Shown here: piece by piece, positions 1 to 64,000 of the stretch
Layout of the letters: the number at the start of each line of letters is the position of its first letter
How positions within the stretch are numbered: position 1 is the stretch's first letter
Source of the DNA: an uncultured Bacteroidota bacterium
GTDB taxonomy: Bacteria; Bacteroidota; Bacteroidia; Bacteroidales; GCA-2748055
NCBI GenBank assembly: GCA_963713725.1
Contig: CAVQMZ010000017.1
Span: forward strand, 37,242 to 101,241
DNA length: 64,000 nt
Reading direction: 5' to 3'
Notes under the pieces: generated by a model
Seen by the model: only the letters and a program-made list of their open reading frames with translations
Databases searched by the model: none
Told to the model about the DNA's origin: nothing
Position numbers and translations under genes: made by a program

Positions 1-573
1 CTGATCCATGGGTGCAGCGCTGTTATTCATTTTCCGGATGAGCTTTTTATCCTCGTCCTGCAGCTGTTTCCAGCTATTCCAGGGTTCTTCTCCATTGCCA
101 TCAATCTCCCCTTCTCCGGTGATGGACACATTTTGACAGTGGAAGGCATAGATGAAGGGGGAGTAATTGTAGCAGCGGGTCCCTTCCCAGCTGGTGAGCA
201 CCACGGGCAGGTAGTCAACGGGGTCGCTGCCAAAGAGCAGTTTCGCACCCTTTTCCAGGTGCAGGTTCATATTACTTTTCAAATGAATGGGACCCTTCAC
301 CAGGTAGGTTCCGGGCTTTACCCGGATGCTTCCTCCACCGGCATTGAAACAGCTGTCAATGACTCTGTCAAATACAGCCTTATTGTCAAAAACCCCATCG
401 CCGGTCCCGCCAAAATCCGAAAGGCTAAATTTCCTTTCCGGAATCGCCGGCAGCTGAATCTGTTCCACGATCCGATCCGCCTTTAACCAGGGATCCACCG
501 CCTGTCGCTGGAGGGTCCCCTGGCATCCTGACAAAATCACCAGGAGCGCAAAAAGTATAATCATCCTAATCAT
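1..573 (-). CDS. glycoside hydrolase family 28 (polygalacturonase-like), N-terminal 191 aa; 3' end runs off the window
   Basis: Own translation of the minus strand from ATG 571-573. It gives MIRMIILFALLVILSGCQG (lipoprotein signal), then ...FSLSDFGGTGDGVFDNKAVFDRVIDSCFNAGGGSIRVKPGTYLVKGPIHLKSNMNLHLEKGAKLLF...WEGTRCYNYSPFIYA, a typical GH28 N-terminus. The frame is open to position 1. It is absent from the ORF track because it has no stop. Confidence 0.85.
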   Translation of the reverse strand, partial: MIRMIILFALLVILSGCQGTLQRQAVDPWLKADRIVEQIQLPAIPERKFSLSDFGGTGDGVFDNKAVFDRVIDSCFNAGGGSIRVKPGTYLVKGPIHLKSNMNLHLEKGAKLLFGSDPVDYLPVVLTSWEGTRCYNYSPFIYAFHCQNVSITGEGEIDGNGEEPWNSWKQLQDEDKKLIRKMNNSAAPMDQ

Positions 574-622
574 ATAAGAAAAAAGCTTAAGTAAAAGAAA
601 CTGCCTCAACCACAAAGCAAAG

Positions 623-630
623 CAAATATA
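623..630 (-). promoter_or_regulatory. candidate Bacteroidota -7 promoter box (TATATTTG) for the GH28 gene
   Basis: Plus-strand CAAATATA equals minus-strand TATATTTG, which fits the TAnnTTTG -7 consensus. It lies about 50 nt upstream of ATG 573. The same octamer occurs in the same geometry at 2649-2656. Confidence 0.4.
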
Positions 631-658
631 GGACAAATTTCCCTCTCCTCAAATAAAA

Positions 659-681
659 TGTGTGTGCGGTCACACCATTTG
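659..681. promoter_or_regulatory. inverted-repeat box TGTGTGTGCGGTCACAC(CATTTG), candidate LacI-family operator
   Basis: GTGTG-CGGT-CACAC inverted repeat in the divergent region between GH28 (573, minus) and the LacI-family gene (761, plus). The 17-nt core matches 2686-2702 except for the central base. Confidence 0.5.
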
Positions 682-760
682 TAAAGTCAGAGTTTTTGAC
701 TAATTTAGCCCTTATAAAATAACCCAAAATACAACAGAGGAGAAAAACCAAATACAGTTA

Positions 761-1831
761 ATGACACAGGAAAACGGGAATCATATCAGGATCAAGGACA
801 TTGCCGCACAGGCAGGCTGCTCCATCGGGACAGTCGACCGTGTGATCCACAAGCGCGGCAAAGTCTCTGCGGACGTGGAAATGCGGATCCTGAAGATTAT
901 GAAGGAGCTGAAATACAAGCCCGACCTCAGTGCCCGGGCCCTGGCCAGCAAAAGATCCCTGACCCTTGGAATCCTTCTCCCTTCCTACCGCAAGGGAGAA
1001 TTCTGGGAGCTCCCGAACCTGGGAATCATGGAGGCCATAGAACATTACAGCGAACAAGGTTTTGAGATTCATGCTATACAGCATAAGTACTCAAACCGGG
1101 ACCAGTTTTACCGTGAGGGTATGAAAATGACCATCGAAGATAATGACGGCATTATCCTGAGCCCTTCTTCCTACAGGGAAAGTGTCATGCTGGCACGCTC
1201 CTACTTTCAACACAACAAACCCTTCATTCTTATAGACTCGGATATCGAAGGCATTCCCTCCCTCTCTTTCATCGGGAAAAACCCGGTTCAGTCGGGACAA
1301 ACGGTTGCAGGGCTCATCCACCAGGTTTCCAGGCATATCCCGGGAAGGAAAAAGGTGTGGACCCTGAATGTCAGCAAGAACCTTAGCCAGATGTATGCCC
1401 TGCTGGCCAGGGAAAGTGGCTTTATGAGCTATTTTGCTGACAAAGAACTTCAAAACGAATACAGTTTCAGAACCTTTGAAATGGAAGACAATGCGAGCCA
1501 GAAGGAGATAGACCGCCAGCTGGCAGAACTTTTCAAGAAGGAGGTCCCCCATGCCATCTATGTGACCAGCTCGAGGGTCCACAAGATTGCCGCAGCCCTC
1601 ATAAGACTGAAACCCGAAAGAAAACCCCTTCTCATCGGGCATGACCTGATTGAAGCCAACAGGGCAAGGGTTGAAGATGAATCCATCGACTTCCTCATTG
1701 AGGAGGAGGGCCGCCGGCAGGGGGCCCTGGCAGTAAAGTCCATGGTCAGGCATATTATCTACAAGGAAAAGCCTGAGAACAAACAAATGATGAACCTGAT
1801 GATTTATACCCGGGAGAATCTCCCGCAGTAA
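761..1831 (+). CDS. LacI family transcriptional regulator
   Basis: 356-aa ORF. N-terminal HTH IKDIAAQAGCSIGTVDRVIHKRGKVS (LacI/GalR type) followed by a periplasmic-binding-protein-like sugar-binding core. Confidence 0.9.
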   Translation: MTQENGNHIRIKDIAAQAGCSIGTVDRVIHKRGKVSADVEMRILKIMKELKYKPDLSARALASKRSLTLGILLPSYRKGEFWELPNLGIMEAIEHYSEQGFEIHAIQHKYSNRDQFYREGMKMTIEDNDGIILSPSSYRESVMLARSYFQHNKPFILIDSDIEGIPSLSFIGKNPVQSGQTVAGLIHQVSRHIPGRKKVWTLNVSKNLSQMYALLARESGFMSYFADKELQNEYSFRTFEMEDNASQKEIDRQLAELFKKEVPHAIYVTSSRVHKIAAALIRLKPERKPLLIGHDLIEANRARVEDESIDFLIEEEGRRQGALAVKSMVRHIIYKEKPENKQMMNLMIYTRENLPQ

Positions 1832-1857
1832 GCGCAGTTCGTTAGAGGCGCAGTTCG

Positions 1858-2592
1858 CTACAGGCGCTTTAATTCAGAAGCCGCATCCCTGTCCAGGTAA
1901 AGACAGACCGCTTCCCGCCCGGAAAGGATTGAAGCGGGCACTTCGGGGGTAATCTCACCCTCAACAGCAGCTTTCACCGCACTCGCTTTCCGCTTCTCAT
2001 TTACTGTACAGATGATGAAATTTGATTTCATGATCTGAAAAACCGACATGGAGATTGCAGTCAAAGGAACATCCTCCAGAGTGGGAAACCAGCCCTCACC
2101 CAGCTGCTGCCTGCGGCAGGCCTCGTCCAGCTCTACCACCAGGTAGGGCACTTCAGTTTCAAAATTGGCAGGGGGATCATTAAAGGCCAGGTGGGCATTC
2201 TCTCCTATGCCGATAAAAGCGACATCAATCGGGTGTTCATCGATCAGCTTACCAAGACGAACACATTCAGCTTCCGGATTTTCCTCGGCATTGATATAAT
2301 GAAAGTCCTCGAGCCCAACCCTGTCCACAAAGCGCTCCTTCAGGTATTTCCGGAACGAAGCAGGATGATCATCAGATAATCCGATATACTCATCCAGGTG
2401 GAAGGCTGTCACTTTTGACCAGTCAATCCTGGAACTGACAAGCTCATTCAGCATTTCAAACTGTGAGGAACCCGTGGCCACAATAATATTGGCGTGCCCT
2501 TTTTCACGAATGGCTTCATTAATCAGCCTTGCACCCTGCCAGGCAGCCTGCTTACCCGCCTCTGTTTTGTCATCGTGTACAGAAATTCTCAT
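1858..2592 (-). CDS. glucosamine-6-phosphate deaminase / 6-phosphogluconolactonase family protein
   Basis: 244-aa ORF with motifs [15 protein letters not shown] and [14 protein letters not shown] of the NagB/Pgl sugar-phosphate isomerase family. Confidence 0.8.
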
Positions 2593-2648
2593 TTTGCCTT
2601 ATACCTTGTTTTACAATTATTTACAGAACATATTTCCAGTAATGCATA

Positions 2649-2656
2649 CAAATATA
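2649..2656 (-). promoter_or_regulatory. candidate -7 promoter box (TATATTTG) for the 1858-2592 gene
   Basis: Plus-strand CAAATATA about 57 nt upstream of ATG 2592. The inverted-repeat box lies 32 nt further upstream, the same spacing as at 623-630/661-675. Confidence 0.4.
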
Positions 2657-2685
2657 TGGCTATTTTTGTTGCTTACCAAAAGAAT

Positions 2686-2708
2686 TGTGTGTGCGGACAC
2701 ACTGTTTG
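2686..2708. promoter_or_regulatory. inverted-repeat box TGTGTGTGCGGACACAC(TGTTTG), second copy of the candidate LacI-family operator
   Basis: 20 of 23 nt identical to 659-681. Sits between the stop of 2730-4016 and the start of 1858-2592. Confidence 0.5.
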
Positions 2709-2729
2709 CAATCAAGGGTGTGAATTAAC

Positions 2730-4016
2730 TCAATGCAGCAAGATGTGCTTTTGAATGTAGGCGGGATCGATTTCCACTCCTGAACCGGGACCGGTAGGGA
2801 CATGTACCTTCCCTCCTTCACTTTCCAGCGCGGAAGTGGGACACTCCATGGGAAGGTTCCGGTTAAAACCCTTAAACTCATGGTAGGGGCCTGCATTTGG
2901 AAGGGCCGACACAAAATGCATCATGTAGAGGAAGCCCAGCCCGGATCCGGAGATGTGAGGCACACAGCTTTTACCGGCGGCCTCAGCCATTCGGGCGACC
3001 CTCATGGAACGGATCATACCCCCGAAGTAAAAGATATCCGGTTGCACAATGTCCAGGGCATTATTTCCTAAAAGCCAGCGAAAGTTGCGCATGCTGGGTT
3101 CCTGCTCTCCTCCTGCGATGGGAATATTCAGCGCATCGGCCACCTGACGCGTTTCCTCATACCAGTCAAAGGGAACCGGTTCTTCGTAAAAGTCAATTTT
3201 ATACTCCTCCAGTATACGCCCGATACGTATGGCCTCGACCACATCATAGGAGCCATTTGAATCGGCGTAAATCACCATTTCATCCCCGAAACTTTTCCTG
3301 ACCAGCGGAATCAGGGCCTCGGTTCGGCCCGCAGGGTAGTCCGCATTTTTACTCATGCGTCCCCCCAGCTTAATCTTCAGGGCCTTTGCCTGGCTTTTTT
3401 CCACATCTCTGCGGATCTCTTCCAGCGATTCCTCAGCCGTTTTGCCCCTGTAATTATTTGCCTGGTATACATTAATATCCGGGTGGTGAATGGTCCCTAT
3501 TAGCTCTCCCATGGACTTTCCTGCAATTCTGCCCAGCATATCGAGCAGGGCAAACTCAATGGTGGCAAGCGGAACCCACAGGGCCAGGCTCTGCAACTTG
3601 TAATTGCTCCTGTAGACATAAACCTCCTCAAGAAGCTGCTCAAGGTCCCTGGCATCCCTGCCAATGAAAAATGGCTGCAGGCGCTCCACAAAAATGGGCC
3701 ACAGGGAAAGCATCTGCATATTATTTGCCACCGAGATACCCTCAGCCCCGTCCCCGGAAACCACCCTGCACAGGAAATTATCCTCATGGCGCAGGAGTTC
3801 CAGCTTTTCGATCTTCACAGGATCGGGAAAAAGTTCCCTTTTCAGTACCGGCCTGGCATGGGCCTCATCAAGTTTTGAATAGTTAAGGGATGAATGATCA
3901 GGAGAAGTGGGAGCACAACTTTGAAGTATAAGTCCGCTTCCCAGGGCCCCTGCTGCTGTAGTTTTCAAAAATCTACGTCTGTTTGCTTTCATGATCCATG
4001 TTTTGTTAGAGCTCAT
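2730..4016 (-). CDS. enolase-superfamily (mandelate racemase/muconate lactonizing enzyme family) protein with twin-arginine signal
   Basis: 428-aa ORF. It has RRRFLKTTAAGALGSG (TAT-type signal) plus KIKLGG, YADSNG, EEPV, GGEQE and DIVQPD segments typical of the MR/MLE barrel. The true start may be the internal MKANRRRF. Confidence 0.8.
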   Translation of the reverse strand: MSSNKTWIMKANRRRFLKTTAAGALGSGLILQSCAPTSPDHSSLNYSKLDEAHARPVLKRELFPDPVKIEKLELLRHEDNFLCRVVSGDGAEGISVANNMQMLSLWPIFVERLQPFFIGRDARDLEQLLEEVYVYRSNYKLQSLALWVPLATIEFALLDMLGRIAGKSMGELIGTIHHPDINVYQANNYRGKTAEESLEEIRRDVEKSQAKALKIKLGGRMSKNADYPAGRTEALIPLVRKSFGDEMVIYADSNGSYDVVEAIRIGRILEEYKIDFYEEPVPFDWYEETRQVADALNIPIAGGEQEPSMRNFRWLLGNNALDIVQPDIFYFGGMIRSMRVARMAEAAGKSCVPHISGSGLGFLYMMHFVSALPNAGPYHEFKGFNRNLPMECPTSALESEGGKVHVPTGPGSGVEIDPAYIQKHILLH

Positions 4017-4639
4017 TTGCTCTGTCCTGCAATAATATCCTTGCTTTTTGTCAGATTTAAGCCATATTCCTTTATGCTTATTCCATTGTTGCTTAATCTT
4101 TCCACATGAATCCAGGCCATCATGTCATCAAGTTTAAGTCCCCAGTAGGTATCATCAAAGCTAATAAAGGGAGTCTTGCATCCATCTTCCAATACAGCCG
4201 TGACAAAATCATTTGACCACAAATCAGCCTTTGAAACGATTTCATCTGCATTATATTTTCTGATCCAAAAATTGGCAAGGGTATCAACACTGATAAATGC
4301 CCCTGGATTTAGTGGAATTACCTTAAGGTCCTTAATATGAAAAATACCACAATGACCGCAATATTCATTAAGCTCCTGCTCATAATGCCGAAGTTCTATT
4401 CTGAAATCAATACTGGAGTTTCCATCCAGGTCAAGCTCAAAAAACACCAGTGAATCATTGGGCAGGGGCAGCGGATCGCAGAAAGGATTCGGAGTGACAT
4501 AATAATCCCTGATCGTATTCATTTCAATATCAGGCTGAATGTCGGTATAGGCAATTTCATCCCCGGGTACAGACGCTTGCTTCTCACACGAAAAGCTGAA
4601 AAGGCCAAACAATAAAAATACCAGGCCAGGTTTTTTCAT
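4013..4639 (-). CDS. hypothetical lipoprotein
   Basis: ORF 4013-4660. The preferred start is MKKPGLVFLLFGLFSFSC (lipobox) at 4639. No family recognised. Confidence 0.55.
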   Translation of the reverse strand: MKKPGLVFLLFGLFSFSCEKQASVPGDEIAYTDIQPDIEMNTIRDYYVTPNPFCDPLPLPNDSLVFFELDLDGNSSIDFRIELRHYEQELNEYCGHCGIFHIKDLKVIPLNPGAFISVDTLANFWIRKYNADEIVSKADLWSNDFVTAVLEDGCKTPFISFDDTYWGLKLDDMMAWIHVERLSNNGISIKEYGLNLTKSKDIIAGQSK

Positions 4640-4652
4640 AAGCAGCCCTAAC

Positions 4653-6344
4653 TTACTCATTTTTCAGTTTTTTTTCAAAATACAGATTCCTGACCCTTCC
4701 ACTGGAAACCCTCATTCCGGATATTGAGTTTTCCCTGTTTCGCTCAAAACTGATCTGGCTGAAAAACCATTGATTCCCTGAAAATTCATCCTTTTTAACC
4801 GGGCTGATTTCAATGTCGCTCAGTCTTGAATGCTTTGCCACCAGCAGTTCATCCTTCACAAAAATTTCATAGGCTGTGCTCAGCTCTTCACTGTAGAAAA
4901 TACCAGTGTATTCTTCCAGTTCCCGAGCAGAATATGTAGCTGGCGTATAGGCTTCATGAATAATTGTATCGGTATTCTCAATTGTCACAATCATGGACTT
5001 CTGACCGCCCTCAATCCTGAAGGCAATTTTCACATCAGCCCCAATGTTCAGCATCTGGAAAGTATTTTCATTGATGGGAGCCAGGAGGGTCTCATCCTTC
5101 CCTCCTCTTGAATAAATCAGGGTATCATTTTTCAGGAAGATTTTTCTTGAGTAAGCTCCCTCCTCATTCCAGTAGAATCCTGTAAATTCTTCAAGAATTT
5201 CGGCTGACAATTCTATAAATGTGGCCTCCTCTCTTTCTCCCACCGCCGGAGATTCGGCCACTTCATCTTCCAGAAAAATATCAGCGACACTTAAAGCCAG
5301 GGCTATGGGGTTTGAGCCTCCATAATTACTGAATACAGAAACGGCAATCCCCTGATCCGGGAAGCGCCCCAGGTAGGATCGGAACCCTGCATCACCTCCT
5401 GAATGTTGTATTTGCCTTTTCCCCTTATACTCATTAAAAAACTGACCGTAAGCTCCCCCAAAAGTTTCGCCATTATTCAATCTGGCAAGGGTATTCATTT
5501 GTTCCATGATACTGCTGTTTCCTACCTCTGCTTCCTGAAAATTCATTGCCCAGAGGGATAAATCTTCTACTGTGGTAAACAGGCTGGTCGCTCCAACATT
5601 GGCATAGCTTAACACACTTTTCTTAAAAGTCCCATCATTTGCGTAATAGGAATATGCCCTGTTTTTTACGATTTTCTCATGATCGTCATAGAATAGGGTA
5701 TTTGACATTCCCAGGGGATCGAAAATTCTCTCCCTGGTAAATTCTGCAAATGTTTGTCCAGACACCCTCGAAACCACCTCGGCCAACAGGGTAAAGCCCG
5801 TGTTACAATAAACATATTCTTCACCTGGCTCAAAATTCAACTCCTTCTGCGCGGCAACCAGCTTAAGTACCTGCTCTTTGGTGATCACGTCATCAAGTCG
5901 CCAACCAGCCATCGCCAGTAAGTTCCATTGATCCCTCAATCCACTTGTATGGGAAGCCAGGTGCCTTAATGTGATGGTTTTTCCAAAATCAGGCACTTCG
6001 GGGATGTACTTTCTGATATCATCATCGAAGGCTAATTTCCCATCTTCGGCCAGCAGCAGAACCGAGAAGGCGGTAAACTGTTTGGATACGGAAGCAATGT
6101 GAAATATTGTGGAAGTAGTAACAGGGATATCATATTCAAGGTTTGCAGCTCCATAACCCTTTTTAAATACAATTTTTCCATCTTTTACTACGGCTACCGC
6201 AGCTCCTGGCTTGTTTATGTCGTCATACTCTGAGAAGACCCTGTCAACAGCATCTTCATAGTCGCCCGAAGCGTTCCTGAGGTTTGGTCCACATCCATTT
6301 GCGATAGCCAGGATAAGTGAAAGGACTACAAGGGATTTTTTCAT
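4653..6344 (-). CDS. serine hydrolase (class C beta-lactamase/PBP-like family)
   Basis: 563-aa ORF with signal peptide, S-x-x-K motif (ASVSKQF), Y-x-N (YCNTG) and a C-terminal extension. Confidence 0.85.
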   Translation of the reverse strand: MKKSLVVLSLILAIANGCGPNLRNASGDYEDAVDRVFSEYDDINKPGAAVAVVKDGKIVFKKGYGAANLEYDIPVTTSTIFHIASVSKQFTAFSVLLLAEDGKLAFDDDIRKYIPEVPDFGKTITLRHLASHTSGLRDQWNLLAMAGWRLDDVITKEQVLKLVAAQKELNFEPGEEYVYCNTGFTLLAEVVSRVSGQTFAEFTRERIFDPLGMSNTLFYDDHEKIVKNRAYSYYANDGTFKKSVLSYANVGATSLFTTVEDLSLWAMNFQEAEVGNSSIMEQMNTLARLNNGETFGGAYGQFFNEYKGKRQIQHSGGDAGFRSYLGRFPDQGIAVSVFSNYGGSNPIALALSVADIFLEDEVAESPAVGEREEATFIELSAEILEEFTGFYWNEEGAYSRKIFLKNDTLIYSRGGKDETLLAPINENTFQMLNIGADVKIAFRIEGGQKSMIVTIENTDTIIHEAYTPATYSARELEEYTGIFYSEELSTAYEIFVKDELLVAKHSRLSDIEISPVKKDEFSGNQWFFSQISFERNRENSISGMRVSSGRVRNLYFEKKLKNE

Positions 6345-6453
6345 GATTAGGGTTTTAAGTCAATGAAAAGTAATAAAAATAAGCTTAGCCGGACCAATAA
6401 AAAATTGGGGCTTGCCTGATAAAAAGTCTGCGATAAATAGTAGATTAGTGCGC

Positions 6454-7962
6454 ATGCAACGAAAGTACATCGGCTTCTTCCTGGGGATCGCTGCATTCCT
6501 GTCCATCATCCTCTTTGCGAACCTTGAGCCGGGAAAGCCCCAGGTCACTGCCACCCTTGCTGTGGCGGCCCTGATGGCCATATGGTGGGTCACAGAAACC
6601 ATACCCCTGGCAGTCACCGCCCTGGTTCCCGTGGTCCTCTTTCCGGCCCTGGGTATTATCGATGGAAAGGCCGTCTCCGAAGTATATATGAACCACATCA
6701 TCTTTGTCTACGTGGGTGGTTTTATGATGGCCCTGGCCATGGAGAAATGGAACCTCCACCGAAGGATCGCGCTTAAATTACTGCTGCTCATTGGGGTAAG
6801 TCCGGGACGCATTCTCATTGGCTTTATGGCCACCTCTGCCTTCCTTTCCATGTGGATCTCCAACACAGCCACCACCATGATGATGATTCCCATTGTGCTC
6901 TCTGTGGTGATGAGCCTGGAGGACACCCTTTCTGCAAAAACCATTTCCAGGTATGCCACCGGGCTTTTCCTGGCCATTGCCTACAGTGCATCCATCGGTG
7001 GAATGTCAACCCTGGTGGGTTCACCCACCAACCTGGTTTGCCCGCGTATCCTCACCCTGCTCTATCCGGGAGCGCCGGATATCTCATTTACAAGCTGGAT
7101 GGCCTTCGCCCTGCCCATTTCTGCAGTCATGCTTGTGGCCGTTTTTGTGGTCATCTACCTGCTCTTTCGTCCCCGTGAAAAATGGGATCAGGTGGACCAT
7201 GCCCATTTCAAAAAGGCCTATGCTGCCCTGGGAAAAGCAAGCCGGGAAGAGCGCATCGTCTTTATCCTTTTCCTGGCCCTGGCCATACTCTGGATAACCC
7301 GAACAGGAATCTCCTTCAGTCGCTTTTCAATCCCGGGATGGGCCACCCTCTTTAAAACACCGGCCTATATCAATGACGGTACGGTCGCCATATTCTTCTC
7401 CCTCCTACTCTTCATTGTGCCCTCCCCAAGCCAGAAAGGGAAACGGATTATGGACTGGGAAACAGCCAGAAGGATCCCCTGGAACATTGTCCTGCTTTTC
7501 GGAGGCGGCTTTGCCCTTGCCCTGGGCTTTCAGGCATCCGGACTGGCGCTCTGGTTTGGCGAGCAGCTGATGTGGACCAGTGGAGTTCACCCCATGCTCA
7601 TTCTGCTGGCCGTGGTGGCCCTTATGTCCTTCCTCACGGAACTTACATCCAACGTGGCCTCCACCCAGATGTTACTTCCCGTTTTTGCCAGCCTGGCCAT
7701 CAGCAGCGGGAACAACCCGCTTTTTATTATGATCCCCGCGACCCTGGCCTCCTCCCTGGCCTTTATGCTGCCCACGGCCACACCACCCAATGCCATCATC
7801 TTCGGCACCAACCGCATCCAGATTTCCACCATGGTCCGTACCGGTTTTGTCCTGAACATTATCGGAATACTGGTGGTGGTCCTTTTCACCTGGCTGCTGG
7901 GTGAGCGTGTACTGGACATCGAGCTGGGCGTAATTCCCGAGTGGGCTATTATTAATAAATAA
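6454..7962 (+). CDS. DASS/SLC13 family anion:sodium symporter
   Basis: Polytopic membrane ORF with SNTATT and TATPPNAI signature hairpins. The ORF track starts at TTG 6412; the first ATG (MQRKYIGFF) is at 6454. Confidence 0.85.
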   Translation: MQRKYIGFFLGIAAFLSIILFANLEPGKPQVTATLAVAALMAIWWVTETIPLAVTALVPVVLFPALGIIDGKAVSEVYMNHIIFVYVGGFMMALAMEKWNLHRRIALKLLLLIGVSPGRILIGFMATSAFLSMWISNTATTMMMIPIVLSVVMSLEDTLSAKTISRYATGLFLAIAYSASIGGMSTLVGSPTNLVCPRILTLLYPGAPDISFTSWMAFALPISAVMLVAVFVVIYLLFRPREKWDQVDHAHFKKAYAALGKASREERIVFILFLALAILWITRTGISFSRFSIPGWATLFKTPAYINDGTVAIFFSLLLFIVPSPSQKGKRIMDWETARRIPWNIVLLFGGGFALALGFQASGLALWFGEQLMWTSGVHPMLILLAVVALMSFLTELTSNVASTQMLLPVFASLAISSGNNPLFIMIPATLASSLAFMLPTATPPNAIIFGTNRIQISTMVRTGFVLNIIGILVVVLFTWLLGERVLDIELGVIPEWAIINK

Positions 7963-7974
7963 GCTAAAGAACTA

Positions 7975-8923
7975 ATGAAAAAAACTGCTTTTTTACTCAC
8001 CCTGCTTTTGACCCTTCTCGGCTCCACATTCTACAACTTTTCAATGGCCCTGGACCATCCGGAAAAGAAGGCTGAAAAAGCTTCTAAAATCAAGGTTTTG
8101 ATTGTGGATGGCTTCAGCAATCACGACTGGAAGGAAACCACCAGGGTAGTTTTGGATATTCTTGATGAAACAGCTTCTTTCTCTGCGGCAGTCTCCACCT
8201 CCCCTCCCACCATGGAGTCGGAAGGGTGGGACACATGGCGTCCACCGTTTTCTGACTACGATGTGGTTATTCAGAATTGCAACAGCATAGGAGGAGGCCC
8301 CACCTGGCCCCGCGAGGTAGAGGAGGATCTGGAAAGCTATGTAACAAAAGGGAGGCGGACTTTACATTCTTCATTCCGCCAACAACGCCTTTCCCCATTG
8401 GGCAGCCTATGACCAGATGATCGGACTGGGATGGAGAAAGGCAGATGAGGGCTGGGCCCTGACCATTAATGCGGACGGAACTGTGAATCGCATTCCCCCG
8501 GGGGAAGGTGAGAGAACTTACCACGGACCGCGGGTTGATGCCGTCATCCAAACGCTCGGCTCCCACCCCATCCACAAAAATTTCCCCAAGAAATGGCTGA
8601 CCCCCAACCTGGAAGTATATAAATATGCAAGGGGACCTGCCGGGAATCTGACGGTGCTCTCCTTCAGTAAGGATGAGGAAACACAAAAAAACTGGCCCAC
8701 CGAATGGGTCATCAGCTATGGAAAGGGATCAGTATATAACTCCACTTTTGGTCATGTTTGGAAAGGAGAAGAATACCCCGAAACCATGCGCTGTGTGGGC
8801 ATTCAGACTACCCTGATCCGCGCCCTGGAGTGGCTGGCCACAGGCAAGGTGAATTTCCCCCTTCCGGAGCCCTTCCCCTCGGAAACAGAATTTGTGATTA
8901 AACCTTTAAAAGCAAACAAATAA
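7975..8923 (+). pseudogene. ThuA-domain protein, split by one frameshift near 8345-8352 (or an indel error)
   Basis: ORFs 7975-8412 and 8417-8923. Re-reading 8350-8430 in the second frame gives GGGLYILHSANNAFPHWAAYDQMIGLGWR, which continues the first ORF seamlessly. The break sits at the run acaaaaggg. Confidence 0.75.
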
Positions 8924-8940
8924 AAGTTTAAAAAGATCAA

Positions 8941-9816
8941 ATGAAGAATATTCTCATCACCGGGGCCAGTGGCAACATCGGGAAGGAGGTCATTCGTGGA
9001 TTACATGAAATTGGCAGCTCTCACAAGATCTTTGCAGCCGATCGTAATAGCTTAAAATCCAAAAACATCCTGGGTGAATTCCCTGGCCTGGAATACAGGA
9101 AACTGGATTTTGCCGATCCCGGCAGCTTTGACGCCGCCCTGCAGGATATTGATCTTGTTTTCCTGCTGCGTCCACCCCAACTGGCCGATGTTTCTAAATA
9201 TTTCCAACCCTTTGTGGATGCCATGATGACCAAAAATATAGGTGAGATGGTCTTCCTTTCGGTCCAGGGTGTTGAAAACCAGAAAGGAATTCCACATCAC
9301 AAGATTGAACAACTCATTCTGGATAAGAAGCTCGACCATGTTTTTCTAAGGCCCTCCTATTTCATGCAAAACCTCACCACTACCCTTGTCCGTGAAATCA
9401 AAGAGGAGAACAAGATATTTATCCCTTCCGGAAAGCTGAAATTTACCTGGGTGGATGCCCGTGACATTGGCCTGGTGGGAGCCCATGTCCTTAACAACTT
9501 TGAAGAATACCGGATGCAGGCATTGGTGATTACAGGATCGGAACAAAAAGATTTTGGCGAGGTGGCCTCCATGCTTAACTCGGTCACCGGGCGAAGTATC
9601 AGATACGAAAGTCCGAACCTGATGAAATTTTTCAGGGTCAAGCGCAAAGAAGGCATGCAGAAAATGATGATTTTTGTAATGATCATGCTGCATTACCTGC
9701 CCCGCCTCTCCAAAAAGAAAAATGAGCTCACCGATACCGTAAAACTTATTTGCGGCAGGGAACCCGGTACACTTGAAGCTTTTATGGAAAGAGAAAAAAC
9801 GAAGTTTGAGCCTTAA
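8941..9816 (+). CDS. NmrA-family NAD(P)-binding oxidoreductase
   Basis: 291-aa ORF with N-terminal Rossmann motif ILITGASGNIGKEV. Confidence 0.8.
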   Translation: MKNILITGASGNIGKEVIRGLHEIGSSHKIFAADRNSLKSKNILGEFPGLEYRKLDFADPGSFDAALQDIDLVFLLRPPQLADVSKYFQPFVDAMMTKNIGEMVFLSVQGVENQKGIPHHKIEQLILDKKLDHVFLRPSYFMQNLTTTLVREIKEENKIFIPSGKLKFTWVDARDIGLVGAHVLNNFEEYRMQALVITGSEQKDFGEVASMLNSVTGRSIRYESPNLMKFFRVKRKEGMQKMMIFVMIMLHYLPRLSKKKNELTDTVKLICGREPGTLEAFMEREKTKFEP

Positions 9817-9826
9817 AACACCATGC

Positions 9827-10522
9827 ATGAAACTACCAAAACACTTTTATACCATCACCGCCTTTGCCATTGCCATGGGCTTCCTGGAAGCTGCGGTAGT
9901 GGTATATATGCGTGAAATCCTCTATCCGGGAGGTTTCAGCTTTCCCCTTAAGCCTGTCCCGGTCAGTCTTGCCGTCACAGAGCTCTTCCGCGAGGTGGCC
10001 ACCCTGGTCATGCTGGTCTCCATCGGCATCCTGGCTGCCCGAAAATTCAGCACCGGTTTTGCCTGGTTTATCTACAGCTTTGCCATATGGGACATCTTTT
10101 ACTATGTATTCCTGAAAGCCGTCCTTGACTGGCCCGAATCACTAATGACCTGGGATGTACTCTTCCTAATACCCACCACATGGACAGGCCCGGTCCTCAC
10201 TCCTGTTCTTATTTCGCTGACCATGATTATCTTTGCAGGGCTGATTTTATATCGGGATGAACTCGGGCTGGAGAGCCGCATCCCTGGAAAAATCTGGGCC
10301 GGACTAATAGCCGGGTCCCTCATCATCGTATTTGCATGGATCCTGGACTACTCCCGGCACATGCTGACCCACTTCACCCTTTTTGAAATGCTCCAGGTAA
10401 AAAACCCGGAGGTACTGCGAATTGCCACCCTCTACGAACCCGCACACTTTCCCTGGTCACTCTTCTTCATTGGAGAAGTTTTGATCCTGGCCAGTATGTC
10501 CTGGTATTTCAAGAGAAAATAA
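9827..10522 (+). CDS. hypothetical integral membrane protein
   Basis: ORF 9773-10522. The likely start is MKLPKHFY at 9827. It has about 6 hydrophobic helices and no recognised family. Confidence 0.55.
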   Translation: MKLPKHFYTITAFAIAMGFLEAAVVVYMREILYPGGFSFPLKPVPVSLAVTELFREVATLVMLVSIGILAARKFSTGFAWFIYSFAIWDIFYYVFLKAVLDWPESLMTWDVLFLIPTTWTGPVLTPVLISLTMIIFAGLILYRDELGLESRIPGKIWAGLIAGSLIIVFAWILDYSRHMLTHFTLFEMLQVKNPEVLRIATLYEPAHFPWSLFFIGEVLILASMSWYFKRK

Positions 10523-10529
10523 GCCTGAC

Positions 10530-11105
10530 ATGGAAAGACCATACATAGAAGAGGAGAAATTTGAGGGCCGGGACTTCACTAAAAAGGCCCTGCTAAGAGG
10601 CGACTATGAAGCCTGTTCTTTCAAAAGCTGTGACTTTTCAAACTCCGATCTGTCCGAGTGCCGCTTCATCGACTGCAACTTCTCGGAGTGCAATCTCAGC
10701 AATATAAAACTCAACAAAACCTCCTTCCAGGATGTGAAATTCAGGGACTGCAAGATGCTTGGTCTACACTTCGAAAATTGCAAGGACCTGGGCTTCTCGG
10801 TGGCTTTCGAAAACTGCCAGCTGGATCACTGCTCCTTCTACCAGCTCAGGCTCAGCAAAACGACATTTAATAACTGCCGGCTTCATGAGGCTGACTTCAC
10901 CGGAACTGAACTTAAGGAAGCCTCCTTTGACCTATGCGACCTGCTGAACGCCAGCTTCGAAAGCTGCTTGCTGGAAAAAGCCGACTTCCGCGGGGCAATC
11001 AACTACAGCCTCGACCCCGAACTCAACCAGCTCAAAGGCGCCCGCTTTTCCTCGGGCGGACTGGGCGGGCTGCTTGGGAAATATGGCATCCGGATCGATC
11101 CCTGA
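10530..11105 (+). CDS. pentapeptide repeat protein
   Basis: 191 aa of A(D/N)LXX-type repeats (CDFSNSDLSECRFIDCNFSECNLSN...). Confidence 0.85.
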   Translation: MERPYIEEEKFEGRDFTKKALLRGDYEACSFKSCDFSNSDLSECRFIDCNFSECNLSNIKLNKTSFQDVKFRDCKMLGLHFENCKDLGFSVAFENCQLDHCSFYQLRLSKTTFNNCRLHEADFTGTELKEASFDLCDLLNASFESCLLEKADFRGAINYSLDPELNQLKGARFSSGGLGGLLGKYGIRIDP

Positions 11106-11233
11106 AATGGATCTATTTGTATAGACTTCACCCTTTTGTATAGCCAAGCCAGGGGCACATCACATTTCAGACTGGAACTTTTACTTGTTTGATGCGGCAC
11201 TTTTACCTATCTTTATTCAACACCATATTTGTC

Positions 11234-11665
11234 ATGGCTAAAAACCAGGAAAAATACAGCTCGGAAGCCCTGGAGGTGCCAGGCCAATTATCTGAAAGCG
11301 AAGTTCTTTACTGGCTTCGCAACAAAAATATCGATTACTCCTTTCTGAATCTTCTGAAAGCGAATTCCTTGATGCCCGATGAAGTTTTAGCCGGATGGCT
11401 GAATATCAGTGTGAAGACCCTTAGAAACTACAGAAACCCGGAAAACAAAATCCGGGATAATATCAAAGAGCAAATTCTCCTTCTGATTGCCTTATACAGG
11501 CACGGTAATGATATTTTTGGTGACGAAGGCCGATTTAATCTCTGGCTGAATACTGAAAATTTCTTTTTCGATGAAGCAGCCCCGGCCACAATGCTTAATA
11601 CAATCTCTGGCATCAGGTTCGTCGATAACAGGCTGAGCGCCATGGCATACGGAGACAATGTATAA
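11234..11665 (+). CDS. Xre/MbcA/ParS-type antitoxin (DUF2384 toxin-binding domain)
   Basis: ORF 11189-11665; the likely start is MAKNQEKY at 11234. The C-terminal segment ...FNLWLNTENFFFDEAAPATMLNTISGIRFVDNRLSAMAYG fits DUF2384. It overlaps the RES gene by 8 nt. Confidence 0.75.
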   Translation: MAKNQEKYSSEALEVPGQLSESEVLYWLRNKNIDYSFLNLLKANSLMPDEVLAGWLNISVKTLRNYRNPENKIRDNIKEQILLLIALYRHGNDIFGDEGRFNLWLNTENFFFDEAAPATMLNTISGIRFVDNRLSAMAYGDNV

Positions 11666-12125
11666 TATGGAGGTTTTCAGAATTTCCAGGGCTTGTTTTG
11701 CACGGAAGCTTCAGGCATCCGGATATGCCAATCGATGGAACATGGATGGCCAGATGGTAATCTATGCAGCTCCATCCAGAGCCCTGGCAACTCTCGAACT
11801 GCTGGTTAATCGCAGTAACATTAAACCTGATGAGGACTATCTGATGATGGTCATTTCTCTTTCTGTTTCCGAAGATGATATTCAGGAAATAAGATTGGGA
11901 AACCTGCCTGAACACTGGCAATCATTATCAGCTTACACCCTTCTTCAAAAACAAGGATCAGCATGGTATAAAAACCAGGAATCCCTGGTTCTAAGGCTAC
12001 CATCTGCCGTGATTCCGCAGGAACATAATTATATGATTAATACCAAACATCCCGATTTTGCTGATAAAGTTTCACTGATCCGGAAAGAAGCGTATTTTTG
12101 GGATCAAAGACTCCATAAAGAATGA
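11658..12125 (+). CDS. RES-domain toxin (NAD+-targeting MbcT/ParT-like family)
   Basis: 155 aa with R (ANRWN), E (TLELLV) and S (LPSAVIP) in the spacing of RES domains. It is translationally coupled to the upstream antitoxin. Confidence 0.8.
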   Translation: MYNMEVFRISRACFARKLQASGYANRWNMDGQMVIYAAPSRALATLELLVNRSNIKPDEDYLMMVISLSVSEDDIQEIRLGNLPEHWQSLSAYTLLQKQGSAWYKNQESLVLRLPSAVIPQEHNYMINTKHPDFADKVSLIRKEAYFWDQRLHKE

Positions 12126-13153
12126 CAGATAAACACTGGGAACAACTCAAGGCCATTGTAAATGGTGAAACCCTCACTCCCGCCCCCATGGGCTTCATCA
12201 TCGATTCACCCTGGCTACCCAACTGGTATGGTATTTCCCTGCTGGACTATTTTACCAGTGATGAGCTCTGGCTGAAAGCCAACCTGAAAGCCGAAGAGAC
12301 CTTCCCCGACCTCATGTTCCTGCCCGGCTTCTGGTCCGAATACGGAATGTGCACTGAGCCTTCAGCCTTCGGAGCCCGCAGCTCCTTCCCCTTCAACGAG
12401 TTTCCCCATGCTTTTCCCTGCATCGAAGCTCCGGAGCAAATCAAGAACCTTCCCCAGGCCAATCCGGAGAAAGACGGCCTTGGCCCCATGGTACTGAACC
12501 GCATCAAACTGAATGAAAAGAAAATCAACGATGCAGGACACCAGATCCGTTTTTCTGTTTCCCGGGGCCCCCTGAATATTGCATCCTTTCTTATGGGGAC
12601 CACCGAGTTTATGATGGCCATGATCACCCACCCCGACGAAACCCACATGCTCATACGGAAAATCACCGACTACCTGAAAGGTTTCCACGACCGGCAGGCG
12701 GAGCTTTTCCCATCCACCGAAGGCATTATGATGCTCGACGACATTATCGGCTTTATCTCGGCCGATCAGTTTGAGGAGTTTGGCCTCCCCTACTTCAAAG
12801 AGCTCTACGACAGGGACCTTCCCGTAAAATTCCTGCACAACGATGCACCCTGCATGGAATCCGCCCCCTATCTGCCCGCCATGGGGGTGAACCTCTTTAA
12901 CATGGGCTTTGATACCGACCTCAACGAGCTAAAAAAGATCACAGAAAACAAAGTCACCATGCTTGGGAACATCCCACCCAGGGATGTGCTGGCACGCGGA
13001 ACTGAAGAAGAAATCAAGGCCTCTGTCCACGAACTGAAAACCCGGCTGGAAGATCCCTCCAGGGTAATCCTGTCCTGTGGCGGTGGCATGCCACCCGATG
13101 TCACCACTGCCCAGATTAATGCCTTCATCCAGGCCGTCAAATCCCACAACTAA
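12122..13153 (+). CDS. uroporphyrinogen decarboxylase (URO-D)-like family protein
   Basis: 343-aa ORF. The overall pattern resembles URO-D/MtaA-like TIM-barrel proteins (e.g. ...SCGGGMPPDV near the C-terminus). The start overlaps the stop of the RES gene. Confidence 0.65.
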   Translation: MTDKHWEQLKAIVNGETLTPAPMGFIIDSPWLPNWYGISLLDYFTSDELWLKANLKAEETFPDLMFLPGFWSEYGMCTEPSAFGARSSFPFNEFPHAFPCIEAPEQIKNLPQANPEKDGLGPMVLNRIKLNEKKINDAGHQIRFSVSRGPLNIASFLMGTTEFMMAMITHPDETHMLIRKITDYLKGFHDRQAELFPSTEGIMMLDDIIGFISADQFEEFGLPYFKELYDRDLPVKFLHNDAPCMESAPYLPAMGVNLFNMGFDTDLNELKKITENKVTMLGNIPPRDVLARGTEEEIKASVHELKTRLEDPSRVILSCGGGMPPDVTTAQINAFIQAVKSHN

Positions 13154-13298
13154 GCCCCTAACTACTAACCATTAACCACTAACTACTAACCTACTAACCC
13201 ACTAACTGCTAACCCACTAACCCACTAACCACTAACCCATTAACCCACTAACCACTAACTACTAACCTAATAACCCACTAACTGCTAACCCATTAACC
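13154..13298 (+). repeat. G-depleted (C/A)YTAACC tandem-repeat spacer, copy 1
   Basis: The whole 145-nt intergenic region is made of ACTAACC/ATTAACC/CCACTAAC units. It has only 3 G and ends directly at ATG 13299. Confidence 0.95.
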
Positions 13299-14270
13299 AT
13301 GAAACCAATATCCAGCCTGCCAATTTTTATTATAAGTCTTGCTCTAATGACTGCCTGTGCCCCAAAACCCCCATCACCCACCCTGCTTGTTGATGATACA
13401 TCCACCACCATCGCAATGGGTGAAAACCTGCTGCTTACCTATGTTCATGCCGAGACACCGGCGCCCGAGGGTACCAATCCCCTCTATAAACGTTCAGCCT
13501 ACATCCACCCTTTGCGTTCCCCAGGCGGTGAGATCCTGACCACCATTCAGCCTCCCGATCACATCCACCACTACGGAATCTGGAATCCCTGGACCCATAC
13601 CAATTTTGGAGGCGACAGCGTGGATTTCTGGAACCTGGCGCTGGGACAGGGAACTGTGAGATTTAAGGAATACCTGGAGGTAACTGAAAACGAGGGTGTG
13701 GCCGGTTTCCTGGTGGGACATGATCATATTTACTTCCCGGAAGAAGGTGGCGAGAAAGTTGCCATTAAAGAGACCTGGGATATAAAAGTTCACAATCTGA
13801 GTGATTCTTCCTACATCGCTGACCTTACGGTTGACCTTACTAATGTCCTGGACATGGACATTGAGCTGGAGGCATACCGCTACGGGGGCGGACTGGGTTA
13901 CAGGGCCACCGAAAGGTGGGATCCCGGTAATGCAACTGTGCTGACCTCAGAAGGAAAAAATTGGTCAGAGGCTGACGGTACCGGTGCCCGCTGGGTAAGA
14001 GTTGAGGGCGAATCGTCGGTTCCGCAGGGTCGCTCCGGCATCCTCTTCCTGAGTCACCCCGAAAACCGCTCCCACCCTGAGCCCATGCGCATGTGGCCTC
14101 CAATTTCCAACGAAGGAAAAGCCAATGTGTTTTTTGAATTCTGCCCCATCAGGCACCAGGCGTGGATCCTGGAGCCAGGGAAGATGTACACCCTGAAATA
14201 TCGCATGGTGGTCTTTGACGGCAGCCTGGATGCTGAAAGCGCCGAAATACACTGGAAAAATTTCCAATAA
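13299..14270 (+). CDS. DUF6807/PmoA-family protein (lipoprotein)
   Basis: 323 aa with lipobox LMTAC. The segment YIHPLRSPGGEILT...PDHIHHYGIWNPWTHT...DFWN is characteristic of the PmoA-like DUF6807 family that commonly accompanies Gfo/Idh/MocA oxidoreductases. Confidence 0.7.
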   Translation: MKPISSLPIFIISLALMTACAPKPPSPTLLVDDTSTTIAMGENLLLTYVHAETPAPEGTNPLYKRSAYIHPLRSPGGEILTTIQPPDHIHHYGIWNPWTHTNFGGDSVDFWNLALGQGTVRFKEYLEVTENEGVAGFLVGHDHIYFPEEGGEKVAIKETWDIKVHNLSDSSYIADLTVDLTNVLDMDIELEAYRYGGGLGYRATERWDPGNATVLTSEGKNWSEADGTGARWVRVEGESSVPQGRSGILFLSHPENRSHPEPMRMWPPISNEGKANVFFEFCPIRHQAWILEPGKMYTLKYRMVVFDGSLDAESAEIHWKNFQ

Positions 14271-14399
14271 TCCCTATCTTAGAACCCACTAACCCACTAA
14301 CCCAACTAACCCACTAACCCAATAACCCATTAACCCACTAACCCATTAACCCACTAACCCAATAACCCATTAACCCATTAACCCACTAACCCTTCATCC
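14271..14399 (+). repeat. G-depleted (C/A)YTAACC tandem-repeat spacer, copy 2
   Basis: 129-nt intergenic region with repeats CCACTAAC/CCATTAAC/CCAATAAC from about 14284. It contains a single G (14282). Confidence 0.95.
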
Positions 14400-15779
14400 A
14401 TGCAAAGACGATCCTTCATAAAAAAAGCCACGGCAGGCACGGCAGGCGCCATTTTAGTTCCCACCATCATACCTTCACATGTACTGGGTAAGACTGCTCC
14501 AAGCAACAGGATACAGGTTGCGCAGATTGGCTTCGGGCGCATTGCCATGACCCACGATCTGCCCGAGACCCTGAAAAACCAGTATGCCATGGGAGTGGCT
14601 GTGGCTGATGTGGACATCAACCGTGCCCATAAGGGGAAAAAATGGATCGAGGACTATTATGCCGGGCAGACTGGCAGGAAGGACTACGCTGATATAAAGG
14701 TTTACCAGGATTACAGGGAGATGTTAGAGGATAAAAACATCGATGCGGTGATTGTTTCCACACCCGATCACTGGCATGCCAAACCTGCCATAGATGCAGC
14801 GCTTGCCGGCAAGGATATCTACCTTCAAAAGCCAGCTTCCCTTACCATTGAAGAAGGCCGGCAAATGAGTGATACCGTAAATCGTACAGGTGTGATTTTC
14901 CAGCAGGGAAGCCAGCAGAGAGGCGGCCAACCCTGGCCCCAGTTTCACAGGGCCTGTGAGCTGGTTCGAAACGGACGGGTCGGGGAATTGACCAGGATTG
15001 AAATCGGGCTACCTGGCGACCCTTCGGGTGATGAGGAACTGATTATGCCTGTTCCCGAAAACCTGAATTACGACATGTGGCTGGGATCCACTCCAAACGT
15101 ATACTATACTGAAAAACGGGTACACCCCCAGGACAGTATTACCAACCGACCAGGCTGGCTGCGTTGTGAGCAGTTTGGTGCCGGCATGATCACCGGCTGG
15201 GGTGCCCACCACCTGGATACTGCCCACTGGGGTATGGGAACCGAGTACACCGGCCCGGTCGAGGTGGAAGCAGAAGCCACCTTCCCCACTTCCGGTCTGT
15301 GGGATGTCCATGGCGATTTCCATGTCTGGGCTAAGTATGCCAACGGGGTAAATATGGAAGTCAGCGGAGCCTTCCCCAACGGTGTGAAATTCATTGGAAC
15401 GGAAGGCTGGATTTTTGTCTCCCGCGGCAACGTGAAGGTAACCTCCACCGATCCGGGCCAGGCAGATGCAGAATTGAAGGCCCTGGATGCCAGCGACCCA
15501 AAAATTCTGAAGTCGGAGATCGGACCCGATGAAATCCACCTCTACAAGGCACCCGAGCAGCACGATGACTGGATAAATGCCATCCGCTCCCGAAAAGATC
15601 CGGTGGCTCCCGCCGAAGTGGGACACCGGTCCTGCTCAGCCTGCCTGGTGAGTCACATCGCCATGAAAGTTCCAGGGAAACTATACTGGGATCCACTGAA
15701 GGAAAGGTTTAAGGATAATGACCTTGCAAACTCCATGCTGGGCAGGCCCCAGCGCGCCCCCTATGGCACAAACTACTAA
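14400..15779 (+). CDS. Gfo/Idh/MocA family oxidoreductase with twin-arginine signal
   Basis: 459 aa. It has MQRRSFIKKATAGTAGA (TAT signal), the IQVAQIGFGRIA Rossmann start and the STPDHWHA motif. Confidence 0.9.
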   Translation: MQRRSFIKKATAGTAGAILVPTIIPSHVLGKTAPSNRIQVAQIGFGRIAMTHDLPETLKNQYAMGVAVADVDINRAHKGKKWIEDYYAGQTGRKDYADIKVYQDYREMLEDKNIDAVIVSTPDHWHAKPAIDAALAGKDIYLQKPASLTIEEGRQMSDTVNRTGVIFQQGSQQRGGQPWPQFHRACELVRNGRVGELTRIEIGLPGDPSGDEELIMPVPENLNYDMWLGSTPNVYYTEKRVHPQDSITNRPGWLRCEQFGAGMITGWGAHHLDTAHWGMGTEYTGPVEVEAEATFPTSGLWDVHGDFHVWAKYANGVNMEVSGAFPNGVKFIGTEGWIFVSRGNVKVTSTDPGQADAELKALDASDPKILKSEIGPDEIHLYKAPEQHDDWINAIRSRKDPVAPAEVGHRSCSACLVSHIAMKVPGKLYWDPLKERFKDNDLANSMLGRPQRAPYGTNY

Positions 15780-15969
15780 CCCCTAACCTATTAACCCCTA
15801 ACCTACTAACCCCTAACCCCTAACCTACTAACCCCTAACCTATCTAACCCCTAACCTACTAACCCCTAACCACTAACCCCTAACCCCTAACCCCTAACCT
15901 ATTAACCCCTAACCCTACTAACCCCTAACCCATTAACCCATTAACCCATTAACCTATCAATCCATTCTA
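15780..15969 (+). repeat. G-free CCCCTAAC/CTACTAAC tandem-repeat spacer, copy 3
   Basis: 190 nt between stop 15777-15779 and ATG 15970 with no G at all. It includes three perfect CCCCTAA units at 15877-15897. Confidence 0.95.
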
Positions 15970-17368
15970 ATGAAATTCATACCACTTTTTGCAATAGCGG
16001 CCCTCCTGTCCATGTTATTCTCATGTAAGCCCGCCACACAACAAAGCTCAGAAACCATGTTTACTCCCCTGGTAGCAAAAGTAAAATTCATGAACCTGGA
16101 TCCGGGTCACTTTCACGCGGCCCTGGTGCAGAAAACCATGTATGAAAGTGTCGACCCGACCGTTTATGTCTATGCCCCGGAAGGACCCGAGGTGGAGAGT
16201 TACCTGAACCTGATTGAACGCTATAATTCCCGGGAGGAGAATCCCACTGCCTGGGAGGAAAAAGTGTACAGGGGGGATGATTTCTTTCAAAAGATGATTG
16301 AAGATAAACCGGGTAATGTTATGGTGGTCTCGGGGAATAATGCAAAAAAGACCGAATACATCCTGGAAGCCGTCAGCTCGGGCCTGCACGTCCTGTCTGA
16401 CAAACCCATGGTTATCACTCCCGAAGAATTCCCCATGCTGGAGGAGGCTTTTGCCATTGCTCAGGAAAATGGCGTTCTCCTTTACGACATCATGACCGAG
16501 CGCTACGAGTTTACCACCATGATGCAAAAGGCCTTTTCCCAAATTGAAGGGATTTTTGGCAGCTCTTGAGAAGGGCACACCTGAAAATCCGGCCATCACC
16601 AAGGAAAGTGTGCACCACTTCTCCAAGATCGTATCCGGAAACTGGTTGATTCGTCCACCCTGGTTTTTTGATACAGAACAACAGGGTGAAGGCATTGTGG
16701 ATGTAAACACCCACCTGGTTGACCTGGTACAATGGGAGGCTTTCCCGGATGTCACCCTTGAGAAAGCTGATGTGGAAATTATCTCGGCAAGGCGGTGGAC
16801 CACCGACCTCACTCCGGCCATGTTTGAGAAGGTCACCGGACAGAAGACTTACCCGGACTACCTGCAGAAGGATGTGGATGGTGAGCTGCTGAAGGTTTAC
16901 GCCAACGGGGAAATCAACTACGCCCTGAAGGGTGTGCACGCAAAAGTATCGGTAATCTGGAACTTCCAGGCGCCTGAAGGTTCGGCTGACACGCACTTCT
17001 CACTTATGCGGGGAAGTAAATGTAATCTGGTCATCCGGCAGGGAGAAGCCCAGGGCTACAAGCCCATGCTCTATATTGAGCCGGTGGAAGGGACAGACCT
17101 GGAGGTTTTTGAAAGCGATGTCAAAAAAGCAACAGAAGAAAAAATCGCCTCCCTTTATCCGGGTGTTCAGGTGAAAAAAGCGGATGAAGGAAGCTGGGTT
17201 CTGGATGTCCCAGCCAAATATAAAGTCGGGCATGAGGCCCATTTCGGCCAGGTCACCGAAAAATACCTGGGCTGGCTGGGCCAGGGTATGCTTCCCGAAT
17301 GGGAAATCCCCAATATGATCGTGAAGTATTACACCACCACGGAAGGGATGAAGAAGGCCATGGAATAG
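15970..17368 (+). pseudogene. putative oxidoreductase (Bacteroidota 'oxidoreductase C-terminal domain' family), one frameshift near 16545-16569 (or an indel error)
   Basis: ORFs 15970-16569 and 16544-17368 overlap in different frames. Joined, they read as one lipoprotein (lipobox LFSC; ...LDPGHFHAALVQK...TPENPAITKESVHHF...). Confidence 0.65.
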
Positions 17369-17377
17369 GCCAATCTT

Positions 17378-18505
17378 TTATTTGCTGTACAGTTTAAACA
17401 CCTCGGCACCGGCGCTCAAGAATGCCCCGGTGCCATAAACTTCTGTCTTGTCGGGCCATGCCTTTCCGGGGGCGGCCCCGATGGGCTGTACATAACCCAG
17501 CATGCCTTCCTCTGTGATGCAGGCTGTCATGGCATTCCAGCCCTTTCGTACAGCCGGTTCATAAGTAGCATAATCCAGGATGCCCTGGTTCACCCCATAG
17601 GCAAGTCCAAAGGTAAAGAAGGAGGAACCACTGCTCTCGGGGGTGGGGTAAAACTCCTGTCCCAGCAGGCTCATGGCCCAGTGACCCTCAGGGGTCTGGA
17701 TCTCCAGGAGTTTTTTCGACATCTTTTTGTAAATCCCCAGGAAGTATTTGTACTCCTTGCTTCCGGGATCAAGCTCCATCAGGATATTGGCCAGACCGGC
17801 ATAGACCCAGCCGTTTCCCCGGGCCCAGAATATTTTTGTCCCATTATCCAGCTTGCCCATATAGCTTTCGTCCCGGTAGTAAAGGGATTCTTTTTTATCG
17901 AAAAGAAAATCGGTCGTTGCCTTATACTCCGACACCATAAAGTCCAGGTAGACCTGCTCGCCGGTAATCCTGGCCAGTTTGGCCCAGACCGGGGGAGACA
18001 TAAACAGGGCATCGCACCAATTCCAGCGGTCCTGGTGGAAGGGACTCTTCCATTGCATCGTGCTCTGTGAAGGGTGGTACCTGATAAAATCAAATTGTTC
18101 CCTGGTGGGCGTTATCATGGCCTTTTCCCCGTACTTCCTGTAGAGCTCCAGGTACATCTGACCCACCGTATGATCATCGGCATGGTATTGCCTGCGGTGT
18201 AATACCCATTGGTTTTCCTCACCGATGGACTTCAGCCACTCGTAATATTTTTCGTCACCTGCCATGGCAGCCCACTTGACCATCCCCACATACAATGCCC
18301 CATTGGTCCAGTCCAGGGGGTGGTGGGTCTCTTTCCCGGTAAAGGGCAGCATCTTGTCAAAATTTTCTATCTGCCAGTCCGCCACACGCTTCATGTCACG
18401 CTTCACTTCCTGGGGTTGAATATCCCGGGGCGAAATGTCCTGAGCGCAGAGGGAACTGAAAGAAATGAGCATTAAAATAAGCACGGAAAAAATGTGTCTG
18501 TACAT
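17378..18505 (-). CDS. glycoside hydrolase family 88/105 (unsaturated glucuronyl/rhamnogalacturonyl hydrolase-like)
   Basis: 375 aa with signal peptide and motifs DWTNGALY, WCDALFM and FWARGNGW. Confidence 0.8.
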   Translation of the reverse strand: MYRHIFSVLILMLISFSSLCAQDISPRDIQPQEVKRDMKRVADWQIENFDKMLPFTGKETHHPLDWTNGALYVGMVKWAAMAGDEKYYEWLKSIGEENQWVLHRRQYHADDHTVGQMYLELYRKYGEKAMITPTREQFDFIRYHPSQSTMQWKSPFHQDRWNWCDALFMSPPVWAKLARITGEQVYLDFMVSEYKATTDFLFDKKESLYYRDESYMGKLDNGTKIFWARGNGWVYAGLANILMELDPGSKEYKYFLGIYKKMSKKLLEIQTPEGHWAMSLLGQEFYPTPESSGSSFFTFGLAYGVNQGILDYATYEPAVRKGWNAMTACITEEGMLGYVQPIGAAPGKAWPDKTEVYGTGAFLSAGAEVFKLYSK

Positions 18506-18571
18506 GTGTAAAGGTTTTCGATAAGATTAGATACTTTTAAAGAGGATTAAAAATAGCAAAATACATTTGAA

Positions 18572-20848
18572 ATGATATCTATTCACAAAGCAAACACCCG
18601 CCTGTCCCTTCAGCTCTCCTTCCTGCTCGCCTTTTTGCTGGTTTTTCAAGCCGGCCTTTCCAACCTCAATGCCCAGCGCAGCGTTATGGACCTGAACGGA
18701 TTTTGGGAATTCGACCGCACCGAAAAGGCCTTCCCCCCGAAAAAATTCACCCGGAATATCCCTGTGCCGGGCCTTATCCACCTGGCCCAACCGCGCATTG
18801 ACGATTATGATACCTGGTTTAAAAAACCCCTTGAGGTAGAGGCAAAGGAAACGCACAGTGTTTACGATATTGACTATACCCCCATGTACAGCTGGTACCG
18901 GAAAGAAGTCAGCATCCCTGCAGATTGGGAAGGAAGGGACTGTTTGATCCGGATTAAAAAGAGCCAGTACCTGACCCAGGTCTATGTAAACGGCATCGAT
19001 ATGGGGACTTCCATGGAATGCTATACCCCGGTGGAATTCCCGATAAGCCATGCTTTGAAACCCGGAGAGAAAAACGAAATACTCATCAGGGTAGGTGACC
19101 GCTTCTGGCTGCCACCCCAGGCAGCAGGTTCCACCGATAAGGAAAAGGAACATTACCTGCCGGGCATCTGGGACGATGTGGAACTCATTGCCTCGGGTAA
19201 GGTTCAGGTAAATAATGCCCTGCTGCTGCCCGACCTGGCCGGGAACTCGGTCCTCGTAAAAATCCGGCTGCGATCCTACTTTCCCCAGCAGCTGGGCTAT
19301 GGTGATCCCAAAACCGACAGTGTGGTGCTGAGGGTTCAGGTACGTGAAAAGCTCAGTGGGAAGCCGGCAGGGGAAGGAAAAATCCGTGTCGCTGCCCGTC
19401 GCGAACATTTCACCATCGCCGAAATGCAGATTCCCCTGCAAGACCCCCACCCCTGGAGCCCGGATGAACCCTTCCTGTATTCTGCAGAGATCACCGTGGA
19501 GATGGATGGACAAAAGGTGGATGAATACCAGGATCTCTTCGGCATGCGCGATTTTGAACGCAGGGGAAAGTATTTCTACCTCAACGGGGAAAAGATCCTT
19601 TTGCGCGGTACAAACATTACCCTGCAGCGTTTCTTCGAGGACCCCGATTGCGGGGACCTGGCCTGGGACCGGGAATGGGTGAAGAAGCTGATCATCGATG
19701 ATGCAAAAAAAGTAAACTGGAATGCCATGCGCATCTGTGTGGGCATAGTACCCGATTTCTGGTATGACCTGGCCGATGAATACGGGATTTTGTTTCAGAA
19801 CGAATGGAACTACTGGCAAACCCATGGCTGGGATGAGCAGGTACGTACCGAATATACAAACTGGATCTGGGCTGACGGCAACCATCCGAGCATTGTCATA
19901 TGGGATGCCATCAATGAAAACTGGGATGACTATATCGGGAACACCCTCATCCCCGAACTGAAGAAACTGGATCCAACACGCATCTGGGATGCAGGTTACA
20001 TGACAGCCGAACAGATGAAGGGGGGAATGGATGAGATGGATGAACCCCACCCTTACGAAGGGAGGGTACCCCGGGCGGAAAACCTGGATGAGGTGGAAAT
20101 GGATTACCCCATGGGCGACCTGGACTACCGTAATGATAAAAATATCGCCAGCATGGAATCCTCGGCCGCACAGCTGGTCAACGAATACGGCTGGGTGTGG
20201 CTCTGGCGCGATGGCCGGCCCTCCAAACTCACCACCACGGTCTACGACTACTATGTGGGTGTAAACAGCAGCCCGGCAGAAAACCGTGCATTCCAGGCCT
20301 ACTGGCTCCAGTGCGAAACCGAGTGGCTGAGGAGCATCCGGGCACATGCCGGTGTGCTGGCTTTCACCCACCTGACCAACAATTATGGGTATACGGGCGA
20401 CTGGTACATTGGCGATATTGCCGACCTGGAACCGGGCCCAACCCTCGGGTGGTTCCGCCATGCCTTTGCCCCCTCGGCCGTCTTTATAAACCACCCTGAT
20501 GAGCGCTATGTGAAGCACCAAAACCTTCATGAGCCGGGATCCCGCCTGCTCTTAACCCTGAAGGCCATCAATGACTTTGCACAGGCCGACCGGGGTTCGG
20601 TAAGCCTGAGCCTGCTTGACAGCGCGGGAAAGGTGGTCCTGGTGCAGGAACAGGATGTGGAAATCGCTCCCTACGGAGAAAAGAATCTGCCGGTGGTCCT
20701 TGATCTTCCGTCCGAAGCCGGTGGCTACCTTCTGCTCAGTGAATTCCACAGCAGCCTGAGCCCTGTAAAAAAGCAGCAAAGCCGCCGCTTCATCCGCATC
20801 GGAGATGCCGGCATGGACCGCAGTGCATTCAGTTTCCCCCACTATTAA
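18572..20848 (+). CDS. glycoside hydrolase family 2-like protein
   Basis: 758 aa with signal peptide. It has a GH2-type N-terminal sugar-binding region (LNGFWEFD...WYRKEV) and a TIM-barrel segment (NAMRICVG...FQNEWNYW). Confidence 0.7.
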   Translation: MISIHKANTRLSLQLSFLLAFLLVFQAGLSNLNAQRSVMDLNGFWEFDRTEKAFPPKKFTRNIPVPGLIHLAQPRIDDYDTWFKKPLEVEAKETHSVYDIDYTPMYSWYRKEVSIPADWEGRDCLIRIKKSQYLTQVYVNGIDMGTSMECYTPVEFPISHALKPGEKNEILIRVGDRFWLPPQAAGSTDKEKEHYLPGIWDDVELIASGKVQVNNALLLPDLAGNSVLVKIRLRSYFPQQLGYGDPKTDSVVLRVQVREKLSGKPAGEGKIRVAARREHFTIAEMQIPLQDPHPWSPDEPFLYSAEITVEMDGQKVDEYQDLFGMRDFERRGKYFYLNGEKILLRGTNITLQRFFEDPDCGDLAWDREWVKKLIIDDAKKVNWNAMRICVGIVPDFWYDLADEYGILFQNEWNYWQTHGWDEQVRTEYTNWIWADGNHPSIVIWDAINENWDDYIGNTLIPELKKLDPTRIWDAGYMTAEQMKGGMDEMDEPHPYEGRVPRAENLDEVEMDYPMGDLDYRNDKNIASMESSAAQLVNEYGWVWLWRDGRPSKLTTTVYDYYVGVNSSPAENRAFQAYWLQCETEWLRSIRAHAGVLAFTHLTNNYGYTGDWYIGDIADLEPGPTLGWFRHAFAPSAVFINHPDERYVKHQNLHEPGSRLLLTLKAINDFAQADRGSVSLSLLDSAGKVVLVQEQDVEIAPYGEKNLPVVLDLPSEAGGYLLLSEFHSSLSPVKKQQSRRFIRIGDAGMDRSAFSFPHY

Positions 20849-20864
20849 AAAACAAAACCCACAT

Positions 20865-22484
20865 ATGAAAAAATACCCCCTTCATCTTTTCGCCCTCGCG
20901 CTGATCTTCCTGGCTACAGCATGTAAAACCGAAATGGAAGCTCCTGTCAGGGCTCCCTTCACGGGCCTGGACACCATCTGTACCAACGACTGGTGGAACA
21001 GGGCTCCCAATCCCATCCATGATGTGAAGGTGGAGCGCGACCAGGTAGTCGCCTTTGGCATGTATACCGTTTCAAATTCAACCCTCAAACTCAGTGCGCA
21101 GCTTTATCCGCTTTATCCGGATGAAACGCGTGAAGTAAGGCTGGAGGTAAAAAAGGATGGCCGCTGGCAGAAAGTCGCCTCAGAAAAGGTGAATGATATC
21201 GGATGGTCGGCCCTCTTCCGCCTTGAAAACTGGGATAGCACGATTGATACACCATACCGGCTCAGGCATGGAAAAAAAGCCATGTATGAGGGACTGATCA
21301 GGAGGGACCCGGTGGACAAAGACGAAATTGTGCTGGCTGCATTCTCCTGCAGCAGCAACAAGGACAGGGGCGACCGTGAAATGTATGTGAAGAACATCGC
21401 TTACCTTGATCCGGACCTGATTTTCCTGGCGGGGGATCAATCCTACGACCACACAGAACACACTGCCGCCTGGCTTCTCTTCGGCTCCCAGTTCGGAGAG
21501 ATGTGGCGGGAAAGGCCCTGCATCTCCATCCCGGATGACCATGACATCGGCCAGGGGAACCTCTGGGGCGAGGGCGGTAAAATTTCCCATACCAGGGGAT
21601 GTGATGACGGAGGCTATAAGTACCATCATGAGTATGTAAAAATGGTGGAGCGCTGCCAGACTGCCAACCTGCCCGATCCCTACGACCCCACTCCCATTGA
21701 ACAGGGCATCGGGGTTTATTATACCAACCTGGTGTTGGGTGAGGTGGACTTTGCCATCATCGAGGACCGTAAATTTAAGTCGGGACCCAATGGGAAAATT
21801 CCCCAGCAGGGTCCCCGGCCCGACCACATCTATGATCCCAACTATGACCCGGCCTCCATTGATTTACCCGGACTGGTTCTGCTGGGGGAAAGGCAGCTCG
21901 ATTTCCTGGACCAGTGGGCCGAATGGAGCGAGGGGGTGAAAATGAAAGCCGTGCTTTCCCAGACCGGATTTTGCGGAGGGGCTCACCTGCATGGCAGTAT
22001 GGATAACCGGCTGCATGCCGACCTGGACTCCAATGGCTGGCCTCAGACCGGAAGGAACAAAGCCCTGAAAGCAATCCGCAAGGCCGGCGCCGTTCATATT
22101 GGAGGAGATCAGCACCTACCCACCGTGATACAGCACGGGATTGATGAATTCCGCGACGGGCCCTGGGCCTTCATCGTACCTGCCTCGGTGAATACTTATT
22201 ACAAAAGGTGGTGGTGGCCGGAAGATGAACAGCCTGGCGGTAACCATGATCCGGACAGCCCCCTGCCCTGGACCGGTGATTTCCTGGACGGACTGGGAAA
22301 TAAAATCACCATGTATGCCTATGCCAATCCTGAAAGTCCCTCGGGTGCCGGAGGATTCGGCCTGATCCGCTTCCATAAATCCTCCGAAGAAGTTACTTTT
22401 GAGTGCTGGCCCCGCGATGTATATGTCCCCGCCAAGGGAGCCAAACAATTTAGCGGGTGGCCAGTTACCATAAAAATGGATTGA
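20865..22484 (+). CDS. PhoD-like/calcineurin-like metallophosphatase family lipoprotein (putative)
   Basis: ORF 20805-22484; the likely start is MKKYPLHLFALALIFLATAC at 20865. It carries metallophosphoesterase-type motifs FLAGDQSYD, PDDHDIG and GGDQH. Confidence 0.5.
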   Translation: MKKYPLHLFALALIFLATACKTEMEAPVRAPFTGLDTICTNDWWNRAPNPIHDVKVERDQVVAFGMYTVSNSTLKLSAQLYPLYPDETREVRLEVKKDGRWQKVASEKVNDIGWSALFRLENWDSTIDTPYRLRHGKKAMYEGLIRRDPVDKDEIVLAAFSCSSNKDRGDREMYVKNIAYLDPDLIFLAGDQSYDHTEHTAAWLLFGSQFGEMWRERPCISIPDDHDIGQGNLWGEGGKISHTRGCDDGGYKYHHEYVKMVERCQTANLPDPYDPTPIEQGIGVYYTNLVLGEVDFAIIEDRKFKSGPNGKIPQQGPRPDHIYDPNYDPASIDLPGLVLLGERQLDFLDQWAEWSEGVKMKAVLSQTGFCGGAHLHGSMDNRLHADLDSNGWPQTGRNKALKAIRKAGAVHIGGDQHLPTVIQHGIDEFRDGPWAFIVPASVNTYYKRWWWPEDEQPGGNHDPDSPLPWTGDFLDGLGNKITMYAYANPESPSGAGGFGLIRFHKSSEEVTFECWPRDVYVPAKGAKQFSGWPVTIKMD

Positions 22485-22488
22485 AGAA

Positions 22489-22509
22489 CCTCGGAGCAGA
22501 GCTCTGAGG
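22489..22509 (+). terminator. possible stem-loop after 20865-22484
   Basis: CCTCGGAGC-AGA-GCTCTGAGG forms a 9-bp stem with one G.T pair. There is no U-tract, so support is weak. Confidence 0.25.
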
Positions 22510-22537
22510 AATCTTCGATTCAAATATTATTTTAAAG

Positions 22538-23290
22538 GTGGTCGCATTTCTTAAATCATTCCTGAAGCCAAAATTTCTTTTAACTGCTTTAATTCTGCTG
22601 TCAGGTATACTGCCAGTAATTGCACAGGAAGAGAAGGAATACAATAATCAGGTCTGGCTGGATCTAAATCCACGGTGGGTCACCAATTCGGGGAAAATCA
22701 TTCTCGCCGGCAGCCTGGCCTACAGGACCATCTTCCCCCAGGATTGGAATCGATATATTGTTAGTCTGGGAGTCAGATACAGTCCATTCATCTATCGCCC
22801 CGAGGCCAGTATTGCCCTGCAGTCTCTGCAGTTTCGTGCCGGAATAGCAGATTATTATACTTCTTCCATCGTGAATAAGAACCTGAATGAGATCAGGCTC
22901 TACCAGGGGGTGCGGGTGAAATGGCCTACCTTTCCAAGGATACACATGAGTCATTATGCACGTGCGGAAGAAAGGATTGAAAAAGTTCAGGACTCAGAAA
23001 CACGTGACTTCACCATGCGTTTCAGATACCGCCTTACTACCGAATTCCACTTTATCAAGCCCGCATTGACCGATCTTTACCTCCCCTTCTCGGTGGAACT
23101 ATTTATAAGTGGCGGCGAAGGTCTGTATTTTAATGATGTGACCCGGATTACCCCTGGAATCGGCTATGACTTTACCGACCAGTTTTCCACGGAGTTCCAG
23201 GTATCCTACCACCTCAGCCGTAATTCCAATACCGATTCCTTCGAAAACAACGACCTGGTATTCCGTTTGCGGGTCTACTTTACTTTCTGA
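22538..23290 (+). CDS. hypothetical outer-membrane beta-barrel-like protein (possibly DUF2490)
   Basis: 250 aa with GTG start, signal peptide, alternating aromatic-rich strands and a terminal F. Confidence 0.4.
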   Translation: MVAFLKSFLKPKFLLTALILLSGILPVIAQEEKEYNNQVWLDLNPRWVTNSGKIILAGSLAYRTIFPQDWNRYIVSLGVRYSPFIYRPEASIALQSLQFRAGIADYYTSSIVNKNLNEIRLYQGVRVKWPTFPRIHMSHYARAEERIEKVQDSETRDFTMRFRYRLTTEFHFIKPALTDLYLPFSVELFISGGEGLYFNDVTRITPGIGYDFTDQFSTEFQVSYHLSRNSNTDSFENNDLVFRLRVYFTF

Positions 23291-24780
23291 TCAAAAAGCT
23301 GTCCCACAAACTTATTCTTCTTCTTAATCACCCCTGTTTTCCAGGGCGGGGTAAGACATTCCGGACACCAGTGTCCACCCTTCAGCACGGCATGGGCTGT
23401 CATCTCAAAAGAGTGCCCCAGACAACAGGACCAGGCCAATTTCAAGTGCATATCCCCGTTCCAGTCAGCATCCTTCAGCTCTCCACCTCTGAAGGCAGCT
23501 GCCTGCAAAAGGTCTTCAGTATCCAATTTCTCCTTTGACTCGTCATAGCCGTGGTCAAGCCTTTTATGCGGGAGTTGATGATCCATGGCTGGCATGTCTC
23601 TGTCCCATCCGGGAATGGCGTTGAAGGCCTCTTCCGAACCATAAAAGGCCTTGATTTTTTCCTGATCTCCATCCCTGATCCATCGCAGGGTCCCTTCGGG
23701 CTCCAGGGTTATCTTTTCCATCTTCTTACGGGTGAGCTTTTCGATCAGATTTCGATATGGTGGAAAGATCCTGCATATCAGGAAGGTCATTTTCAAATAC
23801 CAGGGCAGATTTGTCATTACAAGCCTGAAGTAGTCCTCCATACTCTGTCCACCCTCCCAGTGCTTTAGAAAAGTGTTAAGGCGTCCGGCATCCTCATAGA
23901 ACATCATGTGAAAATTCTTCAGGGCATACCAGTTGCGATCCTCGATCTGTTCAATCCGAAGTCCCATTCTGGCATTCAGCTCCCGGGAAAACTCATAATT
24001 TATAATCCGGCAGCCAGGTCCGCCAGATATGTTATAGTAAGAGCCCCAGAAGGCAGAATCATCCTGCTGGTCAAGACAGGCCACCATCAATCGGCCTGCA
24101 TCCCTGACATTAATACACTCCATGTAGGAGTTAAGAGGCTGATGGTACATGATGGGATCCTGCAAGGAAAATATATCCGGGATCATGATGAAGGTTTGTC
24201 GCAGGGATACCCTGTGCTTGATTCGTGACTGCATAACAGCCAGTTCAGCCTTGATTTTTGAGAGTGCATAGTGATCAAATTCACTGGGTAGAACCGGATC
24301 TCCGGTCCTTCCCACATGAAAGGGAGGTAGCCTGTCGCCATACTCGGCCACCGTTCCGATATAGATCATTTTGATGTGCTCCGGATCCTGTGCTTCTATG
24401 GCCTCCACAATGGCAAGGGTGGCATGGAAATTTACCCTTTCTGCCATCTCCGGATCCCGGTCGGCGGCAGGTGAGATCAGGGCCATCACATGCAAGCACC
24501 AGTCGATCCCCTGGCAGGCTTCAATCACATCCGACCTGTTTAATGCATCTCCCCATACGATTTTTAATCCGTCGCCCGAAACCGTTCCTGAACCCGCTAT
24601 GGATTTAATTCCGGCAGCCTTCTCATAGGCTTTGAACATCTTCTTTTCTGCTGCTGTGGGTCGAATAAGCAATACGATTTCGTAGCGCTCCCGTCTGTTC
24701 CAAAGCTGCTTAAAAGTCTCAAATCCCATGGACCCGGAAGCTCCGGTAAGGAATATCCTTTCTCTTTTCTTCACTCCCAT
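23275..24780 (-). CDS. NAD-dependent epimerase/dehydratase (SDR) family protein with long C-terminal extension
   Basis: 501 aa with the IFLTGASGSMGFE Rossmann motif. The C-terminus contains CC...H and CPEC residues (possible zinc ribbon). Confidence 0.75.
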   Translation of the reverse strand: MGVKKRERIFLTGASGSMGFETFKQLWNRRERYEIVLLIRPTAAEKKMFKAYEKAAGIKSIAGSGTVSGDGLKIVWGDALNRSDVIEACQGIDWCLHVMALISPAADRDPEMAERVNFHATLAIVEAIEAQDPEHIKMIYIGTVAEYGDRLPPFHVGRTGDPVLPSEFDHYALSKIKAELAVMQSRIKHRVSLRQTFIMIPDIFSLQDPIMYHQPLNSYMECINVRDAGRLMVACLDQQDDSAFWGSYYNISGGPGCRIINYEFSRELNARMGLRIEQIEDRNWYALKNFHMMFYEDAGRLNTFLKHWEGGQSMEDYFRLVMTNLPWYLKMTFLICRIFPPYRNLIEKLTRKKMEKITLEPEGTLRWIRDGDQEKIKAFYGSEEAFNAIPGWDRDMPAMDHQLPHKRLDHGYDESKEKLDTEDLLQAAAFRGGELKDADWNGDMHLKLAWSCCLGHSFEMTAHAVLKGGHWCPECLTPPWKTGVIKKKNKFVGQLFDQKVK

Positions 24781-24816
24781 TTTTATTTATTTCGTTTGCG
24801 CCAGAAATGTTCCTTT

Positions 24817-25404
24817 CTACTTCAGGCCCAGCTCTTTTCCCTGCTCCAGCAGACTGATGGATTCATCCACCCGTTTTTGAATGGTCTCCGGCCTTTTTGC
24901 CATATTGATCCAGATATTAAATTGCCTCCTGCTGGCTTCCTTCATTCCGAAATAATAATCACGGGCCAAAGGATTAGACTGGAGGGCGTGAAGAAGGGCC
25001 CCGGGCAGCGTCTCATCTACCTCGGGTGATTTTATCCCCTTGTCCCACATACCATTTTTTTTCGCCACCCGGATACATTCCATTCCCGGCTCCTGCATGC
25101 GGCCTTCCCTGATCAGAACTTCGACCTTTCTTTTATTGGTTTCCGACCAGGTACTTGTGGGCTTCCGTGGAGTAAACTTCCGCATATATTCCTGATCATC
25201 GATTGACTTTAAAAGGCTGTCAACCCAGCCATAACAGAGGGCCACATCCAGGGCCATATGGTAATCGAAGGGAACAGGGCCCTTTCCTTTTTTTTTGAAT
25301 ACAAGCCAGACCAACTTTTGGTCCTGATGATGTTCCCTGAGCCAGTCGATCCATGCTTCGATACGATCGAGCCTCAACTCTTGGGATCTGTCAGTATTAT
25401 TCAT
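24817..25404 (-). CDS. YdeI/OmpD-associated family protein
   Basis: 195 aa. The pattern WLREHH...VWLVFKKKGKG...CYGWVDS...FTPRKPTSTWS is typical of the YdeI (bacteriocin-protection) family. Confidence 0.65.
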   Translation of the reverse strand: MNNTDRSQELRLDRIEAWIDWLREHHQDQKLVWLVFKKKGKGPVPFDYHMALDVALCYGWVDSLLKSIDDQEYMRKFTPRKPTSTWSETNKRKVEVLIREGRMQEPGMECIRVAKKNGMWDKGIKSPEVDETLPGALLHALQSNPLARDYYFGMKEASRRQFNIWINMAKRPETIQKRVDESISLLEQGKELGLK

Positions 25405-28400
25405 TTCTTAATCCTTCATAAATATGAGGATTTTTGAGCGAAATTGTAGTAAGTATATGAATCCAGAACCAGCCGTTTGCCACAAGAATGACCAGCCAGA
25501 TAAGGATGGTGGAAAATGAAGTACCGCTATGTGAACTGAGAATGGAAGGAAGTGTGGCAATAATAGCAGTCCCGAATCCTGCAAATATTCCCCAGCTAAG
25601 GAGGATGAAATACTCTCGACTTAAAAGCCTCCTAATCTCCTTTGCACTGTAGCCCACGGCCTTCAGCAGTGCAATCTCCTGCCTTCTTTCAAGGATACTC
25701 CTGGAAAGGACCACTACCAGCCCGAAAGTACCCAGCAGGAGACCAAGGGCACCCAGTACCATGAATATGGAAAGATAAGCATTGGTCACTGAATTAAACT
25801 CTGCCAGACGCTGTGAGCAGAGTTGCATGTCCCAGCCCAGATCTCGCATTCCCCTTGTTAGTTCTGCAGCTTATCTGTGCCGTATCTGCCAGGGCCCCTT
25901 CCACCAGGAAAACATGGGTTCCACTGCTCTCGGGGTATTGCTTTAAGAAAATTTTCATCCGAAATAAGCACACTGCCCTGGAAGACCGAAGGGGCCATAC
26001 CTCCCACAAGCAGCAGCTCCATGCTGCCCCCCGTGGAGTTTGTATAACGAAGGGTATCACCCACACTCAAACCCAGGCCGTATTTAATCACCGTTTCATC
26101 TGCAATGGCCGGAATTAAGTCCGCCCGGCAGTTCCTGCTGAAGGGAGCTCCAGGGATCCTCCTCATCAAGGAAGGGGGTACGTGGTCACAAAGGAAAAGC
26201 GGCCCTTCAGTGCAGCCGGATCAAGGCCAAGCACCCTGGGTGTCACTATCCTGTTGAGATTAAGACAGCTGGCATCATCCCCATCGGCCAGGCGCATTTG
26301 CACAAAGGAAAGCTCCCCCTCAATGCCATATTCATATTTTACCGCCGGATCATTCAGCATCCGGAGCACTGGCATGGTGGAGCGGGCATAATAGAGAAAA
26401 CCGCCCGTACCACTGGAAGGATCGGCGGAGGAGGCAAACAGGTCCTTCCGGTTGCTGCCCGTGGAGATAACCAGGAAGGCCCCGATGGCAAAAAGGAAAA
26501 CGATGCTCATGCTCCGGCTTCGGTTGCGGCTTGCATTTTTCCAGCTCAGCATGGCAAAGGAGAAGCCCGAGCTTACTGGCCTGCTCTCTTTTTCCCATGA
26601 ACCATAAGAAGAAAGCGATCGCTGAGATCAACAGTAAGCCCCCTGCAGGGAAAAAGAGGCTGGAATTTAAGCCGTTCTGACCGGCAAACTGGGAGGCCAT
26701 CAGTGCCAGGGCCACAAGGGCTGATCCAAGCGCAATCAAAAGGGCCGGCCTGCCCGGATGTTTTCTCCGGGAACTCCGCCCCAGGGACCTCTGCCCTGCT
26801 CTTTCTTCCTTTCTGACAGGCTTTATATGTGCACGCACAAGTCTTGCCAGCTTATTCTTCAGGGGAAACCAGAAGGACAAAAAGGCTATGATCATGCTGA
26901 TGGCAAAGCCCGTAAGCAGGGTTGAAAGAGATACATCCACATGCATCATTTCGGTGCGTACAACATCCTTCCAGATACCATTCAGGGCCACAAATACCAG
27001 GCGGTTGTATAATACAGCAAGCACCAGGCCAAGCAGAGATCCTGCCAGGGCCACAAGCATGCTTTCCAAAAACATCATCCGACGGATGAGCTTCTGTGGA
27101 ATGCCCAGGCTTACCAGGGTAAGAAACTGTGCTTCACGGCTTTCAATACTCAAGAGAAAGAGGAGTATGGCCAGTATGATCCCGGCCACCAGCAGGAAAA
27201 AACTGAGTCCGGCAAAAAGTTCGCTGAAATCGACACCTTCACCTGCTGCCTTCTCCCCCTTGGCCCGGGTAGCCTCCAGGGTAAAACCCAGCATGGCGGG
27301 ATCAATGGCATCTGCCACGGGAGCCTCCAGCAGGGCCTGGCTGAATTCGCCTGCAACATCGTAGCGAATCGAAGTAAACATCCCGAAACGGTTATTCCAG
27401 ATCTCTGAGGCACGATCGATAGAAATCCAGGCCTTGGGCAGTCCCCCGTATTCATCCCAGTAATCTTCATCCTTATCCCTGATGCTTCCCAGTTCGATGG
27501 GCACACCCGTATCCCAGTCCCTGCAGTTACCGGCATCGGACAAACCGGGGAGATCAGGCATCAGGCTGGCATCGGCATACCTTCCCTCCATGGGGACGAT
27601 TGCTTTCACCTCAAAGCCAAATGAAACCTCTTCCAATTCCCTCAGGGGCCCCACTTCAAACCAGCTCAGCCGTATAATATCTCCGGGAGAAGCTTGCAGG
27701 TCCTCTGCCAGCCAGCGAGAGATGATCATTTCATTCCTGCCCAGTTGATCGGCAGGCAGGGTGGATACAAAGGAATAGGGAGTAATTCGTTCACCCAGCT
27801 GAAATTTATTCACGAAATAGGTGATGATCCCCTCTGACTCTCCCATATCTAAAAGCGGCCCGGACAGGTTTTCATCAATGAATACCCTGTCGCTGGTCAC
27901 CTGGACTTTCCGGGTCCCCTCCAGCATTTTAACCTTCAGGCCTGCATCTTCAACAGAAAAATGCCCGCTTACCACCCTGGAGATTTCTTCGGAACTGCGA
28001 TTGGACTCATCGGCCACAAGCATCACATTCACCCTTCCCTGAAAATCCATCAGGTCCTGCAGGACCTCCAGCGACAGGAAAACATTGTAAGGGGCTGTCT
28101 GACTTACCTCCAGGTTGAAGCGGCCCATGTGCTCCTCATCCACCACGTCCCTGATCAGGGCCCTGAAGCTTACATTCGCTTCCGCATCTGACACGAAGGG
28201 AGCATTCAGCGGGATCAGGCTGGCTTTTTCAATCCTGAGCAGAAGCTCATCTCCCACGCTTTTATTGAGCCGGTTTGCCAGGTTCCTGCTGATGATAATG
28301 GTATCGCCCGAAAGCCCTTCAAAAAAATCTTCCTGGCCTGCAAGCTGATCAAAGTTTTTGTCCACCCCCAGCACCTGCACATTATTCACCCTCAGCTGTC

Positions 28401-28695
28401 CACCATCCCCTATGGCAGTCCCCCGCTGAACCAGCAGAGAAGAAACCGGCACCTCTAATTCCCTGGAAACATTCACTCCAAGCTCTGAGGTAAAATAACG
28501 GTCGCCCGCTTTTAAGACGTGACTCACATCTCCCAGGCGTTGCTCTACGATGCGCTTAAGGCTGTATTGAACCGAGTCGCCCACAAGCAGGGCACCGGTG
28601 ATGACCGCAGCACTGATGGCAACACCCAGGGCCAGAAGCAGGTTCTTCTTCCAGTAGTAGATTAGATTTGATCTGATTAATCGCCGGAGGTTCAT
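25397..28695 (-). pseudogene. FtsX/MacB-type ABC transporter permease (two FtsX domains), at least 4 frame changes (or indel errors)
   Basis: Fragments 26350-28695, 26166-26552, 25858-26169, 25794-26066 and 25397-25849 read consecutively as one permease. For example, the junction ...ASKLG/FSFAMLSWKNASRNRSRS is restored by removing one G from a GGG run near 26560. Confidence 0.8.
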
Positions 28696-28724
28696 GGATT
28701 TCTTTTGTCTTTATCAGGTTTCCA

Positions 28725-29402
28725 TCAGGTTTCCACCAGCTTTCCGTCGGTAATTTCAAGCACCCTTCCCATCTGTGCTGCCAGGGAAGTTGAATGCGTC
28801 ACCACCAGCAGGCTCAGCTCGTCCTCACGGTTCAGCTCGAGCAATAAATCGGCCATGGTCTCCACATTACCCCTGTCCAGTGCTCCCGTGGGCTCATCGG
28901 CCAGTAATAGGGAGGGCGCATTAATCATGGCTCTTACCACGGCAGCCCTCTGACATTCACCTCCTGAAAGCTTACCCGGCAGCCTGTCCCTGTACTCCCA
29001 GATGCCCACCCTTGTCATCAGGTCCTTTGCACGTTCGAAATTTTCATCCTTCCCCGTGGGGCTCACAAGGGTTGGGATCAATACATTCTCAAGTATGGTA
29101 CATTGCGGCAGCAGGTGATGGAACTGAAAAACGAAACCAATATTTTGATTTCGGTAAACATCCATCTCACCCGCTGAAAAGCCCTTCAGCTCCCGACCCT
29201 TAAAAAGCAGCTTACCGGAATCAGGATGGTCCAGTCCACCGATCAAATTCAACAGGGTGGTCTTGCCTGACCCGGAAGGACCCAGGATGGCAACCTTTTC
29301 ACCTTCCTGCATTTCCAGGGAGACTCCGTCAAGCACAAGGCGCCTGGCTTTATCGCCTGGCTCCCCGTAGCCCTTTGTAACATCTTTCAGACTCAGCAAC
29401 AT
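28725..29402 (-). CDS. ABC transporter ATP-binding protein (LolD/MacB-type)
   Basis: 225 aa with Walker A GPSGSGKTT, signature LSGGECQR and Walker B LLLADEPTG. Confidence 0.9.
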   Translation of the reverse strand: MLLSLKDVTKGYGEPGDKARRLVLDGVSLEMQEGEKVAILGPSGSGKTTLLNLIGGLDHPDSGKLLFKGRELKGFSAGEMDVYRNQNIGFVFQFHHLLPQCTILENVLIPTLVSPTGKDENFERAKDLMTRVGIWEYRDRLPGKLSGGECQRAAVVRAMINAPSLLLADEPTGALDRGNVETMADLLLELNREDELSLLVVTHSTSLAAQMGRVLEITDGKLVET

Positions 29403-29464
29403 ATCTCTCTCTTTTGACTTTATGGATTTTACAGACTTTACTCAGCTTCGCTTTCGACTTATGG
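29403..29464 (-). repeat. TAAAGTC-type octamer repeat spacer
   Basis: In gene sense: TAA-CCATAAGTCGAAAGCGAAGCTGAGTAAAGTCTGTAAAATCCATAAAGTCAAAAGAGAGAGAT-ATG. It fills the whole intergenic gap. Confidence 0.8.
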
Positions 29465-30797
29465 TTAACTCCTGAGCTCGGCTTCGCCTCGGTTTGACTT
29501 TACAGACTCCCTTGCTTGCTGGTAGATCTTCACCATGCGCTCCGCCTGCATGTCGATGTGGAAATGTTCTTCCACCCCCGATTTCCCCTGAATGCTCAGC
29601 TTTTCCATTTCATCCGGATCTGATAAAAGATCCTGAAGGGCCCGGGAAAGGGCCTCCGGGGTATTTGGTTCATATACCACACCTCCCTTTGTCAATTCAA
29701 TAATTTCCGGAAAAGCACCCAGGGCAGGCTGAACCACCGGTACGCCCGAAACCATACATTCCAGCAGGTAAATGCCGAAGGCCTCACCATTTCTTACGGG
29801 TACTGAAACCACGGAAACTTTTTCCAGATAAGTTCTCAGGCCCTGCTCTTCAAAATCCTCATGGAATTCAACCTGCTCAGCGAGCTTATTGTCCTTCAGT
29901 TTTTTCCTGATTTCGTGCAGGTATTTCTTGTCATCCCCCGTGGAACCGCCGGTCAGGACCAGGTTCACATCTTCAAAGCCTTCTTCTTTTTTCAAGAGGA
30001 TGAAGGCATCCACCAGGATGTCCAGCCCGTTTTCATGGCACATGCGGGAAATGTATCCAATGTTCCGTCCTTTCTCAGATACTGGTTTAAAGGTATAATC
30101 AGCAGGATCAACCCCGATGTGCACCGAAGTAAGCTTATCCTCCGGGATATGCATCTTCTCCTTCATCACCCCTGCATAAAATTCACTCACCGAAATAAAG
30201 CTGCTTACATGCATCGGCCTTTTCTGACATCAGTTTCCATACACTTTCTGCGGCGGAGGGCTTCATCACATCCACCCACACATCTTCGTCCTGGAGGGAA
30301 CAAACCACCGGAACATTAAGCCTTTCTGAAAGTTGCTGAGCAAGGCCCAGAAGCAGGGCATTGGAAAGGTGGATCACATCCGGATTACAGTTCTCCACGA
30401 TCCAGTCCACCATGCGCTGAAGTTCATCCTTTTGCTGACCCTGTTCACCCAGCAGCATGGACACGGTCATCTCCTCCAGTCCCTTGGCCCGGGTTGAGCC
30501 GGCAAATTTGGCAGCCAGCTTCAGCATGGGCTTTGAGTTAAGTGCATCTGTCAACCCAGCTCGGGCGCCTTCCTGAATATGGGGAACAGCTGCTTCATGT
30601 AAATGCTGATGGCCCCGTAGAATACCGGGATCTCCCTGCTCAGGTCATGCTCATCTGCAAAAAGGGGCAGATACATGGGCAATTTGACCACCGTGATGAT
30701 CCGATTTACGCAGTGCCTCCACATACTTGGAGTCCCTCAGGCAATTTCCGCAATAAAAACTCCCCCCTGAGCCGGGGATAATGTGCATTATTTTCAT
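29465..30797 (-). pseudogene. glycosyltransferase family 4 (GT-B), about 3 frame changes (or indel errors)
   Basis: Fragments 30651-30860 (MKIMHIIPGSGGSFYCGNC...), 30183-30554 and 29465-30214 (...EAFGIYLLECMVSGVPVV...) read as one GT4 protein. Confidence 0.75.
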
Positions 30798-30801
30798 AAG
30801 T

Positions 30802-31928
30802 TTATTTTTTTCCAAAGCAATATAACCTCCCATCGTCACCCGCCACAAACATATATCCATCTATCGACTGCCGGGTTTGTATGTATGGCTGTCCCCAGCT
30901 CATAAGTCCAGGCCGGCTTACCCGATTTTATATCCAGGAGAAACAGGTCCCCCCTCATATTGGCAGTCAGCACCTGATCACCCACCACCACCGGCGATGC
31001 ATCCACCCTGCTCCCGGTATTATATTTCCAAACCAACTCTCCATTCTTTTTGTTCAAACAATACATGAACTTATCCCTGTTCCCGATGAAAACATGATTT
31101 CCCTTTACTGCAGGGGAGCCAATAAAGGGAAGGTTTGCATCCTTGTTTTCAAAGCTCCAGAGCACCTTCTCAGCCTTCAGGTCGATGGCTGAAAACAGAC
31201 CATCGTAATCTCCCACAAAAGCCACATCCCCATCCACACAGGCCGAACTGGCCACATAGGTGGAAATCTCCATGCCAAAAGCCTTCGGCTCACCGCTCGG
31301 CTGCATCCACCCCGTATAAATCCGTCACAGCCCCCAAAAATGGCCATGCCCCTATACAGGGCACAGGTTCCGTTGATATAATTCAGGGTTTCATACTTCC
31401 ACAATCCCTCCCCGGTGGCAGGATCCACACCGTGCAGATAGTAATCGTAGCTGCCCACCATAATGACCTTTTTACCACCCGACTCATAATAGGTCGGAGC
31501 CCCCATAATCTGGTTTTCACAGGCATAGGTCCACCTGATGTTCCCGCTCTGCGGATCGATGGCAAAGAGGGTACCATCCAGGTTCCCCACATATACCAGG
31601 CCACCTGCAAAAAGTGCCGGTGCCTCAATGCTGTTTTCAGTTACAATTTTCCATTTCAGGGTCCCATCGGTATTGATCCCGAAAATCTGCCCGCTCAACC
31701 GTTCCCACAACAATCACCCCGCCACAAACCACCGGTGCAGCCTTAATCGCTTCATCCTGTGTTGAAATTCCAAAGCAGCTCAGGCTGATCGGGCAAATTG
31801 GCCCGGCTCACACCGGTGAGCATGGCATCGCCCCTGGAATTCCCCCAGCAGGAAGCCTCCTGGGCCTGAACACTCAGGTTCACAGAAAGGAACACTAATA
31901 ATATCTGTACGTGGGTCTTAAGCCTCAT
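30802..31928 (-). pseudogene. PQQ-like (BamB-like) beta-propeller repeat protein, about 4 frame changes
   Basis: Own translation gives MRLKTHVQILLVFLSVNLSVQAQEA... from ATG 31926-31928, continued by fragments 31177-31713 and 30836-31306 and a shifted tail ...DGYMFVAGDDGRLYCFGKK*. The ATG overlaps the TGA of the upstream PIN gene (ATGA). Confidence 0.7.
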
Positions 31929-32340
31929 TCTATGGTTTTTATAAACGATTCAGGTGTCATTACACCCAGTTCACTTTTTGTATAATTCTTCACATTCCTG
32001 GTAAGAATCAAAGATATATTCCCTGCCGCAAGTGCTGAATAGTTTTGCAGGGCGTCTTCAAAATCCTTAAACCCGGAATTAAGGGCCTGCATCACAACAT
32101 CTTTATCCATGGAAAGCACCTCCAGATCCATCAACAACTGGTTCATCCTGAGCATACCCTTTTATGGCTGCCAGCCCGCCTGAGCAGATAATATGTGTGA
32201 CTACAGATCACCGGTGTAACAAATCCATTGATCCGGCCATCATCACACAGGGAAAATACCTGCTCGGCAAAATCCGAGAATGGCGCCCGATCGAAGAAAA
32301 AATCGAGTATCACATCCGTATCGATCAATACATTTTTCAT
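31925..32340 (-). pseudogene. PIN-domain (VapC-like) toxin, one frameshift near 32150-32170
   Basis: MKNVLIDTDVILDFFFDRAPF... (PIN N-terminal acidic motif) in ORF 32143-32403 continues in ORF 31925-32155 (...FKDFEDALQNYSA...). Confidence 0.7.
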
Positions 32341-32347
32341 TAACAGG

Positions 32348-32603
32348 TCATTTACCTGAATATTTATCTGACAGGCCCCTAGATAATTCCTCCTTATAAT
32401 CAAAATCGTCCGGCACAGCTAAAAGTACCCTTCAGGGATTTAATATGGGAGCTGATTTCCATTTCCTGTTTTTCTCTTCCTTTGTAATGGCTTTCAGATA
32501 GCATTCAACGATATCCGACAAGACTCCTGCCCCGCTGACTGGCATAATACTTGGCCTTACCAATCGTCTCCTTATCAATGGTTAATGTAAGTTTTGTATT
32601 CAT
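32348..32603 (-). pseudogene. DUF6364-like antitoxin, 3 or more frame changes
   Basis: Own translation across three frames: MNTKLTLTIDKETIGKAKYYASQRGRSL / SDIVECYLKAITKEEKN / ...IKSLKG... / DFDYKEELSRGLSDKYSGK*. This resembles the small antitoxins found upstream of PIN toxins in Bacteroidota. Confidence 0.5.
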
Positions 32604-32686
32604 AACAGCCTTTCTTAATCAAATTACCTGTACAAAATTACGCAAAACCGGATACACGTGCAATTAAATCGTGATTTACACGTGTA

Positions 32687-34241
32687 TTATATCCTGCAAA
32701 TCGCCCCGGTGGGACAGGCATCTGCCACTTCCAGGGCCACCTTCTCCAGCCCCTTCCCCAGCGACTCGTTAAAGGGAATCCCCACACAACATCAAAGCCC
32801 CGGCCAATAAATGTCAGACCAAAATCCTCACTGTATTTTTCCGTGATCCTCACACAGAGTCCACACTTTAATGCATTTTGAATCCTCATAAATCACAGAT
32901 TCATGCTGATCGGCCTTGGTACAAAGCTGGCGCTCCTCCGATTTAAACTTCCTCTGATCGGCCCCGTACTGGTCCGAATAGATCCTGAGTCTGCAATTCT
33001 CCAGCTCCCGGCAATCGCAATGCAGACACCGGGCCGCCTCCTTCATCACCTGCTCCCTGGCTCAGTCCCCCGCCATATTTTCCGGCTCGATGCGCTCACC
33101 TGGCCACAGATTCCTTCAGGTACTCTGCATATTCGGCAGGATCTAACTTCCCAAAACGGGAGTTAAACCTGAAGGCTTCCCCCTTAACTGCTTTACCCTG
33201 CAAAAACTGGTCCACACTGAAGGCAGCCTCCTTTCCCTGCCCCAGTGCCCTGATGGCCATGCGGGAAGGTTTCAGGCACTGCCCACAACAAAAACATTGG
33301 ATCCTTCCACCTGGTAGGTGTTTCCATCAGCCTCCACACCTTTGGGATGCATGGGGAGTCCCCAGGCTCCAATACCACTTTTTCCCTGTCCCATCGCAAT
33401 CACCACAGCATCACTGTCAGCAAGCGATCTTCTCATAGCCTGTCTCATCCACATCAACCCCGGTCTGAAACACCACACCGGCCTTCTTAATCAGGGCAAT
33501 TTCTTTTTCCAGAACCTCGGCAGGAAGCTCCTCCTCCTTCAGTTCCAGGAGTGAGCCCCCGGCCCTATCGTGCCGGTCAATAAGCTTCACACTGTGACCC
33601 TTAAGCGCCAGGTGCCATGCGGCAGCCAGTCCGGCCGGCCCGGCCCCGATCACACTTACCTTCTTCCCGCTATTTGGTTCCTTCTCCGGAATCCAGGAAG
33701 CATCAAGCTCCAGGTCAGCATCTCCGGCTGCACGTTTCAGCAGGCAGATGGAAACTGCCCCATCGATGGCTTTCCTTCGGCAGGCCCCCTCACAGGGAGC
33801 AGGGCAGATCCTGCCCAGTATGGAGGGAAGGGCAATATCTTTTTTTACCACCTTCAGTGCTTCGGCAAACTCACCCCTGGCCAGCAGGCGGTTCATCAAA
33901 GGAATATCCATATGAGCCGGACAGGTCATCTGGCAGGGGGCTTCACAATCGCCCACATGCTCGCTGAGCAACAGTTCCAGGGAGGTTTTCCTGGCCTGCA
34001 TCACTTCCTCATCCCCGGTGATAATATCCATACCTTCCTCCACCTCAAGTGAACAGGAAGGAAATAGCTTTCCGGATTTCTTGATCCTTCACCACGCAGA
34101 CCATGCATGAGGAAAAATGGGGCAGATCCTTTGAGATAACACATGGAAGGCACCTCCAGACCCGTCTCCCCTGAGCACCTCAATAAGGCTACACCCGGCC
34201 TCAGCCTCAATCTCCCTTTTATCTATTTTCAGTTTTACCAT
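32687..34241 (-). pseudogene. [2Fe-2S] ferredoxin / GltD-like FAD-NAD(P) oxidoreductase / C-terminal [4Fe-4S] fusion, at least 8 frame changes
   Basis: Starts MVKLKIDKREIEAEAGCSLIEVL... at ATG 34239-34241. The largest fragment, 33417-34043, has HVGDCEAPCQMTCPAH, ICPAPCEGAC and VSVIGAGPAGLAAA. Later pieces in other frames are ...AIRALGQGKEAAFSVDQFLQGK..., ...CLHCDCRELENC... and ...KCIKCGLCVRI...ACPTGAICRI*. Confidence 0.7.
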
Positions 34242-34313
34242 CTTCTCTACACTTCTTTCAACCTTCTGTCAGGCTTTACATTTACTTCTTAAGACTTTGT
34301 CAACCTTTACAGA
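34242..34313 (-). repeat. degenerate TAAAGTC-type repeat spacer
   Basis: In gene sense: TAG-TCTGTAAAGGTTGACAAAGTCTTAAGAAGTAAATGTAAAGCCTGACAGAAGG...GAGAAG-ATG. Confidence 0.6.
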
Positions 34314-35862
34314 CTATCGTGTGATTACTGCATCCTCAGGACAAACCTGCCTGCAGCCATCACATTTAATACATAGTTCATTATCCACCACATGCTTTTC
34401 ATGGGGCTTAAAGGCAATGGCATCCACCGGGCAATCCTGGGCACAGAGGGTGCAGCCTATACAATCGTCGGTAATTTCATATTTAATCAGATCCTTGCAC
34501 TTTCCGGCCGGACATTCGCCCCGGATGTGGGCTTCATACTCATCCCGGAAATAATTCAGGGTGGAGAGAATGGGATTGGGAGCAGTACCACATAGTGCAC
34601 AAAGACTTCCCGTTTTGGTCCAGTGTGCCAGCTCCTCCAGCTTTTCCAGGTCCGTTTCACTTCCCTTTCCTGTGGTAATCTTCTCAAGGATCTCCAGCAT
34701 TCTTTTGGTACCAATGCGTCCAAAACTGCATTTTCCGCAGGCTTCATTCTGGGTAAAGGTGAGAAAGTAGCGGGCAATATCCACCATGCAGTCCTTATCG
34801 TCCAGTACCACCAGTCCGCCCGAACCCATCATGGCTCCCACCTCCTTGAGAGACTCAAAATCAATGGGGGTATCTGCCTTCCATGCGGGCACACATCCAC
34901 CCGAAGGTCCACCAATCTGAACAGCCTTAAATTCCCTGCCATCGGCCACTCCTCCTCCAATTTCCTCAACAACCTCACGGATTGTCATTCCCATGGGCAC
35001 CTCAATGAGTCCGCCCCGGGCAACCTTCCCGGCCAGGGCAAAAACTTTTGTTCCCCTGGATGATTCTGTTCCAATACTGTTAAAGGATGCGGCCTTGTTT
35101 TTCAGGATGTAGGCAATCTGGGCAAAGGTCTCCGTATTATTCACCAGCGTAGGCTGTCCCCACAATCCTTTCACCGCAGGAAAGGGTGGACGGATCCTGG
35201 GAAAGCCTCTTTTCCCTTCAATGGATTCGATCAAGGCGGTTTCCTCCCCACAGACAAAGGCACCGGCTCCCTGGTAGACAGTCAAGATCAAAATCAAATC
35301 CCGTCCCCAGAATATCCTTCCCAAGATATCCCTGTTCACGACATACCACAAGGGCCTGCTGAATTCGGGTAACCGCCAGCGGGTATTCGGCACGTATGTA
35401 CAGAATCCCTTCTGCTGCCCCCACAGCATAGCCTGCAGCAATAAGGCCTTCGATGATCCGGTAGGGATATGATTCCAGTAACATGCGATCCATAAATGCG
35501 CCCGGATCGCCCTCATCGCCATTGCAAATAATATATTTTTTCTCACTGCCGGCATCGGCCACCATCTGCCATTTCTTTCCTGTGGGAAATCCGCCTCCAC
35601 CCCTGCCCCGAATGCCACTTTCGATAATCTCATCAATCACCTCCTGGGGAGTCATTTTCTTCAGCACCCTTTGCAGGCCTCTGAATCCATTGCGCTGTTT
35701 ATACTCCTCAACATCCACGGGATTAATCACACCCCTGAATTCGGTGGCCATGGGAATCTGCTTATCCAGGAAAAGGGAGACATGCTTTTCCCTCACATCA
35801 AGCGAATAACGATCCACTCCATCCCAACGGCTGTCGTCCCGAACAGAATTGGCCATACTCAT
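34314..35862 (-). pseudogene. NuoF-like NADH-binding flavoprotein subunit with two C-terminal [4Fe-4S] motifs (HydB/HndC type), one frameshift near 35275-35290
   Basis: ORF 35218-35862 carries GIRGRGGGGFPTGKKW and CNGDEGDPGAF. ORF 34314-35636 carries GAFVCGEETALIESIEG, the CGKC region, CIGCTLCAQDCP and CIKCDGCRQVCP. The junction is ...GTGFDFDL/VYQGAGAFVCGEE. Confidence 0.8.
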
Positions 35863-36658
35863 CAGGCGATCTGCTTAAACGCCTTATCAGGCCGTCGGGC
35901 TGGAAATGCCGTTCCACAATCTGATCCACATCGGCAGCATCCACTTTTGAATAAAGGGTGGGCTCCCCATGGGTAGGAACAATCTCCACCAGGGGAACCT
36001 GGTGACACATGCCCACACAACCCACATGTTTAAGTTTTACATTCAATCCCTTGCGGTCAATGGTATCTTTTACGGAATCGCGGATTTCATCACTTCCGCT
36101 GGCCACACAACATGAACCCAGCCCGATTCGAATCTCGCCCTTTACTTCACCACCGCCGGCATACTTGTATTTTTTCTTTTTTGAGCCACCCTCCTGGCTC
36201 TGAAAATCGGACAGAACCGAGGTCACCTTGGAAGTACTTACATGACCATAGGTCACCTCATCGATTTGCACCACGGGTGCCAGGGTACAGCAGCCCAGGC
36301 AGTTTACCTTTTCAATGGTATATTCACCGGATGGAGTGGTATCCTCCGATACTGCCAGACCAAGTTCGCGTTTCATGGCATCGTAAACCTGCTCGGCTCC
36401 CTTCACGTGACAGGCTGTTCCCACGCAAACTTTGATCATATGCTTTCCCGCCGGCTTAAAGCGGAACTGGGAATAAAAACTGGCCACACCCACAATCTGT
36501 GCTGGTGTAATCTCCGTGAGCTCGCAGACCCTTCTCAATGCCTCCTCGGGAAGATAATTATAACGTCCCTGTATGGCCTGAAGAATGGGAATCACCGCAT
36601 GCGGCTCCTTCCCCAGCTCCTCCACAATCCCATCTATATCTCTTATCTCAATCTCCAT
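35798..36658 (-). CDS. NuoE-like [2Fe-2S] subunit with a second thioredoxin-like [2Fe-2S] domain
   Basis: 286 aa with CVGTACHVKG...CLGCCTLAP (NuoE fold) and a second GLGSCCVASG...CVGMCHQVP domain. The last ~20 codons overlap the NuoF-like start by 65 nt and may themselves be frame-shifted. Confidence 0.8.
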   Translation of the reverse strand: MEIEIRDIDGIVEELGKEPHAVIPILQAIQGRYNYLPEEALRRVCELTEITPAQIVGVASFYSQFRFKPAGKHMIKVCVGTACHVKGAEQVYDAMKRELGLAVSEDTTPSGEYTIEKVNCLGCCTLAPVVQIDEVTYGHVSTSKVTSVLSDFQSQEGGSKKKKYKYAGGGEVKGEIRIGLGSCCVASGSDEIRDSVKDTIDRKGLNVKLKHVGCVGMCHQVPLVEIVPTHGEPTLYSKVDAADVDQIVERHFQPDGLIRRLSRSPDEYGQFCSGRQPLGWSGSLFA

Positions 36659-36800
36659 TAACCCGCTAACTTCTAACTTATTAACCCACTAACTCTACTA
36701 ACCCTACTAACCTCTAACTTATTAACCCCTAACCTACTAACCCACTAACCTACTAACTTACTTAACCCACTAACTCACTAACCCCTAACCTGCTAACTTA
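36659..36800 (+). repeat. G-depleted YTAAC tandem-repeat spacer, copy 4 (antisense to local transcription)
   Basis: 142-nt intergenic region of CGCTAAC/TTCTAAC/CCACTAAC/CCCCTAAC units with 2 G. It has the same absolute orientation as copies 1-3, but the flanking genes are on the minus strand. Confidence 0.95.
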
Positions 36801-38702
36801 TTAACCGCTCGCTTCGCGAGCTATTTTTCCAATACAGTATAGATTTTTTGTCCCTCTCAAATAGATCACCCCATCTGCAAAGGCAGGAAGCGCAAAACCC
36901 TGCTCTCCAAGTTCGGGTTCGGCAATGATTGTTCCGCTGGCATCGGCCTTCATAATATGACATATACCCTCCTTGTCCATGATATATAGCTTACCCTCTG
37001 CAATGACAGGAGAAGACCAGATTTCATTGTCAAACTCCTTTTCCCATTTTTTCTCTCCGGTTTTGGCATCATAGCACACCACCACTCCAAAACTGGTGGC
37101 CATGTACATTAAACCCTGGTGAGCAACCGGACTGCCCACTTCTGACATGTACTCATCATCTTCCCACACATACTCCCCCACTGATTTTGGGTCAATGGCC
37201 AGGGTCCGCGCATACTCCTGAGAAGCAAAAACCAGACCATCGGAGAAGGCTATGGACGGTCCCACTTCTCCCATCATGGCCTCAACTTTCCATAATTCCG
37301 CCCCGGTAGCCAGATCATGACCCGACACATAAGGATCAGCCGATGTGACAATCTGTATTTTTCCATCCACTTCGATGAGCGCGGGGGAAGCCCATGAAAT
37401 ATGAACCGGCCTTTCCACGTCCCATACCGTTTCACCGTTTGCCGTATTCAGGGCCAGCATACGCCCCTTTGTATTGGTATCATACTGAACTACAACTTTA
37501 TGATCCCACACCTGAAGTGAAGAGGAATGGCCATAATGGTTGTTGGGCACACCCAGGTTTCGTCCCCATATCTTCTTTCCGTCCAAAGTGAAGGCCACTA
37601 TATCACCATTGGCGAAAATGGCATAAACAGCCTTTCCGTCCACAGCCATGGTGGCAGCAGCAAGACCGGTATCCTCGGTAACCCTGGGCATGGTGGCAGG
37701 TGATCCCGGTATATCTTTCACTTCTTTTTCCCAAAGGAGCTGTCCCGTATTCCGGTCATAGCAGGCAACTACCAGTCCGTCCTTATCTCCTCCGGAAATA
37801 AAAATCCTGCTGCCCCAGATTACTGGTGAATTATACCCGGGCTTGGAAAATGCCACCTTCCACTTTACTTTCTGACCCGATGGACCATCCCATTCCACAG
37901 GAATATTCTTATGAAATGAAACACCCAGCCCCATATAACCCCTGAAAGTGGCATGGTTAAGCTTAAAATCATTCCGGTTGAAAGCTCCGCCTGAAGCCGC
38001 ACTGGCTATGGAGTTTTTCTCCTGAACTGTTTCAACGCCCGCAGACGAAGGTGCCGGGCTGACTTCCTGCTCAGTGACGGCCCCATCCGGCACAGCTTCG
38101 GATGAAGACTCAGCGAGGCCTTCCTCCGGGGCTCCAACTTCACCTGCGGCCTGGTTCTCACCAAAAACATCCACCACCTCCACATCACTTACTTCCCCGA
38201 CTGAAACAGCAGATTCAGCCATCTGGTCATATTCCTTGAGAAAATCGTTGGTTAAAACACCCGCTACAAGCGAAAGACCAAGGATGAGCCCTCCGGCCAG
38301 GAAGAGCCAGTACTGGGCATTTGCCCTTGCCTTAAGAAGCCCTTCTGTAAGTTCTTCCGGAGCTTCGATGCCCGCTCTTAAATCGGTATAGAATTTCATG
38401 GAAACAGCCAGTACAATACCACCGATGAGCAGGAGCCAGGTACCTGTCTTTACCTGCCAGCGGCTGGTGAAATAGGCCTTTCTTGCCAGCAAATCAAAGC
38501 TTCGGATTTCCTCCTTGAGCTCCTCATTGTTTGGCTCCTGTGACAGGCGCTTAACCAGGGCCTCTATGGCCTGACTTTCCAGTGGCTCGGTCTGCTTCAT
38601 ATGCCAGAAATTCAGAATCAGAAGCAAGGCCACCACTCCGCAAAATATACCGGAAATGAGCATTGCCCTGTGTGCCACTTTTATTTTATTTTCTTTATCC
38701 AT
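36801..38702 (-). CDS. membrane-anchored PQQ-like beta-propeller repeat protein
   Basis: 633 aa. It has three N-terminal TM helices, an acidic A/E/V/S-rich linker, then a propeller with repeated ...G.LWE/W.. blades (DGKAVYA, DGKIQIV, EGKLYIM). Confidence 0.75.
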   Translation of the reverse strand: MDKENKIKVAHRAMLISGIFCGVVALLLILNFWHMKQTEPLESQAIEALVKRLSQEPNNEELKEEIRSFDLLARKAYFTSRWQVKTGTWLLLIGGIVLAVSMKFYTDLRAGIEAPEELTEGLLKARANAQYWLFLAGGLILGLSLVAGVLTNDFLKEYDQMAESAVSVGEVSDVEVVDVFGENQAAGEVGAPEEGLAESSSEAVPDGAVTEQEVSPAPSSAGVETVQEKNSIASAASGGAFNRNDFKLNHATFRGYMGLGVSFHKNIPVEWDGPSGQKVKWKVAFSKPGYNSPVIWGSRIFISGGDKDGLVVACYDRNTGQLLWEKEVKDIPGSPATMPRVTEDTGLAAATMAVDGKAVYAIFANGDIVAFTLDGKKIWGRNLGVPNNHYGHSSSLQVWDHKVVVQYDTNTKGRMLALNTANGETVWDVERPVHISWASPALIEVDGKIQIVTSADPYVSGHDLATGAELWKVEAMMGEVGPSIAFSDGLVFASQEYARTLAIDPKSVGEYVWEDDEYMSEVGSPVAHQGLMYMATSFGVVVCYDAKTGEKKWEKEFDNEIWSSPVIAEGKLYIMDKEGICHIMKADASGTIIAEPELGEQGFALPAFADGVIYLRGTKNLYCIGKIAREASG

Positions 38703-38745
38703 TTTCTCTTTCTTTCAGACTTTACGACTTTATGACTTTACAGAC
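38703..38745 (-). repeat. TAAAGTC octamer repeat spacer (cleanest copy)
   Basis: In gene sense: TAA-TCGTTAAGTCTGTAAAGTCATAAAGTCGTAAAGTCTGAAAGAAAGAGAAA-ATG. TAA occurs in all three frames. Confidence 0.9.
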
Positions 38746-38955
38746 TTAACGATTAACCGGGCTTGCCCGGTCCACCGGGCAGTAATCCATACACCTTCCG
38801 CAGGAAAAACAATTTGCTTTGTGGGGTTCATAATCCTCCCTGCTCCGGAATACCACCTGGTTCATAAGGGTAATTCCCAGCACAAGGCCAATGAATCCAC
38901 CCAGGACCCAACCTCCCTTTTTAAATTTCGTTCTGATTACAGCGGCCTGCTCCAC
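38746..38955 (-). CDS. TM helix + [4Fe-4S] motif fragment; probably the C-terminal part of the NapH-like protein
   Basis: 69 aa with no ATG (GTG only) and CFSCGRCMDYCP. Its frame stays open upstream to 13 nt from the NapH-like stop. Deleting one C near 39027-39030 fuses them (...LMISPAELRDDETNLDIQAF...). Confidence 0.5.
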   Translation of the reverse strand: MEQAAVIRTKFKKGGWVLGGFIGLVLGITLMNQVVFRSREDYEPHKANCFSCGRCMDYCPVDRASPVNR

Positions 38956-39025
38956 CAGCTCCTCAAAAGTATCCCCCGATTCCAGGAAGGCCTGGATATC
39001 CAGGTTAGTCTCATCATCCCTCAGC

Positions 39026-40039
39026 TCAGGCTGGACTGATCATCAGCTCGGCCAGGTAAACATCGGGGTGCATTCTGCTCAGGAATACATCAGATTTTGA
39101 TCCGATCCATCCCCCCAGCACAACCAGCACAGGAATCAAGGCAATATAAGTGATGAAGCTTTTTAGATACTTCCTGGTCACTTCAGGCTTACGGTAAGCC
39201 TTATCAACCGGAACCTCAATGGCATCAAAGGGACATGAGTCCTTACAAAGTTTGCATTTAATGCATTCGGAAGGGGTAATGCTCAAATGCCACTTAGAAA
39301 ACTTCGACATCCAGCTCAGTAATACACCGTAGGGACAAAATACCCGGCAATAGGGCCGTGCATAAAACATCCCCAACAAAAGAAAGGTGACGCCCAGGAA
39401 GATCATCAGAAAAGGACCATCCATACGGAAGATCCCCACAAAAGGATCATACCTGCAAATAATAAAATCGCTTCCAGTGGCTGCCAGCAGAACGGCAAGC
39501 CCCAGGTATATTACCGGTATAAAGCCAAGGGTTTTCCTGATCCAGCTGGGGATGGATACCGGGTTGATGACCAGCAGGTCCTGTATGGCACCCAGGGGAC
39601 AGACCGAGGCACAGAAAACCCTGCCAAAAAAGAGGGCAAAGATCAGAGGCAGCAGGAAAAAGATCAGGGCTGCCAGGGATATGGTATAGGCAGGATCAAA
39701 TATGGAGAGGGCCACATTCTGTATGGCTCCCACCGAACAGATACAACCATCACGGTAGAAGCCGAAATAAATCAGGGTGAAAACAGAAAGCCAGAGCAAT
39801 CCCTTTCTTGAGCGTTTGCGCACGGCCAGCCAGGAGGCCAGTGAAAGTGCTGCCAGCAAAACAAAAACATCGAAATATTCAAGTGCCACAGTCCGTGGTT
39901 CAGGGGTTGTGGGATCGGGCTGGACATATCCACTGTCAAATTCGGGTTTTGGAAAACGCTGCTGTCCATGAATCAGGGTGCTTGCGCTAACCATGATGAG
40001 TAAGAGCAGGATGAAAAAACCCGGGGTCCGTTTTGGCAT
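39026..40039 (-). CDS. NapH/MauN-like polytopic membrane [4Fe-4S] protein
   Basis: ORF 39026-40135; the likely start is MPKRTPGFFILLLL at 40039, 1 nt after the NapG-like stop. It has multiple TM helices, two CxxxCP-type motifs (RVFCASVCPLGA, RVFCPYGV) and CIKCKLCKDSCP. Confidence 0.8.
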   Translation of the reverse strand: MPKRTPGFFILLLLIMVSASTLIHGQQRFPKPEFDSGYVQPDPTTPEPRTVALEYFDVFVLLAALSLASWLAVRKRSRKGLLWLSVFTLIYFGFYRDGCICSVGAIQNVALSIFDPAYTISLAALIFFLLPLIFALFFGRVFCASVCPLGAIQDLLVINPVSIPSWIRKTLGFIPVIYLGLAVLLAATGSDFIICRYDPFVGIFRMDGPFLMIFLGVTFLLLGMFYARPYCRVFCPYGVLLSWMSKFSKWHLSITPSECIKCKLCKDSCPFDAIEVPVDKAYRKPEVTRKYLKSFITYIALIPVLVVLGGWIGSKSDVFLSRMHPDVYLAELMISPA

Positions 40040-40040
40040 A

Positions 40041-40649
40041 CTAACCCTCCTTTTCATTGGTAAAGTTCCCTTTGATGATATAGGGTTTATTTGCTGGCAC
40101 CCTGCTGATGGCCTTGGAAGGACAAGCTGTTGCAATGGCGCACTGATTGCAATTCTTGCACCTGTCGTGCCTGATCTGCAAATGCAGGGACCCGTTCCCG
40201 AAGGCGGAACAGCCTTTCACGCACTTGGCACAACCAATGCAAAGTGGCTCATCGATAATGTATTCGAAATAGGGTTCCTCGATAAATTTTCTCTGTATGG
40301 CTGCAGTGGGGCAAAGCTGGTTCTCCGCACCGGTTTGCAATTTGGCTCCCGGCTTGAAGTAGCCTCCGCACAGATCGCAGTATCCACAAAGGTCATAGGC
40401 ATGCACACACTTTACGGCCGATTCGGCCATCACACACTCGGTGGCACAGCGACCGCACTGGGTGCATTTGAAGGGATCGATCTGCCAGACATACTCCTCT
40501 CCACCGGATCTCCTTGTCAGGGCCATGGCACCAGTGGCCACAACGCTAAGGCCGAGTGTCAGCCTTACCCCCTTATTGATAAATTCCCTCCGCTTATATG
40601 TCTTATCCTTTTCCATATCCCCTTTCATTTTTTGCATCGGGAAGATCAC
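40041..40649 (-). CDS. NapG/MauM-like periplasmic poly-[4Fe-4S] ferredoxin with twin-arginine signal
   Basis: 202 aa with RREFINKGVRLTLGLS (TAT signal) and four Cys clusters (CTQCGRCATEC, CGYCDLCG, CIGCAKCVKGC, CKNCNQCAIAC). The start is ambiguous: M at 40649, 40637, 40628 or 40616. Confidence 0.8.
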   Translation of the reverse strand: MIFPMQKMKGDMEKDKTYKRREFINKGVRLTLGLSVVATGAMALTRRSGGEEYVWQIDPFKCTQCGRCATECVMAESAVKCVHAYDLCGYCDLCGGYFKPGAKLQTGAENQLCPTAAIQRKFIEEPYFEYIIDEPLCIGCAKCVKGCSAFGNGSLHLQIRHDRCKNCNQCAIATACPSKAISRVPANKPYIIKGNFTNEKEG

Positions 40650-40806
40650 AAGCCTTTAGCTTTGAACAGTTCCTGCATTGAAGATTTAATCCACAATCCT
40701 TTTCCAGCGAGATCTGCCTCCTGGAGAGCAGCACACCTGCCAATATGGCCATGGAAGCTAAAATACCTCCCCTTACCAGGGCGGATATAAATGTTTTTCT
40801 ATTCAT
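40603..40806 (-). CDS. small membrane-anchored Cys4 protein (67 aa), unknown family
   Basis: MNRKTFISALVRGGILASMAILAGVLL (one TM helix) followed by C-x5-C-x2-C-x5-C (CGLNLQCRNCSKLKAC). It overlaps the upstream stop by 8 nt and the downstream NapG-like gene. Confidence 0.45.
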   Translation of the reverse strand: MNRKTFISALVRGGILASMAILAGVLLSRRQISLEKDCGLNLQCRNCSKLKACDLPDAKNERGYGKG

Positions 40807-41769
40807 CTTTTTTAGGTTCAAAAATCCTGATGGTATTCTGGTCAAAATCCAGGGCATAAATCACCCCCTGCTCATCACAGCAAATATCCGGGGCCTCGCC
40901 CTCCTCCACGAACAGATCGGGTGGGGCCACCACACTCACAAGTTTCCCCTCCTGGTCATGTATCTTGATTCTCACCATGCCCTTCTCGCTGGTCACAAAA
41001 GAACCATCGGCCATTACGGTTATCCTTGCCGGGTTACAGCAACCCAGAAAGCCATCGATATCAAAAGAAGCATTTTCCCAGAAGCCCCTCATGCGACCAT
41101 CGTCGCTGTAGTTTTCCAGGGCATGCTTGCCCGGGTTTACAACCCATAATTCTCCAAAATCATTCACCAGCCAGGTCAAAATTGGCACTGGGCACTATAA
41201 AGCCATGACCGGCCTCACTTTCAGACTTTCCCTCAAAGGCGCCCAGTAACTCGCCTTCATGATTGTAGATGTGAACCTTTCTGTTTCCGGCATCAGCCAC
41301 ATATACCTTCTCACCATTTCCTGCCAGGTTGGTGATCACAGCCCTGCTCCCCCAGGCTCTCCCATTTTTTAATCAGCTTCATTTCCCCATCGTAATGAGC
41401 CACAAAGTTTTTATAGGCCACAAATATCCCCTCATCTTCCACCAGAAGGGCTACTGATCCTGGAAGGATGTCATATTTCTGAGGACCGGACCCGTCAGTA
41501 TCCATGATCACCAGGTTAGAAGAACCTGTCACAAAAAGTTTTCCCCGGGCATATACAAGGGCCGATCCCTTCAGTGAACCCAGTGAGAGATTGCGGGTTT
41601 CTTTGTGAGAGATCAGTTTGGAGTCCACATCCTTAAAATGCTCTACCTCCAGGGCATAGGGATTGCTTCCCCTGCGATCGGGACGATTATTCAGAAAATC
41701 AACTACGATAACCGTAATAATCACCAGCACGATAAGCAGTACAACTATGGTAAGTCCTCTTTTTTTCAT
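40799..41769 (-). pseudogene. NHL/six-bladed beta-propeller-like protein with N-terminal TM anchor, at least 2 frame changes
   Basis: Fragments 41311-41769 (MKKRGLTIVVLLIVLVIITVIV...) and 40799-41188 (...GCCNPARITVMADGSFV...). The middle part is readable in another frame (...GEKVYVADAGNRKVHIYNHEGELLGAFEG...). Confidence 0.6.
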
Positions 41770-41789
41770 TTGGTCTTTTTAAGTTGTTT

Positions 41790-43232
41790 TCATTTTCTAT
41801 TGGCTGCCATGTCCAGGCAAATCATTGTTTTTGCATCCCTCAGCACCATGTAACCATCAGCCACCGCCAGGGGGCCCCAGGCATCGTGACCGTCAATCAC
41901 CTGATAGCGATCCAGCTCCACATACTCTCTGGTGCTGGGTTTTGCAATGATCAGGGTACCATCATCATCCAGGATGAAGAGCTTTTGATCGGCGATCATA
42001 TAGGGTCCAAGGCCAAATCTTATTTCCGGTCCGCTTGACCAGACTACCTCGTTAAAGTTATCAGGATGCACACAAATCAGCTGGTTTCGTAAGGGTCCGG
42101 CGTCCTTGGGGAGTATTCCCAGCAGGTGTCCTTCAAAAACCACCGGAGTCTGCTGCTCACTTGCCAGTCCCTCTTTGGGAAGATATTCCGAAATGACCTC
42201 CACGTTAAACTGTGTTCCTGTCCCGCTGAGCTGGAGAACCATGGCCCCCGCTCCATATCCAGCAGTCAGAAATATTTTCCCATCGGGCAAACAAACCGGT
42301 GAGGGTGCCACAGTCTGGTGGTTCCAGGCCTGACTTTCCCACAGAAGCTTTCCGGCCAAATCACCTTCTGCACCTATCCCGCAGACTCCTCCGAAGGCAC
42401 TGTATACATACATTTTTACCCCATTAAATTCGTAGGGCATGATGGATGAGTGGGACATCAGCCACTTATGCGGATTGGGAGTTTCCCACAGGATCTCCCC
42501 GCTTTCGAGATCGGCTGCCACCATCAGTGAGCTTCCGCCAGTGGCAATAATTGCCCTGTCACCATCGATAAGCGGACACTGACCGGTATTCCAGAGTGGA
42601 ATATCGGCCTCATAATCTAGGGCCACATTAAGTCCCCACAGTAGTTCACCGTCGGCTCTTCTCACACACATTACGTGGGCTTTGGGACCAATGGTCAGGA
42701 TGTAATCCTCGGTCACAGCCGGCACAGTCCTTGACATCCCATGGTTGCGCTTCAGGTTGATCTGATATCCCCGGCGCCATAATTCTTCTCCACTTTCCAG
42801 ACGGAAGCAGCGCAGAAGGTCGGCACGCATTTCCTCATCATGATCCAGCACATAAACAAGGCCTTTATAAATGGCCGCAGCAGCATATCCTTCTCCAAGT
42901 TCTACCTGCCATAGCTGCTCGGGTCCACCTTCAGGAAAGCGATCGATCAGTTTAATGGGCGATTTGCTGATATTATCAAAATTCTCTCCCCGGAACCTGG
43001 GCCAGGTTTCGTTCAGTGCACTTTCAGTTTCACCCTCTCCGGCATCGGAAAGAACTTCATAAAAAGCCCCGATCTCAATGTCGGGGACCACAGCCTTGGC
43101 ACCCCTGTTATCCAATCCGGGCTGGGTGGTCACCAGCTCATTCACCGGATCAAACCCCAACCACCATGACAGGGATATTAGCCCGGCAAGAACCAGAAGA
43201 GCAGTGCTAATATTGATTGTGTTTAATTTCAA
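41790..43232 (-). CDS. PQQ-like beta-propeller repeat protein with N-terminal TM anchor
   Basis: 480 aa with TM helix ALLVLAGLISLSWWL and the WPRFRGENFDN...GPEQLW entry motif shared with the neighbouring paralogues. Confidence 0.75.
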   Translation of the reverse strand: MKLNTINISTALLVLAGLISLSWWLGFDPVNELVTTQPGLDNRGAKAVVPDIEIGAFYEVLSDAGEGETESALNETWPRFRGENFDNISKSPIKLIDRFPEGGPEQLWQVELGEGYAAAAIYKGLVYVLDHDEEMRADLLRCFRLESGEELWRRGYQINLKRNHGMSRTVPAVTEDYILTIGPKAHVMCVRRADGELLWGLNVALDYEADIPLWNTGQCPLIDGDRAIIATGGSSLMVAADLESGEILWETPNPHKWLMSHSSIMPYEFNGVKMYVYSAFGGVCGIGAEGDLAGKLLWESQAWNHQTVAPSPVCLPDGKIFLTAGYGAGAMVLQLSGTGTQFNVEVISEYLPKEGLASEQQTPVVFEGHLLGILPKDAGPLRNQLICVHPDNFNEVVWSSGPEIRFGLGPYMIADQKLFILDDDGTLIIAKPSTREYVELDRYQVIDGHDAWGPLAVADGYMVLRDAKTMICLDMAANRK

Positions 43233-43234
43233 AT

Positions 43235-44507
43235 CTATTCAGCTATGTTATAGACAAAAAGAACCTCTCCATGTCTTATAAAAAGTTTTTTGTCGAAAAT
43301 CGACATATGGGCCCAGTAGGGTCCGTCGCCACCCTCAAGCTGGAAGGAACTAACCACTTCAAAAGCTTCCGGATTTGGTAAGAGCAGTCCCACGTGACCC
43401 CGCTTTTCTTCAAAGATATACAGCATGCCATCGGCATAGATAATGGATCCCTTGTTATGCCAGGATTCCTCGTACATGACCTTGCCTGTTTCCCACTCCT
43501 GGCATACCCAGTTACCATTCCCGTTATTGATCCAGTTTGCTCCGTAGATATAACCATCAACAAGTACCACGCCTCCATGGTGGGTATCCAGGGTTCCATC
43601 GCTCCATTTCAGTTCTACTTTTTTTCCGCCTTCTGAAAGCTTCAGCATCTGGGCATTTACATCGTAACCACTGGTCGTAAAAATTTCCCCGTCCTTGTAT
43701 AGGGGCGTATTGGTATTGTTCCTCCTGCCCCTTTCACCGGACTGGTCAGATATAATATCAAAACTCCAGATGATGTTCCCATTTTCAGGATCAACCGCAA
43801 TCATATCCTTATCTGATGTAATCAGAATCATTTTCTGACCTTCAAACTCTATCATCAGCGGAGAGACATAGGACCTGACTCCACCCACAGATTCGGTTTT
43901 CCAAATCAGGGAACCGTCTTTCTTATCCAGTGCAACGGCCACTGTCTGATTACCAATGGGAGATGAGATCACTGCGCGGTCCGTAAGAAGCAGGGATTCG
44001 GTCATTCCCCAGCGATGAAATTCACCTCCAAATTCCTCATGGGTATTCACACTCCATAAAAGCTCCCCACTTTCTGTATCCAGACAGGCTACAGAACCAA
44101 GACCTCCCATAATGTAGATGCGTCCGTCCTCTATGGTGGGGGTGCTCCTGGTTTCTGCAAAGGACTGATTCCATGCCCTCCCAAAGACTGTTTCCCAGGC
44201 AATGTTCCCTTCCATATCCAGACGGGTGAGCACATCCAGGGTATCGCGACGACCACTGATATATATGGCGCCTTCATAATAATATGGGTGTGGAATAGCC
44301 ATTGCCCAGGCCTTCCTTCTTAAGGATCAGTTCGGGCCCCTCTTCAGGCCAGGACTTAAGCAAACCCGTATCGGAATATTTCCCATCCCGCATCTCTCCC
44401 CTCCACTGGCTATTCTGCGCAAATAAATCTCCCTGCACATATATGATGGTGCATCAATAATAAAGCACCCACATATTAAACATCCTCCGTCTAAATTCCA
44501 TTTTCAT
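43235..44507 (-). pseudogene. PQQ-like beta-propeller repeat protein; in-frame TGA at codon 18 and one frameshift near 44300
   Basis: ATG 44505-44507 overlaps the stop of the upstream paralogue (ATGA). The reading is MKMEFRRRMFNMWVLYY-TGA-CTIIYVQGDLFAQNSQWRGEMRDGKYSDTGLLKSWPEEGPELI...GYSTPI, then shifts into ORF 43235-44302. Confidence 0.65.
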
Positions 44508-45763
44508 TTATTACCTATTCTACTAATCTTATATGCAATAAGAACCTTTCCATGCCTCACCAGCAACATTCCATTATAAATGGCACGGTCTCGCCCAATG
44601 AGGACCGCTCCCTTCACTAACCCTGAAGATCGAGATCACTTCAAAGCCTTCAGGATCGGCTTTTACCAGGGCCATGTTCCCCCTTTTTTCCTCATAACAA
44701 TAAAGCATGCCATCGGCAGAAATGATCGGGTCCCTTGTTGAACCAGTCGTTGGATCCAGACAATTTCACCGGTATCCCAGTTCATGCAGACCCATTTACC
44801 GGAATATCTTCCGGTAAAGTTTGATCCGTAGAGATAGCCATCCAGCAAAACAACACCATGGTTCTGGTTATCAAAGGTCTGATCCACAAATTTTTCCTCA
44901 CTGACTTCCCGTCGGGGGCAATTTCAAGCATTACCGATTCCTTATCCCATCCACTGGTAATCCACAGGCAACAGTCACTGTAGGTGGGTGTATTGGCAAG
45001 GATGGTTGAATTCTGCAGCCTGCTCATCCAGCACATTGTAATGATAGGTCCACATGATCTCACCATTTTCAGGATCCACTGAAATCACGTGGGTTCTGGT
45101 CGCTGTAATAATGTACTCACTACCGCAATGCTCGATGAGTATGGGAGAAAGATTGGACCGCTGTGCCTCCAAAGACACGGACTTCCAGACCAGCTCGCCA
45201 CTCATCTTATCCAGGGCAATCACCGTGGTATTTTCACCTGCCGGGTGTGACAATAACTTTATCCTCCACCAGCAGGATGGATTCGGACACCCCGAACATA
45301 TCCCAGTGGCTCTTATATACTTCGTGGACATTCACCTCCCACAATTTTTCACCGGTGATGGCATGGAAACAAACCAGCATATCCATACCCGTGAGCACAT
45401 ATATGCGATCCCCATCAACGGTGGGTGTACATCTGCGATTCCGGGAAGGATTGTTTCCATCCCGGACCGAACGGATTTTGCCAGAGAAGATTTCCCTCCA
45501 TATCCAGGGCTGTCAGGTATTCAAGGCTGTCCTTAATCCCTGTGGTATAGATCACATTTCGGGTGGCAACCGCTGAAGAATAACTTTTCCCCAGATCCTC
45601 GGCTACAAAAAGTATCTCGGGGCCATCCTCTGGCCAGGCTTCAATAAATTTGTCGCCGGAAAAATCCCGTTGCGCTGTCGGGCCTCTCCACTGAGCATCC
45701 TGCCCCGAAACCAAAACCGACAGACAAACCAACAACAACGCATGCAACACCAATTCTCAACAT
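44504..45763 (-). pseudogene. PQQ-like beta-propeller repeat protein, at least 6 frame changes
   Basis: Fragments 45415-45753, 44975-45331, 44782-45066 and 44663-44887, plus unlisted pieces, read consecutively. The tail ...ALVKADPEGFEVISIFRVSEGSGPHWARP/AIYNGMLLVRHGKVLIAYK parallels the C-terminus of 45791-46999. Confidence 0.65.
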
Positions 45764-45790
45764 TTTTCTTTCGACTTTACGCTTTAAGAC
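45764..45790 (-). repeat. TAAAGTC-type repeat spacer
   Basis: In gene sense: TAA-GTCTTAAAGCGTAAAGTCGAAAGAAAA-ATG. Confidence 0.7.
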
Positions 45791-46999
45791 TTATTTGACT
45801 TTATAGGCTATAACCGCACTCCCATGCCTTAAATAAAGAACACCGTCATCAATAATGGGATGCGCCCAGTGCTGTTCTGAGCCTTTTGACACTTTGGTCT
45901 TGCTGACTACCTTAAACTCTGAAGGATCGGCTTTTACCAGAGCCAGTTCGCCACGATCGGTATAACAATAGAGCATGCCATCGGCATAGATCACCACTCC
46001 TTTTCCCAACTCGGTGGAAGCATACATCTCCTTCCCTGTATCCCACTCAACGCAACGCCACTCACGGGCATAATCGCCTGACATGTATATATAGCCGTCT
46101 ACAACAACGGCTCCACTCATACGACTGTCCAGCTTTTTACTGAACCATGACTGGGTAATAGAGGACCCGTCCATACTTAGAATCAGTGATCCGCCACCCT
46201 GGCCATAACCGCTGAAATAGAAAAGGACCCCATTCTGGTATATGGGCGTATTGGCATGAACGCTGTAATCGTTAGGCTGTTTGTGGGACCACAACAAATC
46301 GCCGTTAAGTGCATCCAGTCCGATCAGGTAGGATGCTGTATGCGTGATCAGAATTTTTCGTCCATTGTGATCGATCAAAAGCGGACTGCAATATGCGGAA
46401 AGCTCTCCTTTGCCCTTGCTGCTCCAGATCAAATCACCCGAGTGCCTGTTAAGGGCAACTACATTATTATTTCTCCCTCCCGGGGTGGCATAAATAATAT
46501 CTCCATCCACAACAGGTGTTTCATTTACCCCCCAGGTAATATTTTTCCCATCGAAGTCCTTAAACAAGGCTTTCGTCCATAAAATGGAAGCGTCTCCAGC
46601 AGCCATACAATATAACACGCCATTACCCGAGACAAGGTAAATCTTATCTCCGGCAAGCACAGGGGAACCCCTGCTACCAGTATAGCTGGAATTAAATTCG
46701 GGTCCATAGGCTTTCGTCCAGATTAGCTCCCCATCCAGCTTGAATTTAAAAAGCATACCAGTCTCCTCAACCATGCCGCTGACATAAAGAAAGCCCTGGC
46801 TTACCACAGGAGAGGAATGCCCCGTACCCAGTTTTTCGTAGGACCAGAGCTCCTCGGGTCCGGAAACAGGCCATTTCTTCAACAATCCCGTTTCACTATA
46901 AATCCCATTTCCGGATTCGCCTCGCCATCGGGTTGCAGGCTGAGAAAAACCCTCTGTAGCCAGAGCGGAGAGAAATAAGAAAATCAGCAATCGTTCCAT
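45791..46999 (-). CDS. PQQ-like (BamB-like) beta-propeller repeat protein, secreted
   Basis: ORF 45791-47059; the likely start is MERLLIFLFLSALATEGFSQ (signal peptide) at 46999. It has WRGESGNGIYSETGLLKKWPVSGPEELW and repeated G.L.W blades. It is the first gene of the minus-strand array. Confidence 0.8.
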   Translation of the reverse strand: MERLLIFLFLSALATEGFSQPATRWRGESGNGIYSETGLLKKWPVSGPEELWSYEKLGTGHSSPVVSQGFLYVSGMVEETGMLFKFKLDGELIWTKAYGPEFNSSYTGSRGSPVLAGDKIYLVSGNGVLYCMAAGDASILWTKALFKDFDGKNITWGVNETPVVDGDIIYATPGGRNNNVVALNRHSGDLIWSSKGKGELSAYCSPLLIDHNGRKILITHTASYLIGLDALNGDLLWSHKQPNDYSVHANTPIYQNGVLFYFSGYGQGGGSLILSMDGSSITQSWFSKKLDSRMSGAVVVDGYIYMSGDYAREWRCVEWDTGKEMYASTELGKGVVIYADGMLYCYTDRGELALVKADPSEFKVVSKTKVSKGSEQHWAHPIIDDGVLYLRHGSAVIAYKVK

Positions 47000-47230
47000 T
47001 CCCAATATTTTTATTAATGACATCTGATAAAGCCCAAAAATAACCATAATCGCCCTCATTTAGCTGTACTCAGGGGGCCGTATCACTTATTCAGAATGAA
47101 TCTAATCATGTCTGAAATTCACACTTAACACATTCTTTTTCTGGAATTTAAATACAAGTCCTCATCACCCTGCATGAAGCCTGTTTCTGAAAAAATCACG
47201 AATAATTTGTATAATAAGCTTAATTCATTA

Positions 47231-47238
47231 TATATTTG
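47231..47238 (+). promoter_or_regulatory. candidate -7 promoter box TATATTTG for 47299-47964
   Basis: Exact TAnnTTTG match about 60 nt upstream of the ATG, in the AT-rich 240-nt divergent region. Confidence 0.35.
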
Positions 47239-47298
47239 AAGTCTAAACTTTTTCCCTAATAACCCAACTATTCCCAATAGAAATTTATTAATTATCAA

Positions 47299-47964
47299 AT
47301 GACGGATAAGGCACATTACGCAGTTGTCGCTGGAGAATTAGCCCCTGGTTCGAAGATCCCTGATAAGCAACTCACAAAAATCCCCGACCTGATCAGGGCG
47401 TCATTTCAGACCGTAAACCGTCTGGTAGAGGGAAAAGGAAAACTGAGTTACGAGATTATTCGCATGGACGAGTTTCTGGCCATGTCAGAGTCTCCCCTGC
47501 ATTGCCTTCGATCCGTGATTATGCTTTTCAGCGCATTCAGATTTCTATCATACAAGGAGTTAAATGAAAGGCTCGATCTAAAGATCAGCATTGGAATAGG
47601 TCCCGTTGAATTTGCCCGGGAACACCTCAGGGAATCGGATGGGACTGCATTCAGGGCTGCAACCGAGGGCAACAGGAACATGAAGCGCAAACAGCGTATT
47701 CAGATCATCACTCCCTCTGAGGCCCTCAATGGTGAGTTTGAACTCACTTGCTCTTTTATGGATATTCTGATCCATGATTGGTCGGACGAACAGGCTGAAG
47801 CCATGTTCCTCAACCTGACCGGTAAAAATCAGATGGAGATCAGCCAGATGCTGAATATATCCCAGCCTGCAGTGAATCGCAGACTGAAGGCGGCTCATTT
47901 TGATACGATCCACAAATTCATTAATCGCTTCGAACAAATCATTCAAACCTCCGAAGACCAATGA
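47299..47964 (+). CDS. SatD-like protein with C-terminal sigma-70 region-4/LuxR-like HTH (putative regulator)
   Basis: 221 aa. The N-terminus YAVVAGELAPGSKIP... resembles SatD-family starts. The C-terminus is LTGKNQMEISQMLNISQPAVNRRLKAA (HTH). Confidence 0.45.
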   Translation: MTDKAHYAVVAGELAPGSKIPDKQLTKIPDLIRASFQTVNRLVEGKGKLSYEIIRMDEFLAMSESPLHCLRSVIMLFSAFRFLSYKELNERLDLKISIGIGPVEFAREHLRESDGTAFRAATEGNRNMKRKQRIQIITPSEALNGEFELTCSFMDILIHDWSDEQAEAMFLNLTGKNQMEISQMLNISQPAVNRRLKAAHFDTIHKFINRFEQIIQTSEDQ

Positions 47965-50384
47965 AAGCTGCTCACTGGATTATATTAAGCCTGACCTGCA
48001 TTTTTTCCATATGGTTTGTATACCGGACCAGGGATACCGAACCCAGGAAAGAGAGCTCACTGGATCTGAACTGGCACTTCATCCTTGGCGATCCTGAGGG
48101 TGCCTCCAGTCCCACCTTTAATGATTCCAGGTGGCGTTATGTGACCATTCCCCACGACTGGATGATTGAACAGCCTGTGAAGGAAACTAATCCATCCGGA
48201 ATAGCAGGTGGATATTACCCTGGTGGAATTGCCTGGTACAGAAAAAGTCTCGATTTGAGTTCTTTTGAGGAAAACGAACAGTTTTACCTTCTTTTCGAAG
48301 GTGTTTACCGGAATGCAGATGTGTATTTTAATGGCATACACATGGGCAATCATGCCTATGGATATACCAGCTTTTACTATGACATATCGGAACACATCAG
48401 AAAAGACACACTGAATATTATTGCGGTCCGTACCGATTGCAGCCAGATGCCCTGGGATCGCTGGTATTCGGGGGCAGGCATTTTCAGGCCGGTCAAACTG
48501 ATTGCAAGCTCCCCCCTGCACATACCTCCATGGGGAAACTGGGCCAGCTCAAGCCTTGACAGTACAGGTAAAGCTACACTCCAGGTATCCACTGAAATTA
48601 AAAATATGGGGCGAAAGGGCCAGAGATATGATCTTCGTTACGACATTGTGGGGCCAGGAGGCAGGCTTGTGGCTGAAGCCCAGAGCACCAGTTTTGTAGA
48701 AGGAGGAGGGTCTGACACAACAGCCCACATCTTCCAGATTGAGGCGCCCTTGCTATGGTCGCCTGAAACACCTCAGTTGTACACAGTAAATTGCTATCTG
48801 AAGGATGGAAACAAAATTCTTGATCACACCCAGACCATACACGGAATACGATCAGCCCGGTTCGATCCCAATCTTGGCTTCATCCTGAATGGCGAAAAAA
48901 AGATGCTGAAAGGCGTATGTCTCCATCATGATGGCGGTGAATTGGGAGCTGCAGTACCCATGGAAAGCTGGAGAAGAAGACTGCTCATCCTTAAGGAATT
49001 GGGTGTTAACGCGGTGAGACTTGCCCACAACCCTCATGCTCCTGGTATGCTGGATTTGTGTGATGAGCTTGGGTTTATGGTGATCAATGAAATGTACGAC
49101 AAATGGGAAGAATCCTGGTGGGAAGGTCAGGTGAATACGGATATGGCGAATCACTGGGAAAGTGACCTGGCCGACTTCGTCCGACGTGACCGCAACCACC
49201 CTTCAGTTATTCTCTGGAGTGTGGGAAATGAAACCGTGGAGCAACTGAGTAATCCCGAGCGGGGTGTGGAAATCTATACCTCTCTCGTGGATCTGGTCAG
49301 GTCCATAGACCCCACCCGTGAAGTGACCTGCGGACTTCACCCGGGTAAGGCCAGTGAGGGTCATGAAATTCCATCGAGCCTCATGCATGTTTCACCGGTG
49401 GTTTCCTACAATTACAGAAGTGACTCTTTTGCCACCTGGCATGCGCAATACCCCAATATGATCTTCCTTGCATCGGAAACAAGGGCCTATGCCAATGAAA
49501 TACCCGATGATTACAGGAAGCTGGATTACACAGACAACTCATGGAACAAGATGGAAGAGTTTGTGGCCGGACAGTTCATATGGGCAGGCATTGACTACCT
49601 GGGAGAATCGGGAGGATGGCCCTCCAGAGGATGGGAAACCGGCCTTATGCGTACCAATGGTTTTATCAAGCCACACGCCTGGTACATCGGATCCAGATAC
49701 AGGGAAGATCCCATGGTCAAACTGACTGTGCTTGATACGGTAATGGCCGACGCAAAGAACAAACTCAATAGCTGGCAGAAGAGCTGGATGGGCGCCCCTC
49801 TTGTGGATCACTGGACATTCGGACCGGAAACAGACACCGGCATGGTGGTGATCTTTACCAATTGCGAAAGAATCGAATTAAGTCTGAACAATAAAATACT
49901 GGCATCACTGGAACGAAGTGAATTTAACGACGGTGTTATTCGTTCTGCCATACCCTATGAAAGGGGTGAACTTCTGGCAACTGCCTTCTATATGGATGAT
50001 TATGGAAGGGAGCAAAAAGTGACAGACACCCTGCGAAGCGCTGATAAGGCCTATGCACTTGCCATGGAACCAGACCGGCAAAGGCTAAGCTCAGAAAACA
50101 GGGATGTGGTCCACATCACTACACGTGTGGTGGACAGCACCGGAACCCTGAATCCTGACAGCCGGCACCAGGTGAATTATACCCTGGATGGTCCCGGCCG
50201 GATCCGTGTCATAGACAACGGCGACCTGACTGACCATACTTCTTTGGGATCAAGTTCAAAGGAAGTCAGGCGAGGAAAACAACTTCTCATACTTCAGGCC
50301 GGAAGTGAGCCGGGAGACCTGATTATTAATGCAAGTGCTGAAGGCCTAAAACCTTCCAGAGTTCAAATCAAGTCCACTGAATAA
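47961..50384 (+). CDS. glycoside hydrolase family 2 protein (beta-galactosidase/glucuronidase-like)
   Basis: 807 aa with WRYVTIPHDW, GIAWYRK, GVNAVRLAHNP, NEMYD and WSVGNE (GH2 acid/base region). Confidence 0.85.
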   Translation: MKAAHWIILSLTCIFSIWFVYRTRDTEPRKESSLDLNWHFILGDPEGASSPTFNDSRWRYVTIPHDWMIEQPVKETNPSGIAGGYYPGGIAWYRKSLDLSSFEENEQFYLLFEGVYRNADVYFNGIHMGNHAYGYTSFYYDISEHIRKDTLNIIAVRTDCSQMPWDRWYSGAGIFRPVKLIASSPLHIPPWGNWASSSLDSTGKATLQVSTEIKNMGRKGQRYDLRYDIVGPGGRLVAEAQSTSFVEGGGSDTTAHIFQIEAPLLWSPETPQLYTVNCYLKDGNKILDHTQTIHGIRSARFDPNLGFILNGEKKMLKGVCLHHDGGELGAAVPMESWRRRLLILKELGVNAVRLAHNPHAPGMLDLCDELGFMVINEMYDKWEESWWEGQVNTDMANHWESDLADFVRRDRNHPSVILWSVGNETVEQLSNPERGVEIYTSLVDLVRSIDPTREVTCGLHPGKASEGHEIPSSLMHVSPVVSYNYRSDSFATWHAQYPNMIFLASETRAYANEIPDDYRKLDYTDNSWNKMEEFVAGQFIWAGIDYLGESGGWPSRGWETGLMRTNGFIKPHAWYIGSRYREDPMVKLTVLDTVMADAKNKLNSWQKSWMGAPLVDHWTFGPETDTGMVVIFTNCERIELSLNNKILASLERSEFNDGVIRSAIPYERGELLATAFYMDDYGREQKVTDTLRSADKAYALAMEPDRQRLSSENRDVVHITTRVVDSTGTLNPDSRHQVNYTLDGPGRIRVIDNGDLTDHTSLGSSSKEVRRGKQLLILQAGSEPGDLIINASAEGLKPSRVQIKSTE

Positions 50385-50391
50385 TACAGAT

Positions 50392-50619
50392 ATGGATAAA
50401 CGAATCGCTCCAACCATCATCCTTATAGTAACGATCTTTCTGATCCTTGCATATACAGGAGTCCTTCTATATGCATTTTCCCAGGAAGGCCTCGGACTGA
50501 TCTGGAAAATTATAATCATCATCGTTCCCCTTGGAATCATTGGGACACTTCTGGGTGTTTATGTGGAAAGATTGAAGGAAATCAAGGAAGAAGACCCCGA
50601 GGATATGAGTAAATACTGA
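50392..50619 (+). CDS. small two-TM membrane protein, hypothetical
   Basis: 75 aa with two hydrophobic helices and an acidic tail. Confidence 0.4.
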   Translation: MDKRIAPTIILIVTIFLILAYTGVLLYAFSQEGLGLIWKIIIIIVPLGIIGTLLGVYVERLKEIKEEDPEDMSKY

Positions 50620-50620
50620 A

Positions 50621-50935
50621 TTATTTCACCCACTTCCAGCCTGATCTTAGCTGTTCCTTTACCACGCCTTCTTTCACATGGTATCTTTCGATGTGATTTT
50701 CCTCCATATTCAGGTCATCGATCACAAAACCAATATCAGGAAAGAGTGAAGTTGCTTCAATGATCATATCCACCACCGGTCCGCTCTTCTCAAGAACAAT
50801 AGTGGCAGAATATTTCTGGTCGCCCCTTGGCTTAAAGACATAATCTGTATGATGCTCCATCCCGAATGCGTGATGTACTTCAGTCTGGGTGTCTGCATCA
50901 AGAGGGCTTGAAGACTTAATGGTCAGTACTTTCAT
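50621..50935 (-). CDS. hypothetical protein
   Basis: 104-aa ORF that fills the gap between flanking genes. No family recognised. Confidence 0.35.
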   Translation of the reverse strand: MKVLTIKSSSPLDADTQTEVHHAFGMEHHTDYVFKPRGDQKYSATIVLEKSGPVVDMIIEATSLFPDIGFVIDDLNMEENHIERYHVKEGVVKEQLRSGWKWVK

Positions 50936-50991
50936 TTTTATTCCTTGTGTTCAATAAAAATAGGTATTTTAGAAACAAAATTTCTCGAATC

Positions 50992-51315
50992 ATGGAAAAA
51001 CTAATCCCCCAATATAACACGGAGACTATTCCGGGCCAGAAATATGAGCTCTTAGGCATTGTTAAGGGATCGATGATCCAGTCAAAACATATTGGAAAAG
51101 ACATCGCCAATATGCTGAAATCCATCGTTGGAGGAGAGCTGAGGGGATACTCGGAAATGATCAATGAAGCACGTGCTATGGCCTCAAAAAGGATGATGAC
51201 TGAAGCTGAAAAACTGGGAGCTGATGCTGTTGTTAATGTCAGATATACAACCAGCAATGTGATGCAGAGTGCAGCTGAAATTCTGGTTTACGGCACTGCC
51301 GTAAAATTTATTTAG
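50992..51315 (+). CDS. YbjQ/UPF0145 family protein
   Basis: ORF 50947-51315 (GTG); the first ATG, MEKLIPQYNTETIPG, is at 50992. The segment GIVKGSMIQSKHIGKDI...GGE...Y...ARAMA...M...A..LGADAVVNVRY is typical of YbjQ. Confidence 0.8.
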   Translation: MEKLIPQYNTETIPGQKYELLGIVKGSMIQSKHIGKDIANMLKSIVGGELRGYSEMINEARAMASKRMMTEAEKLGADAVVNVRYTTSNVMQSAAEILVYGTAVKFI

Positions 51316-53365
51316 CGCTTTTCCTGGCAGCGCGAATGCCGATGAAAATGGTGGAACCTATACCCGGGACGCTCTCAATTTTCATCCAGCCCTTGTTGCT
51401 CTGTACGATTTCATTGCAGATATTGAGTCCGAGTCCGGAGCCCTTCTCCCCTTTTGTACCATTGGTGGAATAATGTGTATTGGAATCGAAAAGTTTCGAT
51501 TTTACCGAGTCCGGTATGCCAATCCCCGTATCCCGGATCGAAATCACAAGCTCCCCTTTCTCCTTCTTTGAAGAGATATAAATACTACCTTTTTCGGGTG
51601 TAAACTTAATGGCATTGCTCAGCAGGTTTCTGATAACCACATATAACTGGTCCCTGTCTGCCATGAGAAAATGCTCCTCACTGATGAAAACCTCCACCTT
51701 CAGTTTCTTTTCGCGGATGCCAATATTCACCAGTTCAAGACTTTCATCGATCAATTCCTTTAGCTGGAATCTAACCGGATTTGCCTTCAAACGACCGGTT
51801 TGTGACCTGCCCCATACAAGCAGGTTATCCAGAAGATTGTAGGTGCTCTCCGAAGAACTGGCCATCATCTGCAAAAGTTCATCCCGATCAGCTTTCGGAA
51901 TCTCTTTGTTTTCAACCAGCATCTCCAGTGCCTGGCGGATATAGCCAATGGGGGCCCTGATATCATGACCAATGATGGAAAAAAGTTTGTTTCTGGCATG
52001 CATTGCCTCAAGCAGCTCGCTATTAGACTTTTCAAGTTGTTGCTTTTGAATTTTCAATTCACTCGAAACTTCCCTTAACTCTGATGTCCTCACTTCCACC
52101 TGCTGCTCCAGGTTGTTTCTCACCTTACTCAATTCGGAGGTGAGCTTTTCAGCCTCACTCTGCAGGTGGTTTGATTTATCAGCAAAAATATAAGCGTAAA
52201 TCAGCAGGTAGAAGAACATTGTGTAGTGTACAAAATAGGGCGAATCGATCATGTCGATTTCATTGAGCAAATCATTCAGAGACCCGAAGAAAAGAATCAA
52301 CAGACCCATGGAGAATGCAAAGGTATGACTCCTTCCCCGGGACCATGCCAGGAGGATTACATACATAAAAACTCCTGAGAAGAGGAGGAAAAATATAATA
52401 AACCAGGGCAGTGTGAACGAAAACAGGCTGATGGGTGTAAGTACAACAAATAAAATAAAAGCTCCCGATACCCAGAGTATGGTTTTAAAGGCCCACTTCG
52501 GAAAATCATAGGGAAAGATGGAATGAATCATCAGGGTAAAGAAGGGGGCCAGGAAGTAAATATTCAGAAACTCGAGTCTGGCTATGGTAAGCCCGTTTAA
52601 ATTGAGGGTTTCAATCACCGGCACCTGTACGATCATTGCTACGCGCATAGCCATTAACATGCATATAAATGCGAAATAAACCCGGTATTGTTCGGGCCGG
52701 ATCAGATAAAGACCCAGGAAGTAAAAACCAATAATCAGGAAAGCTCCAATGAGAAGATGACCCCTGAACAGATCTTTCTGCCTTTGCTCAGTCATTTGTT
52801 CCGGAAGCCCCATGGTAATCCCACCAATAATTCCACTGTTTCGATGACTAAAGTTTGATACTTTAATCAGCAACTCTAATTCGGAACCCAGGAAACTACC
52901 AGTAATGAGGGGTTTATTATAATCTACAAGGGTTTGGTACTTATTAACGCCAGGAAATCCCAGGTAATCAACGGCTTTCCCATTCAGAAAAAATCCCGAT
53001 GCAGAATAGATTTTTTCGGCTCTGAAGGAGAGCCTGTTCACCCCCTCGGGTAAAAGAATAATCAATCTGTAGCTTGCAAATCCATAACGCTCAATTTCCG
53101 GCAATTGCTTCCTCAAAAGGTACCATGATCCGGGTACCTGAATATGGTTGACCACACCAGAATCACTTTCTACAGCCGGATTTAGCATCTGGTTCCAGTA
53201 GAATTCAAAATCACCTTTCAATTCAAGAGGGCCCTCTGACTTAAAATTATACTGACGAAGATCTAATACACCTCCAATGGCCACAGGAGAGTTTTCCTTT
53301 GCCAGGAGGCTGGCCTGGACCATAATAAGTAGTCCGATAATATATTTTAGGGAACGGATATACAT
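51308..53365 (-). CDS. 7TMR-DISM sensor histidine kinase
   Basis: 685 aa. It has a signal and extracellular domain, seven TM helices, a coiled coil, the HisKA H-box FSIIGHDIRAPI and HATPase N/G boxes (LLSNAIKFT, DTGIGI, GSGLGL). Confidence 0.85.
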   Translation of the reverse strand: MYIRSLKYIIGLLIMVQASLLAKENSPVAIGGVLDLRQYNFKSEGPLELKGDFEFYWNQMLNPAVESDSGVVNHIQVPGSWYLLRKQLPEIERYGFASYRLIILLPEGVNRLSFRAEKIYSASGFFLNGKAVDYLGFPGVNKYQTLVDYNKPLITGSFLGSELELLIKVSNFSHRNSGIIGGITMGLPEQMTEQRQKDLFRGHLLIGAFLIIGFYFLGLYLIRPEQYRVYFAFICMLMAMRVAMIVQVPVIETLNLNGLTIARLEFLNIYFLAPFFTLMIHSIFPYDFPKWAFKTILWVSGAFILFVVLTPISLFSFTLPWFIIFFLLFSGVFMYVILLAWSRGRSHTFAFSMGLLILFFGSLNDLLNEIDMIDSPYFVHYTMFFYLLIYAYIFADKSNHLQSEAEKLTSELSKVRNNLEQQVEVRTSELREVSSELKIQKQQLEKSNSELLEAMHARNKLFSIIGHDIRAPIGYIRQALEMLVENKEIPKADRDELLQMMASSSESTYNLLDNLLVWGRSQTGRLKANPVRFQLKELIDESLELVNIGIREKKLKVEVFISEEHFLMADRDQLYVVIRNLLSNAIKFTPEKGSIYISSKKEKGELVISIRDTGIGIPDSVKSKLFDSNTHYSTNGTKGEKGSGLGLNICNEIVQSNKGWMKIESVPGIGSTIFIGIRAARKSAK

Positions 53366-53395
53366 GGCTTTTATCCACCCATAAAGTTATATTTT

Positions 53396-54313
53396 TTATC
53401 GAATGATCAATTCCTTTTTTTGGTTTCCCAGATTTAAAACCAACAGAGAAACAGCAATTATGATCATTCCGAGAATGGAAAGCAGTTGCGGCTCCTCCCC
53501 CGGAACCAGAAGCCAGCTCATGGCGGCACCAAAAAGGGGTATCAGAAACTTCCAGAGATTCAGGCTGGAAACCTTTACGCCGGGTCTTTTCAGTAGCGTT
53601 ATCCAGATGGATATGGCAATGGCCGACAAAAGGCTGAGCCAGCCCAGGGAAATATAGTAGGGAGCGGGTTTGGGGTCAAAATGCAGGCCTTCAAATGGAA
53701 GAGAGAACAGGAAGAGGGCAATGCCTCCGATAATCATGGAAGCTGAAGAAATTACCAGGGGAGGGATCTTCTGTTGATCTGAGGCCACCAGCACATTGGT
53801 AAATCCGGACAAAATATTGATGGCCACCATCAGGAGGATTCCTGCCAGGGCAATCTTTCCTGTTATGGAAGATGGATCCTTTCCAAAACTAACCAGGAAC
53901 ACTCCCAGAATACCCGAAAGGATCACCAGGGTTTTAACCAGGGTCATTCGGTCGCCTGGCATCAGGTAGTGGGCTACGATAGCAATAAATAGCGGCTGAG
54001 AACCGATCACAATGGCGGCAATGGCGGCCGGGATCATATTGATTCCCGTATAGAACATCACATATTGCAGAAAGGTCTGCAGAAAGGCAAACAGGAGAAT
54101 CATCTTCAGATTCCTTCGGATTATCCTGAAATATTGGGGATTATTCCTGTAGGCCAGGGGGAATACTATAAAACCGGCAATAAAAAATCTGATACCGGCA
54201 AACTGGAGAGGCGTTGTATACGCTAAGCCTATTTTAACACCGGCAAAGGCTGACGACCAGAGAAGGCAGGATATGATGGCCAGAATGGCCGTGTTAATCC
54301 GTGTGCTGCCCAT
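53396..54313 (-). CDS. DMT superfamily (EamA-like) transporter
   Basis: 305 aa with 10 predicted TM helices in two EamA-like halves. Confidence 0.8.
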   Translation of the reverse strand: MGSTRINTAILAIISCLLWSSAFAGVKIGLAYTTPLQFAGIRFFIAGFIVFPLAYRNNPQYFRIIRRNLKMILLFAFLQTFLQYVMFYTGINMIPAAIAAIVIGSQPLFIAIVAHYLMPGDRMTLVKTLVILSGILGVFLVSFGKDPSSITGKIALAGILLMVAINILSGFTNVLVASDQQKIPPLVISSASMIIGGIALFLFSLPFEGLHFDPKPAPYYISLGWLSLLSAIAISIWITLLKRPGVKVSSLNLWKFLIPLFGAAMSWLLVPGEEPQLLSILGMIIIAVSLLVLNLGNQKKELIIR

Positions 54314-54329
54314 CTGGTTTTACGGACTT

Positions 54330-54776
54330 TTAAATCTTCTTCACGCGAACCGCTGCTGGTCCACGCTGACCTTTTTCAATCTCGAAACTTACCTGATCTC
54401 CTTTTTTAACTTCTCCTTGAAGGTCATTTATATGTACGAATACACTCTGCCCGGTGGCTGATTCGTTGATAAATCCATAGCCTTTTATCTCATTGAAAAA
54501 GGTTAACCTTCCGGTTTTGGCTTTGCGACTGGGAGCATTGGGGTCCATGCGGGGAACACTGATTTCAATCTCACTTACATCAGTCTTCTTCTTACGGGTT
54601 ACATCGGGAGGGGTGTCAGTTAACATTCCATTTTCATCCACGTAAACGATCATATCATCAAAACTGGCACTACCACTATCTTTACGCTCCAGTTTCTTCT
54701 TTTCCTTGTCCTTACGCTTCTTTTCCTTTTTCTTCCTAACTTCCTTTTTTTGAAATGATTCCTGTGATCTACCCAT
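54330..54776 (-). CDS. cold-shock-domain protein with lysine-rich N-terminal extension
   Basis: 148 aa with an N-terminal KKEVRKKKEKKRKDKEKKKLERK tract. The C-terminal CSD reads GRLTFFNEIKGYGFI...VFVHINDL. Confidence 0.75.
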   Translation of the reverse strand: MGRSQESFQKKEVRKKKEKKRKDKEKKKLERKDSGSASFDDMIVYVDENGMLTDTPPDVTRKKKTDVSEIEISVPRMDPNAPSRKAKTGRLTFFNEIKGYGFINESATGQSVFVHINDLQGEVKKGDQVSFEIEKGQRGPAAVRVKKI

Positions 54777-54795
54777 GTAATATTTTAAGAATTAG

Positions 54796-57450
<2,655 letters not shown>

Positions 57451-57505
57451 GGTTTCGACTTTATAGACAGACTTTAAGCTTTATGGACTTTTGGCTTTAC
57501 CGACT
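57451..57505 (-). repeat. TAAAGTC-type octamer repeat spacer
   Basis: In gene sense: TAA-AGTCGGTAAAGCCAAAAGTCCATAAAGCTTAAAGTCTGTCTATAAAGTCGAAACC-ATG. Confidence 0.85.
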
Positions 57506-58414
57506 TTAAGGCCAGAGGGACTCTGGATAAACACCATTATCCACAAGATCCCTGATCGCCTTTAGTACTTTGGGCTTGTCGTCCTGGTAGGTAACACCAA
57601 ACCAGGAAGAGGGCGTTTGCAGAACCGACATCTTTGCAAGGCCGGCATTGATAAGCTCGTCCACTGCAAGGGGAATGAAAAATTCGGCTTTGGGATCATT
57701 GATGTTCTCCTTAATGAAATCCTCAAAAATATCCCCGGCCTTTTTGAAAAAATCGGCGGTGAAGCCAAAAAGATTCATGGATACTGTATCCAGGGCATCC
57801 AGCGGATGAATTGAACCATCTGCATCCTCATAAACTATTTTGCCATCCTCCAGGAAAATTTTCGTGCGTTCGACCATTCCTTCCAGAAAACCATCTTCAT
57901 CCACCTGGCATACTCCACGGGCCACTGAACCATGTTCAGAAACCGTTTTCTGAAGCTGGAATCCAACCATGCAGTAACGACCGGGTTCATCCGGCGTGCT
58001 TTCAGCAAGGAAGTTTTGCATAATCTGGTATGATTCCCTGCCGTAATAGTCATCTGCATTGATTACAGCAAAAGGCCCGTTTATGGCATCCTTTGCCATC
58101 AGTACCGCATGCGCTGTTCCCCAGGGCTTAACCCGGTCGGCTGGTAAACTCATTCCTTCCGGAATGTTATCAATGGACTGGATCACATAATCCACCTTAA
58201 TGTGGGAAGGAAATTTTTTGATATAGTTTGCTTTAAAATCATCCTCCATTTTTGGAGAGATCACAAATACAAAACGATCGAAGCCTGCACGGTGGGCATC
58301 ATAAATGGAATAGTCGGTAATGGTCTCACCAGAAGGGCCAAAGGGATCAACCTGTTTCATTCCGCCATATCGGCTTCCCATCCCTGCAGCTAAAATTAAA
58401 AGCGTTGTATTCAT
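57506..58414 (-). CDS. sugar-phosphate nucleotidyltransferase family protein
   Basis: 302 aa with the N-terminal LILAAGMGSRYGGMKQ motif (G-x-G-t-R type) of NTP-transferases. Confidence 0.75.
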   Translation of the reverse strand: MNTTLLILAAGMGSRYGGMKQVDPFGPSGETITDYSIYDAHRAGFDRFVFVISPKMEDDFKANYIKKFPSHIKVDYVIQSIDNIPEGMSLPADRVKPWGTAHAVLMAKDAINGPFAVINADDYYGRESYQIMQNFLAESTPDEPGRYCMVGFQLQKTVSEHGSVARGVCQVDEDGFLEGMVERTKIFLEDGKIVYEDADGSIHPLDALDTVSMNLFGFTADFFKKAGDIFEDFIKENINDPKAEFFIPLAVDELINAGLAKMSVLQTPSSWFGVTYQDDKPKVLKAIRDLVDNGVYPESLWP

Positions 58415-58512
58415 AGTTTATTCGGTCGATATATTGAATTAAGGTGACACAAAAGTAACTATCGTTTAGAGAAAAAACTATTTTTATTGCCACAACTCTA
58501 AAAACTGAACTA

Positions 58513-59754
58513 ATGAACCAGGCAAGCACTAAAAAGAACAATACCATCATACCACTGATGCTCGTGGGCGTCATGTTTTTTGTAATCGGATTTGGTGTGG
58601 GCATCAGTGGATTCCTGATCCCGGCATTAAAATCTGCCTTTAACCTGACAACCGGTCAATCATACCTGGTAACCGCCGCCATCTTCTCTGCTTTCGTTAT
58701 ATTCGGCAGGCCCACCGGATGGATTATCAAAAAAATAGGGTACAAACGTTCCATGGTACTGGCCTTTCTGATTATGGCCCTCGGCATGTGGCTTTTTGTT
58801 CCCTCATCCAATGCGGTTAGCTTCCCGCTCTTCCTGCTGGCTCTTTTCGTTGGAGGAATCGGCAACACGCTCCTGCAGGGATCGGTTAATCCCTATGTAA
58901 CCATCCTGGGCCCTCTGGATACGGCCGCTGTAAGAATGAGCCTCATGGGCATCATGAACAAAATGGCCTGGTGGCTGGCTCCTGTATTCCTTGGAATCTT
59001 CATCGACCTGAAGGACGTCCAGGTGGGCGATATCATCCTCCCCTTCTATATAGTTACAGGCATCCTCGTGGTACTATCCATTTTTGTATACTTTGCCCCC
59101 CTGCCAGAAGTTAAAGCCGAAGGCGAGGATGAAGAGACTGCAGACGCATCATCATATGCCGCAGGTAAAACCAGCGTTTTACAATTTCCTCACCTGATAC
59201 TGGGCGTTTTGGCCCTCTTCCTCTATGTGGGAATCGAAACCCTGCCTATGGCCTCAATTATTGGCTTTGCCAAAGCCACCTTCGGGGATGTGGATAATTT
59301 GCAATCCTATGCCAAATTTGTAACCATGGGACTGGTGGCCGGCTATATTTTCGGTGTTATTGCCATTCCGAAATTTGTATCTCAGACCAGGGCCCTGATA
59401 GCATTTGCAGTACTTGGGATTATCTCCACGATATTACTCATTTACCTCCCGCCTAAATTTGCCTTTTATGCACTGCTTCTGGCAAGCTTCTCCAACTCAC
59501 TGATGTGGCCGGCCATCTGGCCCCTGGCCATGAAGGACCTGGGCAAATTTACAAAAGCAGGGGCTTCGCTCCTGGTAATGGCTATTGTGGGTGGGGCAGT
59601 TATTCCTCTGGCATTCGGAGGCATTGTGGATGCTGTGAAAACTACCGAAACAGCCCTGGTTGGAGATTACCAGACAGCCTACTGGATCATGGTACCCTGC
59701 TACATTTTCATCCTCTATTTTGCTGTCTGGGGAAATAAAATAAGAACCAAATAA
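58513..59754 (+). CDS. sugar MFS transporter (FucP/GluP glucose-galactose family)
   Basis: 413 aa with 12 TM helices. The N-terminus ...FFVIGFGVGISGFLIPALK is typical of the family. Confidence 0.8.
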   Translation: MNQASTKKNNTIIPLMLVGVMFFVIGFGVGISGFLIPALKSAFNLTTGQSYLVTAAIFSAFVIFGRPTGWIIKKIGYKRSMVLAFLIMALGMWLFVPSSNAVSFPLFLLALFVGGIGNTLLQGSVNPYVTILGPLDTAAVRMSLMGIMNKMAWWLAPVFLGIFIDLKDVQVGDIILPFYIVTGILVVLSIFVYFAPLPEVKAEGEDEETADASSYAAGKTSVLQFPHLILGVLALFLYVGIETLPMASIIGFAKATFGDVDNLQSYAKFVTMGLVAGYIFGVIAIPKFVSQTRALIAFAVLGIISTILLIYLPPKFAFYALLLASFSNSLMWPAIWPLAMKDLGKFTKAGASLLVMAIVGGAVIPLAFGGIVDAVKTTETALVGDYQTAYWIMVPCYIFILYFAVWGNKIRTK

Positions 59755-59765
59755 GATATTTATTC

Positions 59766-60614
59766 ATGCGTAATTACATCGGTGTTGATATTGGCGGAAC
59801 CTCCATGGTAGCCGCAAGGTTTTCTGAAAGTGAAATACTCGACCGCTCGGAAGTAGCCACAGGAGCGGATCGTCAGGCTGACGAGATCATGGAAGCACTG
59901 TTTGGGGCCATTGATAAGGTTCTCACCAGCGAGGTGGTGGGTATTGGGATTGGAATGCCCGGATTTATGGATACTTCGAGCGGTGAAATCCTTCTGATCA
60001 ACAACATCCCTTCTTTCAACGGATTTTCGGTGAAGCAGGCAGTTGAGAAACATTTTAAGCTTCCGGTATTCCAGAATAATGACGCCAACTGTTTTGCCCT
60101 GGGTGAAGCCTGGTTCGGAGCAGGAAAAAAATACACCAATATGGTGGGTGTAACCCTGGGCACCGGGCTTGGGGGAGGAATTATTATCAACCGTAAGATT
60201 CACACCGGTCTGGCCGGTGGTGCAGGCGAACTGGGCTGCTTTTCTTTTCAGGGTGGAATTGTGGAAGACACATGCAGTGCTGCTCTTTTCGCCAACAAAT
60301 ACAAAAAGAGCGGGACTGAACTTTATGAGGCTGCCAAAAAGGGTGAACAGGAAGCCCTGACCGCCTTCGATGAACTGGGTAGAAATATCGGTGAAATGCT
60401 TCGCACGGTTATGTTCATCCTGGCCCCGGAGGCCTTTATCCTGGGGGGATCGGTAACCGGTGGCTGGGAGTTCCTGGAGAAGCCCATCAGGGAAGAAATT
60501 GACAAGTTTCCTGTGGAGCTGATCAGCAAAAAAACGGAACTAAAAAAAGCCCTGCTTGATAATGCAGGATTATATGGTGCCGCCGCACTTTGTATTTCAC
60601 AAATGGAAAAATAG
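59766..60614 (+). CDS. ROK family protein (probable sugar kinase)
   Basis: 282 aa with IGVDIGGTS ATP-binding start, NDANCFALGE and LGTGLGGG. Confidence 0.85.
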   Translation: MRNYIGVDIGGTSMVAARFSESEILDRSEVATGADRQADEIMEALFGAIDKVLTSEVVGIGIGMPGFMDTSSGEILLINNIPSFNGFSVKQAVEKHFKLPVFQNNDANCFALGEAWFGAGKKYTNMVGVTLGTGLGGGIIINRKIHTGLAGGAGELGCFSFQGGIVEDTCSAALFANKYKKSGTELYEAAKKGEQEALTAFDELGRNIGEMLRTVMFILAPEAFILGGSVTGGWEFLEKPIREEIDKFPVELISKKTELKKALLDNAGLYGAAALCISQMEK

Positions 60615-60620
60615 AGCTTC

Positions 60621-61223
60621 ATGATTGTATCCCGGGTTTCCTGCGCAAGAGACAATAATCAGCTCCCAAAAATTGCTCACCCCAACTGGGTAAAAGCCGA
60701 AGGTGTGTCTGTCGCTTTTGACATTCACCATCGTGGCACATCCATCCTGCTCAATTACCTTGTGGAGGAACCCCAGGTCAGAGCTGTCAACACCGACTTC
60801 AATTCATCTGTCTGGGAGGACAGCTGTGTGGAGTTCTTTCTTGCCCTTGAGGGGGACGATAATTACTATAATTTCGAATTTAATGCCATCGGAGCAGTTC
60901 TGGGCGCTTATGGTCCCGACCGGAACAGGAGAAAATGGACAAGCCCTGAAATCCTGGCACTGATTCAGGTGGAGCCCTCCCTGGGCAGAAAGCCAATTGA
61001 AAACATGGAAGGCAATATTAAGTGGGAGCTGGATATCGTCCTGCCCCTTAAGGCACTATGTCATCACGAAATGACAGATATTGCCGGTCAAAAAGCCAGG
61101 GCCAATTTCTATAAATGTGGTGATAAGTTAAAGCAGCCTCATTTCCTTTCCTGGAAACCAGTCCGTACCAGGAAGCCGGATTTCCACCAGCCGGAATATT
61201 TTGGCGATCTGGAGTTCAGCTAA
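60621..61223 (+). CDS. carbohydrate-binding family 9-like / DOMON-like protein (putative)
   Basis: 200 aa. The segment ...WEDSCVEFFL...YYNFEFNAIG... resembles CBM9-like modules. Weak call. Confidence 0.4.
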   Translation: MIVSRVSCARDNNQLPKIAHPNWVKAEGVSVAFDIHHRGTSILLNYLVEEPQVRAVNTDFNSSVWEDSCVEFFLALEGDDNYYNFEFNAIGAVLGAYGPDRNRRKWTSPEILALIQVEPSLGRKPIENMEGNIKWELDIVLPLKALCHHEMTDIAGQKARANFYKCGDKLKQPHFLSWKPVRTRKPDFHQPEYFGDLEFS

Positions 61224-61234
61224 GACAGGCTAGC

Positions 61235-63430
61235 CTAGTTTTTGACCAGCTTCAGGTATTCCGAGAAACCATCGTCTCCGGAAACATTCATCAGGTAAAC
61301 CCCATCGTTCAGATAGCTCAGGTCTTCCAGATCGATATCCCTGGCGCCCGGAAGCGCGCGGTATACTTGTTGATATACCTGCCTTCCGTTTATATCAAAG
61401 AGGCTCAGCTTGTAATCGCCTGAAAGCGGTGAGGCAAACCGAATTCTTGAATGTGAAAGGTCCGAGGGGTTGGGGGTAATGACCATGCTGAGCACAGGCT
61501 GAATAATATTCTGCTCATTACCGGTGATCACGCACTGCCCTCCCCACTGCTCTTCCAGCCAGACAAGACGCTCCGAAACCCAGTTCTGTACAAAATCAAT
61601 CTCCTCTTCATGGGTTTCAGCTACATAAAAATTGGGCCATACATATTCACCCAGTACAGGCCAGCGCTCAAAATTATAATCAATGGAAGCTTCAATCACC
61701 TGCAGACTGCTATCTATGATACTAAAAACGCCTTCTTCGCTTAAGAGATTCTCTGACAGATCCTCCCAGCGACAGTACACTTCGTTGGCAAACCAGGGAT
61801 CATCCATTAACCTTCTCCACCAGTACGGAGTAATAAGTCTGGTGTAAAGCCAGTTATATGTCTCATGCACATCAACACCATAATCGGAATTTCCAAAGGT
61901 CAGGTTGTAGTCCCAGGGCGGACCGGCATGCAGCAAGCCCCCGTCCCTGTCATTGGTTTTATAAAAAAACGCACTCAGCCGATAAGCATCAATATCCTTA
62001 TTAAATTCTTGAAGGAGTATATAATCAACAAAGGATCTGACATCCATATAGGCCCTGTATCCACTGATGGGGTCGGTATAACTCTCACCGGACATCAGTG
62101 CATCCAGATCATTGACCCAGTTCTTGATATAATCTGTCTGAGCCGGAGTTAACTCATCTGAGTCAGGATCTGAATACTCAAAATGCATATATTCCCCCTC
62201 TATAACAGGCCTTACGGGCGAAGTCCAGAATTCATCGGGCTGCAGGTCATTGATCCTGTCAAATTGCAAAATATAACCTCCTGAAATATCAACATCACTC
62301 ACATCCGCTTCAGTAATTTTAGCAATATCCACCCTGTTTTTATCCCGCTTAATCTTTTCGGTCAACACATAGACCCCCTGGTAATCCTCATTCAGATAGA
62401 GGTCCACAAATCTGGTCCTGGGCGCCCAGTGTCCCATTCTCTCATAAACAGCATAGGAAATTACATTCCGGAGCAGGGATTTATCACTGTAGGGCGCATG
62501 CAATACCCAGTCATTTTCCGCAGGCATCCCCAGCAGAGGCACATTATTATTGGTCCCGCTTTCGGTCTGGGTCTCAATGGTAAAAGATTTTTTAGGAAAC
62601 ATCTTGGATGAGGAACCGCGAATTTCAATGGTGATATTCCCATTATATTGATTGAGTGAATCATCAGGATGATTAAGCATGCCCGGACCGTTATCAATCA
62701 CTCCCATTTTTGCAACAATCTCCGGGTCGTCTAATATTTGCCCCCCCTCGGTATCGATGGTCAGTATGGGCAGTGTGCTTGAAAATCTTATGGGTTCGTA
62801 AAACCAATCGGGCAGAGTTTTGAAATAGGTATTTGAATCAGTGATACCCGCATGAAGAAAGGCATTGGAGGAGAGGTCAGAGGAAGTGGCATTCTCATTA
62901 TGCACTTCAATGGCTAAAATATTGTTCCCTTTCACAAGTGTTTCCAGCACTAATCTGTTGACGGGAAAGCGCATGGGTAATTCTCCATTGTACAACCTGG
63001 CCTCGCTGAAGCCATCGGCTGGCTGGTCGAAGCTTGTGGGAGAAAAGGATTCTCCAATGTTAGCCCTGGCAATTTCAGTCCCGTTCAGATAGGCCACAAA
63101 GGCATCGTCATAATCCATATCCAGAAGCAGTGACACTATCACACTGGAGTCGGGGATGGAAAATTTGTAGCGTATATAGACTGAAATGCAAGGATCAATT
63201 TCGGTGGAATCATCGCCATCGCCGTAACCAATTCCCGAGATTCCTTCCGTCCAGCCGGAATCATTATAGGACAGGGTTTTCCAGTCAGCATCAGGTTCAC
63301 TGTCCGGAATCCAGTATAAAACGGAGTCACCTGTTTTGATGATGCTTTCCCAATGGTCAATATTCTGTGCTCCTGCTGCCACCAGGACAAAGATCAAAGC
63401 CAGGGAAAAAAATATTTTAGAAAATTGCAT
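61235..63430 (-). CDS. CotH-family protein with T9SS C-terminal sorting domain
   Basis: ORF 61235-63463; the likely start is MQFSKIFFSLALIFVLVAAGAQN at 63430. The central region is CotH-like (...IEIRGSSS...KKSFTIE...DKSLLRN...). The C-terminus ...LSLFDINGRQVYQQ...GVYLMNV...LKLVKN fits a type A T9SS signal. Confidence 0.7.
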   Translation of the reverse strand: MQFSKIFFSLALIFVLVAAGAQNIDHWESIIKTGDSVLYWIPDSEPDADWKTLSYNDSGWTEGISGIGYGDGDDSTEIDPCISVYIRYKFSIPDSSVIVSLLLDMDYDDAFVAYLNGTEIARANIGESFSPTSFDQPADGFSEARLYNGELPMRFPVNRLVLETLVKGNNILAIEVHNENATSSDLSSNAFLHAGITDSNTYFKTLPDWFYEPIRFSSTLPILTIDTEGGQILDDPEIVAKMGVIDNGPGMLNHPDDSLNQYNGNITIEIRGSSSKMFPKKSFTIETQTESGTNNNVPLLGMPAENDWVLHAPYSDKSLLRNVISYAVYERMGHWAPRTRFVDLYLNEDYQGVYVLTEKIKRDKNRVDIAKITEADVSDVDISGGYILQFDRINDLQPDEFWTSPVRPVIEGEYMHFEYSDPDSDELTPAQTDYIKNWVNDLDALMSGESYTDPISGYRAYMDVRSFVDYILLQEFNKDIDAYRLSAFFYKTNDRDGGLLHAGPPWDYNLTFGNSDYGVDVHETYNWLYTRLITPYWWRRLMDDPWFANEVYCRWEDLSENLLSEEGVFSIIDSSLQVIEASIDYNFERWPVLGEYVWPNFYVAETHEEEIDFVQNWVSERLVWLEEQWGGQCVITGNEQNIIQPVLSMVITPNPSDLSHSRIRFASPLSGDYKLSLFDINGRQVYQQVYRALPGARDIDLEDLSYLNDGVYLMNVSGDDGFSEYLKLVKN

Positions 63431-63553
63431 ATGCTTCAGATAACGACACAGCAAAGATAACATTGTAGAGTTGTGCTTAAAAATACATCTGTCAACAGGC
63501 AGATGGGCTGATCCGGAAATAATGTAACTTTAAAACCCGGACTTTGGTTGCAT

Positions 63554-64000
63554 ATGGAAACGAATACAGAGAAGATTCAATCCGAAAAACTATTTAAGAA
63601 GATCTGCCGCAAGATGGGCACCACCATGCGTGATCATTCCATGCTCGGGGAAGGTGATCGTCTGCTTGTGGGTCTGTCTGGGGGCAAGGACTCTATGATC
63701 CTTTTACAGGCCGTGGCTGAACGCAGGGATGCCCTTCCCTTTGATTTTGTGATTGAAGCTGCTCATATTGAAGCCAGAGGTGTTGGATACCAGATCGACA
63801 GGGAGAAATTAACCGCCTTTTGCGATGCCCTGAAGGTGCCGCTTCACTATCAGATTATTGAACCGGACATTGAGAAGGATCCATCCAAATCGGCCTGTTT
63901 CGTTTGTTCCTGGCACCGACGAAAGGAGCTCTTCAATCTCACCAAAGAGATGCACTTTAATAAGCTGGCCCTGGGGCATCACCGAAACGATGCCACTGAA
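63554..64000 (+). CDS. ttcA: PP-loop ATPase, TtcA-like tRNA thiolation family (5' part; runs off the window)
   Basis: Own translation from ATG 63554: METNTEKIQSEKLFKKICRKM...LLVGLSGGKDSMILL (PP-loop SGGKDS)...CFVCSWHRR...LALGHHRNDA. The frame is open to 64000. Confidence 0.7.
   Translation, partial: METNTEKIQSEKLFKKICRKMGTTMRDHSMLGEGDRLLVGLSGGKDSMILLQAVAERRDALPFDFVIEAAHIEARGVGYQIDREKLTAFCDALKVPLHYQIIEPDIEKDPSKSACFVCSWHRRKELFNLTKEMHFNKLALGHHRNDATE

Follow-up and report, generated by a model that had tools for sequence, protein, structure and literature searches.

The window, a stretch of 64,000 nt from an uncultured Bacteroidota bacterium of the order Bacteroidales, contains four genes in the same orientation whose three gaps are filled by short tandem repeats. 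The coordinates, gene boundaries and composition of the original prediction (3, 1, and 0 G in the three spacers) were all reproduced by a recount. The features of the locus are:

12093..12100, plus strand: candidate promoter TATTTTTG, a TAnnTTTG match about 22 nt upstream of the URO-D ATG
12122..13153, plus strand: gene 1, URO-D-like, 343 aa (Pfam PF01208, E = 1.5e-32)
13154-13298, plus strand: spacer S1, 145 nt (A55 C58 G3 T29), 18 full TAACYNN(N) units, directly adjoining the ATG
13299..14270, plus strand: gene 2, DUF6807/PmoA-like lipoprotein, 323 aa (Pfam PF14100, E = 7e-65), lipoprotein-type N-terminus
14271-14399, plus strand: spacer S2, 129 nt (one G), a degenerate edge TCCCTATCTTAGAACCCAC, 12 TAACCCAY units, then CCTTCATCC
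14400..15779, plus strand: gene 3, Gfo/Idh/MocA oxidoreductase, 459 aa (Pfam PF01408 and PF19051), twin-arginine N-terminus MQRRSFIKK
15780-15969, plus strand: spacer S3, 190 nt (no G), 22 units, mainly an alternation of TAACCCC and TAACCTAC
15970..17368, plus strand: gene 4, oxidoreductase (Pfam GFO_IDH_MocA and Oxidoreduct_C), split by a frameshift in the assembly

The TAnnTTTG match, which we take to be the Bacteroidetes -7 promoter motif, is the sole occurrence on the plus strand between 11512 and 17831. The surrounding sequence AAGAAGCGTATTTTTGG is kept upstream of URO-D in the related genomes L121, L122, L251, and L252. This motif is likely the single promoter for the whole four-gene unit. 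The start codons are supported by signal peptides, namely lipoprotein-type (MKPISSLPIFIISLALMTAC, MKFIPLFAIAALLSMLFSC) and twin-arginine N-termini. The frameshift in gene 4 lies near 16526-16570, where tblastn with the intact 466-aa ortholog of L121 switches frame.

The spacers S1-S3 consist of units of the form TAACC(C/T)(A/C)(C/T) with a length of 7-9 nt, counted by cutting the sequence at each TAAC. Since the window shows at least two frameshifts compared to intact homologs, which suggests an error-prone consensus, the exact unit counts are uncertain. In S3, the pairing of TAACCCC and TAACCTAC forms a 15-nt higher-order repeat. Tandem Repeats Finder placed the arrays at 13149-13299, 14283-14392, and 15773-15956, with periods of 7-8 nt and 13-23 copies for the arrays of the window. 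The window has 29 matches to the pattern YTAACCNNYTAAC, every one of them on the plus strand, while shuffles predict 0.04. At the G frequency of the window, the chance of G being this scarce is 2e-12 for S1, 4e-13 for S2, and 3e-21 for S3. The arrays start 5 nt (S1), about 12-19 nt (S2), and 0 nt (S3) behind the upstream stop codon, the TAA stop of gene 3 being part of the first unit of S3. At the other end, 0, 9, and 16 nt, respectively, lie between the array and the following ATG.

A fourth array, which had been missed earlier, was identified in another part of the window:

35798-36658, minus strand: NuoE-like gene (Pfam)
36659..36800, C-rich strand on plus: array S4, 18 units, two G, between two minus-strand genes
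36801-38702, minus strand: PQQ_2 beta-propeller gene (Pfam)

As both flanking genes lie on the minus strand, it is the G-rich GGTTAG strand that would be present in their mRNA. S4 is thus antisense to its genes, and it touches a start codon. The same array was found in the same orientation in L259, and no array was found at this position in L260. All four arrays of the window are located between ORFs and consist of head-to-tail units of 7-9 nt, within the limit of 11 nt for long simple-sequence repeats, in non-coding runs that exceed chance.

The original prediction that the spacers are not coding linkers holds, as S1-S3 contain at least three stop codons in each sense and antisense frame, so that all six frames are shut. 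Neither ATG nor GTG nor TTG occurs in their sense strand. It had also been claimed that a G-less leader could hardly fold, and the predicted minimum free energy of the sense RNA of S1-S3 is indeed 0 to -0.2 kcal/mol, which leaves no stable mRNA hairpin of the REP/BIME type in the arrays. The proposed lack of a promoter, terminator hairpin or SD sequence was borne out by motif scans: the arrays contain no sigma-70-like promoter and no terminator hairpin, and the TAnnTTTG motif and a purine-rich SD are absent from S1-S3. Comparison to Rfam gave no match in the window at gathering thresholds and none in 13100-16050 at E <= 1. The arrays do not classify as phase-variable contingency SSRs, as they are located between stop and start codons and no operon-internal promoter motifs were found.

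Relatives with arrays at the matching gaps were found in ENA contigs (L121, L252, L259) and in Logan short-read contigs (L122-L130, L256). The orthologous operons share 65-85% protein identity, and in most relatives examined their corresponding gaps contain this repeat family. The identities to the window on the amino acid level and the lengths of the S1/S2/S3 spacers are:

Window: 145/129/190 nt
L256 (84%): 163/at least 89 nt
L122 (85%): 24/46/23 nt, with 3, 4, and about 1 units
L121 (76%): 57/88/120 nt
L251 (71%): 88/34/98 nt, with 17-nt higher-order variants
L252 (71%): 129/17/18 nt
L258 (70%): remnants and one 78-nt array
L254 (68%): no arrays

Where arrays are present, the orthologous gaps contain about 1 to 24 units, and the unit variants differ too. 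Between and within arrays, these variants include CCAYTAAC, CCCCTAAC, CCTACTAAC, and higher-order forms of 17 and 23 nt. The coding DNA of the operon-bearing genomes is merely 74-80% identical, which shows that the arrays turn over yet stay in place. In addition, S2 is the contig break point in eight of nine short-read assemblies of the L122 strain, as expected of a length-variable or multi-copy repeat. The arrays recur at the same gaps in most of these relatives and change fast in unit number, variant and higher-order periodicity. Replication slippage or unequal recombination would be expected to produce such rapid change, and the differences in unit number and variant among orthologous gaps point to turnover driven by slippage. 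The idea of slippage-prone tracts gained support from the comparison of orthologous operons, between which unit number varies strongly.

The orientation of CCAYTAAC arrays was surveyed in metagenome contigs (at least 120 rows, taxonomy not assigned), with the longest ORF serving as a crude gene call here and in the other array surveys. Among the matches listed, sense arrays have a median distance of 15 nt to the start codon they face, with 25 of 49 within 15 nt, and antisense arrays a median distance of 112 nt, with 3 of 30 within 15 nt (Fisher p = 2e-4). At the junctions of the sense arrays, the ATG starts look genuine. Counting one array per locus, co-directional arrays occur in a sense to antisense ratio of 33:12 among the matches listed; the antisense share of co-directional arrays is about a quarter to a third. 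SD-like motifs amount to 15% at the metagenome host loci and to 11 of 59 in the window, which is thus SD-poor like the host loci. An enrichment of the arrays within operons, a further check of the original prediction, was not found: co-directional gaps hold 49 of 71 arrays, which is about equal to the baseline, itself taken from the general expectation for bacterial intergenic gaps. Of the earlier idea of a G-less leader, one part stood, namely that in the metagenome arrays it is by preference the G-less strand that enters the mRNA and borders on start codons. A G-less leader is not a requirement, since S4 and the L259 array are antisense to their genes, as are three arrays in a single gene cluster of L154.

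Beyond this family, the 250 loci from two TAACC-pattern scans contained another 206 arrays built from different units (mostly 7-8 nt long), which points to a general mutational process. In viral contigs, composition-matched shuffled 8-mer cores gave 60 and 119 loci and the TAACC core gave 37. The TAACC core is nothing special among 8-mer microsatellites at large. As shuffled cores are as frequent or more so in viral contigs, YTAACCNN matches in genomes are generic 8-mer microsatellites. A cross-phylum TAACC element was rejected accordingly: YTAACCNN arrays occur in many phyla, but with no orientation or position pattern. The ordinary leaders of the window are A-rich, not C-rich, which rules out TAACC as a general start-codon context of this genome. 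A mobile-element origin was discarded, as the four window arrays have no common flanks. The plus strand of the window is C-rich throughout (GC skew), which had prompted a reading based on the replication strand. That reading was rejected: across the fetched loci, array orientation is unrelated to local GC skew (33/33, 29/25).

The arrays resemble two published types of heptamer repeats. TAACTGA direct repeats were described in marine Beggiatoaceae, Cyanobacteria and some Bacteroidetes (MacGregor, 2015; PMC4679880), the sole bacterial repeat paper found in a literature search on TAACTGA. Both are tandem repeats of the 7-nt class with a TAAC core and an intergenic location, lie mostly in forward orientation a few nt from SD-less starts (S4 being a reverse exception), stop the forward frames and have no predicted RNA structure. 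In Bacteroidetes, TAACTGA arrays reach up to 43 copies, indels between strains occur in whole-unit steps, and translational roles have been put forward (PMC4679880). Unlike TAACTGA, the unit TAACC(C)AY of the window is almost G-free and has mixed periods of 7, 8, and 9 nt; the arrays are longer (12-22 units) and occupy whole intra-operon gaps. TAACTGA itself is absent from them and TAACTGC and TAACTAC are few, so that the TAAC core alone is held in common.

The second type comprises the G-rich repeats GGGAATC and GGGGA(C/T)T of Xanthomonas and Nostoc (Rehm et al., 2015; PMC4692102). Like the window arrays, they are asymmetric in G and C between the strands, are located preferentially between aligned ORFs, are transcribed or presumed to be so, and are conserved in position but variable in length between relatives. 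In both, the G-rich strand is the non-coding one, less than 50 bp upstream of an ORF, and the mRNA receives the C-rich strand. Among the matches listed, this positional asymmetry was reproduced for the metagenome CCAYTAAC arrays. The window arrays differ in unit and phylum and lack the preference for four units, having 12-22 full ones. The G3 tract motif of the Rehm et al. repeats fits S2 and part of S3, but not S1 and S4.

A literature search with the unit strings returned primers and unrelated eukaryotic sequences only. The original prediction that no bacterial element of this structure had been described could not be upheld, because the arrays fall within the published intergenic heptamer/octamer repeats (PMC4679880; PMC4692102). 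They belong to a known class of bacterial short repeats. More generally, long simple-sequence repeats with units of 5-11 nt, of which the heptamers are the most abundant, are non-coding, scattered across phyla and ascribed to polymerase slippage (Mrazek, Guo and Shah, 2007, as summarized in PMC4679880). They form a general class rather than a specific element, and the unit and host lineage of the window lie outside those described.

Heptameric STRR sequences of Cyanobacteria were reportedly described by Mazel et al. in 1990, and mycobacterial interspersed repetitive units (MIRU) are said to have been found in operon gaps by Supply et al. in 1997. MIRU are likewise variable-number tandem repeats that fill intercistronic gaps along the direction of transcription. 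However, their units comprise 40-100 bp with small ORFs overlapping the flanking stop and start codons, whereas the units of the window have 7-9 nt and all frames are closed.

The explanation preferred here, with somewhat better than even confidence, is that the arrays arise by slippage, are transcribed as part of the operon and are filtered for compatibility with SD-independent initiation. The spacers would represent a long simple-sequence repeat specific to the lineage, with units of 7-9 nt and the consensus CCAYTAAC (= TAACC[C]AY). The arrays would form part of a single polycistronic transcript that starts at the promoter in front of URO-D, so that each downstream cistron would begin after 130-190 nt of naked, open and start-codon-free RNA. 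The arrays may persist because the unit is harmless in place: in sense orientation it would close the frames and offer no start codon, fold, promoter or terminator. Selection would act chiefly as a filter. SD-poor genomes presumably initiate on open leaders, and the G-less strand would be tolerated right up to the start codon, with the G-rich complement held about 100 nt off. Copy number could change how strongly the four genes are expressed relative to one another, and a dedicated recognition factor would not be needed. The published repeat classes behave alike (PMC4679880; PMC4692102), which is consistent with slippage and a filter. However, slippage alone does not explain the same unit family in three or four gaps of the window and at many loci elsewhere, nor that 130-190 nt of supposedly neutral DNA are kept in compact operons despite 20-25% coding divergence. 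Furthermore, the sense bias and the abutment on start codons could stem from a positive function instead of a filter.

Such a function is considered unlikely, but would take the form of a positively selected translation element. The arrays would act as a landing or standby pad, or as a post-termination runway that leads the ribosome to the first AUG without Shine-Dalgarno pairing, and unit number would set the translation ratio of the neighboring cistrons. The open, start-codon-free RNA of S1-S3 (0 kcal/mol), the proximity of sense arrays to starts and its avoidance by antisense arrays (25 of 49 within 15 nt for the former) as well as the 33:12 ratio, all among the matches listed, in SD-poor genomes are consistent with this, and so is the retention of the arrays at the same gaps through 20-25% coding divergence. 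The same proposal was made for the TAACTGA repeats (PMC4679880), and heptamer repeats of Nostoc altered the expression of recF and recO reporters (bioRxiv 10.1101/2022.06.06.494920). On the other hand, close relatives manage with one to four units or none (L122, S2 and S3 of L252, L254), long antisense arrays exist in S4, L259, and L154, with S4 even touching a start codon, and the A-rich leaders of the window show that TAACC is no general start context. The tolerance filter accounts for all these observations equally well. The far-reaching version, in which CCAYTAAC arrays would be a selected, orientation-specific translation device of SD-less Bacteroidota, a runway that catches free ribosomes or those that have just terminated and leads them to the first AUG, with slippage as a heritable stoichiometry dial, is regarded as slightly more doubtful still.

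Rho loading (rut) sites are unstructured RNA stretches, C-rich and G-poor, that extend over 80 nt or more and contain many YC dimers; for the Rho factor of E. coli, this composition defines them. The sense RNA of S1-S3 agrees with this compositional definition (C >> G, unstructured, at least about 80 nt, YC dimers), as it contains 40-45% C, 0-2% G and 24-57 YC dimers across 129-190 nt. The arrays might therefore be Rho loading or endoribonuclease entry sites that cause graded polarity, the distal genes being expressed only if translation keeps pace. This is improbable: antisense arrays, among them S4, those of L154 and about a quarter to a third of the co-directional ones, put the G-rich strand into the mRNA, which rules them out as rut sites. 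Moreover, rut sites are not tandem repeats, and three strong ones within one operon would be costly.

It is quite improbable that the arrays bind a sequence-specific RNA- or ssDNA-binding protein and mark a dispersed post-transcriptional regulon. One unit family was amplified at several loci of the lineage, its position relative to start codons depends on orientation, and such binding was proposed for the TAACTGA repeats, with S1, Csp or CsrA-like proteins as candidates (PMC4679880). But the unit sequence drifts freely, copy number is unconstrained, the downstream genes share no common function, and no candidate protein was identified.

Very improbable is a role at the DNA level, as suggested for GGGAATC, in which G-quadruplexes on the template strand and i-motifs on the C-rich strand modulate transcription or replication. 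By motif prediction, 14 G3 tracts follow one another on the minus (template) strand of S2, separated by 5-nt loops and spanning 108 nt, and six G3 tracts span 42 nt on that of S3. The placement of the G-rich strand on the non-coding strand, upstream of ORFs and between aligned ORFs, resembles that of the published repeats (PMC4692102). No G3-type motif was found in S1 or S4, however, many units contain only CC or single C (TAACTAC, TAACCAC), and a four-unit preference is missing. Finally, an assembly artefact, which the two or more frameshifts of the window against intact homologs might suggest, is almost certainly not the cause, since independent assemblies, made from different samples and with different technologies, show arrays of this family at the same gaps, and isolate genomes contain such arrays as well.

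For decades, reports have described intergenic repeats with heptamer and octamer units from Cyanobacteria, Xanthomonas, Beggiatoaceae and some Bacteroidetes. The locus described here is a compact natural experiment, with one conserved operon, one repeat family and three gaps, and with relatives carrying from none to about 24 units per gap. The survey adds an orientation rule for the CCAYTAAC family, according to which, in SD-poor genomes, arrays reach up to start codons with the G-less strand but stay away from them with the G-rich one. This rule makes it possible to test whether the repeats of Bacteroidota have a role in initiation without SD pairing, in Rho loading or in operon stoichiometry. 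If the arrays are merely tolerated products of slippage, they would still be of practical importance, as short-read assemblies break at them and the hypervariable sites that they mark could serve for strain typing. If they are a translation device, this would be the first defined mechanism for the widespread heptamer and octamer repeats of bacteria.

The four operon genes are located as follows:

12122-13153, plus strand: gene 1, URO-D (PF01208)
13299-14270, plus strand: gene 2, DUF6807 (PF14100)
14400-15779, plus strand: gene 3, Gfo/Idh/MocA (profile match)
15970-17368, plus strand: gene 4, GFO_IDH_MocA and Oxidoreduct_C (profile match)

They are separated by spacers of 145, 129 and 190 nt (S1, S2 and S3), which hold arrays of the unit TAACC(C)AY, equivalent to CCAYTAAC. 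Each array begins 0-19 nt past the upstream stop codon and ends 0, 9 and 16 nt short of the next ATG, respectively. Cutting at TAAC yielded 18, 12 and 22 full units of 7-9 nt, counts which hold only as assembled, since the window shows two frameshifts relative to intact homologs: one splits gene 4 (about 16526-16570; 466-aa ortholog in contig L121) and the other a NuoE/NuoF-like gene (near 35873; 454-aa homolog P0122). Indel errors in the assembly's consensus probably explain both; pseudogenes are a possible alternative. The three spacers contain 3, 1 and 0 G, a shortage with binomial probabilities of 2e-12 to 3e-21, and YTAACCNNYTAAC matches 29 times in the window, where 0.04 matches are expected. 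The unit split and Tandem Repeats Finder, which recovered all three arrays, thus confirmed the gene layout, spacers, units and G counts of the original prediction.

As had been proposed, the spacers are not coding linkers, because every frame is closed on both strands. Their sense strand contains no ATG, GTG or TTG. The start codons that follow are credible, as signal peptides of the lipoprotein or twin-arginine type are present at the N-termini of proteins 2-4. For the sense RNA of S1-S3 the folding energy is 0 kcal/mol, and the complement folds weakly, with -17 to -19 kcal/mol; the arrays have no match in Rfam.

TAnnTTTG is the -7 promoter motif of Bacteroidetes. Near the operon it was found on the plus strand only at 12093-12100, just upstream of URO-D, in a context kept in four orthologous loci; the next match is at 17831. 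The expected lack of promoters and terminators in the spacers was borne out, as scans for sigma-70-like promoters and terminator hairpins within the arrays were empty. Based on this, the four genes look like one transcription unit, which would carry the arrays inside its mRNA. Upstream regions of the window genes are A-rich and show no Shine-Dalgarno (SD) peak, with an SD-like tetramer in 11 of 59. Directly upstream of the operon lies an Xre-like/RES-domain toxin-antitoxin pair (11189-12125), whose RES gene shares an ATGA overlap with the start of URO-D and holds the promoter-like TAnnTTTG motif; locus L252 is arranged in the same way.

A fourth array, S4, was identified elsewhere in the window:

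35798-36658, minus strand: NuoE-like gene
36659-36800, C-rich strand on plus: S4, TAACC-type array of 18 units with 2 G
36801-38702, minus strand: PQQ-like beta-propeller gene

S4 is antisense to both flanking genes, so that their mRNA would hold the G-rich strand, and it directly adjoins the start codon of the NuoE-like gene. A counterpart in L259 (NuoE 90% identical) is also antisense and touches the start codon; none was found in L260. Beyond the four arrays, the 64 kb contain no further sizeable tandem repeats of period 7-8. A second, shorter family of (T/A)AAGTC-type 8-mers (3-5 copies; 38715-38752, 29416-29441 and 57455-57510) occurs in the 5′ leaders of minus-strand genes or upstream of them, like GTAAAGTCATAAAGTCGTAAAGTC about 20 nt ahead of the beta-propeller ATG. 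All four TAACC arrays have their C-rich strand on plus, and the plus strand has more C than G (negative GC skew) in nearly every 4-kb bin, regardless of gene direction. Across the fetched loci, array orientation showed no relation to local GC skew, and the idea that orientation follows the skew was rejected.

Orthologous operons were gathered via homologs of the DUF6807 protein and their contigs, all of which belong to uncultured Bacteroidales with the same gene cluster.

Spacers of orthologous operons (locus; DUF6807 amino acid identity to the window; S1/S2/S3)
Window: 100%; 145/129/190 nt
L122: 85%; 24/46/23 nt; 3, 4 and about 1 units
L256: 84%; 163/at least 89/? nt; short-read assembly, contig stops in S2
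L121: 76%; 57/88/120 nt; units all CCAYTAAC
L251: 71%; 88/34/98 nt; 17-nt higher-order variants, G included
L252: 71%; 129/17/18 nt; S1 with a 23-nt higher-order variant
L258: 70%; 44 nt (remnants)/split by an inserted sulfatase gene/78 nt; S3 is a CTAACCCTA array
L254: 68%; S1 5 nt, remaining gaps changed by gene insertions; no arrays
L253: 65%; 466/-/- nt; (AATAACC)x3 at the spacer end, before the ATG; Gfo gene not downstream of DUF6807

At the level of coding DNA, these genomes share 74-80% identity with the window, and most relatives carry arrays at the same gaps. The family thus keeps its place and orientation over a long divergence, while its arrays differ in the number and variant of the unit and in the higher-order period. 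The suggestion of a slippage-prone tract stands: where arrays are present, unit number ranges from about 1 to 24, and L254 has none. The L122 strain is represented by nine short-read assemblies (L122-L130, Logan); S1 is constant at 24 nt in all of them, and eight contigs stop inside the 46-nt S2, after 3 or 4 CTAACCA units. These ends point to graph branching at the repeat and fit length heterogeneity or a multi-copy repeat, proving neither. Sulfatase, CN_hydrolase and Lactamase_B genes are inserted exactly at gaps that hold arrays in the window (L258, 5308-6804; L254, 10966-12000 and 13459-14403), and in L258 a TATCTTA edge motif remains with the downstream Gfo leader.

Metagenomes were scanned with three copies of CCAYTAAC, and the following figures refer to the matches listed. 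Arrays follow an orientation rule: in co-directional gaps, 34 are sense (G-less strand in the mRNA) and 15 antisense, or 33:12 with one array per locus (p = 0.0025); a further 15 lie in divergent and 7 in convergent gaps. Sense arrays facing a start codon do so at a median distance of 15 nt (25 of 49 within 15 nt), antisense arrays at 112 nt (3 of 30; Fisher p = 2e-4, Mann-Whitney p = 2e-5), and the distance to stop codons does not differ between orientations. Genes were called by longest ORF, which is crude, yet its bias is symmetrical between orientations; the ATG starts at the array junctions look genuine, and the loci are SD-poor (15%). Together with the 0 kcal/mol of the sense RNA, the proximity of sense arrays to start codons supports the proposed permissive, open leader. 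A G-less leader is not universal, as S4 and its L259 counterpart touch start codons in antisense, and a single minus-strand cluster of L154 holds arrays in three consecutive gaps, all of them antisense.

Searching representative genomes with YTAACCNN x3.5 gave at least 120 loci in many phyla. Those listed are mostly short, perfect 8-mer microsatellites and show neither orientation bias relative to genes nor a positional rule. Two shuffled cores of matching composition were found at 60 and 119 loci in viral contigs, compared to 37 for TAACC, so that the TAACC core is not special at large and a conserved cross-phylum element was rejected. Furthermore, in the fetched loci Tandem Repeats Finder detected 270 arrays with a TAAC core and another 206 of other units, mostly 7-8 nt. 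Telomere-like heptamer arrays (AAACCCT/CCCTAAA) share the metagenome contigs L131, L149, L153, L195, L236 and L237 with CCAYTAAC arrays. Head-to-head inverted TAACC pairs (L154, 5060-5176; L203, 7648-7821; L237, 8207-8352) could fold into long, imperfect hairpins, which sets them apart from the direct arrays of the window.

The abundance of other 7-8-nt arrays agrees with heptanucleotide units being the most abundant long simple sequence repeats (SSRs), ascribed to polymerase slippage (Mrazek et al., 2007, as summarised in PMC4679880). Contrary to the original prediction of an undescribed element, the window arrays belong to a described kind of repeat. TAACTGA heptamers of marine Beggiatoaceae, Cyanobacteria and five Bacteroidetes are intergenic, mainly forward direct repeats a few nucleotides from SD-less start codons, with up to 43 copies, between-strain indels in unit increments and no predicted RNA structure; for them, only proposals of translational roles exist (MacGregor, 2015, PMC4679880). 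G-rich GGGAATC and GGGGA(C/T)T repeats of Xanthomonas and Nostoc lie between aligned ORFs, at most 50 bp upstream of ORFs and with the G-rich strand non-coding; they are transcribed, conserved in position and extensively variable in length (Rehm et al., 2015, PMC4692102). For Nostoc, a preprint reports that heptamers close to recF and recO affect reporters (bioRxiv 10.1101/2022.06.06.494920). The literature search found neither the TAACC(C)AY unit nor this Bacteroidales lineage among the repeats and hosts described.

On balance, we are inclined to regard the arrays as slippage-driven long SSRs whose unit is lineage-specific; they would be transcribed as part of the operon and largely neutral, but filtered by what the start region tolerates. 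Slippage would generate and reshape them, and retention or loss would be mostly neutral. The G-less strand, open and free of start codons, would do no harm even directly before the ATG of SD-independent genes, and the G-rich complement would be excluded from the translation start zone. This filter, like any effect on expression, is presumed. Room for a positive role is left by the recurrence of one unit at several gaps and by the persistence of long arrays in a compact genome. That the arrays are an adaptive pad for ribosome landing or re-initiation seems rather unlikely. Rho-loading or RNase-entry sites, for which the sense RNA has an ideal composition, are improbable, as antisense arrays cannot serve as such, and we give still less credence to a protein-binding array. 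G-quadruplex or i-motif DNA is very improbable; S2 and part of S3 qualify by motif, but S1 and S4 do not. An assembly artefact is practically ruled out and the arrays are real, as independent assemblies of relatives hold them at the same gaps.

Unit numbers from 0 to about 24 per gap, within a single conserved operon, make these loci a good natural series for testing the function of such repeats.

Follow-up and report, generated by a model that had tools for sequence, protein, structure and literature searches.

A conserved bacterial gene cluster combining beta-propeller proteins, a NapH-like Fe-S pair and a predicted Bfu/NfnABC-type NAD(P)H module

We know of no member of the NapH family for which the route of electrons across the membrane has been solved. 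NapH-like proteins, as modular carriers of electrons across the membrane, accompany the propeller enzymes NirS and ExaA, and MsrQ-like systems include NuoF-like donors (PMC8238504). The architecture of BfuA/NfnA, with which one subunit is compared below, is taken from PMC11829005.

Here we describe a locus in a 64,000-nucleotide stretch of DNA (the window) from an uncultured Bacteroidota bacterium. It is one copy of a conserved operon, so far uncharacterised, that occurs in at least three phyla of bacteria. A literature search found no paper describing it. Comparison with other loci supports the propellers and the Fe-S pair as a real, co-conserved and apparently undescribed unit.

The locus and its conservation

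The features of the locus are as follows.

45791-46999, minus: secreted PQQ_2/BamB-type propeller (prop1 type), intact open reading frame, accessory (PQQ_2 E=3e-27)
44504-45763, minus: extra secreted PQQ_2 paralogue, at least five frame changes (stop-free segments in three frames)
43235-44507, minus: secreted PQQ_2 propeller (prop2 type), at least one frameshift near 44280 and a signal-peptide lesion
41790-43232, minus: N-terminally TM-anchored eight-bladed propeller (TMprop478 type), intact (PQQ_2, AF2)
40799-41769, minus: TM-anchored six-bladed NHL propeller, two 1-bp insertions (weak NHL match, AF2)
40603-40806, minus: 67-aa Cys4 protein, intact (Tat-like R(R/K)xF signal-anchor)
40041-40616, minus: Tat-exported poly-ferredoxin, intact (Fer4 families; 17 Cys in four groups)
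38746-40039, minus: NapH-like 7-TM Fe-S protein, one 1-bp insertion near 39034 (Fer4_5 and Fer4)
36801-38702, minus: 3-TM-anchored PQQ_2 propeller (prop601 type), intact
36657-36806, no strand: intergenic (propeller to NuoEF) hairpin, then about 17 degenerate tandem 8-mers, GGTTAGTR when read on the coding strand
34314-36658, minus: NuoE-NuoF fusion (BfuC-BfuB type), two frame changes (frames -1, -2 and -3)
32638-34241, minus: 2Fe-2S, Fer4_20 and GltD/NfnL-like FAD/NAD(P)H protein, at least three frame changes
30802-31928, minus: prop410-type (Beta-prop_ACSF4/PQQ_2) propeller, universal core, at least three frame changes
29465-30797, minus: GT4 glycosyltransferase, frameshifted
26350-29402, minus: MacB-type ABC transporter, ATPase and permease both intact
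28725-29402, minus: ABC ATPase of this transporter, intact
26350-28695, minus: FtsX/MacB_PCD permease of this transporter, intact

An earlier sequence-only reading had listed ten of these genes. All were recovered on the minus strand, within about 30 bases of where it had placed them, and its families were correct (PQQ_2/BamB-type and NHL propellers, a Tat-exported poly-ferredoxin and a Fer4_5, NapH-type, membrane protein). The same reading overlooked the NuoE-NuoF fusion, the 2Fe-2S/GltD-like protein, the GT4 glycosyltransferase and the MacB-type ABC transporter, which follow downstream on the same strand. Its remark that no catalytic subunit is recognisable holds only within 36801-46999: the NuoE-NuoF fusion and the GltD-like flavoprotein lie directly downstream. 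Separate transcripts had been a concern; the genes overlap or are separated by 1-43 bp, which is operon-like.

Among the best 80 loci, all from Bacteroidota and mostly from a single order, practically every one of sufficient length maintains the 13-gene order. Propellers and NapGH-like genes, whose co-conservation had been proposed as a test, are colinear in nearly all of these loci and recur together elsewhere. The upstream flank (a regulator and GH2) is retained in only 17-18 of the 80. Carriers that have been cultured include Draconibacterium orientale DSM 25947 and Maribellus. An Aminicenantes genome, a Phycisphaerae contig and three metagenomic contigs without assignment also carry the gene set, with its order and orientation rearranged. 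The core that is universal across phyla comprises the ferredoxin, the NapH-like protein, the 3-TM propeller, NuoEF and the 2Fe-2S subunit, together with the prop410-type propeller and ABC/FtsX. The TM-anchored eight-bladed propeller, the NHL propeller, the Cys4 protein, the secreted propellers and GT4 are frequent additions, and each locus carries 7-8 propeller genes. The MacB-type ABC transporter is present in every distant version examined and is likewise part of the conserved core. GT4 is co-conserved in Bacteroidota, Aminicenantes and Phycisphaerae, and several distant loci have the prop410-type gene beside ABC/FtsX. In relatives, the interval between the 3-TM propeller and NuoEF holds other short repeats or, in many loci, is a gap of 6-20 bp.

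At least eight genes of the cluster carry frameshifts through single-base changes, and five of the ten genes listed earlier are intact (45791-46999, 41790-43232, 40603-40806, 40041-40616 and 36801-38702). These frameshifts are probably long-read assembly errors. Deletion of bases 41345 and 41169 in silico gives a 322-aa ORF for the NHL gene, and a single-base deletion gives a 430-aa ORF for the NapH-like gene.

The Fe-S pair and the NAD(P)H module

The poly-ferredoxin had been placed at 40041-40649. The gene is real, with a start most likely at 40616 instead. Its RRxF(I) motif and Cys groups are conserved. It is NapG-like only broadly speaking: it scores 15.8 bits against the NapG NCBIfam model (cut-off 269) and is 21-28% identical to E. 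coli NapG. The NapH-like protein has a signal peptide, and its N-tail (QQRFPKPEF...) is periplasmic and invariant. On its cytoplasmic side it is predicted to carry two CxxxCP and two CxxCxxCxxxCP motifs, and on its outer side the motifs GCIC and ICRYDPF. It shares a homologous core with E. coli NapH (28% identity over 149 aa) but scores 35 against the NapH NCBIfam model, for which the cut-off is 213. With both cut-offs missed so widely, the identification of the pair as NapG and NapH does not stand. No protein of the cluster reached the curated cut-offs for NapH, NapG, NosR, BamB or PQQ dehydrogenases.

The 67-aa protein has the motif CX5-6CX2CX5C-LP(E/Q)A in an alignment of 27 orthologues. 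It is a putative periplasmic single-cluster Fe-S mini-protein.

The NuoE-NuoF fusion matches 2Fe-2S_thioredx, Complex1_51K, SLBB, NADH_4Fe-4S and Fer4_21 in Pfam and ends in a 2x[4Fe-4S] domain. Its intact orthologue in locus L002 matches NfnB (9n5u_B, E=2e-213) and StnB (8oh5_B, E=1e-201). The L002 orthologue of the 2Fe-2S/GltD-like protein matches residues 3-301 of the NfnA/StnC chains; this protein is a truncated BfuA/NfnA that differs from canonical NfnA in lacking the Fdh/NuoG-like domain. Together, these matches identify the two proteins as a predicted Bfu/NfnABC-type NAD(P)H module. Their genes trail a propeller gene in nearly all versions, in three phyla, with gaps of a few bases or overlaps. 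Since the distant locus L088 has no FAD domain, bifurcation cannot be universal.

The propellers

Pfam PQQ_2 was found in 45791-46999, 43235-44507, 41790-43232, 36801-38702 and 30802-31928, with E from 3e-37 to 5e-12. The secreted propeller at 45791-46999 is 58% identical to prop1 of L002 and 72% to that of L005. For the paralogue at 44504-45763 the assignment comes from tblastn matches with the secreted propellers found in L002 and L005; its HSPs fall in frames -1, -2 and -3, and its differences from locus L001 are single-base indels. All propellers score far below the PQQ-dehydrogenase cut-offs, and no recognisable cofactor domain was found in any of them.

The AF2 model of the TM-anchored propeller (pLDDT 89) has an N-terminal helix and eight blades, and Foldseek matched it to BamB (the best fold match) and tetrathionate hydrolase. 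Invariant positions make up 53% of its top loops versus 28% of its bottom loops (p=0.002), the putative "pocket" being defined from loop classes and not by three-dimensional clustering. The top face is polar and conserved, with invariant His, Cys, Met and Arg, and the motifs NHG[MI][ST]RTVPAV, GQCPL, M[ST]HSS and DAWGP are retained in distant loci. The suspicion that the propellers might be plain BamB scaffolds thus does not fit this protein, which is no featureless BamB copy. It is the best candidate among the propellers for catalysis or ligand binding.

The NHL propeller gave no Pfam match from its pieces as they stand. Its intact orthologue has a weak NHL match, and the model is a six-bladed NHL propeller (pLDDT 84.6) that Foldseek matched to the NHL domains of TRIM2/3 and Brat. 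An invariant vicinal Cys pair (GCCNP) lies within a flexible loop where pLDDT is below 50. In the distant locus L086 a TM-propeller is fused to the NHL propeller, and the GCCNP motif is retained.

The 3-TM propeller is fused to the NapH-like protein, both at full length, in about 10 of 150 distant representatives (propeller half E 1e-71 to 1e-121). The fusions form ten 90% clusters, one of which has five full-length copies (from NCBI, JGI/IMG and ENA) and another a second full-length copy from a different source. The fusion fits the topology: the C-terminus and the N-terminus that it connects are both cytoplasmic. Because only structural residues of the 3-TM propeller are invariant across phyla, it is probably a docking scaffold. 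The earlier idea of redox-active propellers is not supported.

A proposed mechanism and its alternatives

We regard it as somewhat more probable than otherwise that the operon encodes a transmembrane Fe-S wire that is fed by NAD(P)H and leads to a propeller complex anchored in the membrane. NAD(P)H would be oxidised in the cytoplasm. Electrons would exit by way of the NuoF-like subunit's terminal clusters, as they do for ferredoxin in NfnABC, and enter the cytoplasmic, ferredoxin-like domain of the NapH-like protein. From there they would be carried over the membrane to the poly-ferredoxin and the Cys4 protein in the periplasm, and be delivered to a complex assembled on the 3-TM propeller as docking scaffold. 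Within it the TM propeller, with its conserved top face, and the NHL propeller, with its Cys pair, may act on a periplasmic or extracellular substrate. By analogy with NosDFY, the ABC transporter may provide ATP-driven mechanical work, for centre loading or for substrate or product handling. A model of electron transfer alone does not account for what GT4 and the ABC transporter do.

The propellers could instead be BamB-like scaffolds or assembly factors. The Fe-S chain would then reduce a small acceptor (a metal ion, a sulfur species or oxygen) or belong to an envelope-biogenesis or maintenance machine, in which it would supply reductant for a maturation step and the ABC/FtsX transporter, GT4 and the propellers would be the envelope components. 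BamB is the top fold match, the core 3-TM propeller conserves structural residues alone, and MacB-type ABC genes occur in all examined versions and GT4 in most complete ones. CcoG/RdxA, among the relatives of the NapH family, is a cupric reductase that acts without a partner enzyme. However, the long D-A loops of the TM-anchored propeller hold polar residues (His, Cys, Met) that are invariant across phyla, as is the Cys pair of the NHL propeller, and 7-8 propeller genes per locus would be a large investment for mere scaffolding. We consider this explanation unlikely, if worth serious attention.

It is quite unlikely that the Fe-S pair acts as a quinol dehydrogenase of the NapGH type, drawing on the quinone pool to supply redox-active propellers, and that the NAD(P)H module beside it is a cytoplasmic transhydrogenase in its own right. 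Such a role would suit the homology of the membrane-protein core (two CxxxCP and Fe-S motifs) to E. coli NapH and the ferredoxin, Tat-exported with four Cys groups as in NapG. It would also suit L086, where the Fe-S pair and propellers occur without an adjacent NuoEF/GltD module, and the StnABC/NfnABC homologues, which function as soluble enzymes. Against it, the NuoEF and 2Fe-2S/GltD genes follow the propeller gene nearly always in three phyla, the NapH and NapG family cut-offs are widely missed, and the truncated NfnA-like subunit, without its Fdh/NuoG-like domain, makes this no standard Nfn. The quinol-dehydrogenase role assigned in the sequence-only reading is undercut by the co-conserved cytoplasmic NAD(P)H module.

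A third explanation, which we hold to be very unlikely, takes the frameshifts as real and the cluster in the source genome as a decaying pseudogene array that encodes nothing functional. The stretch from about 29.5 to 45.8 kb contains dozens of frame changes, while the flanking genes that can be checked (GH2, ABC and FtsX) are intact and the rest of the window has long, closely packed ORFs. Yet nearly all lesions are single-base indels, mostly insertions and outside homopolymers; each frame segment is 55-90% identical to intact orthologues; and indel repair alone sufficed wherever reconstruction was tried. Moreover, L002 and L003 come from two MAGs of the same species and do not differ outside a patch at 14-19 kb; there, mismatches and indels are dense (roughly 3-15% of positions per kb), which is the mark of long-read sequence left unpolished. 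A like artefact is present in further long-read contigs of the lineage (L001 and P0314). That the propeller array, Fe-S pair, Nfn-like enzyme and ABC/GT4 unit are independent operons, syntenic through common ancestry only, is far-fetched: the best 80 loci do come from one phylum and mostly one order, but gene fusions join components, the set is reassembled in other phyla with different order and orientation, and the cluster is conserved where its flanks are not.

Under the NAD(P)H-fed wire, electrons might conceivably also flow in the opposite direction. The hosts are anaerobic polymer-degrading sediment bacteria, and for such organisms the most plausible physiological role of the system would be an outlet for surplus reducing equivalents.

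Gene content and conservation of the cluster

The sequence-only reading of this DNA had listed propeller genes and a NapG/NapH-like Fe-S pair between positions 46999 and 36801 of the minus strand. ORF and frame analysis and tblastn found these genes present as listed. The listing left out part of the cluster, and in this damaged copy half of the listed genes are broken. Overlooked were the genes for NuoEF (a NuoE-NuoF fusion), a GltD-like protein, a GT4 glycosyltransferase and an ABC/FtsX transporter, which lie further along the same strand.

Genes of the cluster in the window, with the basis of each assignment
45791-46999, minus: secreted propeller, PQQ_2 (BamB-type) (Pfam)
44504-45763, minus: secreted-propeller paralogue (tblastn with the secreted propellers of related loci L002 and L005; no Pfam scan)
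43235-44507, minus: PQQ_2 (BamB-type) propeller (Pfam)
41790-43232, minus: TM propeller, PQQ_2 (BamB-type) (Pfam)
40799-41769, minus: NHL propeller (weak NHL match of the intact orthologue and a six-bladed model)
40603-40806, minus: Cys4 protein, 67 aa
40041-40616, minus: ferredoxin (several Pfam Fer4 families)
38746-40039, minus: NapH-like membrane protein (Pfam Fer4_5 and Fer4)
36801-38702, minus: 3-TM propeller, PQQ_2 (BamB-type) (Pfam)
34314-36658, minus: NuoE-like/NuoF-like pair, one fused protein (NuoEF) in intact relatives
32638-34241, minus: Fer2_4, Fer4_20 and GltD-like flavoprotein (domain matches)
30802-31928, minus: prop410-type propeller, downstream of a PIN-type insertion
29465-30797, minus: GT4 glycosyltransferase
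28725-29402, minus: ABC ATPase
26350-28695, minus: FtsX/MacB permease

In the window cluster, genes either overlap or have 1-43 bp between them. Counts of sigma-70 promoters and intrinsic terminators do not exceed those of shuffled sequence, in a scan that does not cover Bacteroidota promoters. Neither the window cluster nor any related locus examined contained nap, nos, mau, NosZ or cytochrome partner genes.

A motif scan of species-representative genomes returned 576 candidate relatives. Some of these may not be orthologues, since generic NapH-family proteins may also contain one of the two patterns used (CPLGAIQD). The top 80 all belong to Bacteroidota save one MAG labelled Chlorobiota, and they include the cultured Draconibacterium orientale, D. 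sediminis and Maribellus. The hosts inhabit sulfidic springs, cold seeps, sediments and sludge. Close NapH-like clusters number more than 120 (67-92% identity, approximately 425 aa) and are either unnamed or called '4Fe-4S binding protein'.

Searches of the 80 loci by tblastn with the intact proteins of L002 recovered one colinear gene set in essentially every sufficiently long locus. The order is secreted propellers, TM propeller, NHL propeller, Cys4 protein, ferredoxin and NapH-like protein, followed by 3-TM propeller, NuoEF, GltD-like protein, prop410-type propeller, GT4 and ABC/FtsX. The upstream flank is common to only 17-18 of the 80 loci. No description of this gene set came up in the literature searched. 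The proposal of an undescribed, co-conserved periplasmic redox system is borne out. The propellers and the Fe-S pair are colinear in essentially every sufficiently long locus of the 80 and recur together in other phyla.

The recurrence beyond Bacteroidota came from a profile of the NapH-like protein, which gave 467 matches at E<=1e-30 among 1.84 billion representatives. Most of the best 150 are full-length matches, with 31-56% identity to L002. Clustered at 50% identity, the sequences that align with most or all of the NapH-like protein form at least 150 groups. In 10 of the 150 representatives the NapH-like protein is fused to the 3-TM propeller (approximately 1000 aa; propeller half E 1e-71 to 1e-121). 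One of the ten fusion clusters at 90% identity holds five full-length copies from NCBI, JGI/IMG and ENA, and another holds a second full-length copy from a different source. One cluster is named Phycisphaerae, and a further representative comes from Candidatus Aminicenantes.

Gene order in an Aminicenantes genome (L087) is exactly that of Bacteroidales. The same gene set, with ABC/FtsX moved or inverted, occurs in locus L084 and on a Phycisphaerae contig. Two further loci, L085 and L088, have a minimal version that comprises ferredoxin, NapH-like protein (fused or unfused) with 3-TM propeller, NuoEF, 2Fe-2S subunit, prop410-type propeller and ABC/FtsX; the 2Fe-2S subunit of L088 has no FAD domain. 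Locus L086 has ABC/FtsX, a fusion of TM propeller and NHL propeller, ferredoxin and a NapH::propeller fusion, with no NuoEF adjacent. The universal core is therefore the set listed for L085 and L088. The TM propeller, NHL propeller, Cys4 protein, secreted propellers and GT4 are accessory. Both the gene fusions and the changed gene orders in other phyla favour a functional and physical unit over inherited synteny.

Several loci carry additional genes. In the window a PIN_3-domain gene and a small upstream partner (31928-32418), a toxin-antitoxin-like pair that is itself frameshifted, sit between the GltD-like and prop410-type propeller genes and are absent from L002. In four loci of Draconibacterium (L049, L053, L064 and L066, approximately 1.7-5.2 kb) an insertion that encodes a LytS-type histidine kinase (His_kinase E=3e-25) and a LytTR response regulator separates the first secreted propeller gene from the second. 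In cultured strains this pair may regulate the operon in a lineage-specific way. Other loci have different small insertions at intergenic positions; in some the inserted ORFs are toxin-antitoxin modules, transposase-like or SGNH-like genes, which are lineage-specific and give no functional clue. On the plus strand (47299-50384) a divergent 221-aa protein with a weak C-terminal HTH precedes a GH2 glycosidase. The pair lies beside the cluster only in the 17-18 closest loci, and is therefore a lineage-specific neighbour outside the unit. After the cluster of L084 come a 269-aa Fer4 protein (16803-17657) and a radical-SAM gene, and a glutathione peroxidase follows on the Phycisphaerae contig; neither arrangement was seen in Bacteroidota. 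These followers are possible functional hints, inconsistent between loci.

The intergenic regions contain repeats. Directly 3' of the 3-TM propeller stop (window 36657-36806) is a hairpin, GCTCGCgaaGCGAGC, and approximately 17 degenerate tandem 8-mers (GGTTAGTR, coding strand) lie between it and the NuoEF start. Close relatives have other short tandem units at this site (GGTTAATGGTTATT, GGAAAGACAG, TGCTCAGT), and in many other loci the gap between the 3-TM propeller and NuoEF is only 6-20 bp. The hairpin and repeats may form an attenuator or processing site. The octamer GTAAAGTC occurs nine times in the window, with 0.85 copies expected. Five copies are on the coding strand of the cluster (29434, 29496, 38718, 38734 and 45773, minus), and the others are at 681, 1733, 8358 and 23168. 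Four of the five are in short intergenic gaps, locally tandem, just upstream of the starts of the paralogue, 3-TM propeller and ABC ATPase genes; the fifth (29496) is near the 3' end of the GT4 gene. Elsewhere in the window a long minus-strand ORF (18527-20530, 667 aa) and a long plus-strand ORF (18572-20848, 758 aa) cover nearly the same stretch, so one of them must be spurious.

Frame changes in the window copy

The NapH-like gene of the window has one frame change and the NHL gene two. There is at least one in the propeller gene at 43235-44507, at least five in the paralogue at 44504-45763 and at least three in the prop410-type gene at 30802-31928. Compared with the closest loci, nearly all lesions are single-base indels, mostly insertions, and they lie outside homopolymers. 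Each frame segment of the broken genes is still 55-90% identical to intact orthologues. Deleting one base restored a 430-aa NapH-like ORF, and deleting two bases restored a 322-aa NHL ORF. For 44504-45763, removal of the indels called against the related locus L001 gave no full repair; at approximately 76% DNA identity the indel positions are uncertain.

A comparison of two MAGs of one species bears on the origin of such lesions. L002 and L003 are identical save for a patch at 14-19 kb with dense mismatches and indels, in which roughly 3-15% of positions per kb differ. Such a pattern marks a stretch of long-read sequence that was left unpolished. Similar damage is present in L001 and in P0314, a protein of a related long-read contig. 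The frameshifts of the window are probably artefacts, judging from these sequence comparisons; very recent decay is a possible alternative.

Three independent assemblies have indel-dense patches over a corresponding stretch of the cluster, with clean flanks (window approximately 29500-45800; L001 13-20 kb; L003 14-19 kb). Just before its bad patch, at 12-13 kb, L003 differs from L002 by strain variation without indels. The shared position of the patches and this indel-free variation suggest that polishing was defeated by population microdiversity in the region. The 500-aa P0314 was considered as a fusion of TM propeller and NHL propeller and is a frameshift read-through; the genuine fusion is that of L086.

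Relationship to known systems

The NapH-like protein has a cleavable signal peptide, an invariant periplasmic tail (QQRFPKPEF..GY.QP..T.PEPR) and seven predicted TM helices. Both CxxxCP and both CxxCxxCxxxCP motifs are invariant in 12-16 orthologues and are predicted to be cytoplasmic, because they lie in K/R-rich loops (positive-inside rule). Between the two Fe-S motifs lie a TM hairpin and an acidic periplasmic loop of 63 aa, and conserved Cys also occur on the outer side (GCIC, ICRYDPF). The C-terminus of the NapH-like protein and the N-terminus of the 3-TM propeller are both predicted to be cytoplasmic, which makes the natural fusions topologically sound. The ferredoxin has an RRxF(I) Tat motif and four Cys groups (4Fe-4S) conserved in 79 orthologues, and the 67-aa Cys4 protein has R(R/K)xF and CX5-6CX2CX5C.

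Among published concepts the closest is that of 'NapH-like' modular transmembrane electron transfer, in which a PF12801 membrane Fe-S protein is a modular transmembrane carrier for periplasmic enzymes (Méheust et al. 2021, PMC8238504). Those systems occur with NirS or ExaA, both propeller enzymes, and the analogous MsrQ-like systems have NuoF-like cytosolic donors (PMC8238504). The present cluster shares a PF12801 membrane protein (the NapH-like protein), an association with propellers and a putative NuoF-like donor. However, the published systems are always defined by an ApbE-flavinylated FMN-binding domain (PMC8238504), whereas domain searches matched neither FMN_bind nor ApbE in any cluster protein. 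In its place the cluster has a poly-ferredoxin and the Cys4 mini-protein as periplasmic carriers and, as partners, propellers of the BamB and NHL types that lack a known cofactor. A MacB-type ABC transporter is also part of the unit.

The cytoplasmic part resembles NfnABC and StnABC (PDB 9n5u, 9bov, 8oh5), electron-bifurcating transhydrogenases of the Bfu family. Pfam searches of NuoEF found a NuoE-like 2Fe-2S domain, an FMN/NAD site, NADH_4Fe-4S and a C-terminal 2x[4Fe-4S] domain, the composition of the Bfu core. Intact NuoEF of L002 matches NfnB (9n5u_B, E=2e-213, residues 176-777) and also StnB (8oh5_B). The likeness covers the NuoE-like and NuoF-like core with its FMN, B1 and C1 sites, the C-terminal 2x[4Fe-4S] domain of the NuoF-like part, and an A-type subunit with N-terminal 2Fe-2S and NfnL/GltD-like FAD domains. 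In the present module the C and B subunits form a single chain. NfnA has three parts, namely an Fe-S domain at the N-terminus, an NfnL-like FAD domain and an Fdh/NuoG-like domain (PMC11829005). The GltD-like protein matches the first approximately 300 residues of NfnA/StnC and has the N-terminal domain, a GltD/NfnL-like part and a short Fer4_Nqo3-like tail (521 versus 963-1178 aa). Full NfnA membership was rejected as the Fdh/NuoG-like domain is absent, and in L088 the FAD domain is absent as well. Low-potential electrons of NfnABC exit via the C-terminal B3/B4 clusters of NfnB to ferredoxin (PMC11829005). The present module is, in contrast, encoded inside a membrane/periplasmic operon, which makes the NapH-like protein, and not a soluble ferredoxin, its probable low-potential partner.

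The NapGH/quinol identity assumed in the sequence-only reading is wrong or at least unproven. The intact L002 orthologue of the NapH-like protein misses the NapH cut-offs by a wide margin (TIGR02163, 35.3 bits versus 213.05; NF007013, 31.6 versus 234), as does the ferredoxin that of NapG (NF007012, 15.8 versus 269). NosR membership was likewise rejected (38.5 bits versus 1000), and none of the cluster proteins attained the cut-off of a curated NCBIfam model. Identity to E. coli NapH is 28% over a 149-aa core, and that of the ferredoxin to E. coli NapG is 21-28%. Like NapGH, and also NosGH and MauM/MauN, the pair combines a polytopic protein bearing two CxxxCP and two CxxCxxCxxxCP on the cytoplasmic side with a Tat-exported four-cluster periplasmic ferredoxin, whose gene is immediately upstream. 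E. coli NapH has four TM helices and both termini cytoplasmic. The NapH-like protein differs in its seven predicted helices, its signal peptide and invariant periplasmic N-tail, and in the two additional TM helices and 63-aa loop that split its ferredoxin domain. The co-encoded donor is a cytoplasmic NAD(P)H flavoprotein rather than an obvious quinol site, and napA, napB and napC are absent from the window cluster and related loci.

The nos cluster, made up of the NosZ propeller enzyme, NosR or NosGH, the NosDFY ABC complex and NosL, is a useful functional analogy without membership. It too encodes periplasmic propeller(s), a NapH-family electron module and an ABC ATP-driven machine together. 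In Nos the electron module sustains a metal centre that the ABC complex loads. The transporter here is of the MacB/FtsX type, unlike the NosDFY complex. No Pfam or NCBIfam match to NosZ, NosD, NosL or a cupredoxin domain was found in the cluster proteins, and the seven-His hub is absent from the cluster.

Profiles of the propellers and the NapH-like protein matched PDB sequences only generically (BamB, PQQ-ADH, TRIM-NHL, ferredoxin). The TM propeller was modelled (pLDDT 89) as an N-terminal helix followed by eight blades, and its best fold matches are BamB and tetrathionate hydrolase (PDB 6l8a/7cqy). BamB is an outer-membrane lipoprotein of the BAM complex, and tetrathionate hydrolase is a cofactor-free PQQ-like propeller enzyme. 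Both share the eight-bladed PQQ_2 fold at 11-17% identity, and both differ from the TM propeller in that its D-A loops are long, conserved and polar. In its D-A and B-C loops 53% of positions are invariant, versus 28% on the opposite face (68 orthologues, p=0.002). The motifs NHG[MI][ST]RTVPAV, GP..H..C, GQCPL, M[ST]HSS and DAWGP are kept in distant loci. BamB membership was rejected despite the similar fold (TIGR03300/NF008351, 33-136 bits versus a cut-off of 285). Unlike BamB, the TM propeller is helix-anchored in the inner membrane; the cluster propellers carry signal peptides or TM anchors, and their genes lie in a redox operon. PQQ-dependent alcohol dehydrogenases are propellers of approximately 600 aa with PQQ and Ca ligands, and all propellers tested (400-480 aa) fall far below TIGR03075 (24-74 bits versus 480).

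The intact NHL orthologue matches TRIM/Brat NHL domains by profile, and the window product (40799-41769), read in pieces, has no Pfam match. The model has six blades (pLDDT 84.6), and GCCNP is kept everywhere, in a loop modelled with low confidence. In the 3-TM propeller only structural residues are kept across phyla.

A proposed electron path and its meaning

The most likely mechanism is a five-step path from NAD(P)H to the propellers. The Bfu-type module would oxidise NAD(P)H, and its terminal 2x[4Fe-4S] domain would pass electrons to the ferredoxin-like cytoplasmic domain of the NapH-like protein. Electrons would then cross the membrane to the Tat-exported ferredoxin and the Cys4 protein, and from there go on to an assembly of propellers that has the 3-TM propeller as its docking site. 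Within the assembly, the strongest candidates for handling a periplasmic or extracellular substrate are the TM propeller and the NHL protein. The MacB-type ABC transporter would add ATP-driven mechanical work. The operon is plausibly an electron sink for fermenters. Sulfur or metal chemistry as its role is a guess from the tetrathionate-hydrolase fold match and the Cys/His motifs.

A further reading, which we consider unlikely, is that the operon is an unrecognised anaerobic electron-export system. A membrane-docked Bfu/Nfn-type flavoprotein would convert NADPH plus NAD+ into ferredoxin-potential electrons and inject them directly into the cytoplasmic ferredoxin domain of the NapH-family protein. 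These would drive a very low-potential periplasmic reduction, catalysed by propellers without a known cofactor domain, which may hold metal or use thiols. The putative catalysts are the TM propeller, with its His/Cys/Met face, and the NHL propeller, with its vicinal Cys pair, and the MacB-type ABC mechanotransducer would assist. If true, this would be a new respiratory or electron-sink module of fermentative sediment bacteria in several phyla, and it would provide the first genetic evidence for the partners of the cytoplasmic Fe-S clusters in the NapH/NosR family.

NapH/NosR/MauN-type proteins are widespread. To our knowledge, their cytoplasmic Fe-S partners and the electron route through the membrane are open questions in the field. 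Here a cytoplasmic NAD(P)H flavoprotein, a NapH-family protein, a periplasmic ferredoxin and propellers form one conserved genetic unit, and natural fusions pin down contacts between its components. The operon is common (at least 80 confirmed species-level genomes), and its carriers include cultured, potentially tractable bacteria (Draconibacterium, Maribellus). Should the propellers turn out to be catalytic, they would form a new class of periplasmic reductase, and they might also give sediment bacteria that degrade polymers anaerobically a new electron sink. Should they be scaffolds, the operon would still be a new architecture for the export of reducing power.

Follow-up and report, generated by a model that had tools for sequence, protein, structure and literature searches.

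The junction at 38703-38749 of the 64-kb stretch of DNA analysed here (the window) carries a tandem array of TAAAGTC units, and the arrays of this type belong to a known class of fast-changing intergenic tandem repeats. They are best read, with a probability of roughly 0.55, as non-coding long simple-sequence repeats (LSSRs), minisatellite-like tracts of 7-9 nt units that are tolerated as fillers. On this reading they are of one type with the short tandemly repeated repetitive (STRR) sequences of cyanobacteria, TAACTGA repeats and GGGNATC repeats. The features of LSSRs are present: units follow each other head to tail, their count is above chance, and unit number changes between relatives. The arrays lie between the end of a conserved coding sequence and the A-rich leader of the next gene in the same direction, and in many cases the stop codon is provided by a unit or taken up into one. 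The genome is a Bacteroidales MAG, and its proteins find their best relatives in MAGs named as Bacteroidales or Bacteroidota.

Arrays in the window

Read directly in gene sense, 38703-38749 consists of TTAAGTC-TG-TAAAGTC-A-TAAAGTC-G-TAAAGTC, an A-rich leader and ATG; across the junction the minus strand runs ...GTT AAT CGT TAA GTC TG TAAAGTC A TAAAGTC G TAAAGTC TGAAAGAAAGAGAAA ATG. TRF describes the core array as period 8 with 4.2 copies (38718-38752). The true stop of the upstream ORF (38746..38955; protein ending in ...CPVDRASPVNR*) is TAA 38746-38748, which belongs to the first, degenerate unit. The gap given in the sequence-only reading, 38703-38745, is exactly right; the stop drawn there, TAA 38753-38755, is out of frame and lies 7 nt off the true one. 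The leader opens with a decayed unit, TGAAAG, and is not repeat-specific. ATG 38702 is the true start of the downstream gene, the N-terminus MD[KR]E.KIK being conserved in 13 orthologues. The public gene call places this start 13 codons further downstream.

Table 1. Repeat arrays of the window and the leader at 38703
Position	Strand	Feature	Units	Location or basis
38718..38749	-	core array	TTAAGTC 38743-38749; TAAAGTC 38734-38740, 38726-38732, 38718-38724; spacers TG, A, G	direct reading and TRF
38703..38717	-	A/G-rich leader	TGAAAGAAAGAGAAA	abuts ATG 38702 of a 633-aa PQQ-like beta-propeller gene
29403..29464	-	junction array	TAAGTC, GAAAGC, TAAAGTC-TG-TAAAATC-CA-TAAAGTC (period 9), then AAAAGAGAGAGAT, ATG	between glycosyltransferase and ABC ATPase genes
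34242..34313	-	weak degenerate relative	TGTAAAGG, ACAAAGTC, TGTAAAGCC	between NuoF-like and GltD-like genes
45764..45805	-	junction array	TAAAGTC, AAATAAGTC (holds stop), T-TAAAGC, G-TAAAGTC, then GAAAGAAAA, ATG	between two PQQ-propeller genes
57451..57510	-	irregular array	TTAAAGTC (its TAA is the stop, 57506-57508), GG-TAAAGCC, AAAAGTC, CA-TAAAGC, T-TAAAGTC, TGTCTA-TAAAGTC, then GAAACC, ATG	between nucleotidyl-transferase and frameshifted GH2 beta-galactosidase genes
36655..36807	-	second-family array	(GGGTTAGT)n in gene sense; CTAACCC on the + strand	
13149-13299	+	(ACTAACCC)n array	ACTAACCC	first of three consecutive junctions, plus-strand operon
14283-14392	+	(ACTAACCC)n array	ACTAACCC	second of these junctions
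15773-15956	+	(ACTAACCC)n array	ACTAACCC	third of these junctions

Four further gaps had been named as related. Three of these (29403-29464, 45764-45790 and 57451-57505) are unmistakable arrays whose units recur every 8-9 nt, with partly irregular spacing; those at 45764 and 57451 run past the coordinates first given into the end of the upstream ORF, and at 45797-45803 the last YKV codons of the upstream gene are a repeat unit. TRF finds period 9 at 29416-29441 and period 16, with 2.6 copies, at 57470-57510. Downstream of the 45764 array, ATG 45763 is the likely start, parted from the ORF body by a 1-nt assembly frameshift. The fourth gap, 34242-34313, has no exact core, contains ATG, GTG and TTG, and shows ordinary predicted folding; the start downstream of it is confirmed by orthologues. 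It is treated here as a degenerate relic of the TAAAGTC family, with uncertain membership. All five arrays are in sense orientation and end 6-15 nt before ATG. The coexistence of this family with a second one (YTAAC) is also confirmed: one YTAAC array occupies the junction at the other side of the same PQQ gene as the 38703 array (36655-36807), and others lie within 13149..15956.

Exact TAAAGTC occurs 18 times in the 64-kb window, against 5.22 +/- 2.54 in shuffles, none of the 100 shuffles reaching 18. Fourteen copies have minus-strand orientation. Ten fall within the 211 nt of four junctions (29403-29464, 38703-38749, 45764-45805 and 57451-57510), an enrichment of about 378-fold. With one mismatch allowed, there is no window-wide enrichment (165 vs 141 +/- 12). 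A recurrent family of single orientation, associated with gene junctions, is thus upheld for the window. Tandem arrays of 7-9 nt units are present in 9 of 15 co-directional gaps, counting genuine gaps of at least 25 nt, and in none of six divergent gaps (Fisher p=0.019). The confinement of the family to junctions of co-directional genes is supported within the window, and the claim that most junctions consist of repeats holds for the larger gaps. A CRISPR array (repeats of 23-50 nt with unique spacers of similar length) is ruled out by the 7 nt units and 1-2 nt spacers. Phase-variation SSRs, which lie within 5' coding regions or between promoter elements, are likewise ruled out: the arrays follow stop codons at co-directional junctions and avoid divergent promoter regions.

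Turnover at orthologous junctions

A metagenome scan for orthologous operons gave 11 loci, which were compared qualitatively. At the Fer4-to-PQQ junction the window has 4 units, and L301 and L302 have two more; between L301 and the window the flanks are ~95% identical over the aligned junction and the array is ~14 nt (two units) longer in L301. The same junction holds RAAAGTC heptamers in L306, TAAAGTTTR in L003, GGTTATT heptamers in L300 and L304, and CAGTRCT/CAGGGGA in L002 and L303. With the motif strongly enriched at junctions and related arrays at orthologous junctions in some relatives, the observation withstands the refutation proposed in the sequence-only reading. L299 (14 nt) and L001 (36 nt) are without an array at this junction. 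Thus, the array turns over quickly and is dispensable for the operon. The conserved upstream protein ends at CPVDR, and the tail beyond it varies from genome to genome, being encoded in part by repeat units.

Other junctions have counterparts as well. The junction orthologous to 29403..29464 carries a TGAAGTC/TAAGGTC/TAAAGTC array in L001, that orthologous to 45764..45805 carries (TAAAGTTTR)n in L003, and the 36655-36807 array is also found at the orthologous junction in L001 and L301. In close relatives units are gained and lost; slightly farther away the array is replaced by unrelated units or lost. AAAGTY-type units occupy the same junction in the window, L301, L003 and L306, with protein identity down to 68%, and this suggests a persistence longer than would be expected of a purely neutral array. 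AAAGTY and GGTTA/TAACC cores make up most arrays in the clade, at no fewer than five distinct junctions each. As the arrays are also present in the short-read assemblies of L301 and L302, they are not long-read artefacts.

TAAAGTC arrays in other genomes

In a genome scan, TAAAGTC arrays were found in many Bacteroidota and Patescibacteria, at at least 120 loci. The commonest period among the matches listed for 120 other loci is 9 (TAAAGTC+YN), and within arrays the constant core recurs at both 8- and 9-nt intervals, with spacers of 1-2 nt. Host genomes are generally rich in period 7-9 arrays (105, 64 and 142 in loci totalling about 0.9 Mb). As a control, viral contigs were searched for scrambled heptamers, whose arrays turned up at 11, 22 and at least 120 loci, compared with 22 for TAAAGTC; scrambled heptamers being equally common or commoner, database-wide recurrence does not by itself mark TAAAGTC as special. 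Literature searches with the unit or its dimers turned up nothing relevant, and the AAAGTC core is printed in none of the papers of the library searched.

Among the matches listed for 68 other Bacteroidota loci, 35 seeded arrays are co-directional, 15 convergent and 2 divergent, where 37, 7 and 8 are expected from junction counts (p=6e-4) and 30, 7 and 15 from intergenic length (p=4e-5). Arrays are nearer the upstream stop than the downstream start, and 19/30 sense arrays start within 37 nt of the upstream stop (both among the matches listed). The solitary Bacteroidota arrays among these matches are 30 sense and 10 antisense (p=0.002). The uniform orientation relative to transcription asserted earlier thus holds in the window; elsewhere it is a bias, inseparable from replication-strand orientation.

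In long arrays the spacer is roughly three times as variable as the core (0.14-0.26 vs about 0.05), in a sample that was chosen for three perfect cores and is confounded by that choice, an analysis of non-seed positions being biased the opposite way. This sample-selected contrast hints at constraint on the core. The excess is modest and would not by itself amount to proof of selection. Lineage-specific spacer "dialects" are common to dispersed loci of one genome, which implies homogenisation across loci.

Origin and persistence of the arrays

The arrays probably arise and change by replication slippage. They are probably transcribed within the polycistronic mRNA; scans of the junctions for terminators, and for sigma-70 promoters with a consensus that is not the one of Bacteroidota, gave no hits. 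Their persistence would reflect a position that tolerates them: the unit lacks start codons, can scarcely form base pairs, and brings a stop in sense orientation. They would be kept out of divergent regions, which bear promoters. Any effect is likeliest to be passive, that of a variable-length, unstructured, A-rich spacer between cistrons, and not that of a sequence-specific signal.

The slippage model leaves the recurrence of the AAAGTC core, at five junctions here and in many Bacteroidota and Patescibacteria, unaccounted for. One core common to five junctions of a single 64-kb window speaks against it, and the filling of most arrays by two core types is not predicted by independent random slippage. 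Recurrence of the core would need inter-locus copying, a common seed or selection, and to account for the 30:10 sense bias one must also assume that a filter of tolerance acts or that mutation is strand-biased.

RNA structure, leaders and possible recognition of the unit

The window arrays have minimum free energies of -0.7 to -3.5 kcal/mol (-1.7 kcal/mol for 29403..29464) with an open centroid, weaker than 97-100% of equal-length windows of the same transcript; the (ACTAACCC)n arrays have 0 kcal/mol. Structure Z-scores of the window arrays against dinucleotide shuffles are +1.1, +0.6, -0.7 and +1.4. These rule out any lack of structure beyond what base composition alone would give. Apart from the relic at 34242-34313, no ATG, GTG or TTG is found in the window arrays, the array at 29403..29464 included, because the core with a 1-2 nt spacer automatically excludes them.

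Accessibility of the start region (positions -18 to +12) was computed from the partition function for the native junction, for the array deleted and for its replacement by coding DNA. The array brings a predicted gain only at 57451, with none at 38703, 29403 and 45764, and a general role in keeping the downstream start unpaired is ruled out. An A/G-rich tract had been described before each ATG: it is present at four of the five junctions, 57451 ending in GAAACC, and at 38703 it is an ordinary leader. The mean A content of leaders is 0.51 at array junctions vs 0.48 for 23 other genes of the window. A-rich leaders are general in this genome and not tied to the repeat. Initiation from A-rich leaders independently of Shine-Dalgarno (SD) sequences is the known rule in Bacteroidia (PMC6847099), whose ribosomes disregard SD sequences and depend on unstructured A-rich leaders (PMC6847099, PMC7797042).

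An intrinsic terminator or REP-type palindrome is ruled out by the open centroid, the lack of a terminator-like site and the direct repeats. No part of the 64-kb window matches an Rfam 15 family at the gathering threshold. The window has a gene for a cold-shock-domain protein (54330-54776); nothing ties it to the repeats.

It is possible, if unlikely, that the arrays are RNA elements. As (UAAAGUCN)n in the mRNA, each AAAGUC would bind a subunit or domain of RRM, cold-shock, S1 or KH type, or the array would be a scanning or standby track for the ribosome, tuning downstream translation or decay where SD pairing is not used, with the dialect co-evolving with the factor. The same core at five window junctions and at many loci per genome elsewhere fits such recognition, as do SD-blind ribosomes that need unstructured A-rich leaders (PMC6847099, PMC7797042), and MacGregor proposed binding of S1, Csp or CsrA for the analogous TAACTGA repeats (PMC4679880); however, no binding factor was found, and orthologous junctions work without an array or with unrelated units. 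A conserved core with a 1-2 nt variable spacer suits single-strand recognition better than double-helix phasing, but the core-versus-spacer contrast is confounded by sample choice. The sense bias of 30:10 points the same way, yet leaves a quarter of co-directional arrays antisense. The arrays are predicted to be single-stranded and are free of start codons; against this, the absence of start codons is automatic from the core and spacer, three of four junctions have no predicted gain in start accessibility over deletion or coding replacement, and the distance from array to upstream stop is shorter than that to the downstream start.

A wider proposal, to which we give a rather low probability, is that AAAGUC and companion GGUUA/UAACC arrays form a lineage-wide post-transcriptional code of Shine-Dalgarno-blind Bacteroidota and Patescibacteria. 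The arrays would be multivalent single-stranded pads for a putative RNA-binding factor, or would guide ribosomes as they scan. How strongly one cistron is expressed, or how fast it decays, relative to the next would depend on unit number. Through the complementary families, transcripts of different operons could pair, and dialects would co-evolve with the factor.

Strand orientation

All nine arrays of both families in the window are on one DNA strand. The three (ACTAACCC)n arrays share the DNA strand of the 36655-36807 array and have the opposite sense relative to transcription, so that the CTAACCC family keeps one strand across operons of opposite direction. Orientation relative to transcription is therefore not uniform in the YTAAC family of the window. 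Across the whole window, C exceeds G on the + strand.

These observations favour DNA features oriented by replication, an explanation that is nevertheless improbable. The arrays would then be products of strand-asymmetric slippage or binding sites in double-stranded DNA, with orientation set by leading or lagging strand and not by transcription. Four of four arrays on one strand within one family would, however, occur by chance with a probability of 1/8. At other loci, among the matches listed, the TAAAGTC strand is the G>C strand in 43/61 (p=0.002), including 7/10 Bacteroidota arrays that are antisense to their genes, with skew taken over 8-kb blocks and confounded with gene direction. However, skew is positive in just 16/29 sense arrays in Bacteroidota, again among the matches listed, strand assignment had no origin or terminus to go by, and the variable 8/9-nt spacing fits phased double-strand binding poorly.

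Stop codons and mobile elements

In the 38703 array, TAA recurs at +8, +16 and +24 from the true stop, that is, in all three frames within 27 nt. The sequence-only reading had reported TAA in every frame, which is true of this array and not of the family, whose commonest period of 9 puts TAA in one frame only. That the arrays terminate ribosomes in every frame, and so insulate or couple the translation of adjacent cistrons, is very improbable. Period-8 arrays elsewhere likewise put TAA in all frames, the upstream stop is often part of the first unit, and the upstream stops are TAA 28, TAG 20 and TGA 2 among the matches listed. However, in these matches the array TAA shows no preferred frame with respect to the upstream stop (19:15:16, p=0.77), which also rules out in-frame backup stops and seeding from the stop codon. 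Furthermore, CAGGGGA, CAGTGCT and GGTTATT units occupy the same junctions without a stop codon, and in antisense arrays all frames are free of stops.

That the arrays are footprints or insertion hot spots of a site-specific element making 8-9 bp target duplications, or fragments of a miniature element, is hardly credible. The unit is at dispersed loci in both Bacteroidota and Patescibacteria, about 45% of arrays among the matches listed open with a truncated NAGTC unit, and inverted array pairs are common in Patescibacteria loci. Such pairs are absent from the window, however, its arrays are without conserved flanks, terminal inverted repeats or transposase genes, and relatives differ in unit number at one and the same site. 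Bacterial DDE elements, moreover, rarely leave the target in tandem copies when they excise.

Implications

Intergenic 7-9 nt repeats have been recorded for more than 30 years (cyanobacteria, Xanthomonas, Beggiatoaceae) without an accepted function, and the window suggests that they may be common in Bacteroidales, Flavobacteriales and Patescibacteria. If the TAAAGTC arrays are merely tolerated slippage products, they would mark the function-free parts of operon junctions, be a source of strain-level length polymorphism, and mislead gene callers, since repeat units encode stop codons and C-terminal tails. If a factor recognises the unit, they would represent a new layer of operon-internal control in phyla without Shine-Dalgarno pairing. 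Cultured carriers (Flavobacterium caeni CGMCC 1.7031, Odoribacter sp. AF15-53 and Arcicella rosea) make the question testable.

Comparison with known repeat systems

Short tandemly repeated repetitive (STRR) heptamers were reportedly described by Mazel and colleagues in 1990 from Nostoc, Anabaena and Calothrix. Like the window arrays, STRRs are tandem, have units of the 7-nt class and several unit families per genome, and are non-coding, lineage-specific and often between co-transcribed genes; to our knowledge they too have no known function. They differ in being strict heptamers, whereas TAAAGTC arrays have an 8-9 nt period with a 6-7 nt core and a variable spacer, and in their hosts, heterocystous cyanobacteria as opposed to Bacteroidales. 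The TAAAGTC unit is unrelated in sequence to the STRR1-3 units.

TRAP sites ((G/U)AG x 9-11) and HutP sites (UAG x 3) are protein-binding triplet arrays in leader RNAs. With short cores and short, slightly variable, sequence-free spacers in single-stranded mRNA they resemble TAAAGTC arrays, and would be the functional model for an RNA element; however, they serve one or few regulons and are conserved with their protein, whereas TAAAGTC arrays are at unrelated junctions and labile. The REP/BIME and ERIC sequences of enterobacteria are 35-127 bp long, imperfectly palindromic and hairpin-forming, and RAYT transposases mobilise them. They share with TAAAGTC arrays a dispersed intergenic position, in or after operons, and a presence that varies between relatives. 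They are transcribed, as TAAAGTC arrays probably are. Unlike them, the window arrays are direct repeats without pairing potential.

The quadruplex-forming GGGNATC heptamers of Xanthomonas and Nostoc (Rehm et al. 2015, PMC4692102) have a similar placement, being over-represented between aligned ORFs, under-represented between divergent ORFs and in coding DNA, and located within 50 bp of stops or starts in variable copy number (PMC4692102). They are transcribed (PMC4692102), as would be expected of TAAAGTC arrays. TAAAGTC has no G-tracts, cannot form quadruplexes and has no four-unit preference; the quadruplex-capable analogue in the window is the GGGTTAGT family.

TAACTGA repeats of Beggiatoaceae, Cyanobacteria and Bacteroidetes (MacGregor 2015, PMC4679880) are intergenic, forward-oriented heptamers upstream of start codons, in Bacteroidetes as elsewhere. 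Like TAAAGTC arrays, they are mostly forward, near starts without canonical ribosome-binding sites, contain forward-reading stop codons and have no predicted RNA structure; they are patchily distributed, missing from orthologous junctions of close relatives, and share intergenic regions with other heptamer repeats (PMC4679880). They are strict heptamers, mostly in 2-6 copies (PMC4679880), whereas TAAAGTC arrays are not strict heptamers, have a different unit, are nearer the upstream stop than the downstream start and are also abundant in Patescibacteria. The second family of the window does share the TAAC core.

As far as the LSSR survey of Mrazek et al. 2007 is relayed in PMC4679880, Bacteroidota and Patescibacteria are not among its richest genomes, and heptamers dominate where 9-mers do in the TAAAGTC family. 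To the same extent, LSSRs agree with TAAAGTC arrays in being tandem repeats with units of 5-11 nt that exceed chance length, cluster in a few scattered genomes and are mostly non-coding where the unit is not a multiple of three, with polymerase slippage as the proposed source (PMC4679880).

Tandem arrays at gene junctions

The window has 18 exact copies of TAAAGTC, compared with 5.2 ± 2.5 in dinucleotide shuffles (0/100 reach 18), and 10 of the 18 lie within 211 nt of four minus-strand junctions (~378-fold enrichment). Four arrays had been proposed in the sequence-only reading besides the one at the core junction; three are clear arrays, and the fourth (34242-34313) is merely a decayed relative. 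Among 15 genuine co-directional gaps measuring 25 nt or more, 9 are filled by tandem arrays of 7-9 nt units, five TAAAGTC-type and four CTAACCC-type, compared with 0/6 divergent gaps (Fisher p=0.019). For these larger gaps the census bears out the earlier statement that most non-overlapping junctions consist of tandem repeats. The flanking genes encode Fe-S proteins, PQQ-like propellers, NuoEF-like and GltD-like subunits, a glycosyltransferase, an ABC ATPase and lacZ, with no common theme around the TAAAGTC arrays. The host is an uncultured Bacteroidales/Bacteroidota bacterium, and its best relatives carry those names.

On the minus strand the core junction reads ...CCG GTT AAT CGT TAA GTC TG TAAAGTC A TAAAGTC G TAAAGTC TGAAAGAAAGAGAAA ATG (TRF period 8, 4.2 copies). 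The upstream ORF (38746..38955, protein end ...CPVDRASPVNR*) has as its stop codon TAA 38746-38748, within the first, degenerate unit TTAAGTC. The gap had been placed correctly at 38703-38745, with an upstream stop that is out of frame and 7 nt too far upstream. ATG 38702 is the true start, its N-terminus (MD[KR]E.KIK...) being kept in orthologues; the public gene call of the PQQ gene starts 13 codons downstream. Two other arrays reach into the 3' end of the upstream ORF (Table). Many window genes (Fer4 protein, NuoEF-like, GltD-like, PQQ propeller, GH2 beta-galactosidase, MacB-like permease) are split by frameshifts into two to four ORFs, with a single intact gene in L001-L003. Such splits reflect either pseudogenes or indels from long-read assembly; they bear on every start or stop assignment in the window.

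In gene sense the CTAACCC family reads ACTAACCC where the genes are on the plus strand and GGGTTAGT where they are on the minus strand. Its + strand is C-rich at 4/4 sites, its orientation following DNA strand, not transcription; the + strand of the whole window has C>G. Plus- and minus-operon transcripts would share >100 nt of complementary repeats (ACUAACCC vs GGGUUAGU), the G-rich one being of the G3N5 quadruplex type. Two short co-directional gaps hold lone unit-like words, perhaps array seeds or remnants, and no tandem array.

Positions of arrays and other features in the window, in relatives with the orthologous operon (L001-L003, L299-L304, L306) and in database loci with TAAAGTC arrays (L004-L123)
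Feature	Locus	Positions	Strand	Remarks
Core TAAAGTC array	window	38703-38749	minus	
Clear TAAAGTC array	window	29403-29464	minus	sequence read
Clear TAAAGTC array	window	45764-45805	minus	sequence read; last YKV codons of upstream ORF (45797-45803) are one unit
Clear TAAAGTC array	window	57451-57510	minus	sequence read; upstream stop 57506-57508 is TAA of one unit
Decayed relative	window	34242-34313	minus	
CTAACCC-type arrays	window	13149-13299, 14283-14392, 15773-15956		between plus-strand genes
CTAACCC-type array	window	36655-36807		between minus-strand genes
Lone unit-like words	window	54314-54329, 28696-28724		AAGTCCGTAAAACCAG and ...GATAAAGACAAAAG...
16-nt direct repeat GCGCAGTTCGYTAGAG	window	1832-1867		2.2 copies, filling 26-nt convergent gap; unrelated to TAAAGTC or CTAACCC family
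Frameshift-split regions	window	38746-40135, 34314-36658, 32638-34241, 44663-45753, 54796-57450, 26350-28695		
DUF6364 + PIN-domain small gene pair, toxin-antitoxin-like	window; L001	31925-32403; 16021-16688		inserted in operon of window, L001, L003; missing from L002
Cold-shock-domain gene	window	54330-54776	minus	148 aa, downstream of lacZ
Fer4-to-PQQ filler	L301/L302 (short-read assemblies)			flanks ~95% identical over aligned junction; same AAAGTC array, ~two units longer
Fer4-to-PQQ filler	L306			68% protein identity; RAAAGTC heptamers
Fer4-to-PQQ filler	L003			72% protein identity; (TAAAGTTTR)n
Fer4-to-PQQ filler	L300, L304			80-82% protein identity; (GGTTATT)n heptamers
Fer4-to-PQQ filler	L002, L303			75-77% protein identity; CAGGGGA/CAGTRCT heptamers
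Fer4-to-PQQ gap	L299			81% protein identity; 14 nt, no array
Fer4-to-PQQ gap	L001			79% protein identity; 36 nt, no array
Further repeat families	L002; L300; L304; L303; L003	9854-10000; 85-189; 70-200, 2121-2190; 4936-5026; 14335-14360		
Inverted array pairs	L018	about 6310-6400		
Inverted array pairs	L009, L010, L024, L060, L065, L067, L070, L072, L081, L090, L095, L097, L103, L105, L115, L120			

Orthologous junctions in relatives

The operon around the core array is syntenic in relatives. The conserved part of the upstream protein ends at CPVDR, and beyond this, tail and filler differ in every genome. At the PQQ-to-NuoEF junction most relatives have GGTTA-type units (GGGTTAGT, GGTTATT, GTTAATAG or GTAAGTGG). 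Array length thus shifts between close relatives and the unit is replaced over modest distances; since fillers at orthologous junctions are different, longer or missing, the arrays are dispensable. Despite this turnover, a few core types recur. Further families in the same operon of relatives are (CAGGGGA/CAGTGCT)n, (GGTTATT)n, (GGTAGTTN)n and (GGAGATA)n, and adjacent junctions reuse one favourite unit within each relative's genome.

Distribution and orientation in other genomes

Scanned for the exact pattern, one genome per species, the database has three consecutive TAAAGTC cores at no fewer than 120 loci. Such database-wide counts do not by themselves show TAAAGTC to be special, as in a viral-contig control arrays of three scrambled heptamers were present at 11, 22 and at least 120 loci, against 22 for TAAAGTC. 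Among the matches listed, to which all figures from here on in this section refer, ~68 loci are from Bacteroidota (Bacteroidales, Flavobacteriales, Saprospiraceae, Cytophagales; cultured carriers Flavobacterium caeni, Odoribacter sp. AF15-53 and Arcicella rosea) and ~31 from Patescibacteria; in part, the few remaining loci are coding repeats (PKV, VGK). Several genomes matched on 3-4 contigs each. Host loci (~0.9 Mb) are in general rich in such short-period arrays, with 105, 64 and 142 of period 7, 8 and 9. Spacers between TAAAGTC cores include TG, A, CT, CA, TA, G, T, CG and others, two-base spacers nearly always beginning with a pyrimidine, and period 9 is the most frequent. Spacer dialects are lineage-specific: TAAAGTCCT/CTT in gut Bacteroidales, TAAAGTCTG/CCA/CTA in environmental Bacteroidales, and period-8 TAAAGTC[AGT] in Flavobacteriales and Saprospiraceae. 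They are common to dispersed loci of one genome, which implies homogenisation across loci.

Often in Patescibacteria, and also in a few Bacteroidia, a loop of 4-20 nt and the inverted copy come after an array, predicted to give near-perfect 30-40 bp hairpins between genes, possibly a repeat-built terminator or cruciform. The window has no inverted array pairs.

By a simple ORF-based gene call, on which all position and orientation statistics here rest, solitary Bacteroidota arrays between co-directional genes are 30 sense and 10 antisense (p=0.002), with 14 more in convergent and 5 in divergent gaps. Seeded arrays number 35 co-directional, 15 convergent and 2 divergent vs 37/7/8 expected from junction counts (p=6e-4), so that against the same-loci background divergent gaps are depleted and convergent gaps enriched. 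Sense arrays begin within 37 nt past the upstream stop in 19/30 cases; in 10/30 the distance to the next start is 36 nt or less. Upstream stops (TAA 28, TAG 20, TGA 2) often fall within a truncated unit, TAGTC. TAAAGTC is on the G>C strand in 43/61 loci, a bias as strong as the sense bias; transcription- and replication-linked orientation are therefore inseparable in these data.

RNA-level properties

A makes up 40-52% of the four clear arrays, and ATG, GTG and TTG are absent from them. Their predicted MFE (-0.7 to -3.5 kcal/mol) is weaker than that of 97-100% of equal-length segments of the same transcripts; compared with shuffles of their own composition, folding is unremarkable (z -0.7 to +1.4). 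In 3/4 junctions the array is predicted not to make the downstream start region more accessible. The A/G-rich tract before the ATG, previously taken as an array feature, is typical of leaders in this genome (23 others have a mean A of 0.48). Shine-Dalgarno-independent initiation is known in Bacteroidia (PMC6847099, PMC7797042), and the leaders of the window fit. A scan found no promoter-like or terminator-like sites within the array junctions, thus co-transcription across arrays is plausible. Rfam gave no family match anywhere in the 64-kb window. The cold-shock domain downstream of lacZ is C-terminal (PF00313, E=6e-16); for analogous repeats, cold-shock proteins have been put forward as candidate single-strand binders, but nothing connects this particular gene with the arrays.

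Explanations for the arrays

The best-supported reading, at a probability of roughly 0.55, is that TAAAGTC arrays are non-coding long simple-sequence repeats (LSSRs) that change by slippage and are tolerated where harmless, because anatomy, location, rapid turnover and dispensability fit. The arrays would be transcribed and neutral, would lengthen and shorten by slippage, and would persist solely past the conserved coding end, ahead of the next leader and outside promoter regions. Such a tolerance filter would pass a unit with a sense stop, without a start codon and without pairing ability. Slippage and tolerance leave three things unexplained: one core at five junctions of one genome, the dominance of two core types across the whole clade, and spacer dialects common to dispersed loci. 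All three leave room for sequence-specific RNA-binding sites or a ribosome track, a tentative alternative, and for a DNA-level, replication-oriented feature, which is doubtful. The stop trap of the sequence-only reading is weak and quite improbable: the commonest period, 9, gives TAA in one frame only and array TAA frames are random relative to the upstream stop (19:15:16; both among the matches listed), and stops are lacking in the neighbouring repeat families of these junctions. Transposon footprints are very unlikely.

Comparison with known systems

A palindromic REP-type element, a terminator, a CRISPR array and a contingency locus were each ruled out for the TAAAGTC arrays. Cyanobacterial STRRs are the same kind of element, from which the TAAAGTC family differs in defining unit and host features.

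The generic features of LSSRs, with units of 5-11 nt as summarised in PMC4679880, are all found in the TAAAGTC family. TAACTGA repeats lie in forward orientation just upstream of start codons without RBS; close relatives lack them in orthologous gaps, and five Bacteroidetes have them (PMC4679880); their defining unit and host features differ from those of TAAAGTC. GGGNATC heptamers favour gaps between aligned ORFs, avoid divergent gaps and are transcribed (PMC4692102). No paper printing TAAAGTC as a repeat unit was found in the literature searched. The kind of element is thus already published and TAAAGTC is a further family of it, one that would gain interest if a factor reads the core.
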